Positions 1 to 64,000 of a stretch of 64,000 nucleotides of DNA are shown piece by piece. The translations under genes were made by a program, and so were the position numbers. The stretch's first letter is position 1; every line of letters starts with the position of its first letter. Source of the stretch: Candidatus Latescibacterota bacterium (lineage in GTDB: Bacteria; Latescibacterota; UBA2968; UBA8231); contig OZ252098.1 of NCBI GenBank assembly GCA_965248355.1, forward strand, positions 907,099-971,098, given 5' to 3'. The notes under the pieces were generated by a model. It searched no databases, was not told the DNA's origin, and saw only the letters and a list, made by a program, of their open reading frames with translations.

Positions 1-86
1 TGGGGCTTGCGCCTGACCGGCCGGGGTTGCGGTGGGGCATGGCTCTGCATATTTTCCCGACGGACCAGAGCAAGCGAGCTGCATCG

Positions 87-773
87 ATGGCCGTCGTGAC
101 CGTTGCTCGTCAGTTGGGAAGCGGTGGAGACCGCATCGCCGAGAGAGTTGCCGGCGTCCTCGCCTACGAGCACGTCGACCGGCGGCTCGTCGAGGAGATC
201 GCGAACATCACCGACACCTCTCCCGAGGAAGTGGAGAAGTACGACGAAAAGGGGGAAGGGAGGGTTCGCTATTTCCTGAAGCGTCTCCTCGTTCCGGAGA
301 TGCCCCCCGGAGGATTCCCCCTCTCTTCGGCAGCTTACTTCCCCGAGTTCGGCCTCGAGTTCCCCTATGTCATGGAACGGGCCGGCGCCGAGCGGCCCAC
401 CTACCTCGATCGGGGCACCTATCAGCTGCTGATCACCACCCTGGTCCAGGACTTCGGGGAGACGGGCAAGGCGGTCGTCGTCGGCCGCGCGAGCCAGGTG
501 ATCCTGGCCCAGAATCCCCAGGCCCTGCACGTGAAGATCATCGCCCCCTTCGACCTGCGCTGCGAGCGGGTTCGGGAGACTCAGGAAGTAACCTCCGAGC
601 AGGCGCAGGAGCTGGTGCAGCAGCACGACCGCTGGCGCAAGCTGTATCTGCGCAACCATCACGACGCCGACTGGGACGATCTGCTCCTCTATCACCTCAC
701 CATAAACACCGGCAAGGTCGATCCGGAGGACGCCGTCGACCTCATCGTCAGGTACGCGACCCGCCAGGGCTGA
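87..773 (+). CDS. cytidylate kinase-like family P-loop protein
   Basis: ORF 27..773. The internal ATG at 87 gives the N-terminus MAVVTVARQLGSGG, a glycine-rich P-loop-like motif typical of this family. Amino-acid composition is balanced, unlike the overlapping frames. Confidence 0.7.
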   Translation: MAVVTVARQLGSGGDRIAERVAGVLAYEHVDRRLVEEIANITDTSPEEVEKYDEKGEGRVRYFLKRLLVPEMPPGGFPLSSAAYFPEFGLEFPYVMERAGAERPTYLDRGTYQLLITTLVQDFGETGKAVVVGRASQVILAQNPQALHVKIIAPFDLRCERVRETQEVTSEQAQELVQQHDRWRKLYLRNHHDADWDDLLLYHLTINTGKVDPEDAVDLIVRYATRQG

Positions 774-868
774 AGCGCCTTTCATGGGGAGTCGCTCCTC
801 CGAGGTCCGGCTCCCTTGAGGGTGGAGGGCCGGATGGACCCTTGTCGACGGACATCCGGGAGACGGAA

Positions 869-2002
869 ATGGGAAAGCTCAAGGTGGGACTGATCGGGGG
901 CGGCGGCCCCGGCAACTTCTTCGGACACGTGCACAAGCGCGCCATCGCCTTGGACAACAGCCGGGAGCTGGTCGCCGGGGCCCTGCGCAGCGATCCCGAG
1001 GCGGCCATGGCGGCGGCCGCGGAGTATGACGTGACGGGCTACCCAAGTCATGAAGCCCTGCTCGAGGCCGTCCAGAAAGGCGACCAGGCCCTCGACTACG
1101 TGACCATCGTAACCCCGAATTTTGCGCACTACGAGCCGGCCAGGGCTTTTGTCGACGCGGGCATTCCCGTGCTCTGTGAAAAGCCGATCACCATGACCGT
1201 CGAGGAGGCCGAGGACCTGCAGCGCCGAGTCGAGGCGCGGGGAGTTCCCTTCATCCTGGCGCACACCTACACCGGCCACCCGATGATGATGCTGGCCAAG
1301 GAACTGGTGCGGCGGGGCCGGATCGGCCAGGTGCGCAAGATCGAGGCGTTCTACAACCAGGGTTGGCTGGCCACCTCGCTGGAGAAGGAGGGACTGCAAC
1401 AAGCCGAGTGGCGCACCGACCCGGGGCGAACCGGTATCTCCAACTGCGGTGGCGATATCGGCACCCACGCCTTCATCGCCGCCACATGGGTCAGCGGCCA
1501 CTCTGCAAAACGGGTATCGGCGCGCCTCAACAGGTTCGTCGAAGGCCGCGTCCTCGACGACGACTTCAACGTCATCGCCGAGCTCGACAACGGCGGCACG
1601 GCATTGATCACGGCCACGCAGATCGCCGTCGGTTACAAGAACGACCACGGCCTGCGCATCTACGGCAGCGAGGGCTCGATCGAATGGCACCAGGAACGCG
1701 CCGAGTCCCTGCTCCTGCGTACCGGGGAGGTGGACGAGACCTTCTGGATCGGGGGGGGCTTCTCCTTCTTCCCCGATTCGGTGGCCTCCTATCTGCGCCT
1801 TCCCTCCGGTCACCACGAGGACTTCTTCGGGGCTCTGGCCAATCTGCACACCTCTCTGGAACGCGTCATCCGCAGGCGCCGCGGCGACGAGGCGCCGGAA
1901 GCCTTTGACCATCCGGGCGTAGCCGAGGGCGTGTCCGGGATGCGTTTCGTGAAGGCCGCCGTGGACAGCTCCGCCAACGGGGGAGCCTGGACGGATGTGT
2001 GA
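869..2002 (+). CDS. Gfo/Idh/MocA family oxidoreductase
   Basis: The real part of ORF 32..2002 starts at ATG 869 (MGKLKVGLIGGGGPGNFFG Rossmann motif). It has the EKP motif (VLCEKPITM) and a long C-terminal dimerisation-like domain. Confidence 0.9.
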   Translation: MGKLKVGLIGGGGPGNFFGHVHKRAIALDNSRELVAGALRSDPEAAMAAAAEYDVTGYPSHEALLEAVQKGDQALDYVTIVTPNFAHYEPARAFVDAGIPVLCEKPITMTVEEAEDLQRRVEARGVPFILAHTYTGHPMMMLAKELVRRGRIGQVRKIEAFYNQGWLATSLEKEGLQQAEWRTDPGRTGISNCGGDIGTHAFIAATWVSGHSAKRVSARLNRFVEGRVLDDDFNVIAELDNGGTALITATQIAVGYKNDHGLRIYGSEGSIEWHQERAESLLLRTGEVDETFWIGGGFSFFPDSVASYLRLPSGHHEDFFGALANLHTSLERVIRRRRGDEAPEAFDHPGVAEGVSGMRFVKAAVDSSANGGAWTDV

Positions 2003-2208
2003 GTCGCCGGCGGAGGGGGTGTTTCCGGGGTGGGGCTTTGGGGCCGCGGGCCGTTTCGGCCGTGGTTGTGCCTCGGACCCGTCCAGGGCCGCCCCGGTGC
2101 TTGCTCCACGCGCCTGAGTATCCTATCTTGACCCGAAGTTTCAGCCGGTCCGAGTCGCCCGGATCGGTCACGGACGTTGCGAACCACGAGGCTTGAGGAG
2201 GCTTTCCC

Positions 2209-3144
2209 ATGCGCTGGCATCTTTGTTCTCTGATGGGCGCGGTCATCGGTCTGGCCCTCGCGTCAGGAGCCGATGCGGTGGTGAACATCCAGAATCTGGG
2301 GGCCGGCGCCCGGTCGGCCTCCCTCGGCAACGCCTTCGTGGCGGTGGCCGACAACGGCGATGCGATGTTCGCCAACCCGGCCGGTCTGGCGACCTTGTCG
2401 GGACGTCAGCTGGCCTACACGAACGTGTCGCTGTTGCACTCGGGTCTCGACGACGACGACCTGGGTCAGCACGTGGTGTCGCTGACGCAGCCGTTGGGCG
2501 GGCGCCTGGCGCTGGGCGTGGGCTACGAGCGCATCGGCTCGGACCAGATGTCGGAGAACGGCGCGTTTCTGGGGCTGGGCTATCGCCTGAGCCGCGACCT
2601 GCATCTGGGTCTGACGGGCAAGTACGTGTTCTGGCAGGTGGCCGCCTTCGACAGCAACGACCCGGTGTCGGGGCAGAGCGCGGGCTCTGTGGGCGCCGAC
2701 GTGGGGCTGCTCTGGCGGACGCCTTTCCGGGGGGCGCGGCTGGGGGTGCAGCTGAAGAACGCGCTGCAGCCGAACGCCACCTGTGACTGTGCGGCCAACG
2801 GCGCGTCTCTGGCGTCGGGGGCCGGGGACCTTCCGATGGATCTGTCGGTGGGTCTGAGCCACCGCCGGGACCAGATGCTGTTGTCGGTTCAGTGGACGGT
2901 GCGGGACGTGGGCGGCGACGGTTCGGAGAGCCGTCTGGTGGTGGGCGGGGAGACGAGCCTGGTGGAGGGCTTGATGCTTCGCGCCGGTGGCAGCCGCATC
3001 TTCGAGGAGGACGCCCAGGGCGATCTGAACGCGGGATTGGGCTATCGCTGGAAGAAGATGCTGTTCGACTACGGCTACCACATCCCCCTCGACCTGGCCG
3101 AGGCCAACGGTTCCCACCGCTTCTCCCTGGCCTGGCAACTCTAA
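2209..3144 (+). CDS. outer-membrane beta-barrel protein (FadL/PorV/UPF0164-like N-terminal motif)
   Basis: GAGGAGG Shine-Dalgarno (SD) sequence upstream. Signal peptide MRWHLCSLMGAVIGLALASGADA, then the GAGARSASLGNAFVAVADNGDAMFANPAGLA motif. Alternating beta-strand pattern and a C-terminal aromatic-rich strand (HRFSLAWQL). Confidence 0.7.
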   Translation: MRWHLCSLMGAVIGLALASGADAVVNIQNLGAGARSASLGNAFVAVADNGDAMFANPAGLATLSGRQLAYTNVSLLHSGLDDDDLGQHVVSLTQPLGGRLALGVGYERIGSDQMSENGAFLGLGYRLSRDLHLGLTGKYVFWQVAAFDSNDPVSGQSAGSVGADVGLLWRTPFRGARLGVQLKNALQPNATCDCAANGASLASGAGDLPMDLSVGLSHRRDQMLLSVQWTVRDVGGDGSESRLVVGGETSLVEGLMLRAGGSRIFEEDAQGDLNAGLGYRWKKMLFDYGYHIPLDLAEANGSHRFSLAWQL

Positions 3145-3177
3145 CCGGGCGGGAATCAGGAATCAGGGGTTCCACAG

Positions 3178-3210
3178 CGGGCCGTCCCTTCCGGGGCGGC
3201 CCGTTTTTTT
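3178..3210 (+). terminator. intrinsic terminator between convergent genes
   Basis: Stem cgggccgtccc / ggggcggcccg (one G-T pair), loop ttcc, followed by 7 T (3204-3210). It lies 34 nt after the OMP stop and abuts the stop of the minus-strand gene at 3213. Confidence 0.65.
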
Positions 3211-3212
3211 GC

Positions 3213-4217
3213 TCAGGCCACCCGGTACCGCTCGACCACGTCGAGGTCGACGTGAACCCCCAGGCCGGGCCCCTCGGGCACGATGAAGTGGCCCTCTTCA
3301 ACGGCGAGGGACCCATCGCAGATGTCGGCCACCCGGGTGAAGGGCAGCTCGTCGCACGGCAGCGTGGCGTTCGGCATCGTCGCCTGCAGGTGCACGGAAT
3401 AGGCTGCGTGAACGCCCAGGCAAAGCCCGCCCTTCTGCACCCAGACGGGCACGTTGGCCGCCTGGGCCAGGGCGGCCAACGTGCGGACCTGCACCGCGGG
3501 CCCCCCGATGTTCAGGTAGTCGATGGCCTCGGCCTTGAGCGCCGCCAGAACAGCGGAAGGCGAGCCGAGGTGGAGAGCCTGGGGAATCCAGGTCTTCTCG
3601 CGCAGCAGCCGGTACCAGTCGAGATTGTCCTTGAGGACGGGATCCTCGAAGTTGGCCACGGTGCCGAAGGGCTCCAGTTTGGCCGCCAGCCGGGCCGCCA
3701 CGGAGGGCTGAACGAACTGGGTATTCGGGTCGACACCGACCGTGTAGTCCGGGCCGGCGGCCTCCTTCATCAGACGCACGGTCTCGACGATGTCCCATGG
3801 CCGCGCCTTGAGCTTGTGGTTCGTGAACCCCTTGCGGACTCCCACCTCGGCTTCGGCCGCGGTCTCGGCCGGCTCCATGTGGCAGGACCAGTAGGAGACA
3901 GGGACTCGGTCCCGCACCTTGGCGCCGAAGAAACGGTGCACGGGCACCCCCCAGGCCTGGCCGGCGATGTCGAGCAGGGCGCAGCAGATCGGATCCGGCT
4001 GGGCGAAGGCGTCGAGGGCCAACGGATCCTGGCCGGCCAAGGTGGCGAAACCGGCCTCGAGGTCGGCCTTGCGGCCCTGGCACTCGCCCCAGCCGGTCAG
4101 ACCTTCGTCCGTTCCCAGCCGGACCAGGGTGAGATCGTAGATCTTCGGGACGTACCTGGCGATGGGAGGGATAGGCGGTATCTCGACTTCGAACAGCTCC
4201 ACGGCGGTGATCTTCAT
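3213..4217 (-). CDS. enolase-superfamily protein (mandelate racemase/muconate lactonizing enzyme family), atypical
   Basis: ORF 3213..4262. The ATG at 4217 gives MKITAVELFEVEIP. It has a KxK motif (HKLKA), DPN and FEDP metal motifs, and a C-terminal PGLGV motif. Confidence 0.85.
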   Translation of the reverse strand: MKITAVELFEVEIPPIPPIARYVPKIYDLTLVRLGTDEGLTGWGECQGRKADLEAGFATLAGQDPLALDAFAQPDPICCALLDIAGQAWGVPVHRFFGAKVRDRVPVSYWSCHMEPAETAAEAEVGVRKGFTNHKLKARPWDIVETVRLMKEAAGPDYTVGVDPNTQFVQPSVAARLAAKLEPFGTVANFEDPVLKDNLDWYRLLREKTWIPQALHLGSPSAVLAALKAEAIDYLNIGGPAVQVRTLAALAQAANVPVWVQKGGLCLGVHAAYSVHLQATMPNATLPCDELPFTRVADICDGSLAVEEGHFIVPEGPGLGVHVDLDVVERYRVA

Positions 4218-4278
4218 CAGGTCGGCCTTTCTCGGGGGGCCCTGCGGGCTGCCTCGGAGCACAAGATAGGAGGATTCT

Positions 4279-5028
4279 GTGGAAGCCGCCTCGACGACGG
4301 ACCTGGGGATCCTGAACGCCGTTCTCGGCCTGGCGGCGCTCGTCGCCTCGGTGACCGGATTCGGCTACGCCCTGGTGGCCGTGCCCCTGCTGGTGCTCCT
4401 GCTGCCCCCGGTGCGGCTGGTGCCTGTCGTGCTCATCAGCTGGGTACCCCTCGCCCTCCTCCTGCTGGCCCAGAGCTGGAGGCACCTCGACCCGGGGCGG
4501 CTCCTGCGCCTGCTCGCCGGTGCCTTGTTCGGCGCACCACTCGGGATCTTCATGTTGTCGTCCCTGCCGGAGCCGACGATGCGATCCGTCATCGGCGCCA
4601 TCACCCTGCTCGCCGCCGCCTCGCTTCTGTTCCGGCCCCGACGGCCTTTCGCCCGCGAGGGACCCGCCTTGCTGATGGCCGGCCTCTTCAGCGGGATCAC
4701 GGGGGGGGCCAGCGGCATGTCGGGACCGCCGATCGTGCTTCTCGGCCTCAAGCAACGCTGGGAGGCCGAGGGATTCCGCGCCGACCTGCTCTGCTTCTTC
4801 CTCCTTCTCCACGCCTCCGTTGCGGCCGGGCTGGGCCACATGGGCCTGCTCTCCGGCGGGATTCTCCAGCTTTCCCTCGCCGTGCTTCCGGGCGTGTTTC
4901 TGGGATACGCGGTCGGCACGAAGCTGAGGGGACGTATCGATGCTCCCATGTACCGGCGGCTGGCCGTCTCGATCGTCGTCGTGGGCGGGATCTGGGCGCT
5001 CCTCTCCCCCCTGGCCCAAGGGCTGTGA
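4279..5028 (+). CDS. TSUP (TauE/SafE) family anion exporter
   Basis: GTG start preceded by TAGGAGGA. About 8 hydrophobic helices and a two-fold internal repeat with GxGGG-like motifs (GITGGASGMSGPP). Confidence 0.85.
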   Translation: MEAASTTDLGILNAVLGLAALVASVTGFGYALVAVPLLVLLLPPVRLVPVVLISWVPLALLLLAQSWRHLDPGRLLRLLAGALFGAPLGIFMLSSLPEPTMRSVIGAITLLAAASLLFRPRRPFAREGPALLMAGLFSGITGGASGMSGPPIVLLGLKQRWEAEGFRADLLCFFLLLHASVAAGLGHMGLLSGGILQLSLAVLPGVFLGYAVGTKLRGRIDAPMYRRLAVSIVVVGGIWALLSPLAQGL

Positions 5029-5032
5029 TCTG

Positions 5033-5713
5033 ATGGATGGAGGAAAGGCAGCGCGCCAGGCGATCGAGAGCGTGCGCCGCTACTACGACGAGCGCGGGAT
5101 CTTCCTGGGCCGGTGGGGCTTCGGCCGGCGTCCCGCGCTGGTCGTCATCGACATGGCCTACGGGTGGACCGACCCGGCCTACGCCACCGGTTCCAGCAGG
5201 CTGGACGAGGCCGTGGAGGGCATCGGCCGGCTGCTGCCCATCTGCCGGGAGAAGGGGGTCCCTGTGGTGTACACCACCTCCCCCTATCGTCCGGAGGATG
5301 GGGAGGAGCCCATGCACCGGCGCCAGGACCGGGCCCACCGGCCGTGGGACGCCCGGGCCTGCGAGATCGACGCGAGGTTGAGACCGCGTCGAGGGGAGAT
5401 CGTGATCTTCAAGGAGAATGCCTCGGCCTTCTTCGGGACCCATCTGGCGCCTTGTCTGATCGAGCGCGAAGTCGACACGGTGCTGGTGACGGGGTGCTCC
5501 ACGAGCGCTTGCGTGCGGGCTACGGCCACCGACGCCCGGGCCTATCGATTCAGGGCCATCGTGCCTCGTCAGTGCGTGCAGGACCGGTCCGAGGCGGCCC
5601 ACGAGTACAACCTCTTCGACATCGACGCCAAGTTCGGGGACGTGGTCGATATCGAGGAAACCATCGACTACCTCCGGGGCCTTGCGGAGGGAGGACAGGT
5701 CGACGCGCCATGA
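5033..5713 (+). CDS. isochorismatase-family cysteine hydrolase (N-carbamoylsarcosine amidase-like)
   Basis: ATG 5033 within ORF 4940..5713. D-K-C triad context: LVVIDMAYG, IFKENASAFF, VTGCSTSACVRAT. Confidence 0.85.
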   Translation: MDGGKAARQAIESVRRYYDERGIFLGRWGFGRRPALVVIDMAYGWTDPAYATGSSRLDEAVEGIGRLLPICREKGVPVVYTTSPYRPEDGEEPMHRRQDRAHRPWDARACEIDARLRPRRGEIVIFKENASAFFGTHLAPCLIEREVDTVLVTGCSTSACVRATATDARAYRFRAIVPRQCVQDRSEAAHEYNLFDIDAKFGDVVDIEETIDYLRGLAEGGQVDAP

Positions 5714-6687
5714 GGATCCTGGTCACCGGGATCACGGGGCGCATCGGTGCCAATCTGGCGGTCCGGCTCGTGCACGCCGGCCACGAGGTTCGCGGCCTGG
5801 TGTGGAGTGGGGATCGGCGCACCCGGAAGCTGGAGGGCCTCGGCGTAGAGCTGGTGGAGGGCAGCCTGACGGAACCGGCGGACGTCGACTCGGCGGTGGA
5901 CGGCATGGAGGCGGTCTATCACCTCGGAGCCGCCTTCCAGGGTGGGGGGCCCTTCACCGAGGAGGACTATTTCCGCGTCAACGTGGGGGGGACCTTCCAC
6001 GTCCTGCAAGCCTGCCGCCGTCAGCCGGCTTTCCGCCACCTGTTGTTCGCCAGCACCGATGCCCTGTACGAGAAATACGTCCCCGGGGGCCTGCGCGACC
6101 CGATCACCGAGGACACGCCGCGGCGACCTGCGGGCTGGTATGCCCTGTCGAAGGCGCTCGGGGAGGAGATGTGCGAGGGATACTGGCGCAGCGGCCGGCT
6201 GCCGGTGACGATCCTGCGCTTCTCCATGGTCCTGGGGGCGGGGGAGGTGCTCGACTTTCCGCAGTTCTACCTGAGCCGGATGAAGACCGGCCATCCGGTT
6301 CTGGAGGCCCTCTGGGAAGGAGAGGAGCGTCTCCTGCTGCTGAAGGACGACGCCGGCCGGCCCTACATGAAGCACGTGGCCGACGTGCGCGACATCGTCC
6401 AGGGCTGTCTCTGCGCCCTGGGCAAGGAGCGGGCCTACGGGCGCCGGTACCAGTTGGCCGGCCCCAGGGCTTTCACTTGGGACGAGGTCATCTACCGGCT
6501 CACCGAGGTGCTCGGGATCCCCTTCGTCGAGGCCTGCCCCGGGGGGGTGCCCACCCACTACGAGTTCGACCTGACACGCTCGATGCGCGAGCTCGGCTTT
6601 CAGCCCCAGTACGACATCGTGCGCATGATCGTTGACGCTCTGTCCCATCGCCGGGGCGAGCCGGTCGGGATCCTGCCGACGGTGTGA
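5710..6687 (+). CDS. NAD-dependent epimerase/dehydratase (extended SDR)
   Basis: ATGA overlap with the upstream stop. MRILVTGITGRIG (GxxGxxG) and YALSK (YxxxK). Confidence 0.9.
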   Translation: MRILVTGITGRIGANLAVRLVHAGHEVRGLVWSGDRRTRKLEGLGVELVEGSLTEPADVDSAVDGMEAVYHLGAAFQGGGPFTEEDYFRVNVGGTFHVLQACRRQPAFRHLLFASTDALYEKYVPGGLRDPITEDTPRRPAGWYALSKALGEEMCEGYWRSGRLPVTILRFSMVLGAGEVLDFPQFYLSRMKTGHPVLEALWEGEERLLLLKDDAGRPYMKHVADVRDIVQGCLCALGKERAYGRRYQLAGPRAFTWDEVIYRLTEVLGIPFVEACPGGVPTHYEFDLTRSMRELGFQPQYDIVRMIVDALSHRRGEPVGILPTV

Positions 6688-6715
6688 GGCCTGACGCGTG
6701 AAAGAGAGGAAGGGA

Positions 6716-8059
6716 ATGGCAAGTGACCGGGAGCAACTGAAGAGCTCTGTCTGCGCCTCCGTCGAGGCCAGCCGGGACCGCATCGTCGGCCTGGGCGAGT
6801 CGGTGATGGACGAGCCGGAGGTCGGGTTCAAGGAGCACCGGACGGCGGACCGCATGAAGGCGGTATTCGAGGAAGCCGGCCTGCCCTTCGAGGGGGGACT
6901 CGCCCTGACGGGTGTTCGGGCCGTGCTGGAGGGTGGCCGGCCCGGGCCGACGCTCGCCCTCATGGGCGAGCTGGACGCCCTGGTCCTTCCCGGCCATCCG
7001 CGCGCCGACCGCGCCACGGGCGCGGCCCACGCCTGCGGTCACAACGCCCAGATCGCCGCCCTCGCCGGCGCGGCCCTGGGTCTGGCCAACTCCGGGATCG
7101 CCCCGCAGTTGTCCGGGCGCGTCGTGTTCTTCGCGGTGCCCGCCGAGGAGTACGTGGAGATCGACTACCGCCTCGATCTCGTGCGCCAGGGGCGGACCAC
7201 CTTCCTGGCCGGCAAGCCGGAGCTCCTGCAGCTGGGTGCCTTCGACGACGTCGACATGGCCGTCATGATCCACTCAGGCAGCGGCGATACCCTCGAGGGC
7301 TCGTACGGCTTGTCAGAGTCGTCGAACGGCTTCCTGGCCAAGAGCGTCCGCTTCCATGGCCGGGCCGCGCACTCGGGATTGGCCCCGGAGCGGGGCGTGA
7401 ACGCCCTGAACGCCGCGAGTCTCGCCTTGACCGCCATCAACGGGCAGCGCGAGACCTTCCGCGACGAGGACTGCGTGCGCGTCCACCCCATTCTCACGAA
7501 GGGAGGGGACATCGTCAACATCGTCCCTGCCGAGACGCGCATGGAGACCTACGTGCGGGCGCGCACGGCCCAGGCCATGGAGGACGCCGCCGCCAAGGTC
7601 GACCGCGCGATCAAGGGTGCGGCCATGGCCTTCGGGTGCACGGTGGAGATCGAGACCCTTCCGGGATACCTGCCCCTCGCCAACGACCCCGAGCTCGCCC
7701 GCCTCTTCCGCAGCAGCGCCGGCCGCCTCTTCGGCGAGCAGGAGTACCAGGCTCTCGCCCACGGAGGCGGGTCCACCGACGCCGGGGATCTGAGCCAGCT
7801 CATGCCGGTCCTGCATCCGGTGATGACCGGTGCCCGAGGCGCGGCCCACGCCGTGGACTGGCACATCGCCGATCCCGAGGCCGGCTACATGGCGCCGGCG
7901 AAGACACTGGCCATGATGGCCGTCGACCTGCTGTCCCACGGCGCCGAGGGTGCGCGCCGCGTCCTGGCCGAGGCCCGGCCGCCCCTCACGCGGGAGGACT
8001 ACCTGCGACAGCAGAAGGCACGGTTCCGGTCCGAGGTCTACGACCCGGAGGCGGCCTGA
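6716..8059 (+). CDS. M20-family amidohydrolase (N-acyl-amino-acid amidohydrolase-like)
   Basis: ORF 6698..8059. ATG 6716 is preceded by AGAGGAAGGGA. It has the HACGHNAQ metal motif and M20D-like architecture. Confidence 0.88.
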   Translation: MASDREQLKSSVCASVEASRDRIVGLGESVMDEPEVGFKEHRTADRMKAVFEEAGLPFEGGLALTGVRAVLEGGRPGPTLALMGELDALVLPGHPRADRATGAAHACGHNAQIAALAGAALGLANSGIAPQLSGRVVFFAVPAEEYVEIDYRLDLVRQGRTTFLAGKPELLQLGAFDDVDMAVMIHSGSGDTLEGSYGLSESSNGFLAKSVRFHGRAAHSGLAPERGVNALNAASLALTAINGQRETFRDEDCVRVHPILTKGGDIVNIVPAETRMETYVRARTAQAMEDAAAKVDRAIKGAAMAFGCTVEIETLPGYLPLANDPELARLFRSSAGRLFGEQEYQALAHGGGSTDAGDLSQLMPVLHPVMTGARGAAHAVDWHIADPEAGYMAPAKTLAMMAVDLLSHGAEGARRVLAEARPPLTREDYLRQQKARFRSEVYDPEAA

Positions 8060-8094
8060 ACAACACACAACCACTTCGATGAAGGGGACAGGAG

Positions 8095-8868
8095 ATGCCG
8101 TATCGACTCGGGCTGGTCACCTACCAACTGGCCAAGGACTGGGACGTGGAGGAGATCATCGCCAACTGTACCGAGACCGGGTTCGAGGGCGTCGAGCTGC
8201 GTACAACCCACGCTCACGGGGTCGAGGTGGAGCTCAGCGCCGCGCAGCGCCAGCAGGTGCGCGCCAGGTTCGCCGACTCGGCGGTTGAGCTCGTCGGTCT
8301 GGGCTCGGCCTTCGAGTACGACTCCACCGACGAGGCCGAGCTGCGCCGGAACATCGAAGGCACGAAGGAATACGCCCGCCTTGCGGCGGACGTGGGCGCG
8401 CCGGGGATCAAGGTGCGGCCGAACAAGGTGCACGACGACGAAGGGATCCCGAGAGAGAGGACCTTCGAGCAGATCGGACGAGCCCTGCGGGAATGCGGCG
8501 AGTGCGCCGGGCAGCTCGGCGTCGAGATCCGTCTCGAGGTCCACGGCCGGGTCACCTGCGAGCCGGCGAACATCCGCGCCATCCTCGACCACGCCGATCA
8601 CGACAACGTCTTCGCCTGCTGGAACTCGAATCCGCAGGACGGTGACGACTCGGGCTCGATCGACGCCAACTTCGCCTTGTTGGAGAAGGAGATGCGTCTC
8701 GTGCACATCAACGAGTTGTGGAGCGGTTACCCGTGGGCCCGGCTGTTCGAGCTGCTGCACGACTCGGGCTATGACGGTTTCACCCTGGCCGAGATTCCCC
8801 CCAGCCAGGACCCGCTTCGGCTGATGCGGTACTACCGGGCCCTGTGGCGGGCCTCCGGAGCCGGGTGA
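8095..8868 (+). CDS. sugar phosphate isomerase/epimerase (xylose isomerase-like TIM barrel)
   Basis: GGAG SD sequence upstream. The sequence LVTYQLAKDWDVEEIIANCTETGFEGVELR and the EVH/ dxxH pattern are typical of the AP_endonuc_2 fold. Confidence 0.85.
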   Translation: MPYRLGLVTYQLAKDWDVEEIIANCTETGFEGVELRTTHAHGVEVELSAAQRQQVRARFADSAVELVGLGSAFEYDSTDEAELRRNIEGTKEYARLAADVGAPGIKVRPNKVHDDEGIPRERTFEQIGRALRECGECAGQLGVEIRLEVHGRVTCEPANIRAILDHADHDNVFACWNSNPQDGDDSGSIDANFALLEKEMRLVHINELWSGYPWARLFELLHDSGYDGFTLAEIPPSQDPLRLMRYYRALWRASGAG

Positions 8869-9707
8869 TGCCGGAGATCGCCTACGTCAACGGCGTCTTC
8901 CTGCCCATCGACGAGGCCGTGGTTTCCATCGAGGACCGCGGGTTCCAGTTTGCCGATGGCGTGTACGAGGTGGTCGCCACCTACGGTGGGCGGCCGTACG
9001 CGATGGCAGGCCACCTGAGGCGCCTGGACCGCAGCCTCCGGGAGATCCGCATCGACTTTGACGTGAAGGCCCTTCCTGCCCTCGTGGAGGAGGGGATCCG
9101 GCGCTCGGGCTTCGACGAGACCCTGATCTACATTCAGGTGACCCGCGGGGCGGCTCCCCGCAACCACGAGTTCCCCGAACGCCGCCCGGAACCGACGGTG
9201 GTCATGACGGTGAAGGAGCTGCAACGCCCCGATCCAGGACTGTACGAGGGCGGCGTGAAGGTGATCACCACCCCGGACCTGCGCTGGAAACGCTGCGATA
9301 TCAAGTCGATCGCGCTGCTGCCGAACATCCTCGCCAAGCAGCTGGCGCACGAGGCCGGCGCCTACGAGTCCTTGCTGATCGATGCCCTCGGCCGCGTGAC
9401 CGAGGGCTCCTCGACCAGCTCCTTCATGGTGGCCGACGGCGCCGTGCACACCTCGCCCGAGGGGCCTCACATCCTGCCTTCGATCACGCGCGGTATCCTG
9501 TTGGACATCATCCGTGATCTGGGCCTCCCGCTGCACGAGAGGTTCTGCCAGGTCGAGGAGTACCGGTCCGCCGAGGAGGTCTTCCTCGCCGGCACCTCGA
9601 CGGAGGCCATGCCCGTCGTGCAGGTCGACGACACCCGGATCGGCCCTGGCCGGCCCGGTCCCCTGACGCGGCGGTTCCGGGAGGCCTTCCTCTCCAGGAT
9701 AGGCTGA
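8868..9707 (+). CDS. dat: D-amino-acid aminotransferase (fold type IV PLP enzyme)
   Basis: The TGATG junction couples it to the upstream gene. EDRGFQFADGVYEV, IQVTRGAAPRNHEFP, RCDIKS (PLP lysine context) and VTEGSSTS closely track Bacillus D-amino-acid transaminase motifs. Confidence 0.85.
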   Translation: MPEIAYVNGVFLPIDEAVVSIEDRGFQFADGVYEVVATYGGRPYAMAGHLRRLDRSLREIRIDFDVKALPALVEEGIRRSGFDETLIYIQVTRGAAPRNHEFPERRPEPTVVMTVKELQRPDPGLYEGGVKVITTPDLRWKRCDIKSIALLPNILAKQLAHEAGAYESLLIDALGRVTEGSSTSSFMVADGAVHTSPEGPHILPSITRGILLDIIRDLGLPLHERFCQVEEYRSAEEVFLAGTSTEAMPVVQVDDTRIGPGRPGPLTRRFREAFLSRIG

Positions 9708-9723
9708 AGCCGCCGTACACGAA

Positions 9724-9760
9724 ACGAGGCGGACCCGCCGCCTGGCCGGGTCCGCCTCGT
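9724..9760. terminator. perfect 14-bp hairpin between convergent genes
   Basis: acgaggcggacccg / cgggtccgcctcgt with a 9-nt loop. On the minus strand it is followed by TTTCGTGT, so it most plausibly terminates the aldehyde dehydrogenase gene. Confidence 0.5.
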
Positions 9761-9781
9761 ACGTCCCGCCGGGGGGGGCGG

Positions 9782-11191
9782 TCAGTGGATGACGACCATC
9801 TTGGTCTCCGTCATCTCATGGATCGTGTACTTCGGCCCTTCCTTGCCCATGCCCGAGTCCTTCAGCCCGCCGTAGGGCATGAGATCGGCCCGCCACTGGG
9901 TGCCCCAGTTGATGTGGATGTTCCCGGACTCGACCTGCTGCGCGTACTTCAGGGCCCGGTCGATGTCCTGCGTGAAGATCGAAGCCGAAAGCCCGTAGTT
10001 GGTGTCGTTGGCCAGGGCGATGGCTTCGTCGATGTCGTCGACGCGGGTCACGCCCACGGCCGGTCCGAAGATCTCGTCGCGGGAGACGCGCATCTTGGGG
10101 GACACGTCGGCCAGCACGGTGGGCTCAAGCAGGGTGCCCTCGCGTCCGCCGCCGGTGACCAGGCGGGCGCCGTCGGAGACGGCGTCGGCGATCCAGCTCT
10201 GCACCCGCTCGGCGTCGGACTCGCGGATCATGGGACCCATCCTGGTCTCCTCCTGCAGAGGATTCCCCGTGGTCAGGCCCTCCACCTTCGGGGTCAAGGC
10301 GTCGATGAAGTCACCGTACACGGGGCCCTCCACGAGGATCCGCTGCGCCGAGATGCAGACCTGGCCGGCGTTGGCGAACCCCGAGGAGGCTACCCCTTCG
10401 GCGACCTTGTCGAGATCGGCGTCGTCCATGACCACTACCGGAGAGTTCGAGCCGAGCTCCATGGTGACCCGCTTCAGGCCGGCGGTCCTGCAGATGTGCT
10501 CGCCCACGTCGCGGGACCCGGTGAAGGAGATCTTGCGCACGCGCTCGTCGGAGGCGATGGCATCGCCGATGGTGGCGCCCGATCCGGTGACGACGCTCAC
10601 CGCCTCGGGCGGGAACCCGGCATCGAGCATGATCTCCACCAGCTTGATGCCGGACAGGGGCGTGTCGCTGGCCGGCTTGAGGAGCACGGCGTTCCCCGCG
10701 GCCAGGGCCGGGCCGACCTTGTGGCAGACCAGGTTCAGGGGAAAGTTGAAGGGCGTGATCGCCGCCACCACGCCGCAGGGCACCCGCAGGGTGAAGCCGA
10801 ACTTGCCGGCCCCGTTGGAGGCGCCGCTCAGGTCCAGCGTCTCGCCGGTGAGCCGCTTGGCCTCCTCCGCCGACAGGGTGATCGTCTCCTGGGCCCGCGC
10901 CGCTTCACCCAGGCCTTCGGCGAGGATCTTGCCCTCCTCGAGGGTGATGGTGCGGCCCAGGTCGTCGAGGCGCTCGGTCATCAAGTCGGCGGCCCGGTGC
11001 AGAAGCTCGTAGCGTTCGAAGGCGGGCATGCGGCGCATGATCTCCGCGCCGCGGACCGCGGTGTCGATCGCCTCGGCCACGTCGTCGGTGCCGGCCCTCG
11101 GTACGGTGTCGACGACGGAGCCGTCGAAGGGGTTGAGGACCTCGATCTCCTCCGTCTTGGCGATCCATTGGCCGCCTACGTGCATCTTCAT
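9782..11191 (-). CDS. NAD(P)-dependent aldehyde dehydrogenase
   Basis: 469 aa. It has FTGS, the catalytic ELGSNSP and GQVCISAQR motifs, and C-terminal EEIFGPV-like (DEIFGPAV) and PYGGLKDSGMGKEG motifs. Confidence 0.93.
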   Translation of the reverse strand: MKMHVGGQWIAKTEEIEVLNPFDGSVVDTVPRAGTDDVAEAIDTAVRGAEIMRRMPAFERYELLHRAADLMTERLDDLGRTITLEEGKILAEGLGEAARAQETITLSAEEAKRLTGETLDLSGASNGAGKFGFTLRVPCGVVAAITPFNFPLNLVCHKVGPALAAGNAVLLKPASDTPLSGIKLVEIMLDAGFPPEAVSVVTGSGATIGDAIASDERVRKISFTGSRDVGEHICRTAGLKRVTMELGSNSPVVVMDDADLDKVAEGVASSGFANAGQVCISAQRILVEGPVYGDFIDALTPKVEGLTTGNPLQEETRMGPMIRESDAERVQSWIADAVSDGARLVTGGGREGTLLEPTVLADVSPKMRVSRDEIFGPAVGVTRVDDIDEAIALANDTNYGLSASIFTQDIDRALKYAQQVESGNIHINWGTQWRADLMPYGGLKDSGMGKEGPKYTIHEMTETKMVVIH

Positions 11192-11243
11192 GGCTTTGAT
11201 CCTCTTGCTGAGGTGGTCATTTCGTGAGAGCGGATGAAGATAA

Positions 11244-11759
11244 TCACTCCGAGGACTCGAGGTCGAGGTGCTCCCCGCGGACCCCGCCCGGGCCGACCGT
11301 CAGCATCCCGGTCAGCCGGGGCTTCCGGAACCGCTGGCGCCCGGCGCTGGCGGGATTGAAGTACAGGACGGGCGCCTCGGTCGGCCCCGACTCCTCCAGG
11401 AAAGGGATGTGACTGTGACCGAAGATGACGACCCTCGTGCCAGGGGGCACCGGGTCCCCGGTGGCCCCGCCGCCGGGAGGCGTGAAGATGTGGGTCATGT
11501 AGATCGAAAGGCCGGCGACGGAGAGGCAGACGGACTCGGGCAGGTGTCCGAGTCCGGGGCCCTCGTCCACGTTGCCTCGTACGGCGATCACGGGGGCGAC
11601 GTTGGACAGCTCGTCGAGGATCGACGCGTCCCCAACGTCGCCGGCATGGAGAATGAGGTCGACTCCCGCGTAGAGTTGCGGCACCCTCGGGTCCAGGAAC
11701 CCGTGGGTGTCGGAGACGACGCCGGCCCGGAGGCGGGCGGTCAAGGATCCATGGCGCAT
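11244..11759 (-). CDS. YfcE-type metallophosphoesterase
   Basis: Start ATG at 11759 within ORF 11244..12191. It has the SDTHG, GDVGD, VRGNVD and GHSH phosphoesterase motifs. Confidence 0.8.
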   Translation of the reverse strand: MRHGSLTARLRAGVVSDTHGFLDPRVPQLYAGVDLILHAGDVGDASILDELSNVAPVIAVRGNVDEGPGLGHLPESVCLSVAGLSIYMTHIFTPPGGGATGDPVPPGTRVVIFGHSHIPFLEESGPTEAPVLYFNPASAGRQRFRKPRLTGMLTVGPGGVRGEHLDLESSE

Positions 11760-12616
11760 CGGAAGCCGATGCGCGGCCCCTTGTCGCGCGGTTTTCCGAA
11801 CATCCGCATGGCGATGCGAATCTGGTGCGAGGGGGATTTGTAGGATCCTCCCTTGATCACCCTCTTCGTTCCCGACGCCGGTCCGGTGGGATCCCGGACT
11901 TCCTTGGACTGGCGGTAGTAGTCTACCCTGTGCCAGTCGTGCACCCACTCCTCCGCGTTGCCCGACAGATCCATGATCCCGAAGGGACTCACACCGTCGG
12001 GATAGGAGCCCACCGGGGCGGTCCAGCGGTGGCCGTCCTCGTCGAGCCCGGTCCTCGGTCGGTAGTTCGCCCACCAGACCCCGTTGGAGTACGGATCTCC
12101 GGCGCCCCAGGGGTACTTCCGGTACTCCTTGCCGCGGGCCCCGTACTCCCATTCCGCTTCCGTGGGCAGGCGCCTGCCCGCCCACTGGCAATAGGCGTAG
12201 GCGTCGTACCAGTTGACGCCCACGGCCGGATGGCTGTCCCCGCGCAGATCATCGTTCAAGTAGAGCTGCCCGTGATCCAGATCCGCGGGCTGATCGGGAT
12301 GGTTCCACTTCGCGCCGTGGGCGGCGACAGCGTCGAGGAAACGGCGGTACTGGGCGTTCGTCACCTCGTGCTTGTCGAGGTAGTGGGCGCTCAGCTCCAC
12401 CTCGTGCACGGGCCGCTCGGCGTAATAGGTGAGCAGGTGGCCGTCCGGTGCCTGGCTGACCTCCTCCTCCCGACCGCCCATGGGAAACGCGCCCTCCGGG
12501 ATAAGGACCATGACCGAGCCGTCGTCGGAGGTGATCACGGGATCCGGGCCGCAGCCGAGGACGACGAGGCCGGCCAGGGCCAGGGCGAAGTGGCGGAGGC
12601 GTGGTGCCTCGGTCAT
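11741..12616 (-). CDS. formylglycine-generating-enzyme (SUMF1) family lipoprotein
   Basis: Start ATG at 12616. Lipobox LVVLGC. It has the VTNAQYRRF, RLPTEAEWEYGARG, NAEEWV and RGGSY-like (KGGSYKS) motifs. It overlaps the downstream gene by 19 nt. Confidence 0.85.
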   Translation of the reverse strand: MTEAPRLRHFALALAGLVVLGCGPDPVITSDDGSVMVLIPEGAFPMGGREEEVSQAPDGHLLTYYAERPVHEVELSAHYLDKHEVTNAQYRRFLDAVAAHGAKWNHPDQPADLDHGQLYLNDDLRGDSHPAVGVNWYDAYAYCQWAGRRLPTEAEWEYGARGKEYRKYPWGAGDPYSNGVWWANYRPRTGLDEDGHRWTAPVGSYPDGVSPFGIMDLSGNAEEWVHDWHRVDYYRQSKEVRDPTGPASGTKRVIKGGSYKSPSHQIRIAMRMFGKPRDKGPRIGFRCAMDP

Positions 12617-12689
12617 CGTGCGAAGTCTCCTGAGATGAGTGTTATCAGGGTGGTAGAATGACGGCCACCCTTCACGGTTCCCGGGACCG

Positions 12690-14126
12690 CTACCACCCGA
12701 GCCGGTCCCGGACATCGATCGGACGTCCCGAGTCGTCGGAAACCCCGACCGCAGGGGTCGAGGTTCGCGTGAGGTGGCTCGTGGCAACCAGCGCTGCGAG
12801 CGCGGGGAGGACGGCGAGCAGGTCGGCGGGCCATCCCGGGAGGGCGAACAGGAACAGCATCCAGGCGGCGAAGCCGGTGAGGATCGCCGCGAGGGCCCCC
12901 GCGGCGGTGGCACCCCTCCACCAGATGCCGGCGGTGAGGGGCACGAAGAGGGTGGCGAGCAGCACCGACCAGGAATCGACCATCAGGTCGTAGACCGAAG
13001 TCCGGTGCAGGGCCAGGAGAAGGGAGAAGATCCCGAGGACAACCACGGACAGGCGGGAGGCGCGCAGGCAGGTCCCTTCGGAAACCTGTGGACGCACGGC
13101 GCGAAGAACATCCCAGCCGATCACGCTCGCCGGCGCCAGCAGGGCGCTGTCCGCGCTCGACAACAGGGCCGAGACCAGGGCGCCGATGAACAGCACGAGG
13201 GCCGCCGCCGGCAGGTATCGTTGGGCGATCTCCATCATCACCAGGTCGGGATCGGCCAGACCGGGGATGAGGACGGCGCCCGCCATGCCGAGCAGCACCG
13301 GCAGCAGACCGATGGTCAGGTAGATCAGCCCCGACAGATAGGCGCTGTGCACGGCGACGCGGTCGTCGCGGCTGGACAGGCTGCGCTGGATGAGATCCTG
13401 GCCGGCCAGATTGCCGAGCCCGATGACGAGCCAGTCGCGGGCGTAGCCGAACCACTCGGTGGGGCCCGCATCCCGGGGGTAGAGGTCGAAACGCCCCTCC
13501 GGGATCTTCGCCGCGATGGCGGACCACCCCCCCATGTCGTGCAGGAGCAGGGGCGTGAGGACGACCATGCCGGTGATGAGGACGGCGAGCTGGACGATGT
13601 CGGTGAGAGTCACGGCCCACATGCCCCCGGCGAAGGTGTAGACCAGGACGACGGCGGCGCCCACGAGGATTCCCACCGTGGGGTCCAGGCCGGTCAGGGC
13701 CTGCAGGATGCGGCCGAAGGCGACCATCAGCGCCGCCACCCACCCGACGTAGGCCGGCACCGTGCACAGGCTGGCCAGCAGGCCGCAGCGCGTGTCGAAG
13801 CGCCGGGTGAAGAAGGAGGCCACCGTCATCACCCCGGAGCGGCGCAGAGCGCGGACGTAGAAGGCGCCGGCCAGGAACAGGCACAAGGCGGCGCCGAAGG
13901 GATCGGCGATGACGGCGAGGAACCCGCCCTCGTAGGCGGCACTGGCGGCTCCGATGCACAGTCCGCCGCCGAACCAGGTTGCCGACAGGGTCGCCGTCGC
14001 AAACGGCAGGGACAGCCGCCGCCCGGCGACCAGGTAGTCGGCTGAGCCGGAGACCCGCCGGCTGGCGTAGAGCCCGACGGCGAGCATCACCAGCAGATAG
14101 AGACCCAGCCCGGTTATCACGAACAT
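12690..14126 (-). CDS. sodium:solute symporter (SSS) family transporter
   Basis: Start ATG at 14126 (MFVITGLGLYLL). It has about 13 TM helices and the DYLVAGRRLS motif typical of SSS N-termini. Confidence 0.85.
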   Translation of the reverse strand: MFVITGLGLYLLVMLAVGLYASRRVSGSADYLVAGRRLSLPFATATLSATWFGGGLCIGAASAAYEGGFLAVIADPFGAALCLFLAGAFYVRALRRSGVMTVASFFTRRFDTRCGLLASLCTVPAYVGWVAALMVAFGRILQALTGLDPTVGILVGAAVVLVYTFAGGMWAVTLTDIVQLAVLITGMVVLTPLLLHDMGGWSAIAAKIPEGRFDLYPRDAGPTEWFGYARDWLVIGLGNLAGQDLIQRSLSSRDDRVAVHSAYLSGLIYLTIGLLPVLLGMAGAVLIPGLADPDLVMMEIAQRYLPAAALVLFIGALVSALLSSADSALLAPASVIGWDVLRAVRPQVSEGTCLRASRLSVVVLGIFSLLLALHRTSVYDLMVDSWSVLLATLFVPLTAGIWWRGATAAGALAAILTGFAAWMLFLFALPGWPADLLAVLPALAALVATSHLTRTSTPAVGVSDDSGRPIDVRDRLGW

Positions 14127-14190
14127 GGCGGCCAAACTTAAGAAAACTCGGGGCCGAGGCCCGCAGGGCGCGCCCTCTCCCGGCCACACG

Positions 14191-14220
14191 GGTGGCGGCG
14201 ACCGGTGGCGGAAGCCGCCA
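14191..14220 (+). promoter_or_regulatory. candidate enhancer (UAS) repeats upstream of the psp promoter
   Basis: Direct repeat GGTGGCGG (14191-14198 and 14204-14211) overlaps the inverted repeat TGGCGG-AAG-CCGCCA (14206-14220), about 135-165 nt upstream of the -24 element. Confidence 0.25.
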
Positions 14221-14353
14221 TGCGGAGGCTCGCCAGGTGGCGGGTCTCGCCGACGCGGACCCGGGCCGGATCTGACTTGAGCTCCTTGAGAAGGATCCTA
14301 ACATATTGGGGTACAGCCGGTTAGCCGTTGGGGCCCTGGTGTGGTGATGGTCC

Positions 14354-14369
14354 TGGCACCGCTCTTGCA
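14354..14369 (+). promoter_or_regulatory. sigma-54 (-24/-12) promoter
   Basis: TGGCAC-CGCTC-TTGCA matches TGGCAC-N5-TTGCW exactly. GG (14355-56) and GC (14367-68) are 12 nt apart. It lies 86 nt upstream of the pspA ATG, and a sigma-54 activator is encoded in the same operon. Confidence 0.8.
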
Positions 14370-14454
14370 TTGGACGGCTTCACCCCGACCCCTCGGTGGA
14401 GGAAGAGGCACCGAACGGTTACTTTTCCGCAACCAGCCACGAGAGAGACGAGCG

Positions 14455-15150
14455 ATGGCAAAGGGCATGTTCGCGCGCATGGCAGACATTCTGCGGTCCA
14501 ACCTCAACGAGGCCCTCGACCGCGCCGAGGATCCCGAGAAGCTGATCCGGCAGATGGTCCGCGAGATGGAGGAGGCCGTGAACAAGGCCACCGCCTCGGT
14601 GGGCACGGCCGTGGCCAACCAGAAGCGGCTGGAGCGCCAGCACGACGAGCGGATCGCCCAGTGCGAGGAGTGGCAGCGCCGGGCCGAGCGCGCCGTCGAG
14701 GCCAACGAGGACGACTTGGCGCGGCGGGCCCTGGAGCGCCGGGCGGTCCTGCAGCAGGCGGCCTCCGACCTGGCCCCGGCCCTGGAGGAGAGCCGGCGGA
14801 CGGCGGAGCAGTTGCGGGAGCAGCTGCGGGAGTTGAAGGAGAAGCTCGAGGAGGCCCGGACGCGGCAGGGAACCCTGATGGCCCGCCACCGGGCGGCCGA
14901 GGCCCGCAAGCGTCTGGCCCAGTCGATGCACGGACTCGGCGATGATGCCTTCTCCAGCTTCGAGCGTTTCGAGCAACGTGTCGAGGACAGCGAAGCCGAA
15001 GCCGAGGCCCACGCCGAGGTCGCCTCCGATCTGGGCGAGGTGGAGCGGCGGGTGCGGGACATGGACAGGTCGGCCGTGGTGGAAGACGAGTTGAGGGCGC
15101 TCAAGGAGCGGCTCGTGCGCGAGCGCGGGGGAGCCTCGGGAAAGGGCTGA
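14455..15150 (+). CDS. pspA: PspA/IM30 family (phage shock protein A-like)
   Basis: ATG 14455 within ORF 14341..15150. The N-terminus MAKGMFARMADILRSNLNEALDRAEDPEKLIRQMVREMEE is the classic PspA amphipathic helix/coiled coil. The rest of the protein is all-helical coiled coil. Confidence 0.9.
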   Translation: MAKGMFARMADILRSNLNEALDRAEDPEKLIRQMVREMEEAVNKATASVGTAVANQKRLERQHDERIAQCEEWQRRAERAVEANEDDLARRALERRAVLQQAASDLAPALEESRRTAEQLREQLRELKEKLEEARTRQGTLMARHRAAEARKRLAQSMHGLGDDAFSSFERFEQRVEDSEAEAEAHAEVASDLGEVERRVRDMDRSAVVEDELRALKERLVRERGGASGKG

Positions 15151-15153
15151 GGG

Positions 15154-15642
15154 ATGGGTCGGATCAGCACCTTCTTCGAGGGCGGTCTCAGGCGCGCTGG
15201 AGCGCTGGTGCTGACCTCGGGGGCGGTCGTGCTGCTGTCGGCGGGCCTGGGGCTGATCCTGTACGGGCTCGGTCAGCGCATCGACCACGACGACTGGCAG
15301 GAACCTCTCTCGATCGGGGTCCCCGTGTTCGCTGTCGGCGCGGCGGCCTGGTTCTGCGCCCGCCGTCTCGCCGCCTCGGCGAGACAGGCTCACGCCCGGC
15401 GCATGGAGAACCGCATCCTGCGGCTGGCCCGGGAGAGATTCGGCCGGCTCACGGTGATCGAGGCCGCCGTCGAGGCCGGGCTCACCGCGGCCGAGGCCGA
15501 GTCGATCCTGCGAGGCCTGGCCGAGGGGGGATTCGTGGAGATCGAGGTCAACGACGCCGGGGTCATGAGCTACCGCTTCCCCGAGGTGATCTACCCGCCC
15601 CCGGGAGGCGGCTCCTGCTCGCGCCCTTTGGCGTCCGGCTGA
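15154..15642 (+). CDS. membrane protein, 2 TM helices plus winged-helix-like cytoplasmic domain
   Basis: Starts 3 nt after the pspA stop. Two hydrophobic helices are followed by RILRLARERFGRLTVIEAAVEAGLTAAEAESILRGLAEGGFVEIEV, which is winged-helix (wH)-like. No family was recognised. Confidence 0.7.
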   Translation: MGRISTFFEGGLRRAGALVLTSGAVVLLSAGLGLILYGLGQRIDHDDWQEPLSIGVPVFAVGAAAWFCARRLAASARQAHARRMENRILRLARERFGRLTVIEAAVEAGLTAAEAESILRGLAEGGFVEIEVNDAGVMSYRFPEVIYPPPGGGSCSRPLASG

Positions 15643-15670
15643 CCGGACTGGATTGAAAGGACTGAGCCCC

Positions 15671-16018
15671 ATGAGGATACCGACGATCTTCGCTTGGCCG
15701 ACACCGTATCTCTGGCTAGGCTTGGCCCTGCATCTGGTCGCGGACGTCACTGACTCTGCCATCATGATGATCCCGGCCCTGATCATCCTCGCTGTAAGCC
15801 TGGTCCACATCGTCAGGGGGATGGCCGAGCGCCCGAGTCCAGGAGGCCGCAGGGCGGAGGAAGGGTCCGGAGAGCCCCCGGGGCTGGACCAGCGTCTCTC
15901 CGAGATCGAGGGGCGCCTCACCGACACGCAGGACGTGATGATCGCCCTCAGCGAGAAGATGGACCGCTGGGAGCGGGAGGTCCCGCCCGCCGACCGCGAT
16001 CGCACCCCAACGAGCTGA
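15671..16018 (+). CDS. PspB-like membrane protein (TM region plus C-terminal coiled coil)
   Basis: ATG 15671 within ORF 15653..16018. The hydrophobic N-terminal half is followed by LDQRLSEIEGRLTDTQDVMIALSEKMDRWERE, which resembles the PspB topology and C-terminal helix. Confidence 0.55.
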   Translation: MRIPTIFAWPTPYLWLGLALHLVADVTDSAIMMIPALIILAVSLVHIVRGMAERPSPGGRRAEEGSGEPPGLDQRLSEIEGRLTDTQDVMIALSEKMDRWEREVPPADRDRTPTS

Positions 16019-16029
16019 GGAGAGGGAAG

Positions 16030-16176
16030 ATGCTGGTCAAGATCCTTGGAGTCGCCTTGCTGGTCGTGGGCGTCGTTCTCGCCCTGGACATGCTGCTGGG
16101 AGTGCTCTGGTCGATCCTCTCCGTGGCCTTCGTCGCCGCCCTCGTCTGGGGCGGATGGAGATTGCTGAAGTCGTGA
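16030..16176 (+). CDS. 48-aa two-TM hairpin micro-protein
   Basis: Not in the ORF track (below cutoff). GGAGAGGGAAG SD sequence, ATG 16030, translation MLVKILGVALLVVGVVLALDMLLGVLWSILSVAFVAALVWGGWRLLKS, TGA 16174-16176. Its stop overlaps the start region of the kinase gene. Confidence 0.5.
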   Translation: MLVKILGVALLVVGVVLALDMLLGVLWSILSVAFVAALVWGGWRLLKS

Positions 16177-17614
16177 GGGGGCCCGCGGTCGAGGCCCGCC
16201 CGCAGGCCCTGCTGGAGGAGGGACGCCGGCTCTTCCGCCAGGGTCGCCACCCCGAGGCCCGCGAGGTCCTGGAGCGGGCGCTGGAAACCGCCTCGGAAGA
16301 GGCGGGCGGGTCCCCCGGGAGCGGGCGCGCGGAGATGCTCTTCCTGCGGGGCATGTGCCACCTCCAGGAGGGCGGGGAGGCCGACGCCGTCGAGGATCTG
16401 GAGGCGGCCTCCCGCCTCGGCTGGCTGGAGGCGCGATTCCAGCTCGCCCAGCACTACGCCCGCAAGGGCCGCCGCGGGGGCGATCTGCGCCGGCGGGCGA
16501 TCTCCCATCTCGAACAAGTGCTGGCCGCCGGAGCTGACGACCCCAGCCTCGCCGCCGGCCGGGACCGGGTCTGCTTCGCCCTGGGCGGCCTCTACGCCGA
16601 GGGGGAGGCGTCCGGGGACGTCGATCGGGGGATCGCGGCCTACCGCCAGGGTCTGTCCGTCAACCCGCTGTCCGCTTCCGGGCACAACAGCCTGGGACAG
16701 CTGCTCATGCGCTTCGAGCCCCTCGGCGCCCTCGGCGAGTTCAAGGTCGCCCTGCAGCTGGACCCGGATCTGCGCGCCGCCTACAGCAACCTCGCCCGGC
16801 TGTTGCTCGAGCACATCCAGCCGCGAGAGCTCGCCGCCGAGTACGCCCGCATCGTGGAGGAGTTCGAGGAACGGGCTTCCCACGTGCTCGCCCGCCTGTC
16901 CCAGGAGCTGGTCGAGCTCGGGCGGGAGCAGGCCTATCGCGGCCTGTACACCAAGGGCCACCAGCTGAAGAACCTGATCGGCCTCGTGGGAAGCCGACTC
17001 CGGCGTCTGACACGGCGGATGCCTCCGCAGGCCGGGGCGGGCGAGGAACTGCGCCAGATCGAGCAGGAGCACGGCCGGCTCTACGAGGAGTGGGTCGGCT
17101 ACCTGTCGGCCATGACACCCGACCGCCTCGTCACGGGCCTCGTCGACCCGGCCCGGGTCGCACGCCGGGTGGTCGCCGCCCTGGGCGCCGACGCGCAGGC
17201 CGGTCTCGAGATCCGGGTCCAGGAGGGTGTGCCCCGGATCGAGGCGGATGAGCGCCTGCTCCGGGAGGCCGTCACCAACCTGTGCATCAACGCCCTTCAG
17301 GCCTTGGCCGGCGAGGCCTCTCCGGGCGAGGTCTCCGTCGGCGTCGGTTTCGACGACGGCGGCGTCTTCATCGAGGTGGAGGACACGGGTCCGGGGATTC
17401 CCGCCGAGGTCATGGACCACGTCTTCGATCCCGGCTTCACGACCAGGGAACAGGGCAACGGCTACGGTCTGGCCATCGCCCAGCGCATCGCCCATGCCCA
17501 TCACGGCGATCTGCGCGTCAAGAGCCGCGTAGGCCACGGCACCGTGTTCCGCCTCGACCTGCCCGTCAACTACGACGCCGACAGCCCCCACGACCGGATC
17601 GGCGGGGAGGCCCC

Positions 17615-17618
<4 letters not shown>
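16155..17618 (+). CDS. soluble TPR-repeat sensor histidine kinase
   Basis: No TM helix. The N-terminal ~250 aa contains TPR/Sel1-like repeats. It has an H-box (GHQLKNLIG), N-box (EAVTNLCINALQA), G1 (VEDTGPGIP) and G2 (GNGYGLAIA). An alternative GTG start lies at 16173. Confidence 0.85.
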
Positions 17619-19036
<1,418 letters not shown>

Positions 19037-19187
19037 ACGGCGTCCCCGCCCCGTCCAAGGAGGCCGCCGAAGGTCCTCCGGGACGGATCCGCAGTCAGTG
19101 GTCCCCGCGGACTCCTTGACGCTGGCCGTGCGCATGCCTTCTTAGGCGGTGCTCCGGCGCCGTGCGACCCAACGAGTCCGAGGGACG

Positions 19188-19502
19188 ATGGAGAAGCAGT
19201 TCAAGGTGGAGACCTTCCTGGGCGGCGACCTGGCCGACCTCTACGAGACGGTCATGGCGCAGTTCGAGGCATCCGGCTCCGTGAGTCTGTCCGAGATGAA
19301 CCGCGCCCTGCTGCAGACCGGGTTGCTGATGCACATGACCATGATGACCTCCATGGGAGTTGTCTCCGATGAGGAGCGCCGGCAGAGGATGGAGAAGCTG
19401 GCCGAAAGGGTGGGCAAGGAGAACCTGATGTGGGAGGTGGTGGAGCTGGCCCGGCGGCACTGGAGCAAGGGAGGGGCCGGCAGCATCGACCTGCAACCCT
19501 AG
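19188..19502 (+). CDS. hypothetical protein (105 aa)
   Basis: ATG 19188 within ORF 19149..19502, with GAGGGA upstream. Balanced, helical-looking composition. No recognisable family. Confidence 0.55.
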   Translation: MEKQFKVETFLGGDLADLYETVMAQFEASGSVSLSEMNRALLQTGLLMHMTMMTSMGVVSDEERRQRMEKLAERVGKENLMWEVVELARRHWSKGGAGSIDLQP

Positions 19503-19579
19503 GCAGGAGGGCCACCGGACCCCTTAGGAAAACTGCATAACATGTTGCAGTACAGCCAGTTATGCATACGATTTCAGAT

Positions 19580-19608
19580 TTGACAGGGACGCGGCAGCCC
19601 CGTACATT
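19580..19608 (+). promoter_or_regulatory. sigma-70-type promoter for iscU-sodA
   Basis: TTGACA (19580-85), 17-nt spacer, TACATT (19603-08), inside an unusually AT-rich island. It lies within the ORF-track N-terminal extension of iscU, which argues for the downstream GTG start. Confidence 0.5.
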
Positions 19609-19636
19609 CGGAGCCATCCGAATCGGATCGTCCTCC

Positions 19637-20044
19637 GTGTCCGAAGCCTACAACGAGACCGTTCTCGACCATTACCGCAACCCCCGCAACGTGGGTGTTC
19701 TCAAGGACGCCCAGGCTGTCGGCAAAGCGGAGAACTCGGCTTGCGGGGACATCCTGCATCTCTATCTACGGATCAATGGTGACCGGGTCGTCGACTCCCG
19801 CTTCCAGACCTTCGGATGCGCTGCGGCGATCGCCGCCGGGTCAAAGCTGACCGAGATGGTGATCGGTGCCACTCTCGATCAGTTGCGCACCATCCGGCGG
19901 CTGGACGTGGTCCAGGCCCTCGGCGGGCTGCCTCCGATGAAGGTCCATTGCTCGGTTCTGGCAGAAGACGCGATCCGAGCCGCTCTCGAGGACTACGAGG
20001 GCGCCCTAGAAGACTCCAAGAAAACACTTCGACAACCTCTATGA
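19637..20044 (+). CDS. iscU: IscU/NifU-type Fe-S cluster scaffold
   Basis: ORF 19562..20044. GTG 19637 gives VSEAYNETVLDHYRNPRNVG, like canonical IscU N-termini. The three scaffold Cys are present: NSACGD, FGCAAAIA, LPPMKVHCS. The start is uncertain (19562 is the alternative). Confidence 0.85.
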   Translation: MSEAYNETVLDHYRNPRNVGVLKDAQAVGKAENSACGDILHLYLRINGDRVVDSRFQTFGCAAAIAAGSKLTEMVIGATLDQLRTIRRLDVVQALGGLPPMKVHCSVLAEDAIRAALEDYEGALEDSKKTLRQPL

Positions 20045-20056
20045 AAGGAAGACCTC

Positions 20057-20671
<615 letters not shown>

Positions 20672-20758
20672 AGCCCGCCGCTCGGAGCCGCTCAGGCTCG
20701 GAGCGATCGGTTTCCATCGGCGGCCAACGAGCCGCCTCCTCAAGGAAAAGGGCTTGCC

Positions 20759-21223
20759 ATGGCGATCCAACCGGGTGATCCGGCTCCGGATTTCACCCTG
20801 AAGAATACGGACTTGGAGGAGGTGACCCTGTCCTCCCTGCGGGGCAGGAAGGTAGTCCTCCTCTTCGTGCCCCTGGCCTTCACCGGCGTATGCACCCAGG
20901 AGCTTTGCGAGATCTCCCAGGGGATCTCGGCCTACTCCGACGCTGACGCCGAGGTGCTCGGCGTCAGCGTCGACAGCCCCTTCGCGCAGAAGGCCTGGGC
21001 GGAGCAGGAGGGGATCGGCATCTCCCTGCTGAGCGACTTCAACAGGGAGGTCTGCGCCGCCTACGGTGCCCGGTACGATGATCTGCTGGGCATGGTCGGC
21101 GTGGCCAAGCGTGCGGCCTTCGTCATCGACAGGGAGGGAATCGTCCGTTACGCCTCCGTGTCCGAAGACGCCAAGGTCCTGCCCGACTTCGAGGCGGTGA
21201 AGGCCTGCCTCGGGTCGATGTAG
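20759..21223 (+). CDS. peroxiredoxin (AhpC/TSA family, AhpE/Bcp-like)
   Basis: PAPDFTL and the peroxidatic Cys motif PLAFTGVCTQE. 154 aa. Confidence 0.9.
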   Translation: MAIQPGDPAPDFTLKNTDLEEVTLSSLRGRKVVLLFVPLAFTGVCTQELCEISQGISAYSDADAEVLGVSVDSPFAQKAWAEQEGIGISLLSDFNREVCAAYGARYDDLLGMVGVAKRAAFVIDREGIVRYASVSEDAKVLPDFEAVKACLGSM

Positions 21224-21260
21224 TCGCAGGACCCTTCCCAAGGCCCAGGTCCACGCCGAG

Positions 21261-22691
21261 ATGCCTACTGAAGGCACGAGCCGCTCCCTGGCGGCTTCCG
21301 AGGAGGTCCGTGAGGAGACCTCTCTGACGGGCGCGACGAGGTCCGCCGTCCGGGGTTGCGTTCATCCGCCATCCTTTCCGACGGCGGTCCTCGACGAGTC
21401 CCACCGCGATTTGCGGGACGACGAGTTCTGGCGCGCCGTTCCGGCCTACGCCCACCTGCGGGCCGACGAGTTCCACGACCACCGATTCCAGAGCCGGAAC
21501 GGCGTCACCAGCCTCCACAAGCTGCGGCAGGTCCTGGGCGGCCTCGTCTCCGAGGCGTTCTACGCCGATGTGGAAGCCGGGCTGCGTCGGTCGACGATGA
21601 GCCTGCGCATCTCCCCGTACCTGATCTCACTGGTCGACTGGTCGGCGCCGGAGACCGATCCGATCCGGCTTCAATTCCTGCCGCTTGGTTCGCGGCACGA
21701 GGCCGACCATCCCGAGCTGGATCTCGATTCGCTGAACGAGCAGGCCGACTCGCCCGTGCCCGGGCTCACGCACCGCTACCACGACCGGGCCCTGTTCCTG
21801 GCCCTGGACACCTGTCCCGTGTACTGCCGCTTCTGCACGCGTTCCTACTCGGTCGGCCTCGACACCGCCGACGTGGACAAGGTCCACCTCGGCGTCAGCC
21901 GCGAACGCTGGGAGCAGGCCTTCGACTACATCCGCCGCAATCCCCAGATCGAGGACGTGGTCATAAGCGGCGGCGACATGTACAACCTCAAGGCCGAGCA
22001 GGTCGAGCTGCTCGGCCGCACCCTGCTCGACATCGAGCACGTCCGGAGGTTCCGATACGCCACCAAGGGGCCGGCCGTGATGCCGCAGAAGCTGGTTACC
22101 GACCCCGACTGGGTGCGCGCCATCGCCCGCGTCGTCGCCGAGGGCCGTCGCCGCCACAAGGAGGTGGCCCTGCATACGCACTTCAACCACCCGCGGGAGA
22201 TCACCGCCTTCACCCGTCATGCCATGGAAGGGTTGATGGCGGAGGGCATGATCGTTCGCAATCAGGCGGTGCTGCAGCGCGGCGTGAACGACGATGCCGA
22301 CACCATGCGCCTGCTGGTCCGGCGCCTGGGATATCTCAACATCCATCCCTACTACGTCTTTGTGCACGACATGGTCCGCGGGGTCGAGGAGTTGCGCACG
22401 AGCCTGCGGGCCGCCATCGAACTCGAAAAGCTTGTGCGGGGGGTCACCGCGGGCTTCAACCTGCCCGCCTTCGTCCTCGACACCATGGGCGGCGGGGGCA
22501 AGCGGCATGTCCACTCCCACGAGCGCTACGACCACGACACTGGGATCGCCGTCTTCACCAGTCCCGCGGTACGGCCGGGTCGACGCTTCCTGTTCTTCGA
22601 CCCGCTGCACAGCCTCGGTCCCGGTGCGCAGGCGCTCTGGGCCGATCCTCATTCCCGGGCCGGCATGATCGCCGAGGCCCTGGAGGGGTAA
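21261..22691 (+). CDS. kamA: KamA-family radical SAM aminomutase (lysine 2,3-aminomutase-like)
   Basis: CPVYCRFCTRS (CxxxCxxC), SGGD, and the PLP-lysine region (FVLDTMGGGGKRHV). 476 aa with a long N-terminal region; the start is uncertain. Confidence 0.85.
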   Translation: MPTEGTSRSLAASEEVREETSLTGATRSAVRGCVHPPSFPTAVLDESHRDLRDDEFWRAVPAYAHLRADEFHDHRFQSRNGVTSLHKLRQVLGGLVSEAFYADVEAGLRRSTMSLRISPYLISLVDWSAPETDPIRLQFLPLGSRHEADHPELDLDSLNEQADSPVPGLTHRYHDRALFLALDTCPVYCRFCTRSYSVGLDTADVDKVHLGVSRERWEQAFDYIRRNPQIEDVVISGGDMYNLKAEQVELLGRTLLDIEHVRRFRYATKGPAVMPQKLVTDPDWVRAIARVVAEGRRRHKEVALHTHFNHPREITAFTRHAMEGLMAEGMIVRNQAVLQRGVNDDADTMRLLVRRLGYLNIHPYYVFVHDMVRGVEELRTSLRAAIELEKLVRGVTAGFNLPAFVLDTMGGGGKRHVHSHERYDHDTGIAVFTSPAVRPGRRFLFFDPLHSLGPGAQALWADPHSRAGMIAEALEG

Positions 22692-22777
22692 CCCGCGGTG
22701 CGCTGTCAGACCGGCTCCCAGGAGGAGAAGCGACGGGCGAGGGCCGCGTCCTTCCCGGAAATGGAATCGACGACGAC

Positions 22778-24475
22778 ATGAATTCAAAGGACATCCTGCC
22801 CGCCGAACTGTGGCTGGCCGTCCTCTGCGGCTTGGGGTTGCTGCTGGTCGGTGTCGGCCTCGGGTACTTGATCAACCTCTACCTGAGAAGGCCGGATCAG
22901 CACCGTGTAGAGGAGGAAGCCGAGGCCCGGGCCATGCGCCGCTTCGCCGAGCGGGAGCGCGCCCAGCGGCTGACCTTCCTCGAGGAGAAGGACAGCTGGT
23001 ACAAGCTGAAGGCCGACCAGGAGAACCAGCTGGAAGAGGCCCTGGAGGAGCAGAACCGCCGAGGCAAGGAGCTGGCCACCCGGGAACGGGAGATCGACAC
23101 CCGGCGGCAGGAGATGCGCAAGGAGTGGGGCCGGTTCAAGAACCAGGAGAGGCGGCTCAGCTCCCGGGAGCGGGCGATACGGGCCACCGAGGTCGAGATC
23201 GAGACAGTCCAGCGAGAGTACCGGGAAAAGCTTGAGCTCGTGGCCAACCTCACCGAAGACGAGGCCAAGGAGCAGCTCCTGGAGCACCTCTCGGGCAAGG
23301 TCAGGGCGCGGGCGGCGGCCATGATCCGGGCGGAGAGGACGCGCGCCCGGGAGGAGGCCGATCGAGAGGCGCGCAAGATCATCGCCCAGGCCATCCAGCG
23401 TTGCGCCGTGGAGGAGGCGGAGCACGCGGCCACCTCCACCATGACTCTCCCCAGTGAGAGCCTCAAAAGTCGGATCATCGGCAAGGAGGGACGCAACGTG
23501 CGTGCCTTCGAGAACGCCACAGGGGTCAAGGTGGTGGTCGACGACACCCCCGACACCGTGCTGTTGTCCTCCTTCGATCCCCTTCGCCGCGAGGTGGCGG
23601 CGCGTTCCATGGACCGTCTCGTCCGCGATGGTGGATTCACGCCGAGCCGGATCGAGGAGGTCGTGGCCGAGGCTCGGCAGAGCGTTGACAAGGAGATGGA
23701 GGAAGCCGGTCACCGGGCGCTCGCGAAGATCGGAGCCAGCGACTACCACCCCGATCTGCCCGCCTCCGTGGGCCGGCTCAAGTTCCGTTCCAGCTACGGG
23801 CAGAACCAGCTCCAGCACTGCCTGGAAGTGGGGCAGTTGGCGGGGCTCATGGCCCAGGAGATCGGTCTCGACCCCAAGCTCGCGCGCAGAGCCGGACTGC
23901 TCCACGACATCGGCAAGACGGTGAGCCGGGAGGTGGAGGGATCGCACATCGAGCTCGGCGTGGAGATGGCCGAGCGATTCGGGGAGCATCCCGTCGTGCG
24001 CGAGGTGATCGCCGAGAGTCACGAGGAACACGAGCGTGTGGATCCGATCTGCTTTCTCGTGAAGGCCGCCGACGCCATCTCCTCGGTCCGGCCGGGAGGC
24101 CGCCGGGAGGACTTCGAGGGATACGCGCGCCGCATCATGAAGCTGGAGGAGATCGCCACCTCCTTCGAAGGCGTGAAGGATGTCTACGCCATCAACGCCG
24201 GGCGCGAGATCCGCGTCATGGTGCGGGGGGAGCACGTGAGCGACGACGACGCGGAGATCCTCGCCTTCCACATCGCCGAGCGAGTGAAGAACGAGCTGAC
24301 CTTCGCCGGCGAGGTGAAGGTGATGGTCGTTCGCGAGACCCGCGCCGCCCGCTACACCGGCCTGAGGTCCCGCGGCCAGCGAGTCGCGAATTCGCGTTCC
24401 AGGCGCCGGGGACACGATGCCTCGCCCCACAACGGACGCCACCCGCGCAACGGGCAGTCCCGTCCCGGCGGTTGA
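22778..24475 (+). CDS. rny: ribonuclease Y
   Basis: ATG 22778 within ORF 21356..24475. N-terminal TM helix, long coiled coil, KH domain (RIIGKEGRNVRAFE), HD domain (LLHDIGK). An extra Arg-rich tail of about 38 aa follows the usual end. Confidence 0.93.
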   Translation: MNSKDILPAELWLAVLCGLGLLLVGVGLGYLINLYLRRPDQHRVEEEAEARAMRRFAERERAQRLTFLEEKDSWYKLKADQENQLEEALEEQNRRGKELATREREIDTRRQEMRKEWGRFKNQERRLSSRERAIRATEVEIETVQREYREKLELVANLTEDEAKEQLLEHLSGKVRARAAAMIRAERTRAREEADREARKIIAQAIQRCAVEEAEHAATSTMTLPSESLKSRIIGKEGRNVRAFENATGVKVVVDDTPDTVLLSSFDPLRREVAARSMDRLVRDGGFTPSRIEEVVAEARQSVDKEMEEAGHRALAKIGASDYHPDLPASVGRLKFRSSYGQNQLQHCLEVGQLAGLMAQEIGLDPKLARRAGLLHDIGKTVSREVEGSHIELGVEMAERFGEHPVVREVIAESHEEHERVDPICFLVKAADAISSVRPGGRREDFEGYARRIMKLEEIATSFEGVKDVYAINAGREIRVMVRGEHVSDDDAEILAFHIAERVKNELTFAGEVKVMVVRETRAARYTGLRSRGQRVANSRSRRRGHDASPHNGRHPRNGQSRPGG

Positions 24476-24490
24476 AGCCGAGGATCCCTC

Positions 24491-24925
24491 GTGGCGGCGG
24501 GAAGGCGCAGGGGGTACGGAACGTTGAGCGGCCTTTGGCGGGTCATCCGCCGAACCACGGCCAGACGCGCGCCTGCAGGATTCCGTGCCGGGGGCGCCCC
24601 TCTGCACGGGATCCCTCGCTTGCGGAAGGGCTCCGACGGCCGCCCGCGGTGTGTCGCTTGTGCCTTGTGCGCGGCTGCCTGCCCCTCGAACTGCATCCAT
24701 ATCGAGCCCGCCGCTCCTCCCTGGGTGGACGAGGAAGCCGTGTCGACCACGAGCGAACGCTGGCCCGCCGTGTTCGAGCTCGACCTGGGCCGGTGCCTGC
24801 TGTGCGGTCTGTGCGAGTCGGCCTGCCCCGAGCAGGCGATCTCCCTGGACTCGGCGGGCCCTGTCCCGGTGAAGGCCGAGCGCCAGGATCTGTATCTGGG
24901 CCGTGAGGCCCTGTTGCGGCGGTGA
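24491..24925 (+). CDS. NuoI-like 2x[4Fe-4S] ferredoxin-domain protein
   Basis: Two CxxCxxCxxxCP motifs (CVACALCAAACP and CLLCGLCESACP) with the spacing and flanks of NADH-quinone oxidoreductase subunit I. No other nuo genes are in the window. Its stop overlaps the dxr GTG start. Confidence 0.8.
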   Translation: MAAGRRRGYGTLSGLWRVIRRTTARRAPAGFRAGGAPLHGIPRLRKGSDGRPRCVACALCAAACPSNCIHIEPAAPPWVDEEAVSTTSERWPAVFELDLGRCLLCGLCESACPEQAISLDSAGPVPVKAERQDLYLGREALLRR

Positions 24926-26121
24926 CGCGCCTCGCCATCCTCGGGAGCACCGGGTCGATCGGTTCGACGACCTTCACGGTTCTGGAGAGTCTGCGCCGTC
25001 AGGACGGGGAGGCGGAGTGGGAGGTCGTGGCATTGGCCGGGGGACGGCGTATCGACGAGCTGATCCGCCAGGCCAGGCGTTGGTCTCCCAGACGCATATG
25101 CGTGGCCGGCCGCGAGGACGCTCAACGGGTCCGGGGTGAGTTGCCCGGTATCGAAGTCCTGTCCGGAGAGCAGGGGCTGTGCGAACTGGCCGCCGACGAC
25201 AGGGTGGACGTCGTCGTCAACGGCCTCGTCGGCGCCGTGGGACTGCCGCCGACGATGGCCGCCCTGGGCGCCGGCAAGGCGGTGGCCATGGCCAACAAGG
25301 AGCCGCTGGTCATGGCAGGGGGTCTGCTGCAGGAGGCGGCGCGGGCGGGCGGGGGAGAGCTGCTGCCCGTGGACAGCGAGCCCAGCGCCCTGTGGCAATG
25401 TCTGCGAGGCGAGCGTGAGGAGGATGTCTCCCGGCTGATCCTGACCGCCTCGGGCGGGGCCTTTCGCGACCGCAACCGCAAGGAGCTCGCCCGGGTGACG
25501 CCGGCCGAGGCCCTCGATCACCCGACCTGGAGGATGGGACCGAAGATCACCATCGACTCGGCGACCCTGATGAACAAGGGATTCGAAGTCATCGAGGCGG
25601 CCTGGCTCTTCGGTGTGGACGTAGACCGCGTGGAGGTCGTGATTCATCGGGAGTCGATCGTGCACTCCATGGTGGAATTCACCGACGGGTCCATCCTCGC
25701 TCACCTCGGACGAACCGACATGAGCCTGCCCATCCAGTACGCCCTCACCCATCCCAGGCGCAGGCCCGGTCCATTGCCGCGGCTGCCTCTTGCAGGCGTC
25801 GGGGCCTTGCACTTCGAAGCCCCGGATCCGGAGCGGGTCCCGGGCCTGTCCCTGTGCTACGATGCGGCCCGAGCCGGCGGCACCACGCCGGCGGCCTTGA
25901 ACGCGGCCAACGAGGTCGCGGTCTCCGCATTCCTCGAAGGGAGGCTGGGCTTTCTGCAGATCCACGAGTTGAACCTGTCCGTCGTCGACGGCTGGGAGTC
26001 CGGTCCGGCCACCGACCTGGAGACCATCCTGGAGGCCGACCGGCGGGCCCGGGCTCGGGCCGGAGACCACCTGTCTGCCGCCACGACCGGAATCGGCCAT
26101 CGAGGGAAGGGAGGGACATGA
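24922..26121 (+). CDS. dxr: 1-deoxy-D-xylulose 5-phosphate reductoisomerase
   Basis: LAILGSTGSIGSTT, ANKEPLVMAG, PVDSE, LTASGGAFR, HPTWRMGPKITIDSATLMNKGFEVIEA and HRESIVHSMVEF motifs. Confidence 0.95.
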   Translation: MTRLAILGSTGSIGSTTFTVLESLRRQDGEAEWEVVALAGGRRIDELIRQARRWSPRRICVAGREDAQRVRGELPGIEVLSGEQGLCELAADDRVDVVVNGLVGAVGLPPTMAALGAGKAVAMANKEPLVMAGGLLQEAARAGGGELLPVDSEPSALWQCLRGEREEDVSRLILTASGGAFRDRNRKELARVTPAEALDHPTWRMGPKITIDSATLMNKGFEVIEAAWLFGVDVDRVEVVIHRESIVHSMVEFTDGSILAHLGRTDMSLPIQYALTHPRRRPGPLPRLPLAGVGALHFEAPDPERVPGLSLCYDAARAGGTTPAALNAANEVAVSAFLEGRLGFLQIHELNLSVVDGWESGPATDLETILEADRRARARAGDHLSAATTGIGHRGKGGT

Positions 26122-26387
26122 CCCGGCAGGATTCCAAGCCACCGACGGCGTCCGTCCCGGACCTGAACGCCATCTACGAGGTCTCCCACCGCGTCCTGCG
26201 CTACCTCACCGGCGTGATGATCGTCGCCTTCATCCTGATCGTCGTGCTCACCAGCATCTCCACCGGACCCTTCGTGCAGGTCGTGGCCCGCGGGCTGTAC
26301 TTCCTGATTCTCGCCGTTCCCCTCGCCTCTCTGCTCACCTGGATCCTGCGATTGTGGGCCGAGAGAAGGGCCCGGGAGCCGCTGTGA
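26118..26387 (+). CDS. small membrane protein (2 TM), hypothetical
   Basis: ATGA overlap with the dxr stop. 89 aa with two long hydrophobic helices. Confidence 0.6.
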   Translation: MTRQDSKPPTASVPDLNAIYEVSHRVLRYLTGVMIVAFILIVVLTSISTGPFVQVVARGLYFLILAVPLASLLTWILRLWAERRAREPL

Positions 26388-26429
26388 TCCGGGCCGGCTG
26401 AACCAGGGGCAGGCCGGCCGACCCGCCCG

Positions 26430-26870
26430 ATGGAGATCCTCACCGCCAGGGGGCACTTCCACGCCGCCCACCGACAGCTCGACTACGCCGGCAAGTGCGC
26501 CAACGTCCACGGCCACACCTGGCGAGGTTCCTTCGTGGTGCGGGCCGAGCGCTTCCCGCGGCTGGAGGGTATCGACATGTCCATCGACTTCGGGGCCCTC
26601 AAGGAGATCTTCAAGGGCCTCGACCATCGCATGCTGGTCTCCGCCCGGGACCGGGTCTTTCTCGATGGCGGGCTCTTCGATCCGGAGGGCGTCGTGCTGT
26701 TGCCCGGCGACAACCCGAGCGTGGAGAACGTGGCCCGGTACTGCATGGAGAGGGCGGTCGAAGCCCTGTCCAACCTGTTCCCGGATCGTGGGATCGACTA
26801 CGATTTGGAGGTCACCATTCAGGAGACGGACAACAACCTCTTCACCCTGCAGCGTTCGGTGACCATCTGA
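26430..26870 (+). CDS. queD: 6-carboxy-5,6,7,8-tetrahydropterin synthase
   Basis: FHAAHRQ, CANVHGHTW and IDFGALKE motifs of the PTPS/QueD family. Confidence 0.9.
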   Translation: MEILTARGHFHAAHRQLDYAGKCANVHGHTWRGSFVVRAERFPRLEGIDMSIDFGALKEIFKGLDHRMLVSARDRVFLDGGLFDPEGVVLLPGDNPSVENVARYCMERAVEALSNLFPDRGIDYDLEVTIQETDNNLFTLQRSVTI

Positions 26871-26872
26871 AC

Positions 26873-27130
26873 ATGCCTCGTGAAGCGCTGATGACCGTGG
26901 GCGAGGTGTCGAGCTACCTGCGGTGCTCGGTCTCGATGGTCAGGAGGCTGGTCAGGCGATCGGAGATCCCCCACTTCCGGCTGGGCCGGCTCGTTCGTTT
27001 CCGTCGCAGCGAGGTCGATGGCTGGCTGGCGGGGCACCACGGGGGCGACTCGTCCTCCGACGGGAATCGCAAGTCCGCCGCCCACCCCGATCAGTTGTTC
27101 CTGTTCGGCGAGTCGGGGCGCGGAGCGTGA
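26873..27130 (+). CDS. excisionase-family (MerR-like) helix-turn-helix DNA-binding protein
   Basis: ATG 26873 within ORF 26495..27130. LMTVGEVSSYLRCSVSMVRRLVRRSEIPHFRLGRLVRFRRSEVDGWL is the HTH_17 pattern. Its stop overlaps the next gene's GTG. Confidence 0.7.
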   Translation: MPREALMTVGEVSSYLRCSVSMVRRLVRRSEIPHFRLGRLVRFRRSEVDGWLAGHHGGDSSSDGNRKSAAHPDQLFLFGESGRGA

Positions 27131-29460
27131 GCCTCCCGGTCGATCCTGGGACCGATCAAGCCCATCAGGCCGCGGACGGACCGCGTATCGAGAGAGTCGC
27201 CGTCCTGGGCGCCGGCGTCATGGGCAGCCAGATCGCGGCCTTGCTGGCCAACGCCGGAATCGAGGTCGATCTACTCGACCTCGCCGAAGGGGGCGACGAG
27301 GCGGGACGGGCCCGGTCCGGACTCGAGAAGCTGCGGCGGCAGCGGCCGGGGCCACTGTTCCAGCCCGAGGTGGCGGAACGAATCCACCCAGGCTCCCTGG
27401 ACGACACGTCGGCCCTGGCCCGCGCCCAGTGGGTGATCGAGGCCGTGGTGGAGGACCTCGCGGCCAAGCGCTCCCTCTTCGAGGAGCTTCACCGCCACCT
27501 CGGGCCCTCCGCGGTGCTCACCAGCAATACCTCCGGCCTGTCGATCGCCGCCCTCGGCGCGGCCCTTCCGAAGGACCTGCAGAGCCGCTTCTTCGGCGTT
27601 CACTTCTTCAATCCCCCGCGCCACATGAAGCTCGTGGAGGTGGTCCCGGGGCCCGCCACCGATCCCTCGCGGATCGAGGTCCTGACCGCCTTCCTGCGGA
27701 ACGGCCTCGGCAAGGGCGTCGTCGCCTGCCGGGATACGCCCAACTTCATCGCCAACCGCCTGGGAGTGTTCGCCGTTATGGACGTCCTGCGCCGCATGGA
27801 GGCCGGAGGTCTCAGCGTGGAGGAGGTGGACGCCGTCACCGGTCCGGCCCTGGGACGGCCACGCAGCGCCACCCTGAGGTTGTGCGATCTCATCGGCCTG
27901 GATACGCTGGTCCACGTGGCCCGCACGGCCTACGACGGCCTGGACCACGACCCCTGGCGCGGCACCTTCGAGCTCGGCCCCGCTCTGCGCTCCATGGTCG
28001 ACGCGGGACTGCTGGGGGACAAGTCCGGGGGCGGATTCTACCGCAAAGGGGAGAGCGGGATCGAGGCCATCGATCCCGCCACGCTCGAGTACCGCCCGCG
28101 GCGCAAAGTGGCCGCCCCTCTCCCGGACCGTGGCGACCTCGCGGAGAGGTTGGCCGCGGCAGTCGCCCCGGCCGGGGAGGATCCCCTCGCCTGCTTTGCG
28201 CGCGATCACCTGTTCACGACTTTGAGCTACTGCGCGGCCTGCGCGGCCGAGGTGGCCGACTCCCTGGAGGCCATCGACCAGGTCCTGCGCTGGGGATTCC
28301 ACTGGGAAGCCGGGCCCTTCGAGCAGATCGATCTCATCGGCGCACGCGTCCTGATCGAGGGCCTGGAAGCGGCCGGCATCGACCCGCCGGAGTTGCTCGC
28401 GAGCATCGCCGCCACAGAGACCGGTCGCGTCTATGGCCGGGAGGCCGGAGAGCGCGGGGTCCTGGCCCCGGACGGCCAGGGATACCGTCCGCTCCGCCCG
28501 CCCGGGCCCCCGGCCGATGCGGAACGCCTGGCCACCGCCGAGGTCCTGCGGGAATGCGAGACCGCACGCCTGGTTCGTCTCGGGGACGGGGCCGCGGTGA
28601 TCGAGCTGCGAGGCAAACTCAACGTCCTCGGGCCCGGGTCCCTGGCCTTCGCCCGCGATGCCGTGTCCGGGGAGGTCTTCGACCTCATCGTCCTCACCGG
28701 CGCCGGCGAGCACCTCTCTGCGGGCGCCGACCTGAGGTACGTCCTGCACCTCATCGACGACGGTCGCTGGGCGGAGCTGGACTCGTACTTGCAGCTGTTC
28801 CAGCAGGCCAGCTCGGGGGTGCGCTATTCGCCGGTGCCGGTGGTCACGGCCGCACGCGGCCTGGCCCTCGGAGGGGGCTGCGAGTTCAATCTCGCGGCGG
28901 CCGCCCGGGTCGTGGCCGCCGAACTGCGGCTCGGTCTCGTGGAGACGCGGATCGGCGTCGTGCCCGGAGCCGGCGGCTGCAAGGAGATGGTGCGGCGCTT
29001 CGGAGCGGAGGTGGATGCCTTCCTGCCCATTCTCCAGGAGGGACGGACGTCGGACAACGCGCTGCAGGCGAGGGCCTGGGGCTTCCTCGATGGCTCCGAC
29101 CTGGTCCGGCTCGACGGCGACCGGCTCCTCGTGGCCGCTGTGACCCGGGCCCGGGAGCTGCTCGAGGGAGGTTGGACCCCGCCAAGGCCGAAGGCATTGC
29201 CGGTGGCGGGTCCCCATGTTCTCGACCGGCTGCACGCGGAGCTCGACCAGGGCGCGGCAGAGGGTCGGCTGGGTGCGCACGATGTGGTGGTCGGCAAGGC
29301 CTTGGCCCGGGTGGTGTGCGGCGGCGGCGCCCGCGGGGCCATCTCCGAGGAACGACTGCTCGAACTGGAGCGCGAGGCCTTTCTCGAGCTCTGCGGTACC
29401 TCGGCTACCCGGGCGAGGATCGCGCACATGCTCGAAACCGGGAAACCCTTGCGCAACTGA
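27127..29460 (+). CDS. FadN-type 3-hydroxyacyl-CoA dehydrogenase / enoyl-CoA hydratase fusion
   Basis: GTG 27127 within ORF 26923..29460. The N-terminus has VAVLGAGVMGSQIA (NAD fold), HFFNPPRHMKLVEV and TPNFIANR. The C-terminal ~250 aa is crotonase-like (GGCEFNLAA). Confidence 0.9.
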   Translation: MSLPVDPGTDQAHQAADGPRIERVAVLGAGVMGSQIAALLANAGIEVDLLDLAEGGDEAGRARSGLEKLRRQRPGPLFQPEVAERIHPGSLDDTSALARAQWVIEAVVEDLAAKRSLFEELHRHLGPSAVLTSNTSGLSIAALGAALPKDLQSRFFGVHFFNPPRHMKLVEVVPGPATDPSRIEVLTAFLRNGLGKGVVACRDTPNFIANRLGVFAVMDVLRRMEAGGLSVEEVDAVTGPALGRPRSATLRLCDLIGLDTLVHVARTAYDGLDHDPWRGTFELGPALRSMVDAGLLGDKSGGGFYRKGESGIEAIDPATLEYRPRRKVAAPLPDRGDLAERLAAAVAPAGEDPLACFARDHLFTTLSYCAACAAEVADSLEAIDQVLRWGFHWEAGPFEQIDLIGARVLIEGLEAAGIDPPELLASIAATETGRVYGREAGERGVLAPDGQGYRPLRPPGPPADAERLATAEVLRECETARLVRLGDGAAVIELRGKLNVLGPGSLAFARDAVSGEVFDLIVLTGAGEHLSAGADLRYVLHLIDDGRWAELDSYLQLFQQASSGVRYSPVPVVTAARGLALGGGCEFNLAAAARVVAAELRLGLVETRIGVVPGAGGCKEMVRRFGAEVDAFLPILQEGRTSDNALQARAWGFLDGSDLVRLDGDRLLVAAVTRARELLEGGWTPPRPKALPVAGPHVLDRLHAELDQGAAEGRLGAHDVVVGKALARVVCGGGARGAISEERLLELEREAFLELCGTSATRARIAHMLETGKPLRN

Positions 29461-29473
29461 AGGGAGAGATCGC

Positions 29474-30940
29474 ATGGGATTGCGCACGGCGTCGGAGTAC
29501 ATGCAGGGGCTGAGGGACGGACGCACCGTGTATTTTCATGGAAGCTCCGTGCCCGACGTGACCCGGCACCCTCACCTCGGCATCGCCGCCAGACACGCGG
29601 CCCTCGACTTCGAGCTGGCCGAGGAGGCGCGATGCAGGGAGCTGTTCACCTGGACCGATGCTGGGGGGGATGTGCACAGCCGCTACTACAAGCGGCCGGA
29701 ATCCTCCCGGGACCTGTTGAATCGGCGCGAGATGATCGAGACCTCCACGCGCCGGGGCCGCAGCGTGGTGCTCCTGGTCAAGGAGATCGGCACCGACGCC
29801 CTGTTCGCTCTGGATCTGGTCACGCGGGTCGTCGACGAACGGGCCGGTACGGCCTACAACGACCGGGTCGCGGCCTTTCACCGCCACTGCCGCGATCTCG
29901 ACCTGACCCTGGCCGTGGCCCAGACGGACGTCAAGGGAGACCGGAGTCTGCTGCCGTCGCAGCAGGCGCATCCCGACTACTACGTGCGCATCGTGGAAGA
30001 GCGCAAGGACGGGATCGTCGTACGCGGCGCCAAGGCTCACACCACCGGAACCCCTGTCGTGGACGAGATCGTCGTGCTTCCCACGCGGGCCATCGGCGAG
30101 GAGGATGCTTCCTACGCCGTATCCTTCGCCGTGCCGGTCGATACCCCGGGAGTCAAGCTCCTGGCCAGCCCCTTTGGCGCCGCCGAGGAGGACAGCTCCT
30201 TCCACCACCCGGTCAGCTCCCGGCATCGACTGGTGGACACGCTGACCGTGTTCGACGACGTCTTCGTTCCTGCGGAGCGGGTGTTTCTTCAGGGGGAATG
30301 GCAGGCGGCCGGGTTCCTGGCCAACACGTTTGTCGAGTTTCACCGATTCACGGCGGTTTCCTACAAACCGCCGCTGTGTGACCTCTTCATCGGGGCGGCC
30401 GCCTTGCTCGCGGAATACAACGGCATCGAGAAGGCGAGCCACGTTCGCGAGAAGCTGATGCAGCTGATCGCCTGGACCGAGACGGTGCGCGGCCTGAGCC
30501 GGGCCGCCGCCCACGATTGCCGCATCACGGATTTCGGTCTTGCCGTCCCCGACGTGGTGCTCACCAATCTCGCCAAGTATCACTTCGCCGCTCGATACCA
30601 CGAGGCCGTCCGCTGGGTGCAGGACATCGCCGGAGGTCTGGTGGTGACAGGCCCCTCGGAGCAGGACATGGACAGCGCCGAGACCCGTCCGTACATCGAC
30701 AGGTTTCTCGGCGGCAGCGGCACCGATGCCTCGGACAGGCTGAAAGCCATGAACCTCGTCCGGGACCTGACGGCCTCGGACTTCGGCGGCTACAACCAGT
30801 TCCTCGCCATCCACGCCGAGGGATCTCTCGAAGCGCAGAAGATCACCATCTACCGCGACTACGACTTGGACCGCTGCAAGAGCCTGGCCGCCGAAGTGAT
30901 CGGTGTGGACAGGGATGAGCGCATGGAGGGAGGTTCCTGA
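29474..30940 (+). CDS. 4-hydroxybutyryl-CoA dehydratase / HpaB family flavoprotein (AbfD-like)
   Basis: ATG 29474 with GAAGGGAGAG upstream. RIVEERKDGIVVRGAKAHTTG, DASYAVSFAVP and IGAAALLAEYNGIEKASHVREKL track AbfD closely. Confidence 0.85.
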   Translation: MGLRTASEYMQGLRDGRTVYFHGSSVPDVTRHPHLGIAARHAALDFELAEEARCRELFTWTDAGGDVHSRYYKRPESSRDLLNRREMIETSTRRGRSVVLLVKEIGTDALFALDLVTRVVDERAGTAYNDRVAAFHRHCRDLDLTLAVAQTDVKGDRSLLPSQQAHPDYYVRIVEERKDGIVVRGAKAHTTGTPVVDEIVVLPTRAIGEEDASYAVSFAVPVDTPGVKLLASPFGAAEEDSSFHHPVSSRHRLVDTLTVFDDVFVPAERVFLQGEWQAAGFLANTFVEFHRFTAVSYKPPLCDLFIGAAALLAEYNGIEKASHVREKLMQLIAWTETVRGLSRAAAHDCRITDFGLAVPDVVLTNLAKYHFAARYHEAVRWVQDIAGGLVVTGPSEQDMDSAETRPYIDRFLGGSGTDASDRLKAMNLVRDLTASDFGGYNQFLAIHAEGSLEAQKITIYRDYDLDRCKSLAAEVIGVDRDERMEGGS

Positions 30941-30972
30941 GTCGACTCTGGCCGTTCCCGCGCGGGGACCGG

Positions 30973-31749
30973 TCAGCTGGCCGTCCAGCCCCCGTCCACG
31001 TACAGGGTCGTGCCGGTGATGTAGCTGGCCGCCTCCGAGGCCAGGAAGACCACGGCCCATGCCACCTCCTCGGGACGTCCGAAGCGGCCCAGGGGCGTAC
31101 GGTCCTCCACCCAGCCGCGAAGCCTTTCCCGCCGCTTGACCTCCGCTGTCATGTCCGTGTCGATGTACGCCGGCGCCACGGCGTTCACGCGCACGCCCCG
31201 GGGAGCCCACTCCACGGCCAGCGTCCGGGTCAGGGACGCCAGGGCTGCCTTCGAGGCCGAATAGGCCGCCAGCCTCGGGAGGGCCCGGTCGGCGCCGACG
31301 GACGTCACGTTGATGACCGAGCCAGCGCCGCGCTGGAGCATCCCCGGGCCGAGGCAACGGAGAACGCGGAAGGTCCCGTCGAGGTTGATCCGGAGGACCT
31401 CGCTCCACTCCTCGTCGCTCCACTCCTCTGCGGCTTTCACGTACGGGCTGACGGCGGCGTTGTTGATCAGCACGTCCACACCATCAGGCCACTTCGCCTC
31501 GATCCGTTCCGCCAGCCGGTGGACGCCGTCGGTGGTTCCCAGATCCGTGGGTACGGCGAGAGCCTGGCCCCCAACCGACTCCACCATGTCCACGGTGGTC
31601 CTCAACTGGGACTCCGTGCGGCTTGTGACCGCGATCTCGGCGCCGGCCCGGGCGAGGGCCAGGGCGCAGGCCTGGCCGATCCCCCGACCTCCACCGGTGA
31701 CGAGCGCCCGCCGGCCTTGCAGGCTGAAGGGCATGGAATGGTCAATCAT
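30973..31749 (-). CDS. SDR-family oxidoreductase (FabG-like)
   Basis: ALVTGGGRGIGQA, NNAA and YSASKAAL motifs. 258 aa. Confidence 0.92.
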   Translation of the reverse strand: MIDHSMPFSLQGRRALVTGGGRGIGQACALALARAGAEIAVTSRTESQLRTTVDMVESVGGQALAVPTDLGTTDGVHRLAERIEAKWPDGVDVLINNAAVSPYVKAAEEWSDEEWSEVLRINLDGTFRVLRCLGPGMLQRGAGSVINVTSVGADRALPRLAAYSASKAALASLTRTLAVEWAPRGVRVNAVAPAYIDTDMTAEVKRRERLRGWVEDRTPLGRFGRPEEVAWAVVFLASEAASYITGTTLYVDGGWTAS

Positions 31750-31884
31750 CCCGGTCCTTTCTCATGTTGACCGTGCCCAATATAGCTCAGGGAGTTCCAC
31801 CGTCGTTGCCACGGCCGGACCGCCAGCGATAACCGGGGAACCGGTGACGAGCTCGGCGCGTTCCCCCGTAGGGTGAGAAGGGGG

Positions 31885-31913
31885 TTGATATCCCTCATTC
31901 CTCAGGTTATACT
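31885..31913 (+). promoter_or_regulatory. sigma-70-type promoter upstream of the sigma-factor gene
   Basis: TTGATA (31885-90), 17-nt spacer, TATACT (31908-13), in an AT-enriched patch of a 420-nt intergenic region. It implies a leader of about 250 nt. Confidence 0.5.
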
Positions 31914-32169
31914 CTCAGCGATTCATGGGGCCCTGTTCATTCTCCGGGATCCCCTTCCCGGACGCCCCGCCATTCCCCGTCGAAGCGATCCCCGCAATCC
32001 CGGCGCCCGTCTCCCGCGGGTGTGGTTCCACATATCTCCTCCCCCAAGTTGCTCTCCCGGCGACAGGGGCCCGGTGTACCGTTCTTGTCGTCCGAGCCGC
32101 TGCCGTCCTCCCCCTCTCCAGGAACCTGCAAGAGGAGAGGGCACACCCGCCTGAATGGAGGGGTGTCGC

Positions 32170-33024
32170 ATGTCGTCATCAACGCTGCAGACCGATACCC
32201 TGGTCGATCGATACTTTCATGAGATAGAGAGTTCGGTCGGCCTCTCAGCTGCCGAGGAGATCGAAGTCGCCAAGCGGATCAAGGACGGCGACGAGGAAGC
32301 CCTGGGCGAGTTGGTCCAGGCCAACCTGCGCTTCGTCGTCAGCGTCGCCAAGCAGTACCAGAACCTCGGGCTCCCCTTGTCGGACCTGATCAACGAGGGC
32401 AACCTCGGGCTGATGGTCGCCGCCCGGCGCTTCGACGGGTCGAAGGGTTTCAAGTTCATCTCCTACGCGGTCTGGTGGATCCGTCAGTCCATCCTGCAGG
32501 CGTTGGCCGAGCAGTCCAGGATCGTGCGACTGCCTCTGAACCGGATCGGCGAGCTCACCAAGGTCAACAAGTGCATGACCCGCCTCGAACAGCGCCTGGG
32601 CCGCGCCCCCGAGGTGGAGGAAGTCGCCGCCGAGCTCAAGACAAACCCGGACGACATGGAGATGGTTCTTCGTTTGGCCCAGCGGCCCGTGTCCCTCGAG
32701 ACACCGTGCGACGAGCAGGAACCCGACCGCCGCTTGGGGGATTTGCTGCCCGACGACACCTTGAGGGCCTTCGATGAGGTCCTGTCGGAGGGGGACTTGC
32801 GGGAGGAGATCCAGTCGGCCATGGACGGCCTCACCCGGGGCGAGGCCCGCGTGTTGCGCATGTACTACGGGCTCGACGGCCAGGATCCGATGACGCTGGA
32901 GGAGATCGGCAGGTACGTGGGACGCACGCGCGAACGGGTACGCCAGATCAAGGAAAAGGCGCTGCAAAAGCTCAGGCACCCGAACCGCAGCGAGGTGCTC
33001 AAGGAGTACTACGGGGAGGACTGA
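32170..33024 (+). CDS. RpoD-family sigma-70 factor (short, no region 1.1)
   Basis: ATG 32170 within ORF 32155..33024. Region 2 (LVQANLRFVVSVAKQY, LINEGNLGLMVAARRFD, FISYAVWWIRQSI), region 3, and region 4.2 (TLEEIGRYVGRTRERVRQIKEKAL). Confidence 0.92.
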   Translation: MSSSTLQTDTLVDRYFHEIESSVGLSAAEEIEVAKRIKDGDEEALGELVQANLRFVVSVAKQYQNLGLPLSDLINEGNLGLMVAARRFDGSKGFKFISYAVWWIRQSILQALAEQSRIVRLPLNRIGELTKVNKCMTRLEQRLGRAPEVEEVAAELKTNPDDMEMVLRLAQRPVSLETPCDEQEPDRRLGDLLPDDTLRAFDEVLSEGDLREEIQSAMDGLTRGEARVLRMYYGLDGQDPMTLEEIGRYVGRTRERVRQIKEKALQKLRHPNRSEVLKEYYGED

Positions 33025-33046
33025 GTCTCCCGGGGGGCGTGCTTGG

Positions 33047-33074
33047 TTGACAGAGTCAGGCCCTCCGGTATTTT
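33047..33074 (+). promoter_or_regulatory. candidate promoter for tRNA-Asn
   Basis: TTGACA (33047-52), 16-nt spacer, TATTTT (33069-74), about 29 nt before the tRNA 5' end. Confidence 0.4.
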
Positions 33075-33102
33075 TATCGCACAGATGTCGACGCCATGCG
33101 GT

Positions 33103-33178
33103 TCCGGCGTAGCTCAGTTGGCAGAGCGGGTGGCTGTTAACCACTTAGTCGTAGGTTCGAGTCCTACCGCCGGAGCCA
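33103..33178 (+). tRNA. tRNA-Asn (anticodon GTT)
   Basis: Hand-folded cloverleaf: acceptor TCCGGCG/CGCCGGA, D arm GCTC-AGTTGGCA-GAGC, anticodon arm GGTGG-CTGTTAA-CCACT, T arm GTAGG-TTCGAGT-CCTAC, discriminator G, encoded CCA. 76 nt. Confidence 0.95.
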
Positions 33179-33278
33179 AAAAAACACCCGGCCGCTGAGG
33201 TTCGCGGCTTCCTTGCCGGTCGAGACCCCGAGGGGACCCTTCGGGGTCTTGCCGTATCTGGCATCGATTTCCCTCCAC

Positions 33279-34529
33279 ATGATCTGGCCCTGCAAAAGGC
33301 TCGACTTCACCTGGGCCGACTGGCTCTTCGCCTTCCGGAGATGCTTGTGGCCCCCCCGGCGGGAGAGCGTTGCAGCGCGGGTGGAGGATCTGTGGTCGGC
33401 GAAGGGCGATGCCATCGCATGCCTCACGGTGCGCTCGGCCTTCGACCTGTACCTGCGTGCGAAGCAGTGGAGAGCCGGCGACGAGATCATCTTCAGCGCC
33501 CTCACCGTGTCGGACATGCCGCGGATCGCCCGGCAACACGGCCTGCGCGTGGTGCCTCTCGACATCGACCCTCTGACCGCGCGGTGGGACGAGCGCGCCT
33601 TGGAGCGGCGCATCGGACCTCGCACGCGAGCCGTCGTGCTCACACACCTCTTCGGGGCCCGGCTCGACGTGGAGCCGGCCGCGGCCATCGCCCGGCGGCA
33701 CGGCGTCGCCGTGGTGGAGGACTGCGCGCAGGCTTACTCCGGACCGGACCAGACCGGCCATCCTCGGGCCGACCTGACGCTGTTCTCCTTCGGCCCCATG
33801 AAGATCGCCACCGCCCTTGGCGGAGGACTCGCCCGCGTCCCTCAGGCCGAGGTGCGGGCCTCGATGCGGGCGCTCCTGGAGCAGGACGCCTTGCACCCGA
33901 CGCGCGAGTTCGCCCGCCGGGTGTTGCTCTACGGCGTGCTGAAGGCGGCATCCAATCCCAGCGTCTACGGCGGGCTGGTGGCCTTGGCGGAGTCGTTGGG
34001 TCTCCACCGGGAACGGTGGATCCATGGGCTCACGCGCAACGTGCCCGGCGATGGCCTCATGAGTCATATCCGCCGCCGACCTTGCGCCTCCCTGCTGAGC
34101 CTCCTCGAGCGCAGGCTGCAGGAGGGGGATGCGCCCATCGCCCGCCGCGCGGCTCCGGGAGCCGCTCTCTTCCGTGCTCTGGGCCAGGAAGTACAGCTGC
34201 CCACGCGCGACGCGTACGCCCACGCGTACTGGATCGTGCCCGTTCTGGTCCGCAACCGCGAAGAGTTGAAGGACGGCCTTCGCCGCCACGGTTTCGATGC
34301 CATGTCCGAACGGCTGAGCGTCGTTTCCGAAGGCGGGACGGAGGCGCCCGGGGCCCGGCGCCTGTCGGAGGTCCTTTACCTGCCCTTCGATCCGGGGATG
34401 CCCGAAAGCGAGCTCGAGCGGCTGGGGGCCCTTGTGACACGCCTGGTCGCCCGGGAGCGGGAGGGAACCGCTCAGCAGTTGACGATGCCGGCTTCCATCA
34501 CCCGAGCTCTCCCAAACGAATCCCGTTAG
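33279..34529 (+). CDS. DegT/DnrJ/EryC1-like PLP-dependent aminotransferase (divergent)
   Basis: ORF 33213..34529 (TTG) with ATG at 33279. Motifs: DEIIFSALTV, VVEDCAQAY, FSFGPMKIATALGGG (PLP lysine context). Confidence 0.72.
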   Translation: MIWPCKRLDFTWADWLFAFRRCLWPPRRESVAARVEDLWSAKGDAIACLTVRSAFDLYLRAKQWRAGDEIIFSALTVSDMPRIARQHGLRVVPLDIDPLTARWDERALERRIGPRTRAVVLTHLFGARLDVEPAAAIARRHGVAVVEDCAQAYSGPDQTGHPRADLTLFSFGPMKIATALGGGLARVPQAEVRASMRALLEQDALHPTREFARRVLLYGVLKAASNPSVYGGLVALAESLGLHRERWIHGLTRNVPGDGLMSHIRRRPCASLLSLLERRLQEGDAPIARRAAPGAALFRALGQEVQLPTRDAYAHAYWIVPVLVRNREELKDGLRRHGFDAMSERLSVVSEGGTEAPGARRLSEVLYLPFDPGMPESELERLGALVTRLVAREREGTAQQLTMPASITRALPNESR

Positions 34530-34570
34530 CCCGTTGATTCTCGCCCTTCTCTCCGTACTCACGGGCATCG

Positions 34571-36100
34571 ATGGCCCTGAACCCGGATCGCGCACTCACG
34601 GCTGATCCGAGCCCTTCGATCGGCATACGGGCGTGGTGGCTGACGCTGGGCCGCCTGGCCCACGTCGCCTCCCTTCTGCTGGTGTGGGCGATCCTGTCCC
34701 GTACCCTGTCCCACGTGGAATACGGTCAGTACCAACTGGTCTGGTTGTACCTGAATATCGTGATACCCGTTTTCCTGTTCGGAATGCCCGTGAGCATCAG
34801 CTACTTCCTGGCTCCATCGGAAGGCCTCCACCGCCACCGGCAGGCCGCCCAGCACGTCGTCCTGATCGTCCTGCTCGCCGCCCTGTTCGCGCTCTGCGCT
34901 GGAGGCCTCTGGATAGTGGGGGGCGTCGGTCCTCTCGCCATTCCGGCCGAGGTGGAGCCTCTCATGCCGCTCCCGGTGTTCATCGGTTTCGGAATGATCG
35001 CCTGCGGATTCCTCGAGCCCGTTCTCATCGTCTACGGAAGACTCAGGGTCCTGGCCGGGTCGCTCTTCCTGTTCTCGAGCCTGCACCTCGCAGCGGTGCT
35101 GGCGGGTTGGTTCCTCGGGGGATCGCTGGGGTGGGTCTTCGCGTGTCTGAGCGGTGCCGTGGGACTGAGGGTTGTCTGGAGCTATGTCCTCTTGTTCAAG
35201 CTGTTGCGGCCCCTGCCCCGCGACTTTCACCGGCGTCCTTTCACGGAGCCATTGACGTACGTATGGCGCATAGGCCTTCGCGACGCCATCGAGGTGCTGT
35301 CCAGGTACTCCGACAAGCTGATCTTCGCCTCCTTCTTTACCACCGCCCAGCTGGCAGTCTACTTCAACGGTGCCTGGGAACTCCCTCTGGTGGCCATCGT
35401 CGTCCATTCTCTGCTGGCCGTTCTGCTGCCCGAGTTGCGAGTGGTCTACCGCCGTGGAGAGATGGACAGGGTCCTGGCCCTTGTGCATCTGGCCGCCAGG
35501 AGGGTGGCCTTGCTGCTGTTCCCGGTGGCGGCCTTCTCCTTCGCGGTGGCCCCTGAGCTGACGAGCCTCCTCTTCAGCGAAGACTATCGCGCCAGCGGTA
35601 CCGTCTTCCGCGTCTTCCTTTTCCTGCTTCCCTTGCGGGTCTCGACGGCCGGGCCGGTGCTGCTGGCCGCGAACCGGACCCGGGCGGTCCTCCTGGGCAC
35701 CGTGATGGACCTGGTGCTGGCCGTCGTGCTGGGACTGGCTTTGATACCCTGGCTGGGGACGCTGGGGCCGGCGGTGGCGCTCATCGTGAGCACGTCCTGC
35801 CAGGTCGGCCTCTACAACTGGCGGGCGGCGGCAGCCATCGACCGGCGCTTGCTCGACATGCTGCCGTGGCGGGCTCTCGGCCGGCTGGCCTTGCCGAGCC
35901 TGACCGCGGCCCTGGGGGCTTCCTTCTGCGTGCGCTTCGAGTCGGCTGGCTTGAACCTGGCCGCAGCCGGCGGCGCCTTCGTCCTGTTCCTTGCCGGGCT
36001 GGGTCTCGGCCTGCGCTTGTTCGAGGCCGAAGAGCGGGGCGTGGTGATCGGGTCCTGCCGTATGGCGGCGGCGAGGTGCCGATCCATCCTGGGTTCGTAG
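34571..36100 (+). CDS. polysaccharide flippase (MOP superfamily, Wzx-like)
   Basis: 509 aa with about 12-14 TM helices and the typical N-terminal Wzx arrangement. It lies next to the sugar aminotransferase-like gene. Confidence 0.8.
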   Translation: MALNPDRALTADPSPSIGIRAWWLTLGRLAHVASLLLVWAILSRTLSHVEYGQYQLVWLYLNIVIPVFLFGMPVSISYFLAPSEGLHRHRQAAQHVVLIVLLAALFALCAGGLWIVGGVGPLAIPAEVEPLMPLPVFIGFGMIACGFLEPVLIVYGRLRVLAGSLFLFSSLHLAAVLAGWFLGGSLGWVFACLSGAVGLRVVWSYVLLFKLLRPLPRDFHRRPFTEPLTYVWRIGLRDAIEVLSRYSDKLIFASFFTTAQLAVYFNGAWELPLVAIVVHSLLAVLLPELRVVYRRGEMDRVLALVHLAARRVALLLFPVAAFSFAVAPELTSLLFSEDYRASGTVFRVFLFLLPLRVSTAGPVLLAANRTRAVLLGTVMDLVLAVVLGLALIPWLGTLGPAVALIVSTSCQVGLYNWRAAAAIDRRLLDMLPWRALGRLALPSLTAALGASFCVRFESAGLNLAAAGGAFVLFLAGLGLGLRLFEAEERGVVIGSCRMAAARCRSILGS

Positions 36101-36139
36101 ATTGAGCGGCGTCGCCCTTGCTGTCCCGGTGGCTGCGAT

Positions 36140-38131
36140 TCAGGCTGGGGGGGCGATCGCGCGGATCGCTTCGACCGCCTCGGGATTGACCAGGCTCGAG
36201 GTGTCCCCGGGGTCTTCCCCGAGGTAGGCGGCCCTCAGCACGCGGCGCATCAGCTTGGCGTTGCGCGTCTTGGGAAGATCCGGCACGAACAGGATGCGAG
36301 CCGGACGCAGGGGCTTGCCCATCTCCTCGACGATGCGCTCGCTGAGAGCGGCCTCCAGCTCGCCGCCGGCGGAGCACCCTTTCTCGAGCACGCAGAAACA
36401 GACGATTCTCTCGCCCTTCAACTCGTCCGGCGCGCCCACGGCACCGGCCTCGACCACGGCCGGATGGGCCACCAGGACCGACTCGAACTCGGAGGGGCCT
36501 GCGCGCTTCCCGCCGACGTTGATGGTGTCGTCGGAGCGTCCCAGGATCCACCAGTGTCCGTCGTCGTCGACCAGGGCCCAGTCCCCGTGGACCCATACAT
36601 CGGGGAACCGCGACCAGTAGGTCTCCAGGTAGCGCCGATCGCCCTCGTCCCGCCAGAAGCCGCGAGTCATGCCGATCCAGGGCGTGCGTACGGCGAGCTC
36701 GCCCACCTCGTTGCGCACGGGGCGGCCCTCCTCGTCGAGGACGACGACGTCCATCCCGGGACAGGGCGCCGAGAACGCGGCCGGCTTGGCCGGTCTCAGG
36801 GGATTGTCCATGAGGATGCCGCCGCTCACCTCGGTGCCGCCGGAGTAGTTGACGATGGGGATGCGCCCGCCGCCCACCTCCTGGAGCAGCCAGCGCCAGG
36901 GCTCGGGGTTCCAGGGCTCGCCGGTGGAGCCGAAGGAGCGGAGCCGGGAGAGGTCGCGGTGGCGGTGGTGCTCCGCTCCGCTGGACTTGAGAGCGCGCAC
37001 CAGGGTGGGGGACAGCCCGAGCTGGGTCAGACCGTGGCCTTCGGCCATGGACCAGATGCGTCCGGGGTCCGGGTAGTCGGGGGCCCCCTCGTACAGGAAA
37101 CAGGCGGCGCCGAGAAGGCTGGCCCCGAAGACCAGCCAGGGGCCCATCATCCAGCCCATGTCCGTGATCCAGTAGACGAGGTCTCCCGGGTGGACATCGA
37201 GTCCGAAGGACATGTCCTGGGCCGCCTTCACGGGAAAGCCGCAATGGGTGTGCACCGCTCCCTTGGGGCGGCCCGTGGTGCCGGAGGTGTAGAGGATCAT
37301 CACGGTCTCCTCGGCCTCCGTGTCCCGGGGGGGGCAGCCCGGATCCTGATCGGACACCAGGCGGTGCCACCAGTGGTCCCGTCCCCCGCGCATGTCCACC
37401 GTGATTCCGGCGTGCCGCAAGACGAGGACCGACCGCACACCGGGCACCTGGGCCAGGGCGGCGTCGGCGACGCTCTTCAGAGGGACCTTCCCGCCCCGGC
37501 GGGAGAAGCCGTCGGCGGTGATCAGAGCCGTGGCGCCGGCGTCGGAGAGGCGGGAGGCGATGGCTCCAGCCCCATAGCCGGTGAACAGGGGAAGGACCAC
37601 GCCGCCGATGCGCGCCACGGCGAGCAGGGCCACGACGATCTCCGCCGTCATGGGCAGCAGGAGACCGACACGGTCGCCGGGGGCGATGCCCAGTTCCCGC
37701 AGGGCGTTGGCGCATCGACCGACGGAGGCCGCCAGCTCGGCGTAGGTGAGCGTCGTGACCTCCCCCGCCTCGGACTCGGCGACCACGGCCCTGCGGCTCG
37801 CGGTCTCGGGGGATTCGAGCCAGCGGTCGAGGCAACTGACGGTGATGTTCATGCGGCCCCCGGGGCACCAGCGGGGCAGGGCGGGACCCCGGCTCAGGTC
37901 GACGACGCGGTCGTACGGAGTCGAGAACCGGATCCCCAGGAACTGCAGGACCGCCTCGGTGAACCCGGCCACGTCCCGGGTCGACCGGGTCATGAGCTCG
38001 TCGAAGTCGGCCGCTCCATAGAGGCTCATGAAGGCCCTGAGATTGGCGCGGGCCCGACGGGACGGTTCCGGGTACCAGGCGATCGAGTCGGCGTCCGGAA
38101 GGGGGTGCCTGTCCGGCGAGGATTCCGTCAT
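36140..38131 (-). CDS. AMP-forming acyl-CoA synthetase (acetate/acetoacetate-CoA ligase family)
   Basis: 663 aa with ILYTSGTTGRPKG, WITDMGWMMGP, YSGGTE and DDTINVGGKR motifs. Confidence 0.9.
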   Translation of the reverse strand: MTESSPDRHPLPDADSIAWYPEPSRRARANLRAFMSLYGAADFDELMTRSTRDVAGFTEAVLQFLGIRFSTPYDRVVDLSRGPALPRWCPGGRMNITVSCLDRWLESPETASRRAVVAESEAGEVTTLTYAELAASVGRCANALRELGIAPGDRVGLLLPMTAEIVVALLAVARIGGVVLPLFTGYGAGAIASRLSDAGATALITADGFSRRGGKVPLKSVADAALAQVPGVRSVLVLRHAGITVDMRGGRDHWWHRLVSDQDPGCPPRDTEAEETVMILYTSGTTGRPKGAVHTHCGFPVKAAQDMSFGLDVHPGDLVYWITDMGWMMGPWLVFGASLLGAACFLYEGAPDYPDPGRIWSMAEGHGLTQLGLSPTLVRALKSSGAEHHRHRDLSRLRSFGSTGEPWNPEPWRWLLQEVGGGRIPIVNYSGGTEVSGGILMDNPLRPAKPAAFSAPCPGMDVVVLDEEGRPVRNEVGELAVRTPWIGMTRGFWRDEGDRRYLETYWSRFPDVWVHGDWALVDDDGHWWILGRSDDTINVGGKRAGPSEFESVLVAHPAVVEAGAVGAPDELKGERIVCFCVLEKGCSAGGELEAALSERIVEEMGKPLRPARILFVPDLPKTRNAKLMRRVLRAAYLGEDPGDTSSLVNPEAVEAIRAIAPPA

Positions 38132-38185
38132 CGCTGCTCATTCCGACCTGCGTTGCGGGGGAGGGCGCCGGATGGCGCCCCGGCA

Positions 38186-39307
38186 TCAGACCGCGTAGGC
38201 CACCGAGCCGTCCTGGCGAAGGGGGGTGGCGCCCGTGTTCATCGGCTGGAAGGGCCGTTCGGGGATCAACTCGTCCACCAGCTCCACACCAAGGCCCGGC
38301 ACCTCGGGCACGGGAATATGGCCGCCCTCGCGCCGGTGGGCGCAGCGGTACACCGCGTTCGCCTCGGCCTCGTCGCCCTTGGTGTACTCCTGGGTGATGA
38401 AGTTGGGGATGGAGGCGTCCAGGTGCACGGAGGCGGCCGTCACCAGGGGGCCGAGGAAGTTGTGAGTCACCACGGCGCAGTGGTAGGCCTCGGCGATGGC
38501 GGCGATCTTCTTGCACTGGGTCAGGCCCCCGGCCAGACCCACGTCCGGCCTCACGTACTGGGGGCCGCCGCTCTCCAGCAACTCGCGGAACTCCCAGATG
38601 GTGGTCAGCCGTTCCCCGTTGCCCATGGGCACGTTCGAACGCCGCGCCACCTCGGCCTGGGTCTGGACGCTGTCGATCTGGATGGGGTCCTCGAGGAAGA
38701 ACAGGTTGAAGGGCCGCAGCGCCTCGGCCAGGGTCCAGGCGGTCATGGGGGTCAGCTTGCGGTGGACCTCCACGATCAGGTCGAGGTCGGGCCCGCCGCC
38801 CTCACGGGCCGCGGCGACGAGATCCCGGGCCCGCCCCACCATGCGGTCGATGCCGGTGTCGATGTGGTGGACGGGGTCGAACTTCAGGGCCGTGAATCCC
38901 TCGGCCACAGCGTTCCTCGCGGACTCTAACATGGCCTCCGGCGTATCGGCCCCGCCCAGGAGGTGGAGGCGGATGCGGTCCCGGCAGCGGCCTCCGAGAA
39001 GCTCCCAGACGGGCGCCTGGTAGTGCTTCCCCTTGATGTCCCACAAGGCGATGTCCACGGCGCTCACGGCCCCGGCCAGGGCCGTTCCCCGGAATGGGGA
39101 CATGCGATAGAGGTGTTGCCAGTGGTGCTCGATGCGCAACGGGTCCTGCCCGATGAGATAGCGCTCGAAGGCGGCCACGATGCTCCGCACGGCCTCGGGG
39201 TAGCCCCAGCAGGCGGTCTGCCCGACGCCGGTCAGGCCGTTGTCGGTGGTGATACGCACGACGTAGCCGCCGCCGATCAGGAAGGATTCGATGCGTTCGA
39301 TCTTCAT
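38186..39307 (-). CDS. enolase-superfamily dehydratase, D-galactonate/D-mannonate dehydratase family
   Basis: Start ATG at 39307 (MKIERIESF). Motifs: GVGQT, ALWDIKGK, FFLEDP, GERL, HNFLGP. It is collinear with DgoD-type proteins. Confidence 0.88.
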   Translation of the reverse strand: MKIERIESFLIGGGYVVRITTDNGLTGVGQTACWGYPEAVRSIVAAFERYLIGQDPLRIEHHWQHLYRMSPFRGTALAGAVSAVDIALWDIKGKHYQAPVWELLGGRCRDRIRLHLLGGADTPEAMLESARNAVAEGFTALKFDPVHHIDTGIDRMVGRARDLVAAAREGGGPDLDLIVEVHRKLTPMTAWTLAEALRPFNLFFLEDPIQIDSVQTQAEVARRSNVPMGNGERLTTIWEFRELLESGGPQYVRPDVGLAGGLTQCKKIAAIAEAYHCAVVTHNFLGPLVTAASVHLDASIPNFITQEYTKGDEAEANAVYRCAHRREGGHIPVPEVPGLGVELVDELIPERPFQPMNTGATPLRQDGSVAYAV

Positions 39308-39479
39308 CGCCGAGGGGTCTCCGCTTTTTCGAGACAGGGCTCTGCCGGCTATATTAGCAACCCCTGCCTCGACGACGCGAACCTCCGGCCGTTTCGCCCC
39401 ACCGCAACCGGCCGCTGCGCCCCTGCCGGCTCGGCGCGTCATCGATGTGCCCGCGAGCGATTCCCGGGAGCGAGGACGG

Positions 39480-40436
39480 ATGGAATACGTACAACTTGGG
39501 AGGCTCGGTGTTCGCGTGAGCCGGATCTGTCTGGGCACCGCCTTCCGCGGCCAGCGCGACGACGGCGTCGCCATGCGCGTCATCGATCGGGCCATCGACC
39601 TGGGGTGCAACTTCATCGACTGCGCCAACTTCTACGGCCGGGGGCGCTCCGAGACCGTCCTCGGGCGGGCCATCCGGGACAAGCGCGACGATTTGTTCCT
39701 CACCACCAAGGTGTGGAGCCGGATGGGGCCCGGACCCAACGACGCCGGATCCTCGCGCTACCACATCGCCCGCGAGGTCGAGCGCAGCCTCGGGCGGCTC
39801 GGCACCGACCGCATCGACCTCTACCTGCTTCACAGCTGGGATCCCGACTCGCCCCTGGACGAGACCCTGCGGGCCATGGACGACCTGGTGCGCCAGGGCA
39901 AGGTCCTCTACGTGGGCGCCTGCAATTTCACCGCCGCCCAGGCCGTGGAAGGTCTGTGGACGGCCGACCGCCTCGGCCTCGACGCCTTCGCCTGCCTGCA
40001 GAACGAGTACAACCTACTTCACCGCTGGGAGATCGAGGCGGAGTTGCTGGCCCTGGTCCGCCGCCGCGGGCTCGGGATGATGACCTACAGCCCGCTGGCC
40101 GTGGGCCTGCTCACCGGACGCTTTCGCCGCGGACAGCCGCCGCCCCCGGGATCGCACTGGGCGGGACGCCAGGACTTCGACCAGACCATGTCCGAGCGCA
40201 CCGACGGCGTCGTGCAGACTCTCGTCGACATCGGCTCGCGACACGGCCGGACACCCGCCCAGGTGGCCCTGGCCTGGCTTCTCGACCACCCGGAGGTGAC
40301 GGCGCCGATGATCGGCCCGGACCGGCCCGAGCACGTGGACGAAACCCTCGCTGCCGTCGACTGGCAGCTTCCGTCCGAGGATCGAGCCACCCTCGACGCG
40401 GTGACGAAGGTGGAGCTGTCACGGCAGTACAAGTGA
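39480..40436 (+). CDS. aldo/keto reductase
   Basis: LGRLGVRVSRICLGT, DCANFYG, TTKV, DLYLLHSWD and IGPDRPEH motifs. Confidence 0.92.
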   Translation: MEYVQLGRLGVRVSRICLGTAFRGQRDDGVAMRVIDRAIDLGCNFIDCANFYGRGRSETVLGRAIRDKRDDLFLTTKVWSRMGPGPNDAGSSRYHIAREVERSLGRLGTDRIDLYLLHSWDPDSPLDETLRAMDDLVRQGKVLYVGACNFTAAQAVEGLWTADRLGLDAFACLQNEYNLLHRWEIEAELLALVRRRGLGMMTYSPLAVGLLTGRFRRGQPPPPGSHWAGRQDFDQTMSERTDGVVQTLVDIGSRHGRTPAQVALAWLLDHPEVTAPMIGPDRPEHVDETLAAVDWQLPSEDRATLDAVTKVELSRQYK

Positions 40437-42340
40437 CCGGCGGAGGGTCGGGTGCGCTCCCCGCAAGCGCCCGGCCCGCGGGAAGCCCTCTGCAGCCCCC
40501 GGAGGAGGTCTGGCTCCACTCCGACCTTCGGGGCCGCTATGAGCGCTCGTACCGGTTCTCCCGGCTCGAGGCGAGTCTGCAGGCCGACGAAGCGGGAGCT
40601 GTTGCCGGGCTCCTGACGGCCGTGGAAGAGGCCGTGAGCCGCGGCCTGCACGCCGTGGGCTTCGTCTGCTACGAAGCGGCGCCGGCCTTCGACCCGGCCC
40701 TGTCCTCCCGGCCGGGGGATCCGCTGCTGCCCCTTGCCTGGTTCGGGATCTACCGGAAGAGGCGGGATGCCGCCACCACCGACGGGCCGCCTTTCCTGAA
40801 GTACAGACTGGGCCCTTGGGAGCCGGGCCGCAGCCCGCGGGCACACGCCGCCGCCGTGCGCCGCATTCACGACCATATCGCCGCGGGAGACACCTACCAG
40901 GTGAACTACACCTTTCCCCTGGAAGCCTCCTTCGCGGGCGATCCCGGAGGACTCTACCGCGACCTGCGGCGCTCCCAGGGAGGCGCCGGGTTCTGTGCCT
41001 TTCTGGACCTCGGGCGGGCCGTGGTGGTCTCCGCCTCACCGGAGTTGTTCTTCGCGCTCGGCGCTGACGGCCGCATCGAGGCGCGTCCCATGAAGGGCAC
41101 CCGCCCCCGGGGACGCTGGCTGGAGGAAGACGAGGAACTCGCCCGCGAGCTGATGGCCAGCAGCAAGGAGCGGGCGGAGAACGTCATGATCGTGGACCTG
41201 CTGCGGAACGACCTCGGCCGGGTGGCCAGGAGCGGGTCGGTGCGAGTACCCCGCTTGTGGCAGGCGGAGGCTCTGGACACGGTCTGGCAGATGACCTCGA
41301 CGGTCACCGCAAGGCTGCGGGAGGAGGTGGGGTTGCGGCAGATCTTCGAGGCCCTGTTCCCCTGCGGATCGGTCACCGGGGCGCCGAAGGTGCGCACGAC
41401 CCGGATCATCCGACAGCTCGAGACCACCCCTCGGGGGGTGTACACGGGCTCCATCGGTTACCTGTCTCCAACCGGCCGGGAAGGCGGTGCGGGCCGGCTG
41501 CGGGGGATGGAAGCCCGGTTCTCGGTCGCCATCCGCACGGTCACCCTCGACCGAACGGCCGGCATCGCCAGGGCCGGGGTGGGCGGCGGCATCACCTCCG
41601 ACTCGGAGGCTTCCTCCGAGTACCGGGAATGCCTGACGAAGGCCCGCTTCCTGACCCCTTCCGCGCCCGAGTTCGAGCTCCTCGAGCGTCTCCTGTTTGA
41701 GCCGGAACACGGATACTATCTTCTCGAGCGCCATCTGCGCAGGCTGGAGGGCTCGGCGAGGTATTTCGGATTCGACTTCGACGAAGCCCGGGTGCGCTCC
41801 AGCCTTGCCGCCGCCGCCGCCGGGGCCCGCCGGCCCCTGAGCGTGCGACTGACGATGACCAGGGACGGCCGCACCGCCGTCGAGTCCTTCGAGGCCGAGG
41901 CGGCCCCCTCGGAGATGACGGCGGTCATCGCCCGGCGGGTCGTGGTCGACGACGAGGACCGGTTCCTCTACCACAAGACCACCAACCGCGGGGTCTACGA
42001 CACGGCCCGGACCGAGGCGCGCCGACGCGGCGCCCAGGAGGCGATTCTGCGCAACCAGCGCGGCGAGGTCACCGAAGCCACGGGGGGAAACGTGGTGGTG
42101 GAAACGGCGTCCGGGCGCTTCACTCCGCTCCTTTCCAGCGGACTTCTGCCCGGGACGATGCGCGCCGAATTGCTGGCCAGGGGCGAGGCGAAGGAGCGCC
42201 GCATGCGGGTGGAGGACCTGGAAGCCGCGAAGGCGGTGTACCGGATCGATTCGGTACGGCGCAAGGTGCGCCTGAGGATTCTGGACACGGCCGGCCGGGA
42301 GGCCGTGCCGAAACGAGAGACCGCCGGCTCCGGCCGGTGA
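40433..42340 (+). CDS. pabBC: aminodeoxychorismate synthase component I fused to an aminodeoxychorismate lyase-like fold-IV domain
   Basis: GTGA overlap with the AKR stop. Chorismate-binding motifs: SPELFF, ARPMKGTRPRG, ENVMIVDLLRND, SVTGAPK, GVYTGSIGY. The C-terminal ~230 aa has a class-IV aminotransferase/ADC-lyase pattern (FLYHKTTNRGVY, TEATGGNVV). Confidence 0.85.
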   Translation: MTGGGSGALPASARPAGSPLQPPEEVWLHSDLRGRYERSYRFSRLEASLQADEAGAVAGLLTAVEEAVSRGLHAVGFVCYEAAPAFDPALSSRPGDPLLPLAWFGIYRKRRDAATTDGPPFLKYRLGPWEPGRSPRAHAAAVRRIHDHIAAGDTYQVNYTFPLEASFAGDPGGLYRDLRRSQGGAGFCAFLDLGRAVVVSASPELFFALGADGRIEARPMKGTRPRGRWLEEDEELARELMASSKERAENVMIVDLLRNDLGRVARSGSVRVPRLWQAEALDTVWQMTSTVTARLREEVGLRQIFEALFPCGSVTGAPKVRTTRIIRQLETTPRGVYTGSIGYLSPTGREGGAGRLRGMEARFSVAIRTVTLDRTAGIARAGVGGGITSDSEASSEYRECLTKARFLTPSAPEFELLERLLFEPEHGYYLLERHLRRLEGSARYFGFDFDEARVRSSLAAAAAGARRPLSVRLTMTRDGRTAVESFEAEAAPSEMTAVIARRVVVDDEDRFLYHKTTNRGVYDTARTEARRRGAQEAILRNQRGEVTEATGGNVVVETASGRFTPLLSSGLLPGTMRAELLARGEAKERRMRVEDLEAAKAVYRIDSVRRKVRLRILDTAGREAVPKRETAGSGR

Positions 42341-43554
42341 CTCGGGGAGGGGGCATCGTGTATCGCATGGGAGAGGCGGAGATCCGCCGGATCCGCCGCC
42401 TGATCGAGTCGGGAGAGATCTTCCGCTACGGCTCCGGAGGCGAGTGCGACCGATTCGAGGCGGCCTGGGCCTCCCACCTGGGCGTGAAGTACGCGCGCAT
42501 GACCCGGTCCGGAACCTCCGCCCTGTACACCGCCCTCGTCGGTCTCGGCGTGGGACCGGGGGACCAGGTGGTGGTGCCGGCCTACACCTACATGGCGACG
42601 GCGCTGGCGGTGCTGTCGGCCGGGGCCATCCCCGTGATCGCCGACGTGGACGACTCTCTCACCCTGTCGGCTGCGGACCTGGAACGCCGCCTGACCCGGC
42701 ACACGCGGGCCGTGATCCCCGTGCACATGGTCGGGCTCCCCTGCGACATGGACGGCATCATGAAGGTCGCCCGGCGCCACGACCTGCTCGTCCTGGAAGA
42801 CGCCTGCCAGGCCGTCGGCGGGGGCTACCGGGGCAAGGCCCTGGGAGCGATCGGCCACGCCGGCGCCTTCAGCTTCAACTTCTTCAAGAACATCACCTGC
42901 GGAGAAGGCGGGGCCTTCGTCACCAGGTCCAAGGCGGTGTTCGACCGGGGCTCCGTGGCCGTCGACTGCTGCTCCTTCTACTGGGAAGCGGGCCCGGAGG
43001 CGGACGACGGGCCGCGGTCTCCCGAAGACCTGCAGTTCGCCGGTCACAACTTCCGCGCCTCCGAGTTCGAGGGAGCCATCCTCAACGTCCAGCTCCGGCG
43101 CCTCGATCGGATGCTCGCAAGGATGCGGGATCAGAAGAAGGCCCTGGTCGAGGCCGGGGAGGCCGCGGGTCTGACCTCGATCCGCAACCACAGCCTGGAC
43201 CACGAGTGCGGTACCCACGCCGGTTTCCTGTTCGATACAGCGGAGCGAGCGCGGGCGTTCTCGGCGGAGCTCGGCCGCAGGGGCGTGGGCAGCTTCCGAC
43301 CCGTGGATACGGGCCGCCACGTGTATACCCGGTGGGAGCCGATCCTGCGGCAGCAGGGAGCGCACCATCCGGCCCTGGACCCGTTCAAGATCCCGGCCAA
43401 CCGCAAGTGCCGGGTGAGCTACTCCCGCGACATGTGCGCCCGCTCCCTCGACATCCTGGGGCGCGCCGTGCTGGTGCCGTGCCATCCCGACCACCGAAAG
43501 CCCCGGATCGAGGCCATGATCAGGGGGCTGGAAGACGCCTCGGCTGGGTCATGA
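42337..43554 (+). CDS. DegT/DnrJ/EryC1/StrS family aminotransferase
   Basis: GTGA overlap with the upstream stop. Motifs: SGTSALYTAL, VVVPAYTYMATA, LEDACQAVGG, FSFNFFKNITCGEGG. The start could instead be ATG 42367. Confidence 0.88.
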   Translation: MTRGGGIVYRMGEAEIRRIRRLIESGEIFRYGSGGECDRFEAAWASHLGVKYARMTRSGTSALYTALVGLGVGPGDQVVVPAYTYMATALAVLSAGAIPVIADVDDSLTLSAADLERRLTRHTRAVIPVHMVGLPCDMDGIMKVARRHDLLVLEDACQAVGGGYRGKALGAIGHAGAFSFNFFKNITCGEGGAFVTRSKAVFDRGSVAVDCCSFYWEAGPEADDGPRSPEDLQFAGHNFRASEFEGAILNVQLRRLDRMLARMRDQKKALVEAGEAAGLTSIRNHSLDHECGTHAGFLFDTAERARAFSAELGRRGVGSFRPVDTGRHVYTRWEPILRQQGAHHPALDPFKIPANRKCRVSYSRDMCARSLDILGRAVLVPCHPDHRKPRIEAMIRGLEDASAGS

Positions 43555-45572
43555 AGGGCCCCCCGGAGCTGATCACCGTCGGTTCCGATCCCGGCAGCGG
43601 CGACCGGCGCCTGCTGGCGCCCCGCGCTCTGACGACGCCGTGCGGGCTGGCTCCGCCCGCCGACCTGGCGGCCTGGCGGCGCCGGGCCGCCCACATCCGC
43701 GAACGGATCCTCTCGGTGACCGGGCTCTTGCCGTGGCCGCCGCGGCCGCCCCTGAGAGCCCGCGTCTTCGGCCGCGTCGAGGGGCGGGGCTACTCGGTCG
43801 AAAAGGTCCACTTCGAGAGCCTGCCGGGATTCTTCGTGTGCGGCAATCTCTACCGGCCCCTCGGTCTGAGCGAGGCGGCGCCCGGGATCGCCTGCCCCCA
43901 CGGACACTGGTCGGCGGGCCGGCTCCACCACGAGCCCGTGGGCTCGGTCCCCGGCCGCGGCATCGGTCTGGCCCGCCTCGGCTGCGTGGCCTTCACCTAC
44001 GACATGGTGGGCTACAACGACTCCGCCCAGGTCGAGCACCGCCACCCCTTCGGGCCTGGCGCCGGGCCGTGGGGCGTCGGCCAACTCGGGCTGCAGCTGT
44101 GGAACAGCCTTCGGGTCATCGATTTCCTGTGCTCGCTGGACGACGTCGACGATGGCCGCATCGGCGTCACCGGCGCCTCCGGCGGCGGCACCCAGACCTT
44201 TCTGCTGACGGCCGTCGACGACCGCGTGGCCGCCGCCGCCCCGGTGAACATGATCTCGGGTCACATGCAGGGGGGGTGCGTCTGCGAGAATCAGGCTCAT
44301 CTGCGCATCGATCTGAACAACATCGAGATCGCCGCCTGCGCGGCGCCCCGGCCGCTGATGATGGTCTCGGCCACCGGCGACTGGACCGTGCACACGCCGT
44401 ATCACGAATACCCCGCCGTCCGCCGGGTCTACGATCTCTTCGGAGCCGCTGGCCGCGTCCACACCTGCCAGGTGGAGGCGGAACACAACTACAATCAGGC
44501 GAGCCGGGAGGCCGTGTACGGCTTCTTCCGCCGCTACCTGCTCGATGGTTCGAGCGCATCGGTGCGGGAGGCAGCCCTGGACCCCGTCGATCCGGCGGAT
44601 CTCCAGGTCTTCTCCCGGCATCCCGCCTCGGGCCGGCCCCTGCTGCCGCAACGGGCCCTGGCGCCGCAGGGCCTTGTCGACGCCGTCGAGCGCAGGCTCA
44701 GGCGCCGCAACGCCCTCCTGCAGCCGGGGGACAGCCGCGGACTGCGGCGGTTGCGCTCGGTCCTCGGTCCGGCCCTGAGGCACTCTCTCTCGGCGCGCAT
44801 GCCCGCCGACGGCGAGGTGGATGTCCTGGAGCGGGGGCGGGAGCGCCTGCGCCGGTCCGGAGGAGATCTGTTGTACGAGCGTTTCCTGCTGAGGCTGGAT
44901 GGCGGCGCCGTTCCGGCGCTGATGGTCTCGGCGCCCTCGGCAGCCCGGGGCCCGGCGGCCCTGCTGGTCCACGGCGAGGGCAAGGCGGCGTTGTTCACGG
45001 GGGAGGGGAGACCTCGCGCTCCGGGCCTGGACCTGCTTCGGGCGGGGCACCGGGTGTTGTACATCGATCCCTTTCTCACCGGAGAAGCCGGCGGCGGCGA
45101 TCACCCCTACCCGGGCGAGGGGATCGACCACTTCTTCACCTACAACCCGGTGCCGGCGGCGGCGCGGGTCCAGGACGTGCTCACGGCCCTGGGCTATCTG
45201 CGCGACCGGCACGACACCACCAGCCTGCGCCTGGTCGGTCAGGGGCAGGCCGGCCTCTGGTGCCTGTTCGCCGCCGCCGTGGCCGGCTCCCGGGGGCCGA
45301 GGGCCACCTGTGTCGAGGTGACGGGATTCCACTTCGAGCGGGACTGGGAGGAGACCTGCCCCGTCCCGGCGATCCGCGCCGCCGGCGACGTGACCACCGC
45401 CGCGGCCCTGGTCGCGCCGGCCCGGCTGGCCGTTCACGGGGCCACGGCCGGCCATCGATTCCCGGCCGCCGCTGTCAGGAGGGTCTTCCGGTCGTCGGCC
45501 CACCCCGAGGCCCTGACCATCGCCAGCCGCCCATGGCCGGCCGCCCGGCAGGCGAGCTGGCTCCTGGCCTAG
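43551..45572 (+). CDS. two-domain alpha/beta-hydrolase (AXE1/dienelactone-hydrolase-like N-domain plus degenerate second domain)
   Basis: ATGA overlap with the upstream stop. The N-domain nucleophile elbow is GVTGASGGGTQT. The C-terminal half repeats the fold (LLVHGEGK ... LVGQGQAGLW) but has no Ser in the elbow. Confidence 0.72.
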   Translation: MKGPPELITVGSDPGSGDRRLLAPRALTTPCGLAPPADLAAWRRRAAHIRERILSVTGLLPWPPRPPLRARVFGRVEGRGYSVEKVHFESLPGFFVCGNLYRPLGLSEAAPGIACPHGHWSAGRLHHEPVGSVPGRGIGLARLGCVAFTYDMVGYNDSAQVEHRHPFGPGAGPWGVGQLGLQLWNSLRVIDFLCSLDDVDDGRIGVTGASGGGTQTFLLTAVDDRVAAAAPVNMISGHMQGGCVCENQAHLRIDLNNIEIAACAAPRPLMMVSATGDWTVHTPYHEYPAVRRVYDLFGAAGRVHTCQVEAEHNYNQASREAVYGFFRRYLLDGSSASVREAALDPVDPADLQVFSRHPASGRPLLPQRALAPQGLVDAVERRLRRRNALLQPGDSRGLRRLRSVLGPALRHSLSARMPADGEVDVLERGRERLRRSGGDLLYERFLLRLDGGAVPALMVSAPSAARGPAALLVHGEGKAALFTGEGRPRAPGLDLLRAGHRVLYIDPFLTGEAGGGDHPYPGEGIDHFFTYNPVPAAARVQDVLTALGYLRDRHDTTSLRLVGQGQAGLWCLFAAAVAGSRGPRATCVEVTGFHFERDWEETCPVPAIRAAGDVTTAAALVAPARLAVHGATAGHRFPAAAVRRVFRSSAHPEALTIASRPWPAARQASWLLA

Positions 45573-45597
45573 TGGGGGGCAGGCCCCCGGTCCGGCG

Positions 45598-46485
45598 ATG
45601 AACTCCGAAGAGCTGCAGGCGAAGAAGGGCCGAGGCGAGCCGATCGTGGTGCTCACCTGCTACGACAGCCCTACGGCGGCCTGGCAGGAGGCGGCCGGTG
45701 TCGACGTCGTGTTCTGCGCCGACAGCGTCGGCACGAACCTGCTCGGGTACGACGACGAGCGGCAGGTCACCATGGACGACATGATCCACCACCTCAAGGC
45801 CGTCCGGCGCGGCCTGGGGGACGGCGCCTACCTGCTCGCCGACCTGCCGTACGGCTCCTGCGACCGGCCCGGGGAGGCTCTGGACAACTCCCTGCGCTTC
45901 ACCGCTCTCGGCGCCGACGGCGTCAAGCTGGAGGGATTCAGGCCGGGAGAGGTTGCGGCCCTGAGCGAGCGCGGACTCGACGTGTGGTGCCATCTCGGCC
46001 TGAACCCGCAGATCCATGAGGCCAAGCGGATCAAGGCGCGTACGGCAAAGGCCGCCGCCCGGCTCGTGGAGAGGGCCCTCCGGCTGGAGGACGCGGGGGC
46101 GCGTTTCCTGGTCCTCGAGCTGATCCCGGAGGAGGTGGCCCGCGCCGTCACCGAGCGCCTCGCCATCCCCACCATCGGCATCGCCGCCGGCCGCTTCACG
46201 GATGGTCAGGTACTCGTCGTCACCGACCTGCTCGGTGTCCACGAACTCGATCTGCGCCACGTGCGCCGATACGCCGAGTTCGCGCGGCAGGGGAGACGGG
46301 CCTTCGCCGACTACGCCGCCGATGTGCGCCAGGGCCGCTTTCCCGCCCCCGGGCAGGCATGGCGGATGAAGGAGGGCGAGGCGGCCGAATTCGAGCGGTG
46401 GCTGGCCGGACATCCTTCCATCACGACGCTTCCTTCAGGTCCGCCTGCAGGTCGAGGCGGGGCAGGTCCACATGCCGGACCCTGA
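45598..46485 (+). CDS. panB: 3-methyl-2-oxobutanoate hydroxymethyltransferase
   Basis: VVLTCYD, DSVG, VKLEG and ELIPEEVARAVTERLAIPTIGIAAG motifs. The low-complexity C-terminal tail overlaps the convergent gene. Confidence 0.9.
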   Translation: MNSEELQAKKGRGEPIVVLTCYDSPTAAWQEAAGVDVVFCADSVGTNLLGYDDERQVTMDDMIHHLKAVRRGLGDGAYLLADLPYGSCDRPGEALDNSLRFTALGADGVKLEGFRPGEVAALSERGLDVWCHLGLNPQIHEAKRIKARTAKAAARLVERALRLEDAGARFLVLELIPEEVARAVTERLAIPTIGIAAGRFTDGQVLVVTDLLGVHELDLRHVRRYAEFARQGRRAFADYAADVRQGRFPAPGQAWRMKEGEAAEFERWLAGHPSITTLPSGPPAGRGGAGPHAGP

Positions 46486-48286
46486 CCTCGTAACGACTCC
46501 CCGGCCGGCCCCCTGACGGCAGGCTGACCGAGGTCTCCAGGGCGAGCTCAGGGATCAGCAGCAGGCCCCGCCGCCCCCTCACGTCGATCAGCTCCGCTTC
46601 GCCCTGCCATCCGGGCCGCTGTTGCAGCCAGGCCAGGGTCCAGTGGCGGTTGGCGAGCCGTTCGGTGGTGCGCACCGCCCTGGACGCGGCCTCGGCCTGT
46701 GCCCCGCGCTCCAGCATCCGCCCTTCGTCGAGTGGCTCGGTACCCGTCGCCCAGGCCCGGAGCTGCTGATGGACGAGCAGATCGAGATAGCGGCGCAGGG
46801 GGCTCGTTGCGCGCACATAGGCCTGCAGTCCCAGGCCCTGGTGCGGCGCCGGCTCTCCGCTGACGCGGGCGGGAGCCTGTCGGCGGCGCAGGGAGAAGGC
46901 GGCGGCCAGGGACCCCTCCGGGGCCGGCTGGACCGCGTCGATGGCGGGGTTCGCCTGCTGCACGGAGAACGGCATGGGGACCCCGCTCTCGGCGGCCCGG
47001 CGGGCCGTCCCTTCGCCGGCCAGCACCATGGCCTCGGCCACCATCCTCCGGATCGGGGAGGGCACGAGGGGCTCGATGTCGATGACCGGCCCCTCCCTCT
47101 CACCGCTGACGCGGATGCGCGCTTCCGGCCACTGCAGGTCGAGGGCCCCTGCGGCCATCCTCCGGAAACGGGCCAGATCGGTCAGCTGCACCAGCTGCTC
47201 GAGGATCGGGTTCCCGGCCCGGCGTTCCTGGGCGGCTCCATAGCTCAACCGCTCGACCCGCACCTGGGAAAGCAGGAAACCGCACTCCGTGACCGAGCCC
47301 TCGCCGTCGAGCACAAGGCGAAAGGACAGGGCTGGCGACTCCCCCCCTTCGCCCAGGCCCAGCGCCAGTCCATCCACCACCCGGCCCGGCAGCATCGGCA
47401 CCTGGCCATCGGGCAGATAGAGGGTGGCCCCTCGTCCCCGGGCCTCCAGGTCCGCCGGGGTGTCCGGGGCCACCACGGAGGCCACGTCGGCCACGTGCAC
47501 CCAGATGGCTCCGTCCTCGTCCAGGGAGACGGCGTCGTCGGGATCGCGGCTGCCTTCGTCGTCTATGGCGAAGGCGGGCATATGGGTGAGATCCCGCCGG
47601 GGCTCGGAGGCTGGATCTCCGACGGGCGCACGGGGCGCCTCCAGGGAGAGTCCGTTCCTGGCGGCGTAGGGCAGGTCGCTCACCGACCAGTGGCCGATTT
47701 CCAGCAGCAGAGCATGTGCGTTCTCCGCCGTCTCGGCGCGGCCCAGCTCCTTCAGCAGGGAGGAACCCTGGCGGCGGCCCCGGGCCAACTCCTCCAGGGG
47801 GCGGAGGAAGTCGTCGTCCCCGGCGGCCGCGGCGCCGCGGCGCATGCGGTCGACAAAGGCGGACCAGGCTTGGGCCCGCAGGGCCGCCTGCTCGCGGCGG
47901 AGGCTCTCCTCGGCCACCTCCCCGGAGGAGCGGGCGAGCACGGCCTCCGGCGATCCGGAGAAGTGCAGACCGTCGGCGACCAGTCGCCAGCTGGCCCATA
48001 CGGCGGCCGGTGTGACGCCGCCGAAGAGGAGCTCGGCGAGAGTCGCCAGATCGCAGGAGCCTTCGCCGTGGAGCAGGTCGCGCACCACGTCGACGGGCTC
48101 GACCGGTTCCGGGGCGGAGAGGCCGGCCAGCGTACAGGGTCCGGGATGCAGCAGCGTCACGTCTTTCGGCCGAACGCGGCGCAATCCACCCTCGGTCTCG
48201 ATTTCCAGGCGGTTCGTCCCGGGTTTCTTGACGCAGGCTTGACGGCCCTTGTAGAGTACGAGCCCGCCTGTGGGCAGTTCACTCAT
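46421..48286 (-). CDS. RNB-domain exoribonuclease (RNase II/R family)
   Basis: Start ATG at 48286 preceded by GGAGGATCGGGA. Motifs: AIDDEGSRDPDDAVS, ATLYLPDGQVPMLP, TSPLRRYLDLLVHQQL. Confidence 0.85.
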   Translation of the reverse strand: MSELPTGGLVLYKGRQACVKKPGTNRLEIETEGGLRRVRPKDVTLLHPGPCTLAGLSAPEPVEPVDVVRDLLHGEGSCDLATLAELLFGGVTPAAVWASWRLVADGLHFSGSPEAVLARSSGEVAEESLRREQAALRAQAWSAFVDRMRRGAAAAGDDDFLRPLEELARGRRQGSSLLKELGRAETAENAHALLLEIGHWSVSDLPYAARNGLSLEAPRAPVGDPASEPRRDLTHMPAFAIDDEGSRDPDDAVSLDEDGAIWVHVADVASVVAPDTPADLEARGRGATLYLPDGQVPMLPGRVVDGLALGLGEGGESPALSFRLVLDGEGSVTECGFLLSQVRVERLSYGAAQERRAGNPILEQLVQLTDLARFRRMAAGALDLQWPEARIRVSGEREGPVIDIEPLVPSPIRRMVAEAMVLAGEGTARRAAESGVPMPFSVQQANPAIDAVQPAPEGSLAAAFSLRRRQAPARVSGEPAPHQGLGLQAYVRATSPLRRYLDLLVHQQLRAWATGTEPLDEGRMLERGAQAEAASRAVRTTERLANRHWTLAWLQQRPGWQGEAELIDVRGRRGLLLIPELALETSVSLPSGGRPGSRYEVRVRHVDLPRLDLQADLKEAS

Positions 48287-48377
48287 TCCCGATCCTCCGT
48301 CCTCTTCGTGCAAAGCTGCACCCGCCCCTGCCGGCTGTCCACGGCGGCCTTTCCCGGCGGCCCCCGCTAGGCTCGGC

Positions 48378-49871
48378 GTGTCCCGGGATCTCTCTCTCGG
48401 CATCGACCTGGGCACCACCAGCGTCAAGGTCCTGCTGCTCCACCGGAGCGGACGGGTGGAGGCGACCGCCTCGGCCGGCTACCCCCTGCACACCCCGAGG
48501 CCCCGGTGGGTCGAGCAGGAGCCGGGGGACTGGTGGCGGGCCACGTGCGAGGCCTTGCGCCAGGTTCTGCGGGCGATAGAGCCCGGCCGCATCGACGGAC
48601 TCTCCCTTTCGGGGCAGCTGAACGGCGGGCTCTTCCTCGACGAGAGGCTGGAGCCGCTGCGACCGGTGCCGATCTGGCTCGACCACAGGGCCGAGGAGGT
48701 CTGCCGGCGGGTGCATGCCAGCAGGGCGGCGGCTTGTCTGCTCGAGAGGGCCCGGCAGCGCTTGACGCCCGTCAACACGCTGGCCAAGATCCTCTGGGTG
48801 CGCGACCACGAACCGGAGGTGTACGAGAGGACCCGCGTCGTCCTGCTGCCGAAGGACTGGCTTCGCCTGCGCCTCACCGGCAGCCCGGGCACCGACCTGA
48901 CCGATGCCTCGGTGACCGCCGCCCTCGACCTGCAGGAGGGATGCTGGTCGTCGGAGATCCTCCAGGCCCTGGGTGTGGACGAGGGCCTGTTTCCATCCCT
49001 GTCCCGGTCGACCGACGTGGTCGGCGCCGTCACCGAGGAGGCGGCGGCCGCCACCGGACTGCCGGCCGGCATCCCGGTGTGCGCCGGAGGCGGGGACATG
49101 CCCTGTCTGGCGGTCGGCAGTGGCGTGGTTCGTCCGGGGGTCGTCTCCCTGGGGATCGGCACCGCCGCCCACGCCACGACCTACGCTCCACGGCTCGAGA
49201 CCGCTTCGGAGGCCGCCACCGAGGGGTTGTGGCCCATGTGTCATCCCGACGCCCGCGGCTACGCCTGGCTCGGCTGCTCCTTCACCGGGGGCGAGAGTCT
49301 GCGCTGGCTCACCGGGGTCCTGGAAGCCGGCTTCGAGGACCTGCTGGCCGGCGCCGCCGGAATCGATGCCGGGAGTGAAGGACTGGTCTTCGCCCCCTGG
49401 CTGGAAGGCCGGGCCACCCCGGGCCCCGACCCCTCCGCCCGGGGATGCTTCCTGGGACTGAGCCTGCGCCACGGCCGCGGCCACATGGTCCGCGCCGTCC
49501 TGGAGGGTGTGGCCTACGACCTGCGAGAGTCGCTGGAGTGCTTCCGTCTGGCCGGACTGGAGGAGCACGAGATCCGCATCGGGGAAGGGGGCCTGCGCTC
49601 CGCCTTGTGGCGGCAGATCGTGGCGGACGTGGTTGGCGTTCCGGTGCGGGTCCTGGCCGTGGAAGATCCATCCGCTCTCGGCGCGGCCCTGATCGCCGCC
49701 GTCGGAACGGGGATGTTCGACGACTTCGAGGAGGCCTGCGACGCGGCGGTAGGGCTGGCCGGGAGGGTGGAACCGGAGGACGAGGCGCGCTCGGTCTACG
49801 AGGAGGGGTTCGAGGAGTACCAACAGATCTATCCCGCCCTGCGGGACTGGCACGGAGCCCGCGGCGCGTGA
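48378..49871 (+). CDS. FGGY-family carbohydrate kinase (xylulokinase-like)
   Basis: GTG 48378 within ORF 48270..49871 gives VSRDLSLGIDLGTTSVK. Motifs: GGGDMPC, GGESLRWL and GGLRSALWRQIVADV. Confidence 0.87.
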   Translation: MSRDLSLGIDLGTTSVKVLLLHRSGRVEATASAGYPLHTPRPRWVEQEPGDWWRATCEALRQVLRAIEPGRIDGLSLSGQLNGGLFLDERLEPLRPVPIWLDHRAEEVCRRVHASRAAACLLERARQRLTPVNTLAKILWVRDHEPEVYERTRVVLLPKDWLRLRLTGSPGTDLTDASVTAALDLQEGCWSSEILQALGVDEGLFPSLSRSTDVVGAVTEEAAAATGLPAGIPVCAGGGDMPCLAVGSGVVRPGVVSLGIGTAAHATTYAPRLETASEAATEGLWPMCHPDARGYAWLGCSFTGGESLRWLTGVLEAGFEDLLAGAAGIDAGSEGLVFAPWLEGRATPGPDPSARGCFLGLSLRHGRGHMVRAVLEGVAYDLRESLECFRLAGLEEHEIRIGEGGLRSALWRQIVADVVGVPVRVLAVEDPSALGAALIAAVGTGMFDDFEEACDAAVGLAGRVEPEDEARSVYEEGFEEYQQIYPALRDWHGARGA

Positions 49872-50110
49872 AGTCCCGACCCCCAGCCGAGGTGGAGGGA
49901 CTCCGCGACGAGCCCCGGCGGCATCCGCTGGTATGGGTGGTGTACCTGCTGCTGTTCGCCGGCGCCGTTCCCTGGTACTGGCCCACGGGCTACCGGGGCC
50001 CGCTCGTCCTCGGCCTGCCTCTGTGGGCCGCCGTGAGCCTGGGCGCCGTGGTGCTCATGGCCCTGTGGACGGGGTTCGTGATCCGGCGCTGGTGGCGGGA
50101 GGAGGACTGA
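49868..50110 (+). CDS. DUF3311-like small membrane subunit of the SSS transporter
   Basis: GTGA overlap with the kinase stop. 80 aa with two TM helices and a W/P-rich loop (PWYWPTGYRGPLVLGLPLW). It lies immediately before an SSS gene, as is typical. Confidence 0.7.
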   Translation: MKSRPPAEVEGLRDEPRRHPLVWVVYLLLFAGAVPWYWPTGYRGPLVLGLPLWAAVSLGAVVLMALWTGFVIRRWWREED

Positions 50111-51574
50111 ATGGAATCCGGATCCGGCTTCGGCATCGGCGCCCTCCTTCTCATCGGCCTCTACCTGGTCATGATGATCGGCGTCGGCTGGATCGGCCGA
50201 ATGCGGCGCCAGAGCGACAGCATGGCCGACTTCTACCTGGCCGGGCGCTCCATGGGCCTGCCGGTGCTGCTGCTGACCCTGTACGCCACCCAGTACAGCG
50301 GCAACACCCTGTTCGGGTACACGGGCAAGGCCTACCGGATCGGGTTCGAGTGGACGGTTTCGGTCATGTTCATGTTCTCCATCATCGTCGGCTACCTCCT
50401 CTTCGCGCCACGGCTGGTGGTCCTGGCCCGGCGCCTGGAGTTCATCACCCCGGGCGACTACATACGGCACCGCTTCGGCTCGCCCTTCCTGACCCTGCTG
50501 GCCACCCTGCTCATGATCTACGCCCTCGGCAACTACACCCTGGCGCAACTCAAGGCGATGGGGGTGGCGGTGGAGGGGATCACCGACGGCGGCATCCCCT
50601 CGGCCTACGGCATCATCGCCCTGGCGGTGATCATGGTCGTCTACGAAACCCTCGGGGGCATGCGCTCCGTGGCCTGGACGGACGTCATCCAGGGCGTCGT
50701 CCTGCTCACCGGCTTCTCCATTCTCCTGTTCCTGGTGCCCGGGCTCGGCGGCGGCCTGACGGCGATCGTGGAGGAGCTGAGCGTGAGCGAGCCCGCCATG
50801 GTCGGGGCGCCCTCCCTGGAGATGTGCAACACCTGGATCAGCTTCGTCCTGCTCCTCGGCTGCGGCGCCGCCATCTATCCCCAGGCCATCCAGCGGCTCT
50901 ACGCCAGCCGCTCGGTGAGCGTCCTCAAGCGGTCGCTCACGATCATGGCCTTCCTGCCCCTGACGACGACCCTGATCGCCCTCCTCTGCGGCCTCACGGG
51001 GCGCGTCGTACTCCCGGGCCTGGAGGGGGTCGAGACCGATCAGGTCCTCGGCCGTCTCTGCGCTCTGATCATGGAGCAGTCCGTGGCCGGTTACTGGCTC
51101 GTGGTGGTGATCTTCGCCGCCGCCCTCGCCGCCCTCATGTCCACGGCCGACTCCGCCCTGCTGAGCATCTCCTCCATGTTCACGCGCGACATCTACCAGG
51201 TCCACCTGCGGCCCCAAGCGGCCCAGTCGGAGTTGACCCTGGTGGGCAAGATCGTCTCCTGGGTGGTGGTGGCCGTGCTCGTGGTCATCGCCATCAGCAC
51301 CGAGAAGACCCTCGTGCGCCTGCTGGAGCTGAAGTTCGAGGTCCTCATCCAGATCGTGCCCTGCTTCTTCCTCGGGCTGTACTGGCGCCGGCTGCGGACC
51401 CGGGTGGTCACGGCCGGCCTGCTCACGGGCCTGGCCATCGCCCTCGGCCTGACCGCCGCCGGCGTGAGCAAGCTCTACGGCTTCCACGCCGGCGTCGTCG
51501 GTCTGGGCGCCAACTTTCTCATCTGCGCCGCCGGCTGCCTGCTGGCGCCGGCGGAAAGGGAGGACGAAGGGTGA
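50111..51574 (+). CDS. sodium:solute symporter (SSS) family transporter
   Basis: 487 aa, 13 predicted TM helices, DFYLAGRSMG motif. Starts 1 nt after the DUF3311 stop. Confidence 0.9.
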   Translation: MESGSGFGIGALLLIGLYLVMMIGVGWIGRMRRQSDSMADFYLAGRSMGLPVLLLTLYATQYSGNTLFGYTGKAYRIGFEWTVSVMFMFSIIVGYLLFAPRLVVLARRLEFITPGDYIRHRFGSPFLTLLATLLMIYALGNYTLAQLKAMGVAVEGITDGGIPSAYGIIALAVIMVVYETLGGMRSVAWTDVIQGVVLLTGFSILLFLVPGLGGGLTAIVEELSVSEPAMVGAPSLEMCNTWISFVLLLGCGAAIYPQAIQRLYASRSVSVLKRSLTIMAFLPLTTTLIALLCGLTGRVVLPGLEGVETDQVLGRLCALIMEQSVAGYWLVVVIFAAALAALMSTADSALLSISSMFTRDIYQVHLRPQAAQSELTLVGKIVSWVVVAVLVVIAISTEKTLVRLLELKFEVLIQIVPCFFLGLYWRRLRTRVVTAGLLTGLAIALGLTAAGVSKLYGFHAGVVGLGANFLICAAGCLLAPAEREDEG

Positions 51575-52695
51575 AGATCACCTCCGTGGACATATGGACC
51601 GTCGTGGTGCCGACGATCCCGGGGCGGGTGCATAGCCCGGAATGGGTCCCCGAGACGGGCTGGGACCAGGTGCCCAAGCATCTCCTGCGGCTGAACACGG
51701 ACACCGAGCTGCACGGGATCGGGGAGACGGGACGGGGTGTCCCCCTGGACCAGGTGCAGGAAGGGGCGCGGCTCCTGCTCGGCAGCGATCCCGAGAGGTT
51801 GTGTCTCCGGGACATCTACAGCGTGCCCTGCGGGCGGGTCCTCGACGGCAGCGAACGCGGAGTGCCGGCCGGGGTGCAGCAGGGCCCCGCCTACGCGGCC
51901 TTCGAGATGGCCGTCCTCGACCTGGTGGGCCGTGCCCGGCAGCTGCCCGTCCACGCCCTGCTGGGGGGCGCCGTGCGCTCCCGCGTGCGCGCCGACTACT
52001 GGATCGGCCACCAGACCCCCGAGGACGGCAGGCGTTCGGTCGAGCGCGCCCTGCGGCTGGGGTTCCACGGGGTCAAGATCAAGTGCAAGCTGGAGGAGCC
52101 GATGGAGGAGCGCCTGCGCGCCATGCGCGACGCGGGGGGCGTCGACTTCAAGGTCACCGTCGACCCGAACGAGCGGTTCCATACGGCGGAACAGGCGATC
52201 GAGCTGGCCCACCGGCTCGTGGCCCTGGGCAACGTCGAGGTCTTCGAGGATCCGATACCGAAGTCGGACGTGGAGGGCTACGTCCGCATCCACGAGGAGG
52301 TGGACGCGCCCATCGCCATGCACCTGGGCAGCGGAGCGGCCATGCTGAAGGCGCTGGAGGCCGGATGCGTGGACTGCTTCAACCTGGGCAGCGGCCCCGT
52401 CCGGATGCCGGATCTGGCGCAGATCTCCGAGGCCGCGGGCCTGCCCTGCTGGCACGGGTCCGGCAACGACCTGGGGATCATGGACACCTCCTATGTCCAC
52501 GCCGCGGCCCTGGCCCCCGCCTGCACCATGGCCTCCGACTTCGTCGGCAGCTGGACCCGGGAGGACGACCTCATCGTCGAGCCCATCGAGTTCGTCGACG
52601 GCTACGTGGCCACACCGCAGCGGCCGGGCCTGGGGTGCGACCTGGACCTGCGGGCCCTGCCCAGGTACACCCGGGCCCACGAGGAGATCCGTTGA
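51571..52695 (+). CDS. enolase-superfamily protein (MR/MLE family), atypical; paralogue of 3213..4217
   Basis: GTGA overlap with the upstream stop. VKITSVDIWTVVVP, KxK (VKIKCK), DPN, FEDP and PGLGC motifs. Confidence 0.85.
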   Translation: MKITSVDIWTVVVPTIPGRVHSPEWVPETGWDQVPKHLLRLNTDTELHGIGETGRGVPLDQVQEGARLLLGSDPERLCLRDIYSVPCGRVLDGSERGVPAGVQQGPAYAAFEMAVLDLVGRARQLPVHALLGGAVRSRVRADYWIGHQTPEDGRRSVERALRLGFHGVKIKCKLEEPMEERLRAMRDAGGVDFKVTVDPNERFHTAEQAIELAHRLVALGNVEVFEDPIPKSDVEGYVRIHEEVDAPIAMHLGSGAAMLKALEAGCVDCFNLGSGPVRMPDLAQISEAAGLPCWHGSGNDLGIMDTSYVHAAALAPACTMASDFVGSWTREDDLIVEPIEFVDGYVATPQRPGLGCDLDLRALPRYTRAHEEIR

Positions 52696-54446
52696 TGGAT
52701 CCGCCTGCCGCGGCGCCGTCCCCCTTCACAGCCGCGGTACGGGACTGGAGGCGCTCCTTCGACGACCGCGGCTCCGCCCTTGGCCGGGATCTGCAGCAGC
52801 TCTACGGCGAGGAGTGTGAAGCCTGGCGCCGCCGATACGGGGAGGCCCTCTCGGCTTTCGTCGATCGGTATCCCGGGGGCGGGGAGGGACGCCCGGTGGT
52901 CATCAGCCGTTGTCCCGGACAGATGAACATCATGGGCATGCACATCGACTACGGCGGCATGCCCAGCCTGCGGCTGGCCGTGCGCGGCCACGACACGGTC
53001 ACCGTGGCGGCGGCGCGCGACGACGACCGGGTGTGCCTCCACAGCATCTACCAGGGCGACCGGGGCGCCGCCCAGGTCTTCGAGCCCGTGGACTTCCGCC
53101 TGTCGGACATGGCCTCCGCCGAGCCGCTGGCCTCGCGGCAGGACCTGATGGACTACGCAGGGACGGTGTGCACCCGCCGGGAGCGGGAGACGGGAAACAC
53201 CATGGACGACCACTGGGGCATCCTGCCCCGGGGCCAGCTCGTCTACCTCGACAGCTGGCTGCGGCTGCACGGCCGCCGGCCGCGGGGCATGGACGCTCTC
53301 CTGTTCAGCAACGTCTCGCCCTCGGGAGGCATGTCCTCCTCGTCGGCCCTGGTCATCTCCACCGCCTTCGCCGTCCTCGGGCTCCACGGCCTGCGGCCGG
53401 GCCGCGACATCTCCTGGGAGGACGTCATCGACGGCGTCGGCACCTCCGAGTGGATCCGGGGCACGCGGGGCGGCACGGCCGACCACGGCGGCATGGTCCT
53501 GGGCCGCGCCGGGCGGCTGGTGAGCGTCGGCGTCTTTCCCGCCCGGGACTGCGGCTCGGCGCCGCTTCCGGAGGAGTACGTGGCCGTCCTCCTCGACAGC
53601 GGGGTGCCCCGCGTCTACGACGAGGCCGGGAAGGAGGAGACCGTCCTCGCCTACCCGTTGGGCACCTACCTGCTTCGGGACATGCTGCTGCCGGGGCGCT
53701 TCGGCACCCCCGGGTGGGAGGGCTTGGTCCCGGGGTTTCGCGAGCGGGTCGAGATGATCCGCGACCTGACGCCGGAGAACCTGGGCCTCACCACGGCCCA
53801 GCTGTGCGAGCTGCTGGCCATGGTGCCGGAGCGCACCAGCCTGGCGGAGCTCGAAGCCGGCGCCCGCCGCTCCGGCGGGGGGGAGGCGTACGCTGAGATG
53901 CATCGGCGTGACGTGGGGGAGCGCTTTCCCCATACCCGGCCCGACTCCCCGATCCTGCTGCGGCGGCGGTTCGTCTTCGGCCTCGCCGAGCAGGACCGGG
54001 TGGCGGCCGCCGCCGACCTCCTGGCCGCCGGTGACGTGGGCACCGCTTTCGAGCTGGTTCGCCTGTCCCACGCGGGAGACCGGGATGCCGAGGTGCCCCG
54101 GGAAGAGCTGGCGTCGCTGGCCGAGACCTCGCTCCGAGGTGGTCCAAGGGCCCGCCTCGCCTTCGTGGCCGGCGGGTATGGACGCATGACGGAGGCCTAC
54201 GACCGCGTGGTGACGACCCTGAACGACTTCCTCGAGGGGTATGGGAAGGACGCCGGGGCGGTGCAGCGGCTGGGGGCCGGATGGGGCGGCAACCTGGGCG
54301 GGCTGATCTCGCGCCGGTTCCTCGCCGGCCCGGAGCGCGACGCCCTGGAGGGTGTCATCGCCGGTCTCGGTCTTCCGGCGGCCGATCTCGACCGCTCCGT
54401 GGCCACCCCGGGAGACGGCGCGTGCCTGCTGACCCTTCCCTCCTAG
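52695..54446 (+). CDS. GHMP-superfamily sugar kinase (galactokinase-like, 583 aa)
   Basis: TGATG junction with the upstream gene. Galactokinase signature RCPGQMNIMGMHIDYGG. GHMP motif II PSGGMSSSSALVIS. Long helical insertion/C-terminal region. Confidence 0.85.
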   Translation: MDPPAAAPSPFTAAVRDWRRSFDDRGSALGRDLQQLYGEECEAWRRRYGEALSAFVDRYPGGGEGRPVVISRCPGQMNIMGMHIDYGGMPSLRLAVRGHDTVTVAAARDDDRVCLHSIYQGDRGAAQVFEPVDFRLSDMASAEPLASRQDLMDYAGTVCTRRERETGNTMDDHWGILPRGQLVYLDSWLRLHGRRPRGMDALLFSNVSPSGGMSSSSALVISTAFAVLGLHGLRPGRDISWEDVIDGVGTSEWIRGTRGGTADHGGMVLGRAGRLVSVGVFPARDCGSAPLPEEYVAVLLDSGVPRVYDEAGKEETVLAYPLGTYLLRDMLLPGRFGTPGWEGLVPGFRERVEMIRDLTPENLGLTTAQLCELLAMVPERTSLAELEAGARRSGGGEAYAEMHRRDVGERFPHTRPDSPILLRRRFVFGLAEQDRVAAAADLLAAGDVGTAFELVRLSHAGDRDAEVPREELASLAETSLRGGPRARLAFVAGGYGRMTEAYDRVVTTLNDFLEGYGKDAGAVQRLGAGWGGNLGGLISRRFLAGPERDALEGVIAGLGLPAADLDRSVATPGDGACLLTLPS

Positions 54447-55636
54447 AGGCCCCGTCCCTGCTGGAGGGCGTCCGGGTCCTCGATTTCACCCGCGTCCTGG
54501 CCGGTCCGTACGCGACCATGGTGCTGGCGGATCTCGGCGCCGAGGTGATCAAGATCGAGCTGCCCGGCGGCGGTGACGAATCGAGGAGCTTCGGTCCCTT
54601 CGTCGCCGGGGTCAGCGCCTACTATCTGAGCGTCAACCGCGGGAAGAAATCGGTCACCCTGGACCTGCGCACGCCCCGCGGCGCCCAGCTGGCCATGGAC
54701 CTCGTGGAGCGGGCCGACGTTCTGGTCGAGAACTTCCGCCCCGGCACCATGGCCCGCTTCGGCCTCGACTACAAGCGGGTCTCGGCGCGCAATCCGCGCC
54801 TGGTGTACGCATCGATCTCCGGTTTCGGCCAGAGCGGACCGTACTCCCACCGGCCGGCGTACGACGTGATCGTGCAGGCCATGAGCGGCCTGGCCTCGAT
54901 CACGGGCCTGCCGGGTCAACCGCCGGTCCGCGTCGGCTCGTCGACGGCGGATCTCAGCGCGGCCCTGTTCGCCTGTGTCGGACTACTGGCGGCCCTGGGG
55001 CGGGCCCGGGAAAGCGGGCGGGGCCGGCATCTGGACGTGTCCATGCTCGATTGCCAGGTGGCCCTTCTGGAGAACGCCGTCGCCCGCTACGACGTGACCG
55101 GGCAGGTCCCGGGTCCTCTTGGATCTCGCCATCCGGCGATCACACCCTTCCAGTTCTTCGCCGCCGCCGACGGATGGGTGGTGGTGGCGGCCGGCAACGA
55201 CCGCCTCTTCGCCCGACTCTGTCAAGTGCTGCAGCGGCCGGAGCTGGCCGCTGACGCTCGCTTTGCAGGCAACGCCGGGCGCACCGAGCACCACGGCGCC
55301 CTCGAGTCGGAGCTCGCGGCCATCTTCGCCAAGGGTTCGGTGGCCGAGTGGCTCGACCGCCTGGAGGAGGCCGGGGTCCCCTGCGGTCCCGTCAACGACG
55401 TGGCCGACCTGGTGCAGGATCCACAGGTCCGCTCGCGCGGGATGATCCGGCGGCAGCCCTGCGATGGGGAGACGGTGGCCGTTCCGGCCTCCCCTCTGCG
55501 GTTTGCGGGTGAGACGCCGGAGGTGGACCCGAGGCCGGCGCCGGACCTCGGTGAGCACACGGAGTCCGTCTTGCAGGAGCTGCTCGGCCTCGACGCCGGC
55601 GAGCTGGGCTCGATGCGGCAGGACGGCGTCATCTGA
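54422..55636 (+). CDS. family III CoA-transferase (CaiB/BaiF/Frc family)
   Basis: GTG 54422 within ORF 54281..55636. Motifs: VRVLDFTRVLAGPYATMVLADLGAEVIKIE, ENFRPG, YDVIVQAMSG (catalytic Asp region). Confidence 0.87.
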   Translation: MPADPSLLEAPSLLEGVRVLDFTRVLAGPYATMVLADLGAEVIKIELPGGGDESRSFGPFVAGVSAYYLSVNRGKKSVTLDLRTPRGAQLAMDLVERADVLVENFRPGTMARFGLDYKRVSARNPRLVYASISGFGQSGPYSHRPAYDVIVQAMSGLASITGLPGQPPVRVGSSTADLSAALFACVGLLAALGRARESGRGRHLDVSMLDCQVALLENAVARYDVTGQVPGPLGSRHPAITPFQFFAAADGWVVVAAGNDRLFARLCQVLQRPELAADARFAGNAGRTEHHGALESELAAIFAKGSVAEWLDRLEEAGVPCGPVNDVADLVQDPQVRSRGMIRRQPCDGETVAVPASPLRFAGETPEVDPRPAPDLGEHTESVLQELLGLDAGELGSMRQDGVI

Positions 55637-55659
55637 CCCTCCATCGAGAAAGGCATGGG

Positions 55660-56559
55660 ATGATCCCCCTGATCAGCAGTCTGTGCTGCGGCCCCATGGA
55701 GATCTGTCAGCTCCCCCGGCTGTGGTGGAAGGCCTCGTTGAAGGCCGCCGGCCGTCTGGCCGAGGACTATCCGGAGTGCACTCACGTCCTGGACAGCATG
55801 GTCCTCGAGCGGCTCGGCCTCGATCGCCAAGCAACCCTCGAGCATATCCACTCGGCCCGGCCCGACTATCTGGCCTTCGAGGCCTGGGTCCGCGAGCAGA
55901 CAGGGGGTGAACCCTCCCGGGAACTGGGCGAGGAGTGGAACGGCTTGATCCGCTCCCGGGTGCACGAGCAGTGGAAGATCGACGACATCTACTCGACACT
56001 GGGCTTCGACGGATCTGAGGGCATCACTTCAGCCGTGGTCCTCAACCACTTGGAGGACTGGCACTTCTGGCATTCCCGCGATCTGGGAGATCCGGGGCTG
56101 GCCGCCTGGGCCGGACGCACCGTGCCCCTGGTGGCAACACTCGACTACGGTCCTCTGGGTGTCTGCCAGCTGCCGCGCACCTGGCACAAGATCCTGCTGC
56201 AGGCGGCGGGCCTTCTGCACGCCGAATACCCGGGGCTGGGCGGCGGCCTCGACCGGAGGGTCGTGGTGGACGTGCTCGGTCTCGACGCCGGCCGGGTCGT
56301 CGAGCACCTGACCTTGGAAAGACCCCGCTATCTAGAATTCGAAGGCTGGGTGCGGGAACAGCTGGGAGGGCGCGACGTGAGCGGTCCGGTGGGGGAGTGG
56401 AACGAGTTCGTGAGCAACCGGGTCCACCAGGCCGACAAGCGGGCCGACATCCACGACAACCTCGGACGTCCCGACGACGGCTCGCTCCCGGCTTCGGCCG
56501 CAGTCCTCAACCACTTGGAGGACTGGCACCTGGCCCACGGCATCTTGTGGGCTGGTTGA
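55660..56559 (+). CDS. tandem-duplicated DUF5069-like protein, function unknown
   Basis: Two ~150-aa repeats: CQLPRLWWKASLKAAGRLAEDYPEC...VLNHLEDWH and CQLPRTWHKILLQAAGLLHAEYPGL...VLNHLEDWH. The pattern resembles the DUF5069 family as I recall it. Confidence 0.75.
   Translation: MIPLISSLCCGPMEICQLPRLWWKASLKAAGRLAEDYPECTHVLDSMVLERLGLDRQATLEHIHSARPDYLAFEAWVREQTGGEPSRELGEEWNGLIRSRVHEQWKIDDIYSTLGFDGSEGITSAVVLNHLEDWHFWHSRDLGDPGLAAWAGRTVPLVATLDYGPLGVCQLPRTWHKILLQAAGLLHAEYPGLGGGLDRRVVVDVLGLDAGRVVEHLTLERPRYLEFEGWVREQLGGRDVSGPVGEWNEFVSNRVHQADKRADIHDNLGRPDDGSLPASAAVLNHLEDWHLAHGILWAG
56038..56064 (+). repeat. 27-nt exact intragenic repeat, copy 1
   Basis: gtcctcaaccacttggaggactggcac (encodes VLNHLEDWH), identical to 56503..56529. 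Confidence 0.95.
56503..56529 (+). repeat. 27-nt exact intragenic repeat, copy 2
   Basis: Identical 27-mer 465 nt (155 codons) downstream of copy 1, in the same reading frame. Confidence 0.95.
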
Positions 56560-56582
56560 TACGGCTGGCGCCCGGAGGACGA

Positions 56583-58145
56583 TCAGGGCTGGAAGACGAG
56601 GGCCCGCCCGGGCAGGGGCTCGCCCAGATCGGAGACCGCCACCCCGGCGTCGATGACGGGCGTGCCGTTGACGAGGACGTAGTCGATGCCCGCGGGCAGC
56701 TGTCGGGGGTCGTCGTAGGTGGCCCGGTCGGCCACCTCATCGGCGTCGAACACGACCAGATCGGCGAACCAGCCCTCCCGGACCTGCCCGCGCTCGGCAC
56801 ACCCGAAACGCCGGGCCGGCCGGTCGCTGAGCTTGGCCACCGCCTCCTCGAGGCTGAACAGGCCCTGGTCGCGCACGCAGGGTCCGAGCACGCGAGGCGC
56901 CGACCCGTACATCCTCGGGTGCACCTGGCCGTCGGGGAAGTAGATGCCGTCGGTGCCCATGACGTAGCAGTCGTGGGCGAGGAAGGGCGCGATCAGCTCG
57001 TCCTCGCCGTGGTGGAAGACCAGGAGCACGGCCAGGTTCTCCTCGATCAGCAGGTCGCACAGGGCGTCCTCGGGGGACTTGCCCACGTCGGCCACGTACT
57101 CGGACAGCAGCCGGCCGATGTAGCGCTGGTTGTCCCGTGAGGGGAGCCAGGCGATGTGCATGTTCTCCAGCCGGGTCCGGGACAGGTCCCGGGCGAACTC
57201 GCGGCGCAGCCTGCGGTGGCTCAGCTTGCCCAGCACCTGAAGGGAGCCCTCCTCCCACACCTCGTGGGGCAGGAGGAAGTTGAGCATCGTCGACCCGGGC
57301 AGGTAGGGGTAGACGTCGAAGGAGAAGCTCACCTCCTGGCGGGCGGTGCCGTCGACATACTCCAGCAGTTCCTCGATCTGCTCGGGCGTCGTGGCCTTCA
57401 GGTGGGAGATGTGGACGGGCACCCCGGCGCGGCGCCCGATCTCCACCGCCTCGGCCACCCCCTCCAGGGTCCCCTTCCGGTAGCGCACGTGGCTCACGTA
57501 GAGCCCGTGGGGAGCCATGGGCTCGCAGACTTCGGCGAGCTCGTCCACGGTGGCAAACCACTGGGGCATGTATTCGATACCCGTGGACAGGCCCACCGCT
57601 CCCTCCGCCATGCCCCGCTCCACAGCGGCCCGGATGCGCGTCATCTGGAAGTCGTCCGGCACCGCCCGGCTCCATCCGGCGGCCATGGCGCGCACGTTGC
57701 CGTACGGCAGGTGGGCGATGGCGTTCTGCGCGGTGCGCCGGTGCAGGCCGGCCATGTAGTCGCCCAGGGAGCGCCAGCCGTCGTACTCCTCGAAGAGCAG
57801 CCCGTTCAGGGCGCGCAGGTAGTGGATCCACTCCGGCGCCGTGTCCTCGTCGACGGGCGCGTAGGAGATCCCGTCGGCCATGATGACCTCGGTGGTGAAG
57901 CCCTGGGCGGTCTTCGGGACCAGGTGGGGGATCTTGCGCAGCCAGGCGTCCGAGTGGTTGTGGACGTCGACGAATCCGGGGGTCACGATGCGGTTCGAGG
58001 CATCGATCCGCCGGCCCGCCTCGGCGCTGGAGAGATCCTCGGCGACCGCCTCCACCCGCTCTCCGCGCAGGCCCACGTCGGCGCGCTTCCGCGGCGCCCC
58101 GGTGCCGTCGATGACGGTGCCGCCGGCGATGACGATATCGAACAT
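56583..58145 (-). CDS. D-aminoacylase (N-acyl-D-amino-acid deacylase family amidohydrolase)
   Basis: Start ATG at 58145 preceded by GGAGGTGAT. Motifs: FDIVIAGGTVIDGTG, PGFVDVHNHSD, HISHLK, DLVVFD. The 1052-aa ORF in the track is this gene plus a junk N-terminal extension. Confidence 0.9.
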   Translation of the reverse strand: MFDIVIAGGTVIDGTGAPRKRADVGLRGERVEAVAEDLSSAEAGRRIDASNRIVTPGFVDVHNHSDAWLRKIPHLVPKTAQGFTTEVIMADGISYAPVDEDTAPEWIHYLRALNGLLFEEYDGWRSLGDYMAGLHRRTAQNAIAHLPYGNVRAMAAGWSRAVPDDFQMTRIRAAVERGMAEGAVGLSTGIEYMPQWFATVDELAEVCEPMAPHGLYVSHVRYRKGTLEGVAEAVEIGRRAGVPVHISHLKATTPEQIEELLEYVDGTARQEVSFSFDVYPYLPGSTMLNFLLPHEVWEEGSLQVLGKLSHRRLRREFARDLSRTRLENMHIAWLPSRDNQRYIGRLLSEYVADVGKSPEDALCDLLIEENLAVLLVFHHGEDELIAPFLAHDCYVMGTDGIYFPDGQVHPRMYGSAPRVLGPCVRDQGLFSLEEAVAKLSDRPARRFGCAERGQVREGWFADLVVFDADEVADRATYDDPRQLPAGIDYVLVNGTPVIDAGVAVSDLGEPLPGRALVFQP

Positions 58146-59545
58146 CAGATCACCTCCACTTCCAGGTCGTCGAACCAGGAGGTGCCGGCGCCGTCCTGGC
58201 GCAGGACGATCTCCACGGCGCTGACCTCCGGCGGGGAAGGTCCCCGGATCTCGACGGCCAGGCGGGTCCAGTCCCGGGTTCCCGTGAGACGCTCGGAGCA
58301 GACCAGGGGATAGCGCTCCGGGTGGTTGTAGATGATCCAGCGCAGGGCCAGGCAGGAGCCCCGGCCGGAGACGGATTCGGTGCGAACCCAGAGGGCGACC
58401 CGGAAGCCGGTGTTCTCCCGCCAGCGCTGGGTGAAGGCGCCCTCGCCCTCGCGGTCCATCGACCATTCGGTGACCCCGTCGGCCTCGCGGTGGATCTTCA
58501 GCGAGCAGTCGTCGCTGCGGCCGTGGTCCCGGCACCACTCGGCGCCGTCGCCGGCGGGCAGCCACGGCCAGGGATCGAGCTCGCCGGCGGGCCGGTCGAG
58601 TCGCAGGGGCTTCTCGAAGCTCGACCGGCGCTCGTACCGCGGCAGCTCGCGGAAGCCGGCGAACTCCACGGGGGGCACGGGCTCGGCTCGGCGGCGAAGC
58701 TCCGCCCCCTTGTCGTCCGGGCACAGGCGGATGCGGAAGCGCTCGCAGATCGGCTCGTACAGCTCCTCGGCCCGATAGCGGGAGCTCAGGTGGATGTCGT
58801 AGCCCCAGTTGCACACAGAGGCCGAGGTTCTCCCCGCGGTATCCCCGAGGAACTCGAAGGCCGGGTTGTGGCCGGGGTCCGCGGCCAGCACGAAGAGGCC
58901 GCCATCGCGGAAGGACCGTGGGCCGGGAATGCCGGTAGCCATGTGGTTGAGGGGCATCTGCCATACCGTGCCGTCGGCGGGCTCGGCGAGCAGGTGGGTA
59001 TAGCCGTGCGGGGTCCAGGCCCCCTCGAAGGCGACGGTGGGAGCGGGCACGTCGCAATACCAGGGGTCGCTGTACTCGAAGGAGACCCGCTCCACGCCGG
59101 GCCGGTGAAAGACCTCCGGGCTGTGCAGCTCCAGGTGGCAGGCGAAATCGTACACGTAGGAGCCCAGATCCTCGTCCCAGGTGATGGTGAGGACGCGGCG
59201 GGACGTGGCGACGCCGCCGGGGTCGGCGGTGGTCACGGCCAGGGTGAGGCGGTCGCTGCCGCGCCCGCCGACGGTGACCTCCTTCAGCTCGGTGGTGATG
59301 ATGTGGCCATCGAAGTTCCAGAACAGCTGCGTCCCGGCCACCAGGGCACGCCCGCCGGGAGAGAGAGTGAGATCGCGGAGCACGACGGGTCGGAGGTTGC
59401 GGTCGAAATAGCGCAGGTTCTGCTCCGGCTGCTCGACGACGGCCCGCTCGAGCCGGGCGATCGGTTCCCCACCGTCGCAGATCCATTCCTCCCCGGCCGT
59501 CACGCCGCCGCGGGTCACAAGGTCGAAGCGGCTCCGGTGGGCCAT
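58145..59545 (-). CDS. hypothetical protein (466 aa) with C-terminal jelly-roll/CBM-like region
   Basis: Well-balanced composition, unlike the overlapping frames. Its stop shares one base with the D-aminoacylase ATG (TGATG). The C-terminal part (WTRLAVEIRGP...VEIVLRQDGAGTSWFDDLEVEV) looks like a carbohydrate-binding-type beta sandwich. No signal peptide. Confidence 0.75.
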   Translation of the reverse strand: MAHRSRFDLVTRGGVTAGEEWICDGGEPIARLERAVVEQPEQNLRYFDRNLRPVVLRDLTLSPGGRALVAGTQLFWNFDGHIITTELKEVTVGGRGSDRLTLAVTTADPGGVATSRRVLTITWDEDLGSYVYDFACHLELHSPEVFHRPGVERVSFEYSDPWYCDVPAPTVAFEGAWTPHGYTHLLAEPADGTVWQMPLNHMATGIPGPRSFRDGGLFVLAADPGHNPAFEFLGDTAGRTSASVCNWGYDIHLSSRYRAEELYEPICERFRIRLCPDDKGAELRRRAEPVPPVEFAGFRELPRYERRSSFEKPLRLDRPAGELDPWPWLPAGDGAEWCRDHGRSDDCSLKIHREADGVTEWSMDREGEGAFTQRWRENTGFRVALWVRTESVSGRGSCLALRWIIYNHPERYPLVCSERLTGTRDWTRLAVEIRGPSPPEVSAVEIVLRQDGAGTSWFDDLEVEVI

Positions 59546-59703
59546 GGAAGATCCCTTTGAGTTCGGGTGGATGGCAGGCGTACGCGAACAAGGCCGGTCC
59601 CGTCGGGGCCGGTCTTTTGGGGAGGCCGCAAGATATCCTCGACTCAGCGGAGCGGCAACCGACTCGATTGACAGGACCGGCGCACCGGGTCTTCGTATAC
59701 GCC

Positions 59704-60534
59704 ATGACGATCATCGATCCCCATACCCACGTCTGGGTCAATGACCCGCGCTTTCCCTGGCCCGCCGAGAACCCCGCTCCGCCCGCCGAGGACCGGACGG
59801 CCGAGATGCTCCTCGAGGAGATGGCCGCCCACGGGGTGGAGAAGACGGTGCTGGTGCAGGTGATCCACTACCGGTGGGACAACCGCTACGTCGTCGATGT
59901 CATCGGGCGCTACCCGGACAGGTTCATGGCCGTGGGCCGGATCAACCCCGAGGACCCGGCGGCGGCGGACCATCTCAGCGAGTGGACGGAGCAGGGCCTC
60001 CACGGCGTGCGCCTGAGTCCGTCCGTCGACCCTTCGGGGGACTGGTTCGCCGACCCTGCGAAGATGAACCCCGTCTTCGCGCGGGCCGAGTCCCTCGGAG
60101 TGCCCCTGCTGCTGTTGACGCGGCCGCCGCGGCTGCGCGATCTGGTGCCCCTCCTCGACCGCCACCCGGATCTCGACCTCGTCATCGACCACATGGCCGA
60201 TGTCCATCCCGACGACGCCGAGGGACGCCGGCTCCTGACCGATCTCGCGAGATACCAACGGGTCTACGTGAAGATCAGCCACACCTGGTCGATCTCCGGA
60301 GAAGGCTTCCCGTGGGTCGACACCCACGGCCTGGTGGAGCAGGTCTACCAGAGCTTCGGGGCCCGGCGCATCATGTGGGGCACGGACTGGCCGGTCTGCC
60401 TGAGCAAGGCGGAGTACGGCCAGACCCTGTCCGTGGTCCGCGACCACATGAGCGCCTTCATCGCCCCCGAAGACATGGAGTGGGTCCTGGGCCGGACCGT
60501 CCTTCGGCTCTGGCCCTTCAAAGAAGGGGAGTGA
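59704..60534 (+). CDS. amidohydrolase_2 family metal-dependent hydrolase (sugar-lactonase-like)
   Basis: ATG 59704 within ORF 59557..60534. Motifs: IIDPHTHVW, VIDHMA and WGTDWP, typical of the COG3618-type TIM-barrel hydrolases. Confidence 0.87.
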   Translation: MTIIDPHTHVWVNDPRFPWPAENPAPPAEDRTAEMLLEEMAAHGVEKTVLVQVIHYRWDNRYVVDVIGRYPDRFMAVGRINPEDPAAADHLSEWTEQGLHGVRLSPSVDPSGDWFADPAKMNPVFARAESLGVPLLLLTRPPRLRDLVPLLDRHPDLDLVIDHMADVHPDDAEGRRLLTDLARYQRVYVKISHTWSISGEGFPWVDTHGLVEQVYQSFGARRIMWGTDWPVCLSKAEYGQTLSVVRDHMSAFIAPEDMEWVLGRTVLRLWPFKEGE

Positions 60535-60537
60535 CCC

Positions 60538-61407
60538 ATGCTGAAGATCGGCATGGTGGGCGCCGAGAACAGCCACACCCTGGCCATCGCCAAGGTGCTC
60601 AACGTCGACAAGCGGCTTCGGGGCGTGCGCGCCACCCACGTGTGGGGGGAGACGCGCCGCTACGCCCGGGAAGCGGCGGAGGCCGGCCAGATCCCGTGCA
60701 TCGTCACCCGTCCGGAGGAGATGATCGGCGAGGTCGACGCCATCGTGGTGGACCACCGCCACGGCAAGTTCCACCTGCTGGCGGCCCAACCCTTCCTCGA
60801 GACCCGGGTGCCCATGTTCATCGACAAGCCGTTCTGCTGCCGGCGGGCCGAAGGGCGGCGGTTCCTGGCCCGGGCTCGTGAGCTGGAAGTGCCGGTCTGC
60901 TCGTTCTCGACGCTGCCGAAGCAGCAGGCCTTCCGCGACCTGAAGCGGATCTCCGCCAAGCTGGGGCCGATTCACACCGTGGTCTCCACCGGCCCCTGCG
61001 ACATACGCTCGAAGTGGGGCGGAATCTTCTTCTACGGCATCCACCAGGTCGACTTGATCCTCCGGCTCGTGGGCTACGACTTCTACCGGGTGCAGATGGT
61101 CAAGGGGGCGGGCGCCAACCACAGCGCCAGCATTCTCTTCCGATCCGGTACGGTGGCGACCATGAACCTCATCGGCGAAGGCACCCCCGGTTTCCACCTC
61201 TCCGTGATCGGGGAGGGCGGGAGGGTGGATCAGCCGATCCCCATGGACGAGAGTCCGTACCTGACGGGAGTCCGCGACTTCGTGCGCATGTTCAAGACGG
61301 GGGAGACGGAGGAGACGGAGCAGACCATGCTCGGGCCCGTGGCCGCGCTCGAGTCGCTGGAGAAGTCGGTGGCCAAGCCCTTCGCACGCGTGGGGGCCGG
61401 GATCTGA
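60538..61407 (+). CDS. Gfo/Idh/MocA-like oxidoreductase (short form)
   Basis: MLKIGMVGAENSH Rossmann-like start and a DKP motif (MFIDKPF). 289 aa. Confidence 0.78.
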   Translation: MLKIGMVGAENSHTLAIAKVLNVDKRLRGVRATHVWGETRRYAREAAEAGQIPCIVTRPEEMIGEVDAIVVDHRHGKFHLLAAQPFLETRVPMFIDKPFCCRRAEGRRFLARARELEVPVCSFSTLPKQQAFRDLKRISAKLGPIHTVVSTGPCDIRSKWGGIFFYGIHQVDLILRLVGYDFYRVQMVKGAGANHSASILFRSGTVATMNLIGEGTPGFHLSVIGEGGRVDQPIPMDESPYLTGVRDFVRMFKTGETEETEQTMLGPVAALESLEKSVAKPFARVGAGI

Positions 61408-61420
61408 ACGGGAGCAAGGG

Positions 61421-62554
61421 ATGACGGACTGGCAGTTGAAATCCGAGCGGGAGACGCGCTACGACGCCGTCTCTCTCGGCGAGATCCTGATGCGCATCGA
61501 TCCCGGTGACGTGCCCACGGCGCGGGCCCGGACGGCGCGCATCTGGCACGGCGGGGGAGAGACCAACGTCACCGAGGGCCTGAGCTATTGCTTCGGTCTG
61601 CGCACCGCCGTGATCACCGCCCTCGTGGACGACGGCATCGGCCGCAACATCGAGAACCAGCTGCGCGAGGCGGGCATCGACACGGGCCACATCATCTGGT
61701 TCAGCACCTCGGGCAAGGGGGAGCACGCCACCGACGGCAAGGGCACGCTGCACAACGGCATCAACTTCACCTGGTCCGGCAAGGGGGTGCTGCCGTCGAT
61801 CACCGAATACTACCGGGCCCACACCCCGGTCCGCGAGATCGGCCCCGGCCACGTGGACTGGGACCATCTCTTCGGCGAGCTGGGCACGCGCTGGTTCAGC
61901 ACGGGCGGCATCTACACCCTGTTGTCGAAGAACACGGCCGCCCTGGCCCTGGAGGCGATGACCAGGGCGGGGGAGCACGGCGCCGGACGCTCCTTCGACC
62001 TCAACTACCGGTCGAAGGTGGAGCCGGACAAGGACCGGGCCCGCGAGATCAATCGCGGCATCGTGCCCCATGTCGACTTCCTCGTGGGCAACCAGGACGA
62101 CTTCGACGACGCCCTGGGGTACGAGACCGAGTCCGTCGACAAGCAGGCCCCCTTCGACGAATGGCTCGAGATCTATGCGGGGATGCTCCGGCGGGTATCG
62201 ACGGACTACCCGAATCTGAGGTTCATCGGCACCCAGTTGCGCGGAGCCCTGTCGGCGGACCGCATCCACTGGGGGGCCGTGCTCTACGAGGTCGCCACCG
62301 ACACCGTGCACCAGGCGGCGGTGCGGACGGACGTGGAGATCGCCGACCGTACCGGCGGGGGGGACTCCTTTGCCTCGGGTGTCATCGCGGCGCTGCTGAA
62401 GGGACGGGACCCGGCCGAGGCCGTGCAGTGGGGGGCCGCCCACGGCATCCTGGTGCAGGAGACGGTGGGCGACACCTCCATGGTCACTCAGTCGGACGTG
62501 GAGAAGGAGGTGGACCGGGCGCTGAAGGGCGGAGGCGTATCCGCTCTGCGCTGA
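61421..62554 (+). CDS. PfkB-family sugar kinase (2-keto-3-deoxy-sugar-acid kinase-like)
   Basis: DAVSLGEILMRIDP N-terminal motif. C-terminal DRTGGGDSFASGVIAAL (PfkB signature 2). Contains an insertion relative to classical KdgK. Confidence 0.87.
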   Translation: MTDWQLKSERETRYDAVSLGEILMRIDPGDVPTARARTARIWHGGGETNVTEGLSYCFGLRTAVITALVDDGIGRNIENQLREAGIDTGHIIWFSTSGKGEHATDGKGTLHNGINFTWSGKGVLPSITEYYRAHTPVREIGPGHVDWDHLFGELGTRWFSTGGIYTLLSKNTAALALEAMTRAGEHGAGRSFDLNYRSKVEPDKDRAREINRGIVPHVDFLVGNQDDFDDALGYETESVDKQAPFDEWLEIYAGMLRRVSTDYPNLRFIGTQLRGALSADRIHWGAVLYEVATDTVHQAAVRTDVEIADRTGGGDSFASGVIAALLKGRDPAEAVQWGAAHGILVQETVGDTSMVTQSDVEKEVDRALKGGGVSALR

Positions 62555-62597
62555 CCGCTGCCTGGCGCACTCACGGCCCGGACGGCCGCCGGGATCG

Positions 62598-63821
62598 ATG
62601 ACCGACCGGGGTTACGAAGGCTGGCGGCGCAACTTCTACACCCTCTGGGCGGCGGAGCTGACGGCCATCATCGGCTTTCAGGCGATGCAGCCCTTTCTGC
62701 CCTACTACATCCAGGAATTCGAAGTCGGCGACTTGTCCGAGGCCCTGGTCTGGGCGGGTCGCATGGGCACGTCGGCCGGCTTGGCCATGGCGGTTTCCGC
62801 GCCCGTCTGGGGTACCCTCGCCGATCGCTACGGGCGCAAGCCCATGGTCGTGCGCTCCATGCTTGGCGGCGGTCTCAGCGTCGTGCTCATGGCCTACGTG
62901 GCCAGCGTCGAGCTGCTCCTGCTGGCCCGGGTTCTCCAGGGGATCCTCGCCGGCACGGTCACGGCCTGCCTGACCCTGGTCTCCACTTCGACCCCCCGGG
63001 CCCATCTCGGCTTCGCCCTCGGCCTGATGCAGGGCGCCTTCATGCTCGGCGCCTCCGTGGGGCCCCTGGTCGGAGGGCCCATGATCCAGGTCTTCGGCTA
63101 CCGGTACTGCTTCCTCGTCTCGGGCGGCCTCGTCGTGCTGGCCGGGCTCTGCGTCCAACTCCAGGTGCGCGAGGACTTCCAACGTTCCCGGTCCGTAGAG
63201 AGTTCCTCGCGCTACCGCCTGCCCGGACGCGACATGGCGCGGCTTCTTTCCATACGTCCCTTCCTGGTGCTCGTGGCGACGGTCACCTCCATGTCCTTCG
63301 CCTTCGGCTTCATCATGCCCGTGGTGCCCCTCTTCCTGCAGAAACTGGCGGGCGGCCGGGACATCCTGTCCCTTGCCGGCCTGATCTTCGGCCTGGGTGG
63401 GCTGGTGGGGGCCTTGTCCTCGGCGGTCATGGGCCGATTCTCCGATCGTCTCGGCCCGCGCCGGGTGCTGGTGGGCGGTCTCTGGGCGGCGGGCGCCATC
63501 TACTTTGCCCAGGGATTCTCGACCACCGTATGGATGCTCGGGACGCTGGTCATCCTCAATGGCGTGGCCACCGGGTCGGTGCGGCCCGTGGCGAACTCGG
63601 TGCTGACGCGGATCATCGATGAACAGGACCGCGGCAAGGCCTTCGGGGTCATGTCCAGCCTGGCCGCCCTGGGCTGGGCCCTCGGCCCCCTGGCCGGCAG
63701 CCACCTGGGAGCGGAACTCGGGTTCCGGTCGGTCTTCTACGCGACCTCCGTGCTCTTTCTCATCGTCGGCGGCTGGGCCTGGTTGGCCATGGGCCGTGAC
63801 CGGAAAGGATGGAACCGATGA
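62598..63821 (+). CDS. MFS transporter
   Basis: 12 TM helices and the GTLADRYGRKPMV motif between TM2 and TM3. Confidence 0.9.
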   Translation: MTDRGYEGWRRNFYTLWAAELTAIIGFQAMQPFLPYYIQEFEVGDLSEALVWAGRMGTSAGLAMAVSAPVWGTLADRYGRKPMVVRSMLGGGLSVVLMAYVASVELLLLARVLQGILAGTVTACLTLVSTSTPRAHLGFALGLMQGAFMLGASVGPLVGGPMIQVFGYRYCFLVSGGLVVLAGLCVQLQVREDFQRSRSVESSSRYRLPGRDMARLLSIRPFLVLVATVTSMSFAFGFIMPVVPLFLQKLAGGRDILSLAGLIFGLGGLVGALSSAVMGRFSDRLGPRRVLVGGLWAAGAIYFAQGFSTTVWMLGTLVILNGVATGSVRPVANSVLTRIIDEQDRGKAFGVMSSLAALGWALGPLAGSHLGAELGFRSVFYATSVLFLIVGGWAWLAMGRDRKGWNR

Positions 63822-64000
63822 GTCGTCCCAGGGTGCTGGTGGATCCCGGACCGTATGCGACCGAGGAGGACTGGAAGCGGCTGGAGGAGGTGGCCGAGGT
63901 GGTGCGCGTCACCGAGGAGCGGGACGAAGCCGGCCTGATCGATGATCTGGATGGATGCGCCGGCCTGATCGCGCAGGGGGGGAGACTTCCGCCGCTCACC
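63818..64000 (+). CDS. partial CDS (5' end only), possibly a D-isomer-specific 2-hydroxyacid dehydrogenase
   Basis: ATGA overlap with the MFS stop. Open to the window end: MSRPRVLVDPGPYATEEDWKRLEEVAEVVRVTEERDEAGLIDDLDGCAGLIAQ. This layout resembles N-termini of that family. Only 61 codons are visible. Confidence 0.4.
   Translation, partial: MSRPRVLVDPGPYATEEDWKRLEEVAEVVRVTEERDEAGLIDDLDGCAGLIAQGGRLPPLT

Follow-up and report, generated by a model that had tools for sequence, protein, structure and literature searches.

What compound is handled by a compact operon in which a long galactokinase-like kinase, an enolase-superfamily enzyme and a CoA-transferase are encoded side by side? The operon lies in the window, the whole stretch of 64,000 nucleotides that was analysed, and a sequence-only reading had concluded that no canonical pathway fits it. 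That conclusion stands: apart from the XylB equivalog of the FGGY kinase, the set has no pathway assignment in the NCBIfam equivalogs, the solved structures or the searched literature, and a literature search on the three enzyme types combined found nothing. The best explanation, to be taken as a whole and tentatively, is that the seven genes form one transcription unit, which would be a lineage-specific condensed form of a longer uptake-and-catabolism operon inherited in one family of Gemmatimonadota, and that the locus most likely serves the catabolism of an acidic carbohydrate derivative, for example a sugar acid or an N-acyl/amino-sugar acid. The acidic or amino sugar suggested earlier as the substrate is compatible with the evidence.

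Table 1. Features of the operon and its flanks, in window coordinates
Feature	Position	Strand	Basis
Sigma-70-like promoter candidate	48228..48257	+	Consensus scan, 9/12 matches; in divergent region by RNase II gene start
FGGY carbohydrate kinase, xylulokinase-type, 497 aa (accessory gene)	48378..49871	+	Pfam FGGY_N/FGGY_C
Small membrane peptide, DUF3311-like, 80 aa	49868..50110	+	Pfam DUF3311, E 0.009, under cut-off
Sodium:solute symporter (SSS), 487 aa	50111..51574	+	Pfam SSF, 158 bits
Enolase-superfamily enzyme, 374 aa	51571..52695	+	Pfam MR_MLE_C, 117 bits
Long galactokinase-like GHMP kinase, 583 aa	52695..54446	+	Pfam GalKase_gal_bdg and GHMP_kinases_N
Family III CoA-transferase, YfdE/SUGCT-like, 404 aa	54422..55636	+	Pfam CoA_transf_3, 454 bits
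Tandem DUF5069 protein, 299 aa (accessory gene)	55660..56559	+	Pfam DUF5069, 44 bits, first half
D-aminoacylase-family amidohydrolase, 520 aa	56583..58145	-	Pfam Amidohydro_3; convergent with operon
Mutarotase-like supersandwich and CBM-like protein, 466 aa	58145..59545	-	AF2 model; coupled to amidohydrolase
Amidohydro_2 lactonase-like, short Gfo/Idh/MocA-like and KDG-kinase-like PfkB genes	59704..62554	+	Pfam

The seven genes (48378-56559, plus strand) are packed with overlaps or junctions of at most 23 nt, and they have the families and every junction given in the sequence-only reading. The FGGY kinase and DUF3311-like genes meet in a GTGA at 49868-49871, the DUF3311-like and SSS genes at a TGA followed by an ATG (50108-50113), the SSS and enolase-member genes in a second GTGA at 51571, and the enolase-member and GHMP kinase genes in a TGATG at 52693-52697. 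The CoA-transferase gene starts with the GTG at 54422, before the end of the kinase gene at 54446; its stop codon at 55636 is 23 nt from the ATG of the DUF5069 gene at 55660. GGAGG-like Shine-Dalgarno sequences precede most of the starts, and a GC3 of 0.86-0.99 tracks exactly these plus-strand frames from 48400 to 56500. Because the junctions overlap or span no more than 23 nt and GC3 follows a single coding strand, the compact single unit proposed earlier is borne out as the probable arrangement. A divergently oriented RNase II-type gene forms the 5' boundary. It probably starts with the ATG at 48286, which has its own Shine-Dalgarno sequence, leaving a gap of 91 nt; the consensus scan found one sigma-70-like site upstream of the operon where 0.4 were expected. 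The 3' boundary is the convergent D-aminoacylase-like gene, which ends at 56583.

The galactokinase-like kinase has an N-terminal extension and insertions, and is much longer than the typical length of about 390 residues. It scores just above the Pfam cut-offs (26.1 versus 23.1 bits for GalKase_gal_bdg and 23.7 versus 22.3 for GHMP_N), but below that of the galactokinase equivalog TIGR00131 (41 versus 227 bits). A profile search matches it to the GalNAc kinase 2a2c with an E-value of 1.5e-13. The P-loop GMSSSSAL, the catalytic Asp in GGTADHGG and the motif GAGWGG align with those of GalNAc kinase and are invariant among the aligned orthologues. The distant relatives in other Gemmatimonadota families are only 27-30% identical; they adjoin, or are fused to, sugar-1-phosphate nucleotidyltransferase (NTP_transferase) domains and also adjoin an M81 peptidase. 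This pairing resembles that of Bacteroides FKP (fucokinase/GDP-fucose pyrophosphorylase), a bifunctional sugar-1-kinase/nucleotidyltransferase, whereas the partner of the kinase in the window's family is the CoA-transferase. A link between kinase and CoA-transferase was not found outside this family, where the distant kinases have other neighbors. The ESM Atlas holds only unnamed long GalK-like clusters from other phyla, and a literature search on AbGHMP found nothing.

The CoA-transferase gene lies directly 3' of the kinase gene in 52 of the 58 evaluable loci, the distance between the two ranging from -22 to +38 nt, and the sequence indicates that it is translationally coupled to the kinase gene. 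The protein matches YfdE (acetyl-CoA:oxalate) with 326 bits and SUGCT (succinate-hydroxymethylglutarate) with 313 bits, both over the full length. Aligned with YfdE, it keeps the Asp of the conserved ADL motif, the catalytic residue of family III CoA-transferases. Judged by eye from the same alignment, it is about 45% identical to oxalate and glutarate/HMG enzymes. Its score is below every NCBIfam equivalog cut-off, the top match being succinate-glutarate CoA-transferase. To our knowledge, the genomic partners of YfdE and SUGCT, unlike those of the enzyme described here, do not include a GHMP kinase, and we know of no sugar-acid route in which such a pairing has a role.

The gene of the enolase-superfamily enzyme is present in 48 of 54 loci. 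The top sequence matches of the protein are the GlucD-related structures 3vc5, 3vdg, 4it1, 3va8 and 4dye/2oqh (profile E-values of 1e-24 to 1e-30), of which 3vc5 and 3vdg are the closest; none of them has an assigned function. Identity to these proteins is low; their KxK motif, Asp and Glu ligands and strand-7 His have aligned counterparts here. K169-I-K171, at the end of strand 2, aligns with KLKGG of 3vc5, and H295, opposite the HSN-motif His in the alignment, would form a His-Asp dyad with D268 at the end of strand 6. Among the metal ligands, the Asp and the Glu are provided by D198 and E226, but the third metal-ligand position is occupied by His251 and not by Glu, Asp or Asn; in the alignment, 'MH' stands here opposite the 'TN' of 3vc5, 3vdg and 4dye. 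No variation is seen at K169-x-K171, D198, E226, H251, D268 or H295 in 53 sequences, nor in a further alignment. The second catalytic Lys, which marks the end of strand 6 in the MLE subgroup, is absent: there is a gap relative to the MLE enzyme 3i4k and no Lys in residues 268-280. The active site, as read from these alignments, is thus of the MR/GlucD type with an unusual His as its predicted third ligand, and the earlier description of the enzyme as atypical is justified. An identity as L-fuconate dehydratase is unsupported, there being no FucD structure among the matches listed.

Import may depend on the two genes upstream of the enolase member. The nearest solved relative of the SSS symporter is the sodium/galactose symporter vSGLT (92 bits), and its top NCBIfam match is PanF (166 bits versus a cut-off of 328). 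The gene is present in 45 of 54 loci, and the DUF3311-like gene is immediately 5' of it in 45 of 54. The DUF3311-like peptide, in which a hydrophobic stretch is visible, is likely to be the partner of the symporter, judging by its sequence and position.

Comparison was made with 65 related loci, apparently all from one GTDB family of Gemmatimonadota, with the number evaluable varying from gene to gene. Five of the seven operon genes recur, usually in a longer order: DUF3311-like, SSS, M42 peptidase, enolase member, two lipoproteins, TonB receptor, GHMP kinase and CoA-transferase. The long layout continues with a D-aminoacylase-like hydrolase and its mutarotase/CBM-like partner, and then with a lactonase-like, Gfo-like and KDG-kinase-like module. 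These five are conserved together, but the FGGY gene (5 of 54 evaluable loci) and the DUF5069 gene (10 of 57) are lineage-specific additions and not conserved partners. The M42 peptidase gene lies between the SSS and enolase-member genes in 45 of 54 loci, and the M42 peptidase of the relatives points toward peptide or D-amino-acid substrates. In the window, M42 is missing from the operon, and three M42 genes are found elsewhere in the genome.

It is possible, if somewhat doubtful, that the operon is a mosaic of two or three unrelated modules (transporter and enolase member; kinase and CoA-transferase; accessory FGGY and DUF5069), brought together by deletion of the intervening genes and co-transcribed with no substrate in common. 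About 3.3 kb, comprising the two lipoprotein genes and the TonB receptor gene, part the enolase gene from the kinase gene in most relatives, and the FGGY and DUF5069 genes are patchy. Two loci (L055 and L058) keep the M42 and kinase genes but not the SSS, enolase-member and CoA-transferase genes; such loss of different genes in different lineages fits several loosely linked modules. Furthermore, since all orthologous loci belong to a single GTDB family, their order may be inherited and not selected: shared ancestry accounts for part of the synteny, and the co-conservation is weaker evidence than the raw counts suggest. However, even the long form is tightly packed. In relatives such as locus L046 the SSS, M42, enolase-member, two lipoprotein, TonB receptor, kinase and CoA-transferase genes are on one strand with overlaps or gaps of less than 80 nt from SSS to CoA-transferase, and a DUF3311-like match is just 5' of SSS. 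The linkage of the core genes, 83-90%, also far exceeds the 17-26% of the flanking housekeeping genes at the same divergence (RNase II is kept in 14 and PanB in 9 of 54 loci).

The conserved locus reaches past the end of the operon, to 63821. The amidohydrolase, whose gene occurs in 35 of 52 loci, matches D-aminoacylase 1m7j (E 2e-76), N-acyl-D-Glu deacylase 3gip (E 3e-66) and OngB 9kb1 (E 4e-47), and is nearer D-aminoacylase (261 bits) than OngB (164 bits). The gene of the 466-residue protein occurs in 19 of 52 loci. No sequence match of this protein was found in Pfam, NCBIfam or the PDB; a significant Pfam match was likewise absent, even at E-values up to 5, for the two lipoproteins, s113, unk612 and unk419. 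The AF2 model of the 466-residue protein (pLDDT 84), compared by VIA-align, places residues 4-282 close to aldose-1-epimerase-like domains (Z of 14-15) and residues 305-466 close to carbohydrate-binding modules, CBMs (Z of 13-14). The lactonase-like, Gfo-like and KDG-kinase-like module is co-located in 19 to 30 of 52 loci. Its NCBIfam matches, to L-fucono-1,5-lactonase (74 bits) and to KDG/KDGal kinase models, are all under the cut-off; Pfam confirms the PfkB kinase noted earlier at 61421. Some loci have a DUF4380 mutarotase downstream.

Several of these observations favor a carbohydrate substrate: GalK signature, P-loop, catalytic Asp and motif III are all retained in the kinase; its distant relatives are neighbors of, or fused to, sugar-1-phosphate nucleotidyltransferases; the 466-residue neighbor has a predicted mutarotase-like and CBM-like fold; lactonase-, Gfo- and KDG-kinase-like genes, and sometimes the DUF4380 mutarotase, lie downstream; and the nearest solved relative of the symporter transports galactose. 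That the substrate is an acid is suggested by the enolase-superfamily chemistry, which requires a carboxylate, together with the GlucD-related nearest structures, and by the resemblance of the CoA-transferase to the oxalate and glutarate/HMG enzymes. Against the acidic-carbohydrate reading, no enzyme but XylB reaches a substrate-specific curated cut-off. The FGGY kinase scores 406 bits with TIGR01312 XylB, above the equivalog cut-off of 380, but 262 against a cut-off of 912 with the E. coli-type model PRK15027.

From the observed gene order, families, active-site residues and co-location we infer the following steps. In the relatives, a larger precursor would first cross the outer membrane through the TonB-dependent receptor, with the two lipoproteins, and be trimmed by the M42 hydrolase; the SSS symporter with its DUF3311-like subunit would import the compound. 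By means of K171 and the H295-D268 pair, and on a metal held by D198, E226 and H251, the enolase member would abstract the proton beside the carboxylate and then dehydrate or epimerize the substrate, giving a 2-keto-3-deoxy acid that the adjacent KDG-kinase-like PfkB could phosphorylate. The adjacent D-aminoacylase-like enzyme and its mutarotase/CBM-like partner may cleave off an N-acyl group. The long GalK-like kinase would phosphorylate a sugar hydroxyl, probably the anomeric one, the YfdE/SUGCT-like CoA-transferase would turn a short dicarboxylic-acid product into its CoA ester, and the accessory XylB-type kinase might phosphorylate a pentulose-type product. Also against this reading, no aldolase, GH20 or OngC-like deaminase is seen in the locus by Pfam and NCBIfam; the only PF01081 aldolase of the genome is 3.7 Mb away, at 4.64 Mb.

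The same uptake genes would suit a different and rather unlikely role, the scavenging of peptide-linked or N-acylated D-amino acids, for example bacterial cell-wall debris or D-glutamyl compounds. Fragments would enter through the TonB receptor and the SSS, the M42 peptidase and D-aminoacylase-like enzyme would cut amide bonds, the enolase member would racemize or epimerize an N-acyl amino acid, the CoA-transferase would activate a released dicarboxylate such as glutarate, and the GalK-like kinase would salvage an attached sugar. The position of the M42 gene and the top NCBIfam matches of its product, lysyl and glutamyl aminopeptidases, agree with this, as do the nearness of the amidohydrolase to D-aminoacylase and N-acyl-D-Glu deacylase, the succinate-glutarate match of the CoA-transferase and the M81 peptidase beside the distant kinases. 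N-acylamino-acid racemases and dipeptide epimerases are also among the matches of the enolase member (E 1e-20 to 1e-23), but the second Lys of strand 6, on which every known MLE-subgroup racemase or epimerase relies, is missing from it. Moreover, the window's operon has no M42 gene of its own, and the scheme leaves the lactonase-like, KDG-kinase-like, XylB-like and mutarotase-fold proteins with no role.

For the acidic-carbohydrate reading, the closest known logic is that of the ong cluster of Pseudoalteromonas prydzensis, which catabolizes oxidized chitin (GlcNAc1A) via a TonB receptor, an SSS importer, a D-aminoacylase-like deacetylase and KdgK (PMC9537276; OngB structure PMC12017989). GlcNAc1A is an amino-sugar acid and formally an N-acyl-D-amino acid (PMC9537276; PMC12017989). 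The locus shares with ong the TonB receptor (in relatives), the SSS, the D-aminoacylase-fold enzyme and the KDG-like kinase. The genes read here do not include the GH20 OngA, the PLP deaminase OngC, RidA or a MurR-type regulator, and ong in turn lacks the enolase-superfamily enzyme, GHMP kinase, CoA-transferase and M42 peptidase. With neither GH20 nor PLP deaminase found by Pfam or NCBIfam and with a hydrolase nearer D-aminoacylase, the locus is not an ong-type cluster.

De Ley-Doudoroff and L-fucose-type routes comprise a dehydrogenase, a cog3618 lactonase, an enolase-superfamily dehydratase, a KDG-type kinase and an aldolase. The locus has counterparts within 11 kb: the Amidohydro_2 lactonase-like, Gfo-like, MR/GlucD-type and KDG-kinase-like PfkB proteins. 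However, none of these proteins reaches an equivalog cut-off, the aldolase is missing from the locus, and the third ligand of the enolase member is His and not Glu, Asp or Asn; the routes themselves contain neither a GalK-like kinase nor a CoA-transferase.

A bolder proposal, which we consider improbable, is that, in a new catabolic route, the coupled GalK-like kinase and dicarboxylate-type CoA-transferase provide a hitherto undescribed activation in two steps, phosphorylation and CoA thioester formation. The His-liganded enolase member of this route would be a new subgroup, for instance one in which dehydration of 2-amino-2-deoxy sugar acids brings about their deamination, replacing the PLP enzyme OngC. 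In a separate scheme, the kinase and the CoA-transferase might act on the same molecule, the CoA-transferase making a hydroxyacyl-CoA whose hydroxyl the kinase phosphorylates into a leaving group. This would be a non-homologous analog of the 4-hydroxyacyl-CoA kinase step in levulinate catabolism. The coupling and adjacency of the two genes are consistent with it, and no enzyme using a sugar-1-phosphate is recognized in the loci of the window's family, whereas the distant relatives carry nucleotidyltransferases. The scheme is nevertheless very unlikely: the kinase retains a galactose-binding signature of the kind usual in anomeric sugar kinases, no phosphate-eliminating enzyme is recognized nearby, and a GHMP kinase acting on an acyl-CoA is without known precedent. 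Pantothenate catabolism, suggested by the PanF-like SSS, the nearby panB and the fact that archaeal pantoate kinase is a GHMP enzyme, is rejected because panB is linked in only 9 of 54 loci and the kinase is GalK-like and not pantoate-kinase-like, and a mevalonate/HMG link suggested by the SUGCT similarity is rejected on the same ground.

Gemmatimonadota are abundant in soils, sediments and sponges, and little of their metabolism has been bench-tested. With kinase orthologues in 69 of 75 genomes, the locus is nearly universal in one family of this phylum; in it, uptake through the outer and inner membranes is linked to four cytosolic enzymes that are combined in no described route. This makes it a well-defined target for the discovery of enzyme functions, with two concrete oddities to test, the invariant His at a metal-ligand position and the fixed pairing of kinase and CoA-transferase. 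Should the substrate be an oxidized or N-acylated sugar acid, another phylum would be seen to follow ong-type logic with different enzymes; a mosaic of genes, on the other hand, would be an ordinary finding.

A literature search found nothing on DUF5069. s113, a small protein encoded 3' of the CoA-transferase gene in other loci, was considered as a single-domain DUF5069 protein and rejected, having other conserved motifs and a lipobox. By alignment and model, the second half of the window's DUF5069 protein is an internal repeat of the first. The AF2 model (pLDDT 82) is all-helical, with two helical halves, and its sole fold match is 3omd, a structure with no assigned function.

Because the window has a G+C content of about 70%, open frames occur on all strands. 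A single + strand frame per gene, between about 48400 and 56500, is singled out by a third-position GC of 0.86-0.99. Every junction named in the sequence-only reading was found, and a GGAGG-like ribosome-binding site is present at most gene starts of the operon. The RNase II-type gene upstream is divergent. Its likeliest start, ATG 48286, is accompanied by a Shine-Dalgarno sequence and is separated by a 91-nt gap from the FGGY start, GTG 48378. The downstream boundary is the convergent D-aminoacylase-like gene, which ends at 56583. No credible internal terminator was found within the operon. Judged by its sequence, the locus is a putative catabolic uptake operon.

Coordinates of features in the window and in related loci (prefix L)
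Position	Feature	Remark
42444-45572 (+)	Large open frame	Weak fungal glucuronoyl esterase match (PF22244, 27.5 bits)
45598-46485 (+)	panB	Ketopantoate hydroxymethyltransferase
48228-48257	Promoter-like site	Upstream of FGGY gene
49868	Junction	GTGA
50111	Junction	TGA, ATG immediately next
51571	Junction	GTGA
52693-52697	Junction	TGATG
54422	CoA-transferase start, GTG	25 nt before kinase stop, 54446
55660	ATG	Preceded by 23-nt spacer
58145-59545 (-)	466-aa protein	
L020:16299-19114	AAA_5 ATPase, ~612-aa protein	
L033:18507-21518	AAA_5 ATPase, ~612-aa protein	
L046:6819-7862	Small lipoprotein-type proteins	
L020:12918-13259	Small lipoprotein-type protein	
L072:7991-13036	Long GalK-like kinase	Adjacent NTP_transferase domain
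L079:7274-11249	Long GalK-like kinase	Adjacent NTP_transferase domain
L076:8826-11891	NTP_transferase-kinase fusion	FKP-like, 1021 aa

The seven families assigned earlier were all recovered with Pfam and NCBIfam. With 406 bits, the FGGY kinase exceeds the cut-off of 380 for the XylB equivalog TIGR01312; DUF3311 is matched weakly (E 0.009). The SSS transporter falls below every curated cut-off; its best NCBIfam model is PanF and its best solved relative is vSGLT. In the DUF5069 protein Pfam detects the first half only, the second half being an evident internal repeat. Its model consists of two helical halves, and the sole fold match, 3omd, has no known function.

The source names of the homologues indicate Gemmatimonadota. 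The NCBI labels are inconsistent, near-identical loci being termed Gemmatimonadaceae or Latescibacterota. For example, locus L001 is collinear with L003 and L004, and the kinases are 85-86% identical to that of the window, yet some of these loci are labelled Gemmatimonadaceae and others Candidatus Latescibacterota, so that the titles of such metagenome-assembled genomes are unreliable for taxonomy. When 168 genomes of the phylum were searched, orthologs of the long kinase (41-87% identity) turned up in 69 of the 75 that belong to the window's GTDB family, and other Gemmatimonadota families contained relatives at about 30% identity only.

A pattern scan seeded on the kinase alignment yielded 65 orthologous loci, each with flanks of up to 10 kb, in which neighbors were scored by tblastn with the window proteins and with proteins from gaps in other loci. 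The arrangement found most frequently is DUF3311 > SSS > M42 peptidase > enolase member > (GDPD) > lipoprotein > lipoprotein > TonB-dependent receptor > GHMP kinase > CoA-transferase > (small lipoprotein) > D-aminoacylase-like < 466-aa protein < AAA_5 ATPase > 612-aa protein > Amidohydro_2 > Gfo-like > PfkB. Among loci extending far enough to be counted, the CoA-transferase immediately follows the kinase in 52 of 58, with a gap of -22 to +38 nt. The enolase member is present in 48/54, the SSS transporter and the M42 peptidase each in 45/54, the D-aminoacylase-like gene in 35/52 and the TonB receptor in 31/54; the flanking housekeeping gene for RNase II is found in 14/54. All these counts describe one family-level clade, so shared ancestry explains part of the conserved gene order. 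Of the seven genes, co-conservation holds for the core (among it the CoA-transferase, the enolase member and SSS), but not for FGGY (5/54) or DUF5069 (10/57).

In locus L046 the genes from SSS through CoA-transferase lie on one strand, overlapping or less than 80 nt apart. Since the longer form is contiguous in this way, the window's operon is a condensed derivative of it. Compared with the longer layout, it lacks M42, GDPD, the lipoprotein-receptor module and the AAA_5 pair, whereas it contains FGGY and DUF5069. Other lineages have undergone other losses; L055 and L058 retain only M42 and the kinase. The pair that the window lacks comprises a MoxR-like AAA_5 ATPase and, after it, a protein of about 612 residues without a Pfam match; this pair lies between the 466-aa and lactonase-like genes in about 22 of the 65 loci. 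Signal sequences of the lipoprotein type are seen in three small conserved proteins of about 174, 170 and 113 aa, none of which matches a family; two of them are encoded before the TonB-dependent receptor, the other after the CoA-transferase.

The kinase retains the galactokinase signature, the P-loop, the catalytic Asp and motif III, is distant from any equivalog, and exceeds galactokinase in length by about 190 residues. In other families, relatives of about 30% identity either adjoin a sugar-1-phosphate nucleotidyltransferase domain (L072, L079) or form a fusion with such a domain (L076). This FKP-like pairing argues, by analogy, that long kinases of this kind would phosphorylate the anomeric hydroxyl of a sugar. 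In L072 and L079 the distant kinase has an M81 (MlrC-like) peptidase next to it, and L072 additionally has a DeoC-type aldolase downstream. Only in the window's family is the kinase partnered by the CoA-transferase. This enzyme shares about 45% identity with YfdE and SUGCT, as estimated by eye from a printed YfdE alignment, and keeps the catalytic Asp motif, which suggests a short dicarboxylate as the probable acceptor.

The nearest solved relatives of the enolase member are 3vc5 and 3vdg (E 1e-28 to 1e-30 in a profile search), which are related to glucarate dehydratase (GlucD) and have no assigned function. K169-x-K171, D198, E226, H251, D268 and H295 are invariant across 53 orthologs; the predicted active site is the mandelate-racemase/GlucD arrangement, with KxK and a His-Asp dyad. 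The enzyme was earlier called atypical, and rightly so: in the sequence alignment an invariant His replaces the Asn of GlucD-related structures at the third metal-ligand position. We know of no characterised enolase-superfamily subgroup with His there. This residue may reflect a transition-metal cofactor or a contact with a substrate amine.

The convergent amidohydrolase is clearly homologous to D-aminoacylase (1m7j, E 2e-76; N-acyl-D-Glu deacylase, E 3e-66) and also matches OngB, the GlcNAc1A deacetylase of oxidised chitin catabolism (E 4e-47). A TGATG junction couples its gene translationally to that of the 466-aa protein, which has no match in Pfam, NCBIfam or PDB sequences. The model of the latter (pLDDT 84) combines an aldose-1-epimerase-like supersandwich (Z 14-15) with a CBM-like β-sandwich (Z 13-14). 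The junction and the fold together suggest a carbohydrate-directed partner of the amidohydrolase. Further downstream are a cog3618-type lactonase-like gene, a short Gfo-like gene and a KDG-kinase-like PfkB gene, all under equivalog cut-offs.

Carbohydrate is signaled by the GalK-type kinase, relatives of which have nucleotidyltransferase partners, by the XylB-type kinase, by the mutarotase/CBM-like fold and by the lactonase-like, Gfo-like and KDG-kinase-like genes; carboxylate is signaled by the enolase-superfamily chemistry and the dicarboxylate-type CoA-transferase. Taken together, these signals point most economically to an acidic carbohydrate derivative as the substrate, a tentative guess. 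That the unit is instead a mosaic of modules seems rather doubtful. Handling of peptide-linked or N-acylated D-amino acids would agree with the M42 peptidase, the D-aminoacylase similarity of the amidohydrolase and the glutarate-type transferase, but is unlikely: the enolase member appears in alignment to lack the strand-6 Lys required by N-acylamino-acid racemases and dipeptide epimerases, and its active site thus speaks against racemase chemistry of a known type. It is very improbable that the kinase acts on a CoA ester produced by its CoA-transferase partner. None of these four readings accounts for the reaction of the kinase/CoA-transferase pair.

The ong cluster for oxidised chitin includes a TonB receptor, an SSS importer, a D-aminoacylase-fold deacetylase and KdgK (PMC9537276; PMC12017989), and its logic is the closest described. 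However, the present locus lacks GH20, an OngC-type deaminase and RidA, whereas the ong cluster lacks the enolase member, the GHMP kinase and the CoA-transferase; the locus is therefore not an ong-type member. Every protein of the locus falls into a known superfamily. Novelty apparently lies in the gene combination, in the fixed coupling of kinase and CoA-transferase and in the His-liganded variant of the enolase member; no assignment was found for these in the curated models or literature searched, in keeping with the earlier view that the set fits no known pathway.

Outside the locus, the housekeeping gene panB is found on its own next to the RNase II gene, with the PanF-like symporter two genes off. 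This proximity is probably a coincidence, the linkage being found in only 9/54 related loci. The large open frame with a weak glucuronoyl esterase match lies just upstream of these panB and RNase II genes.
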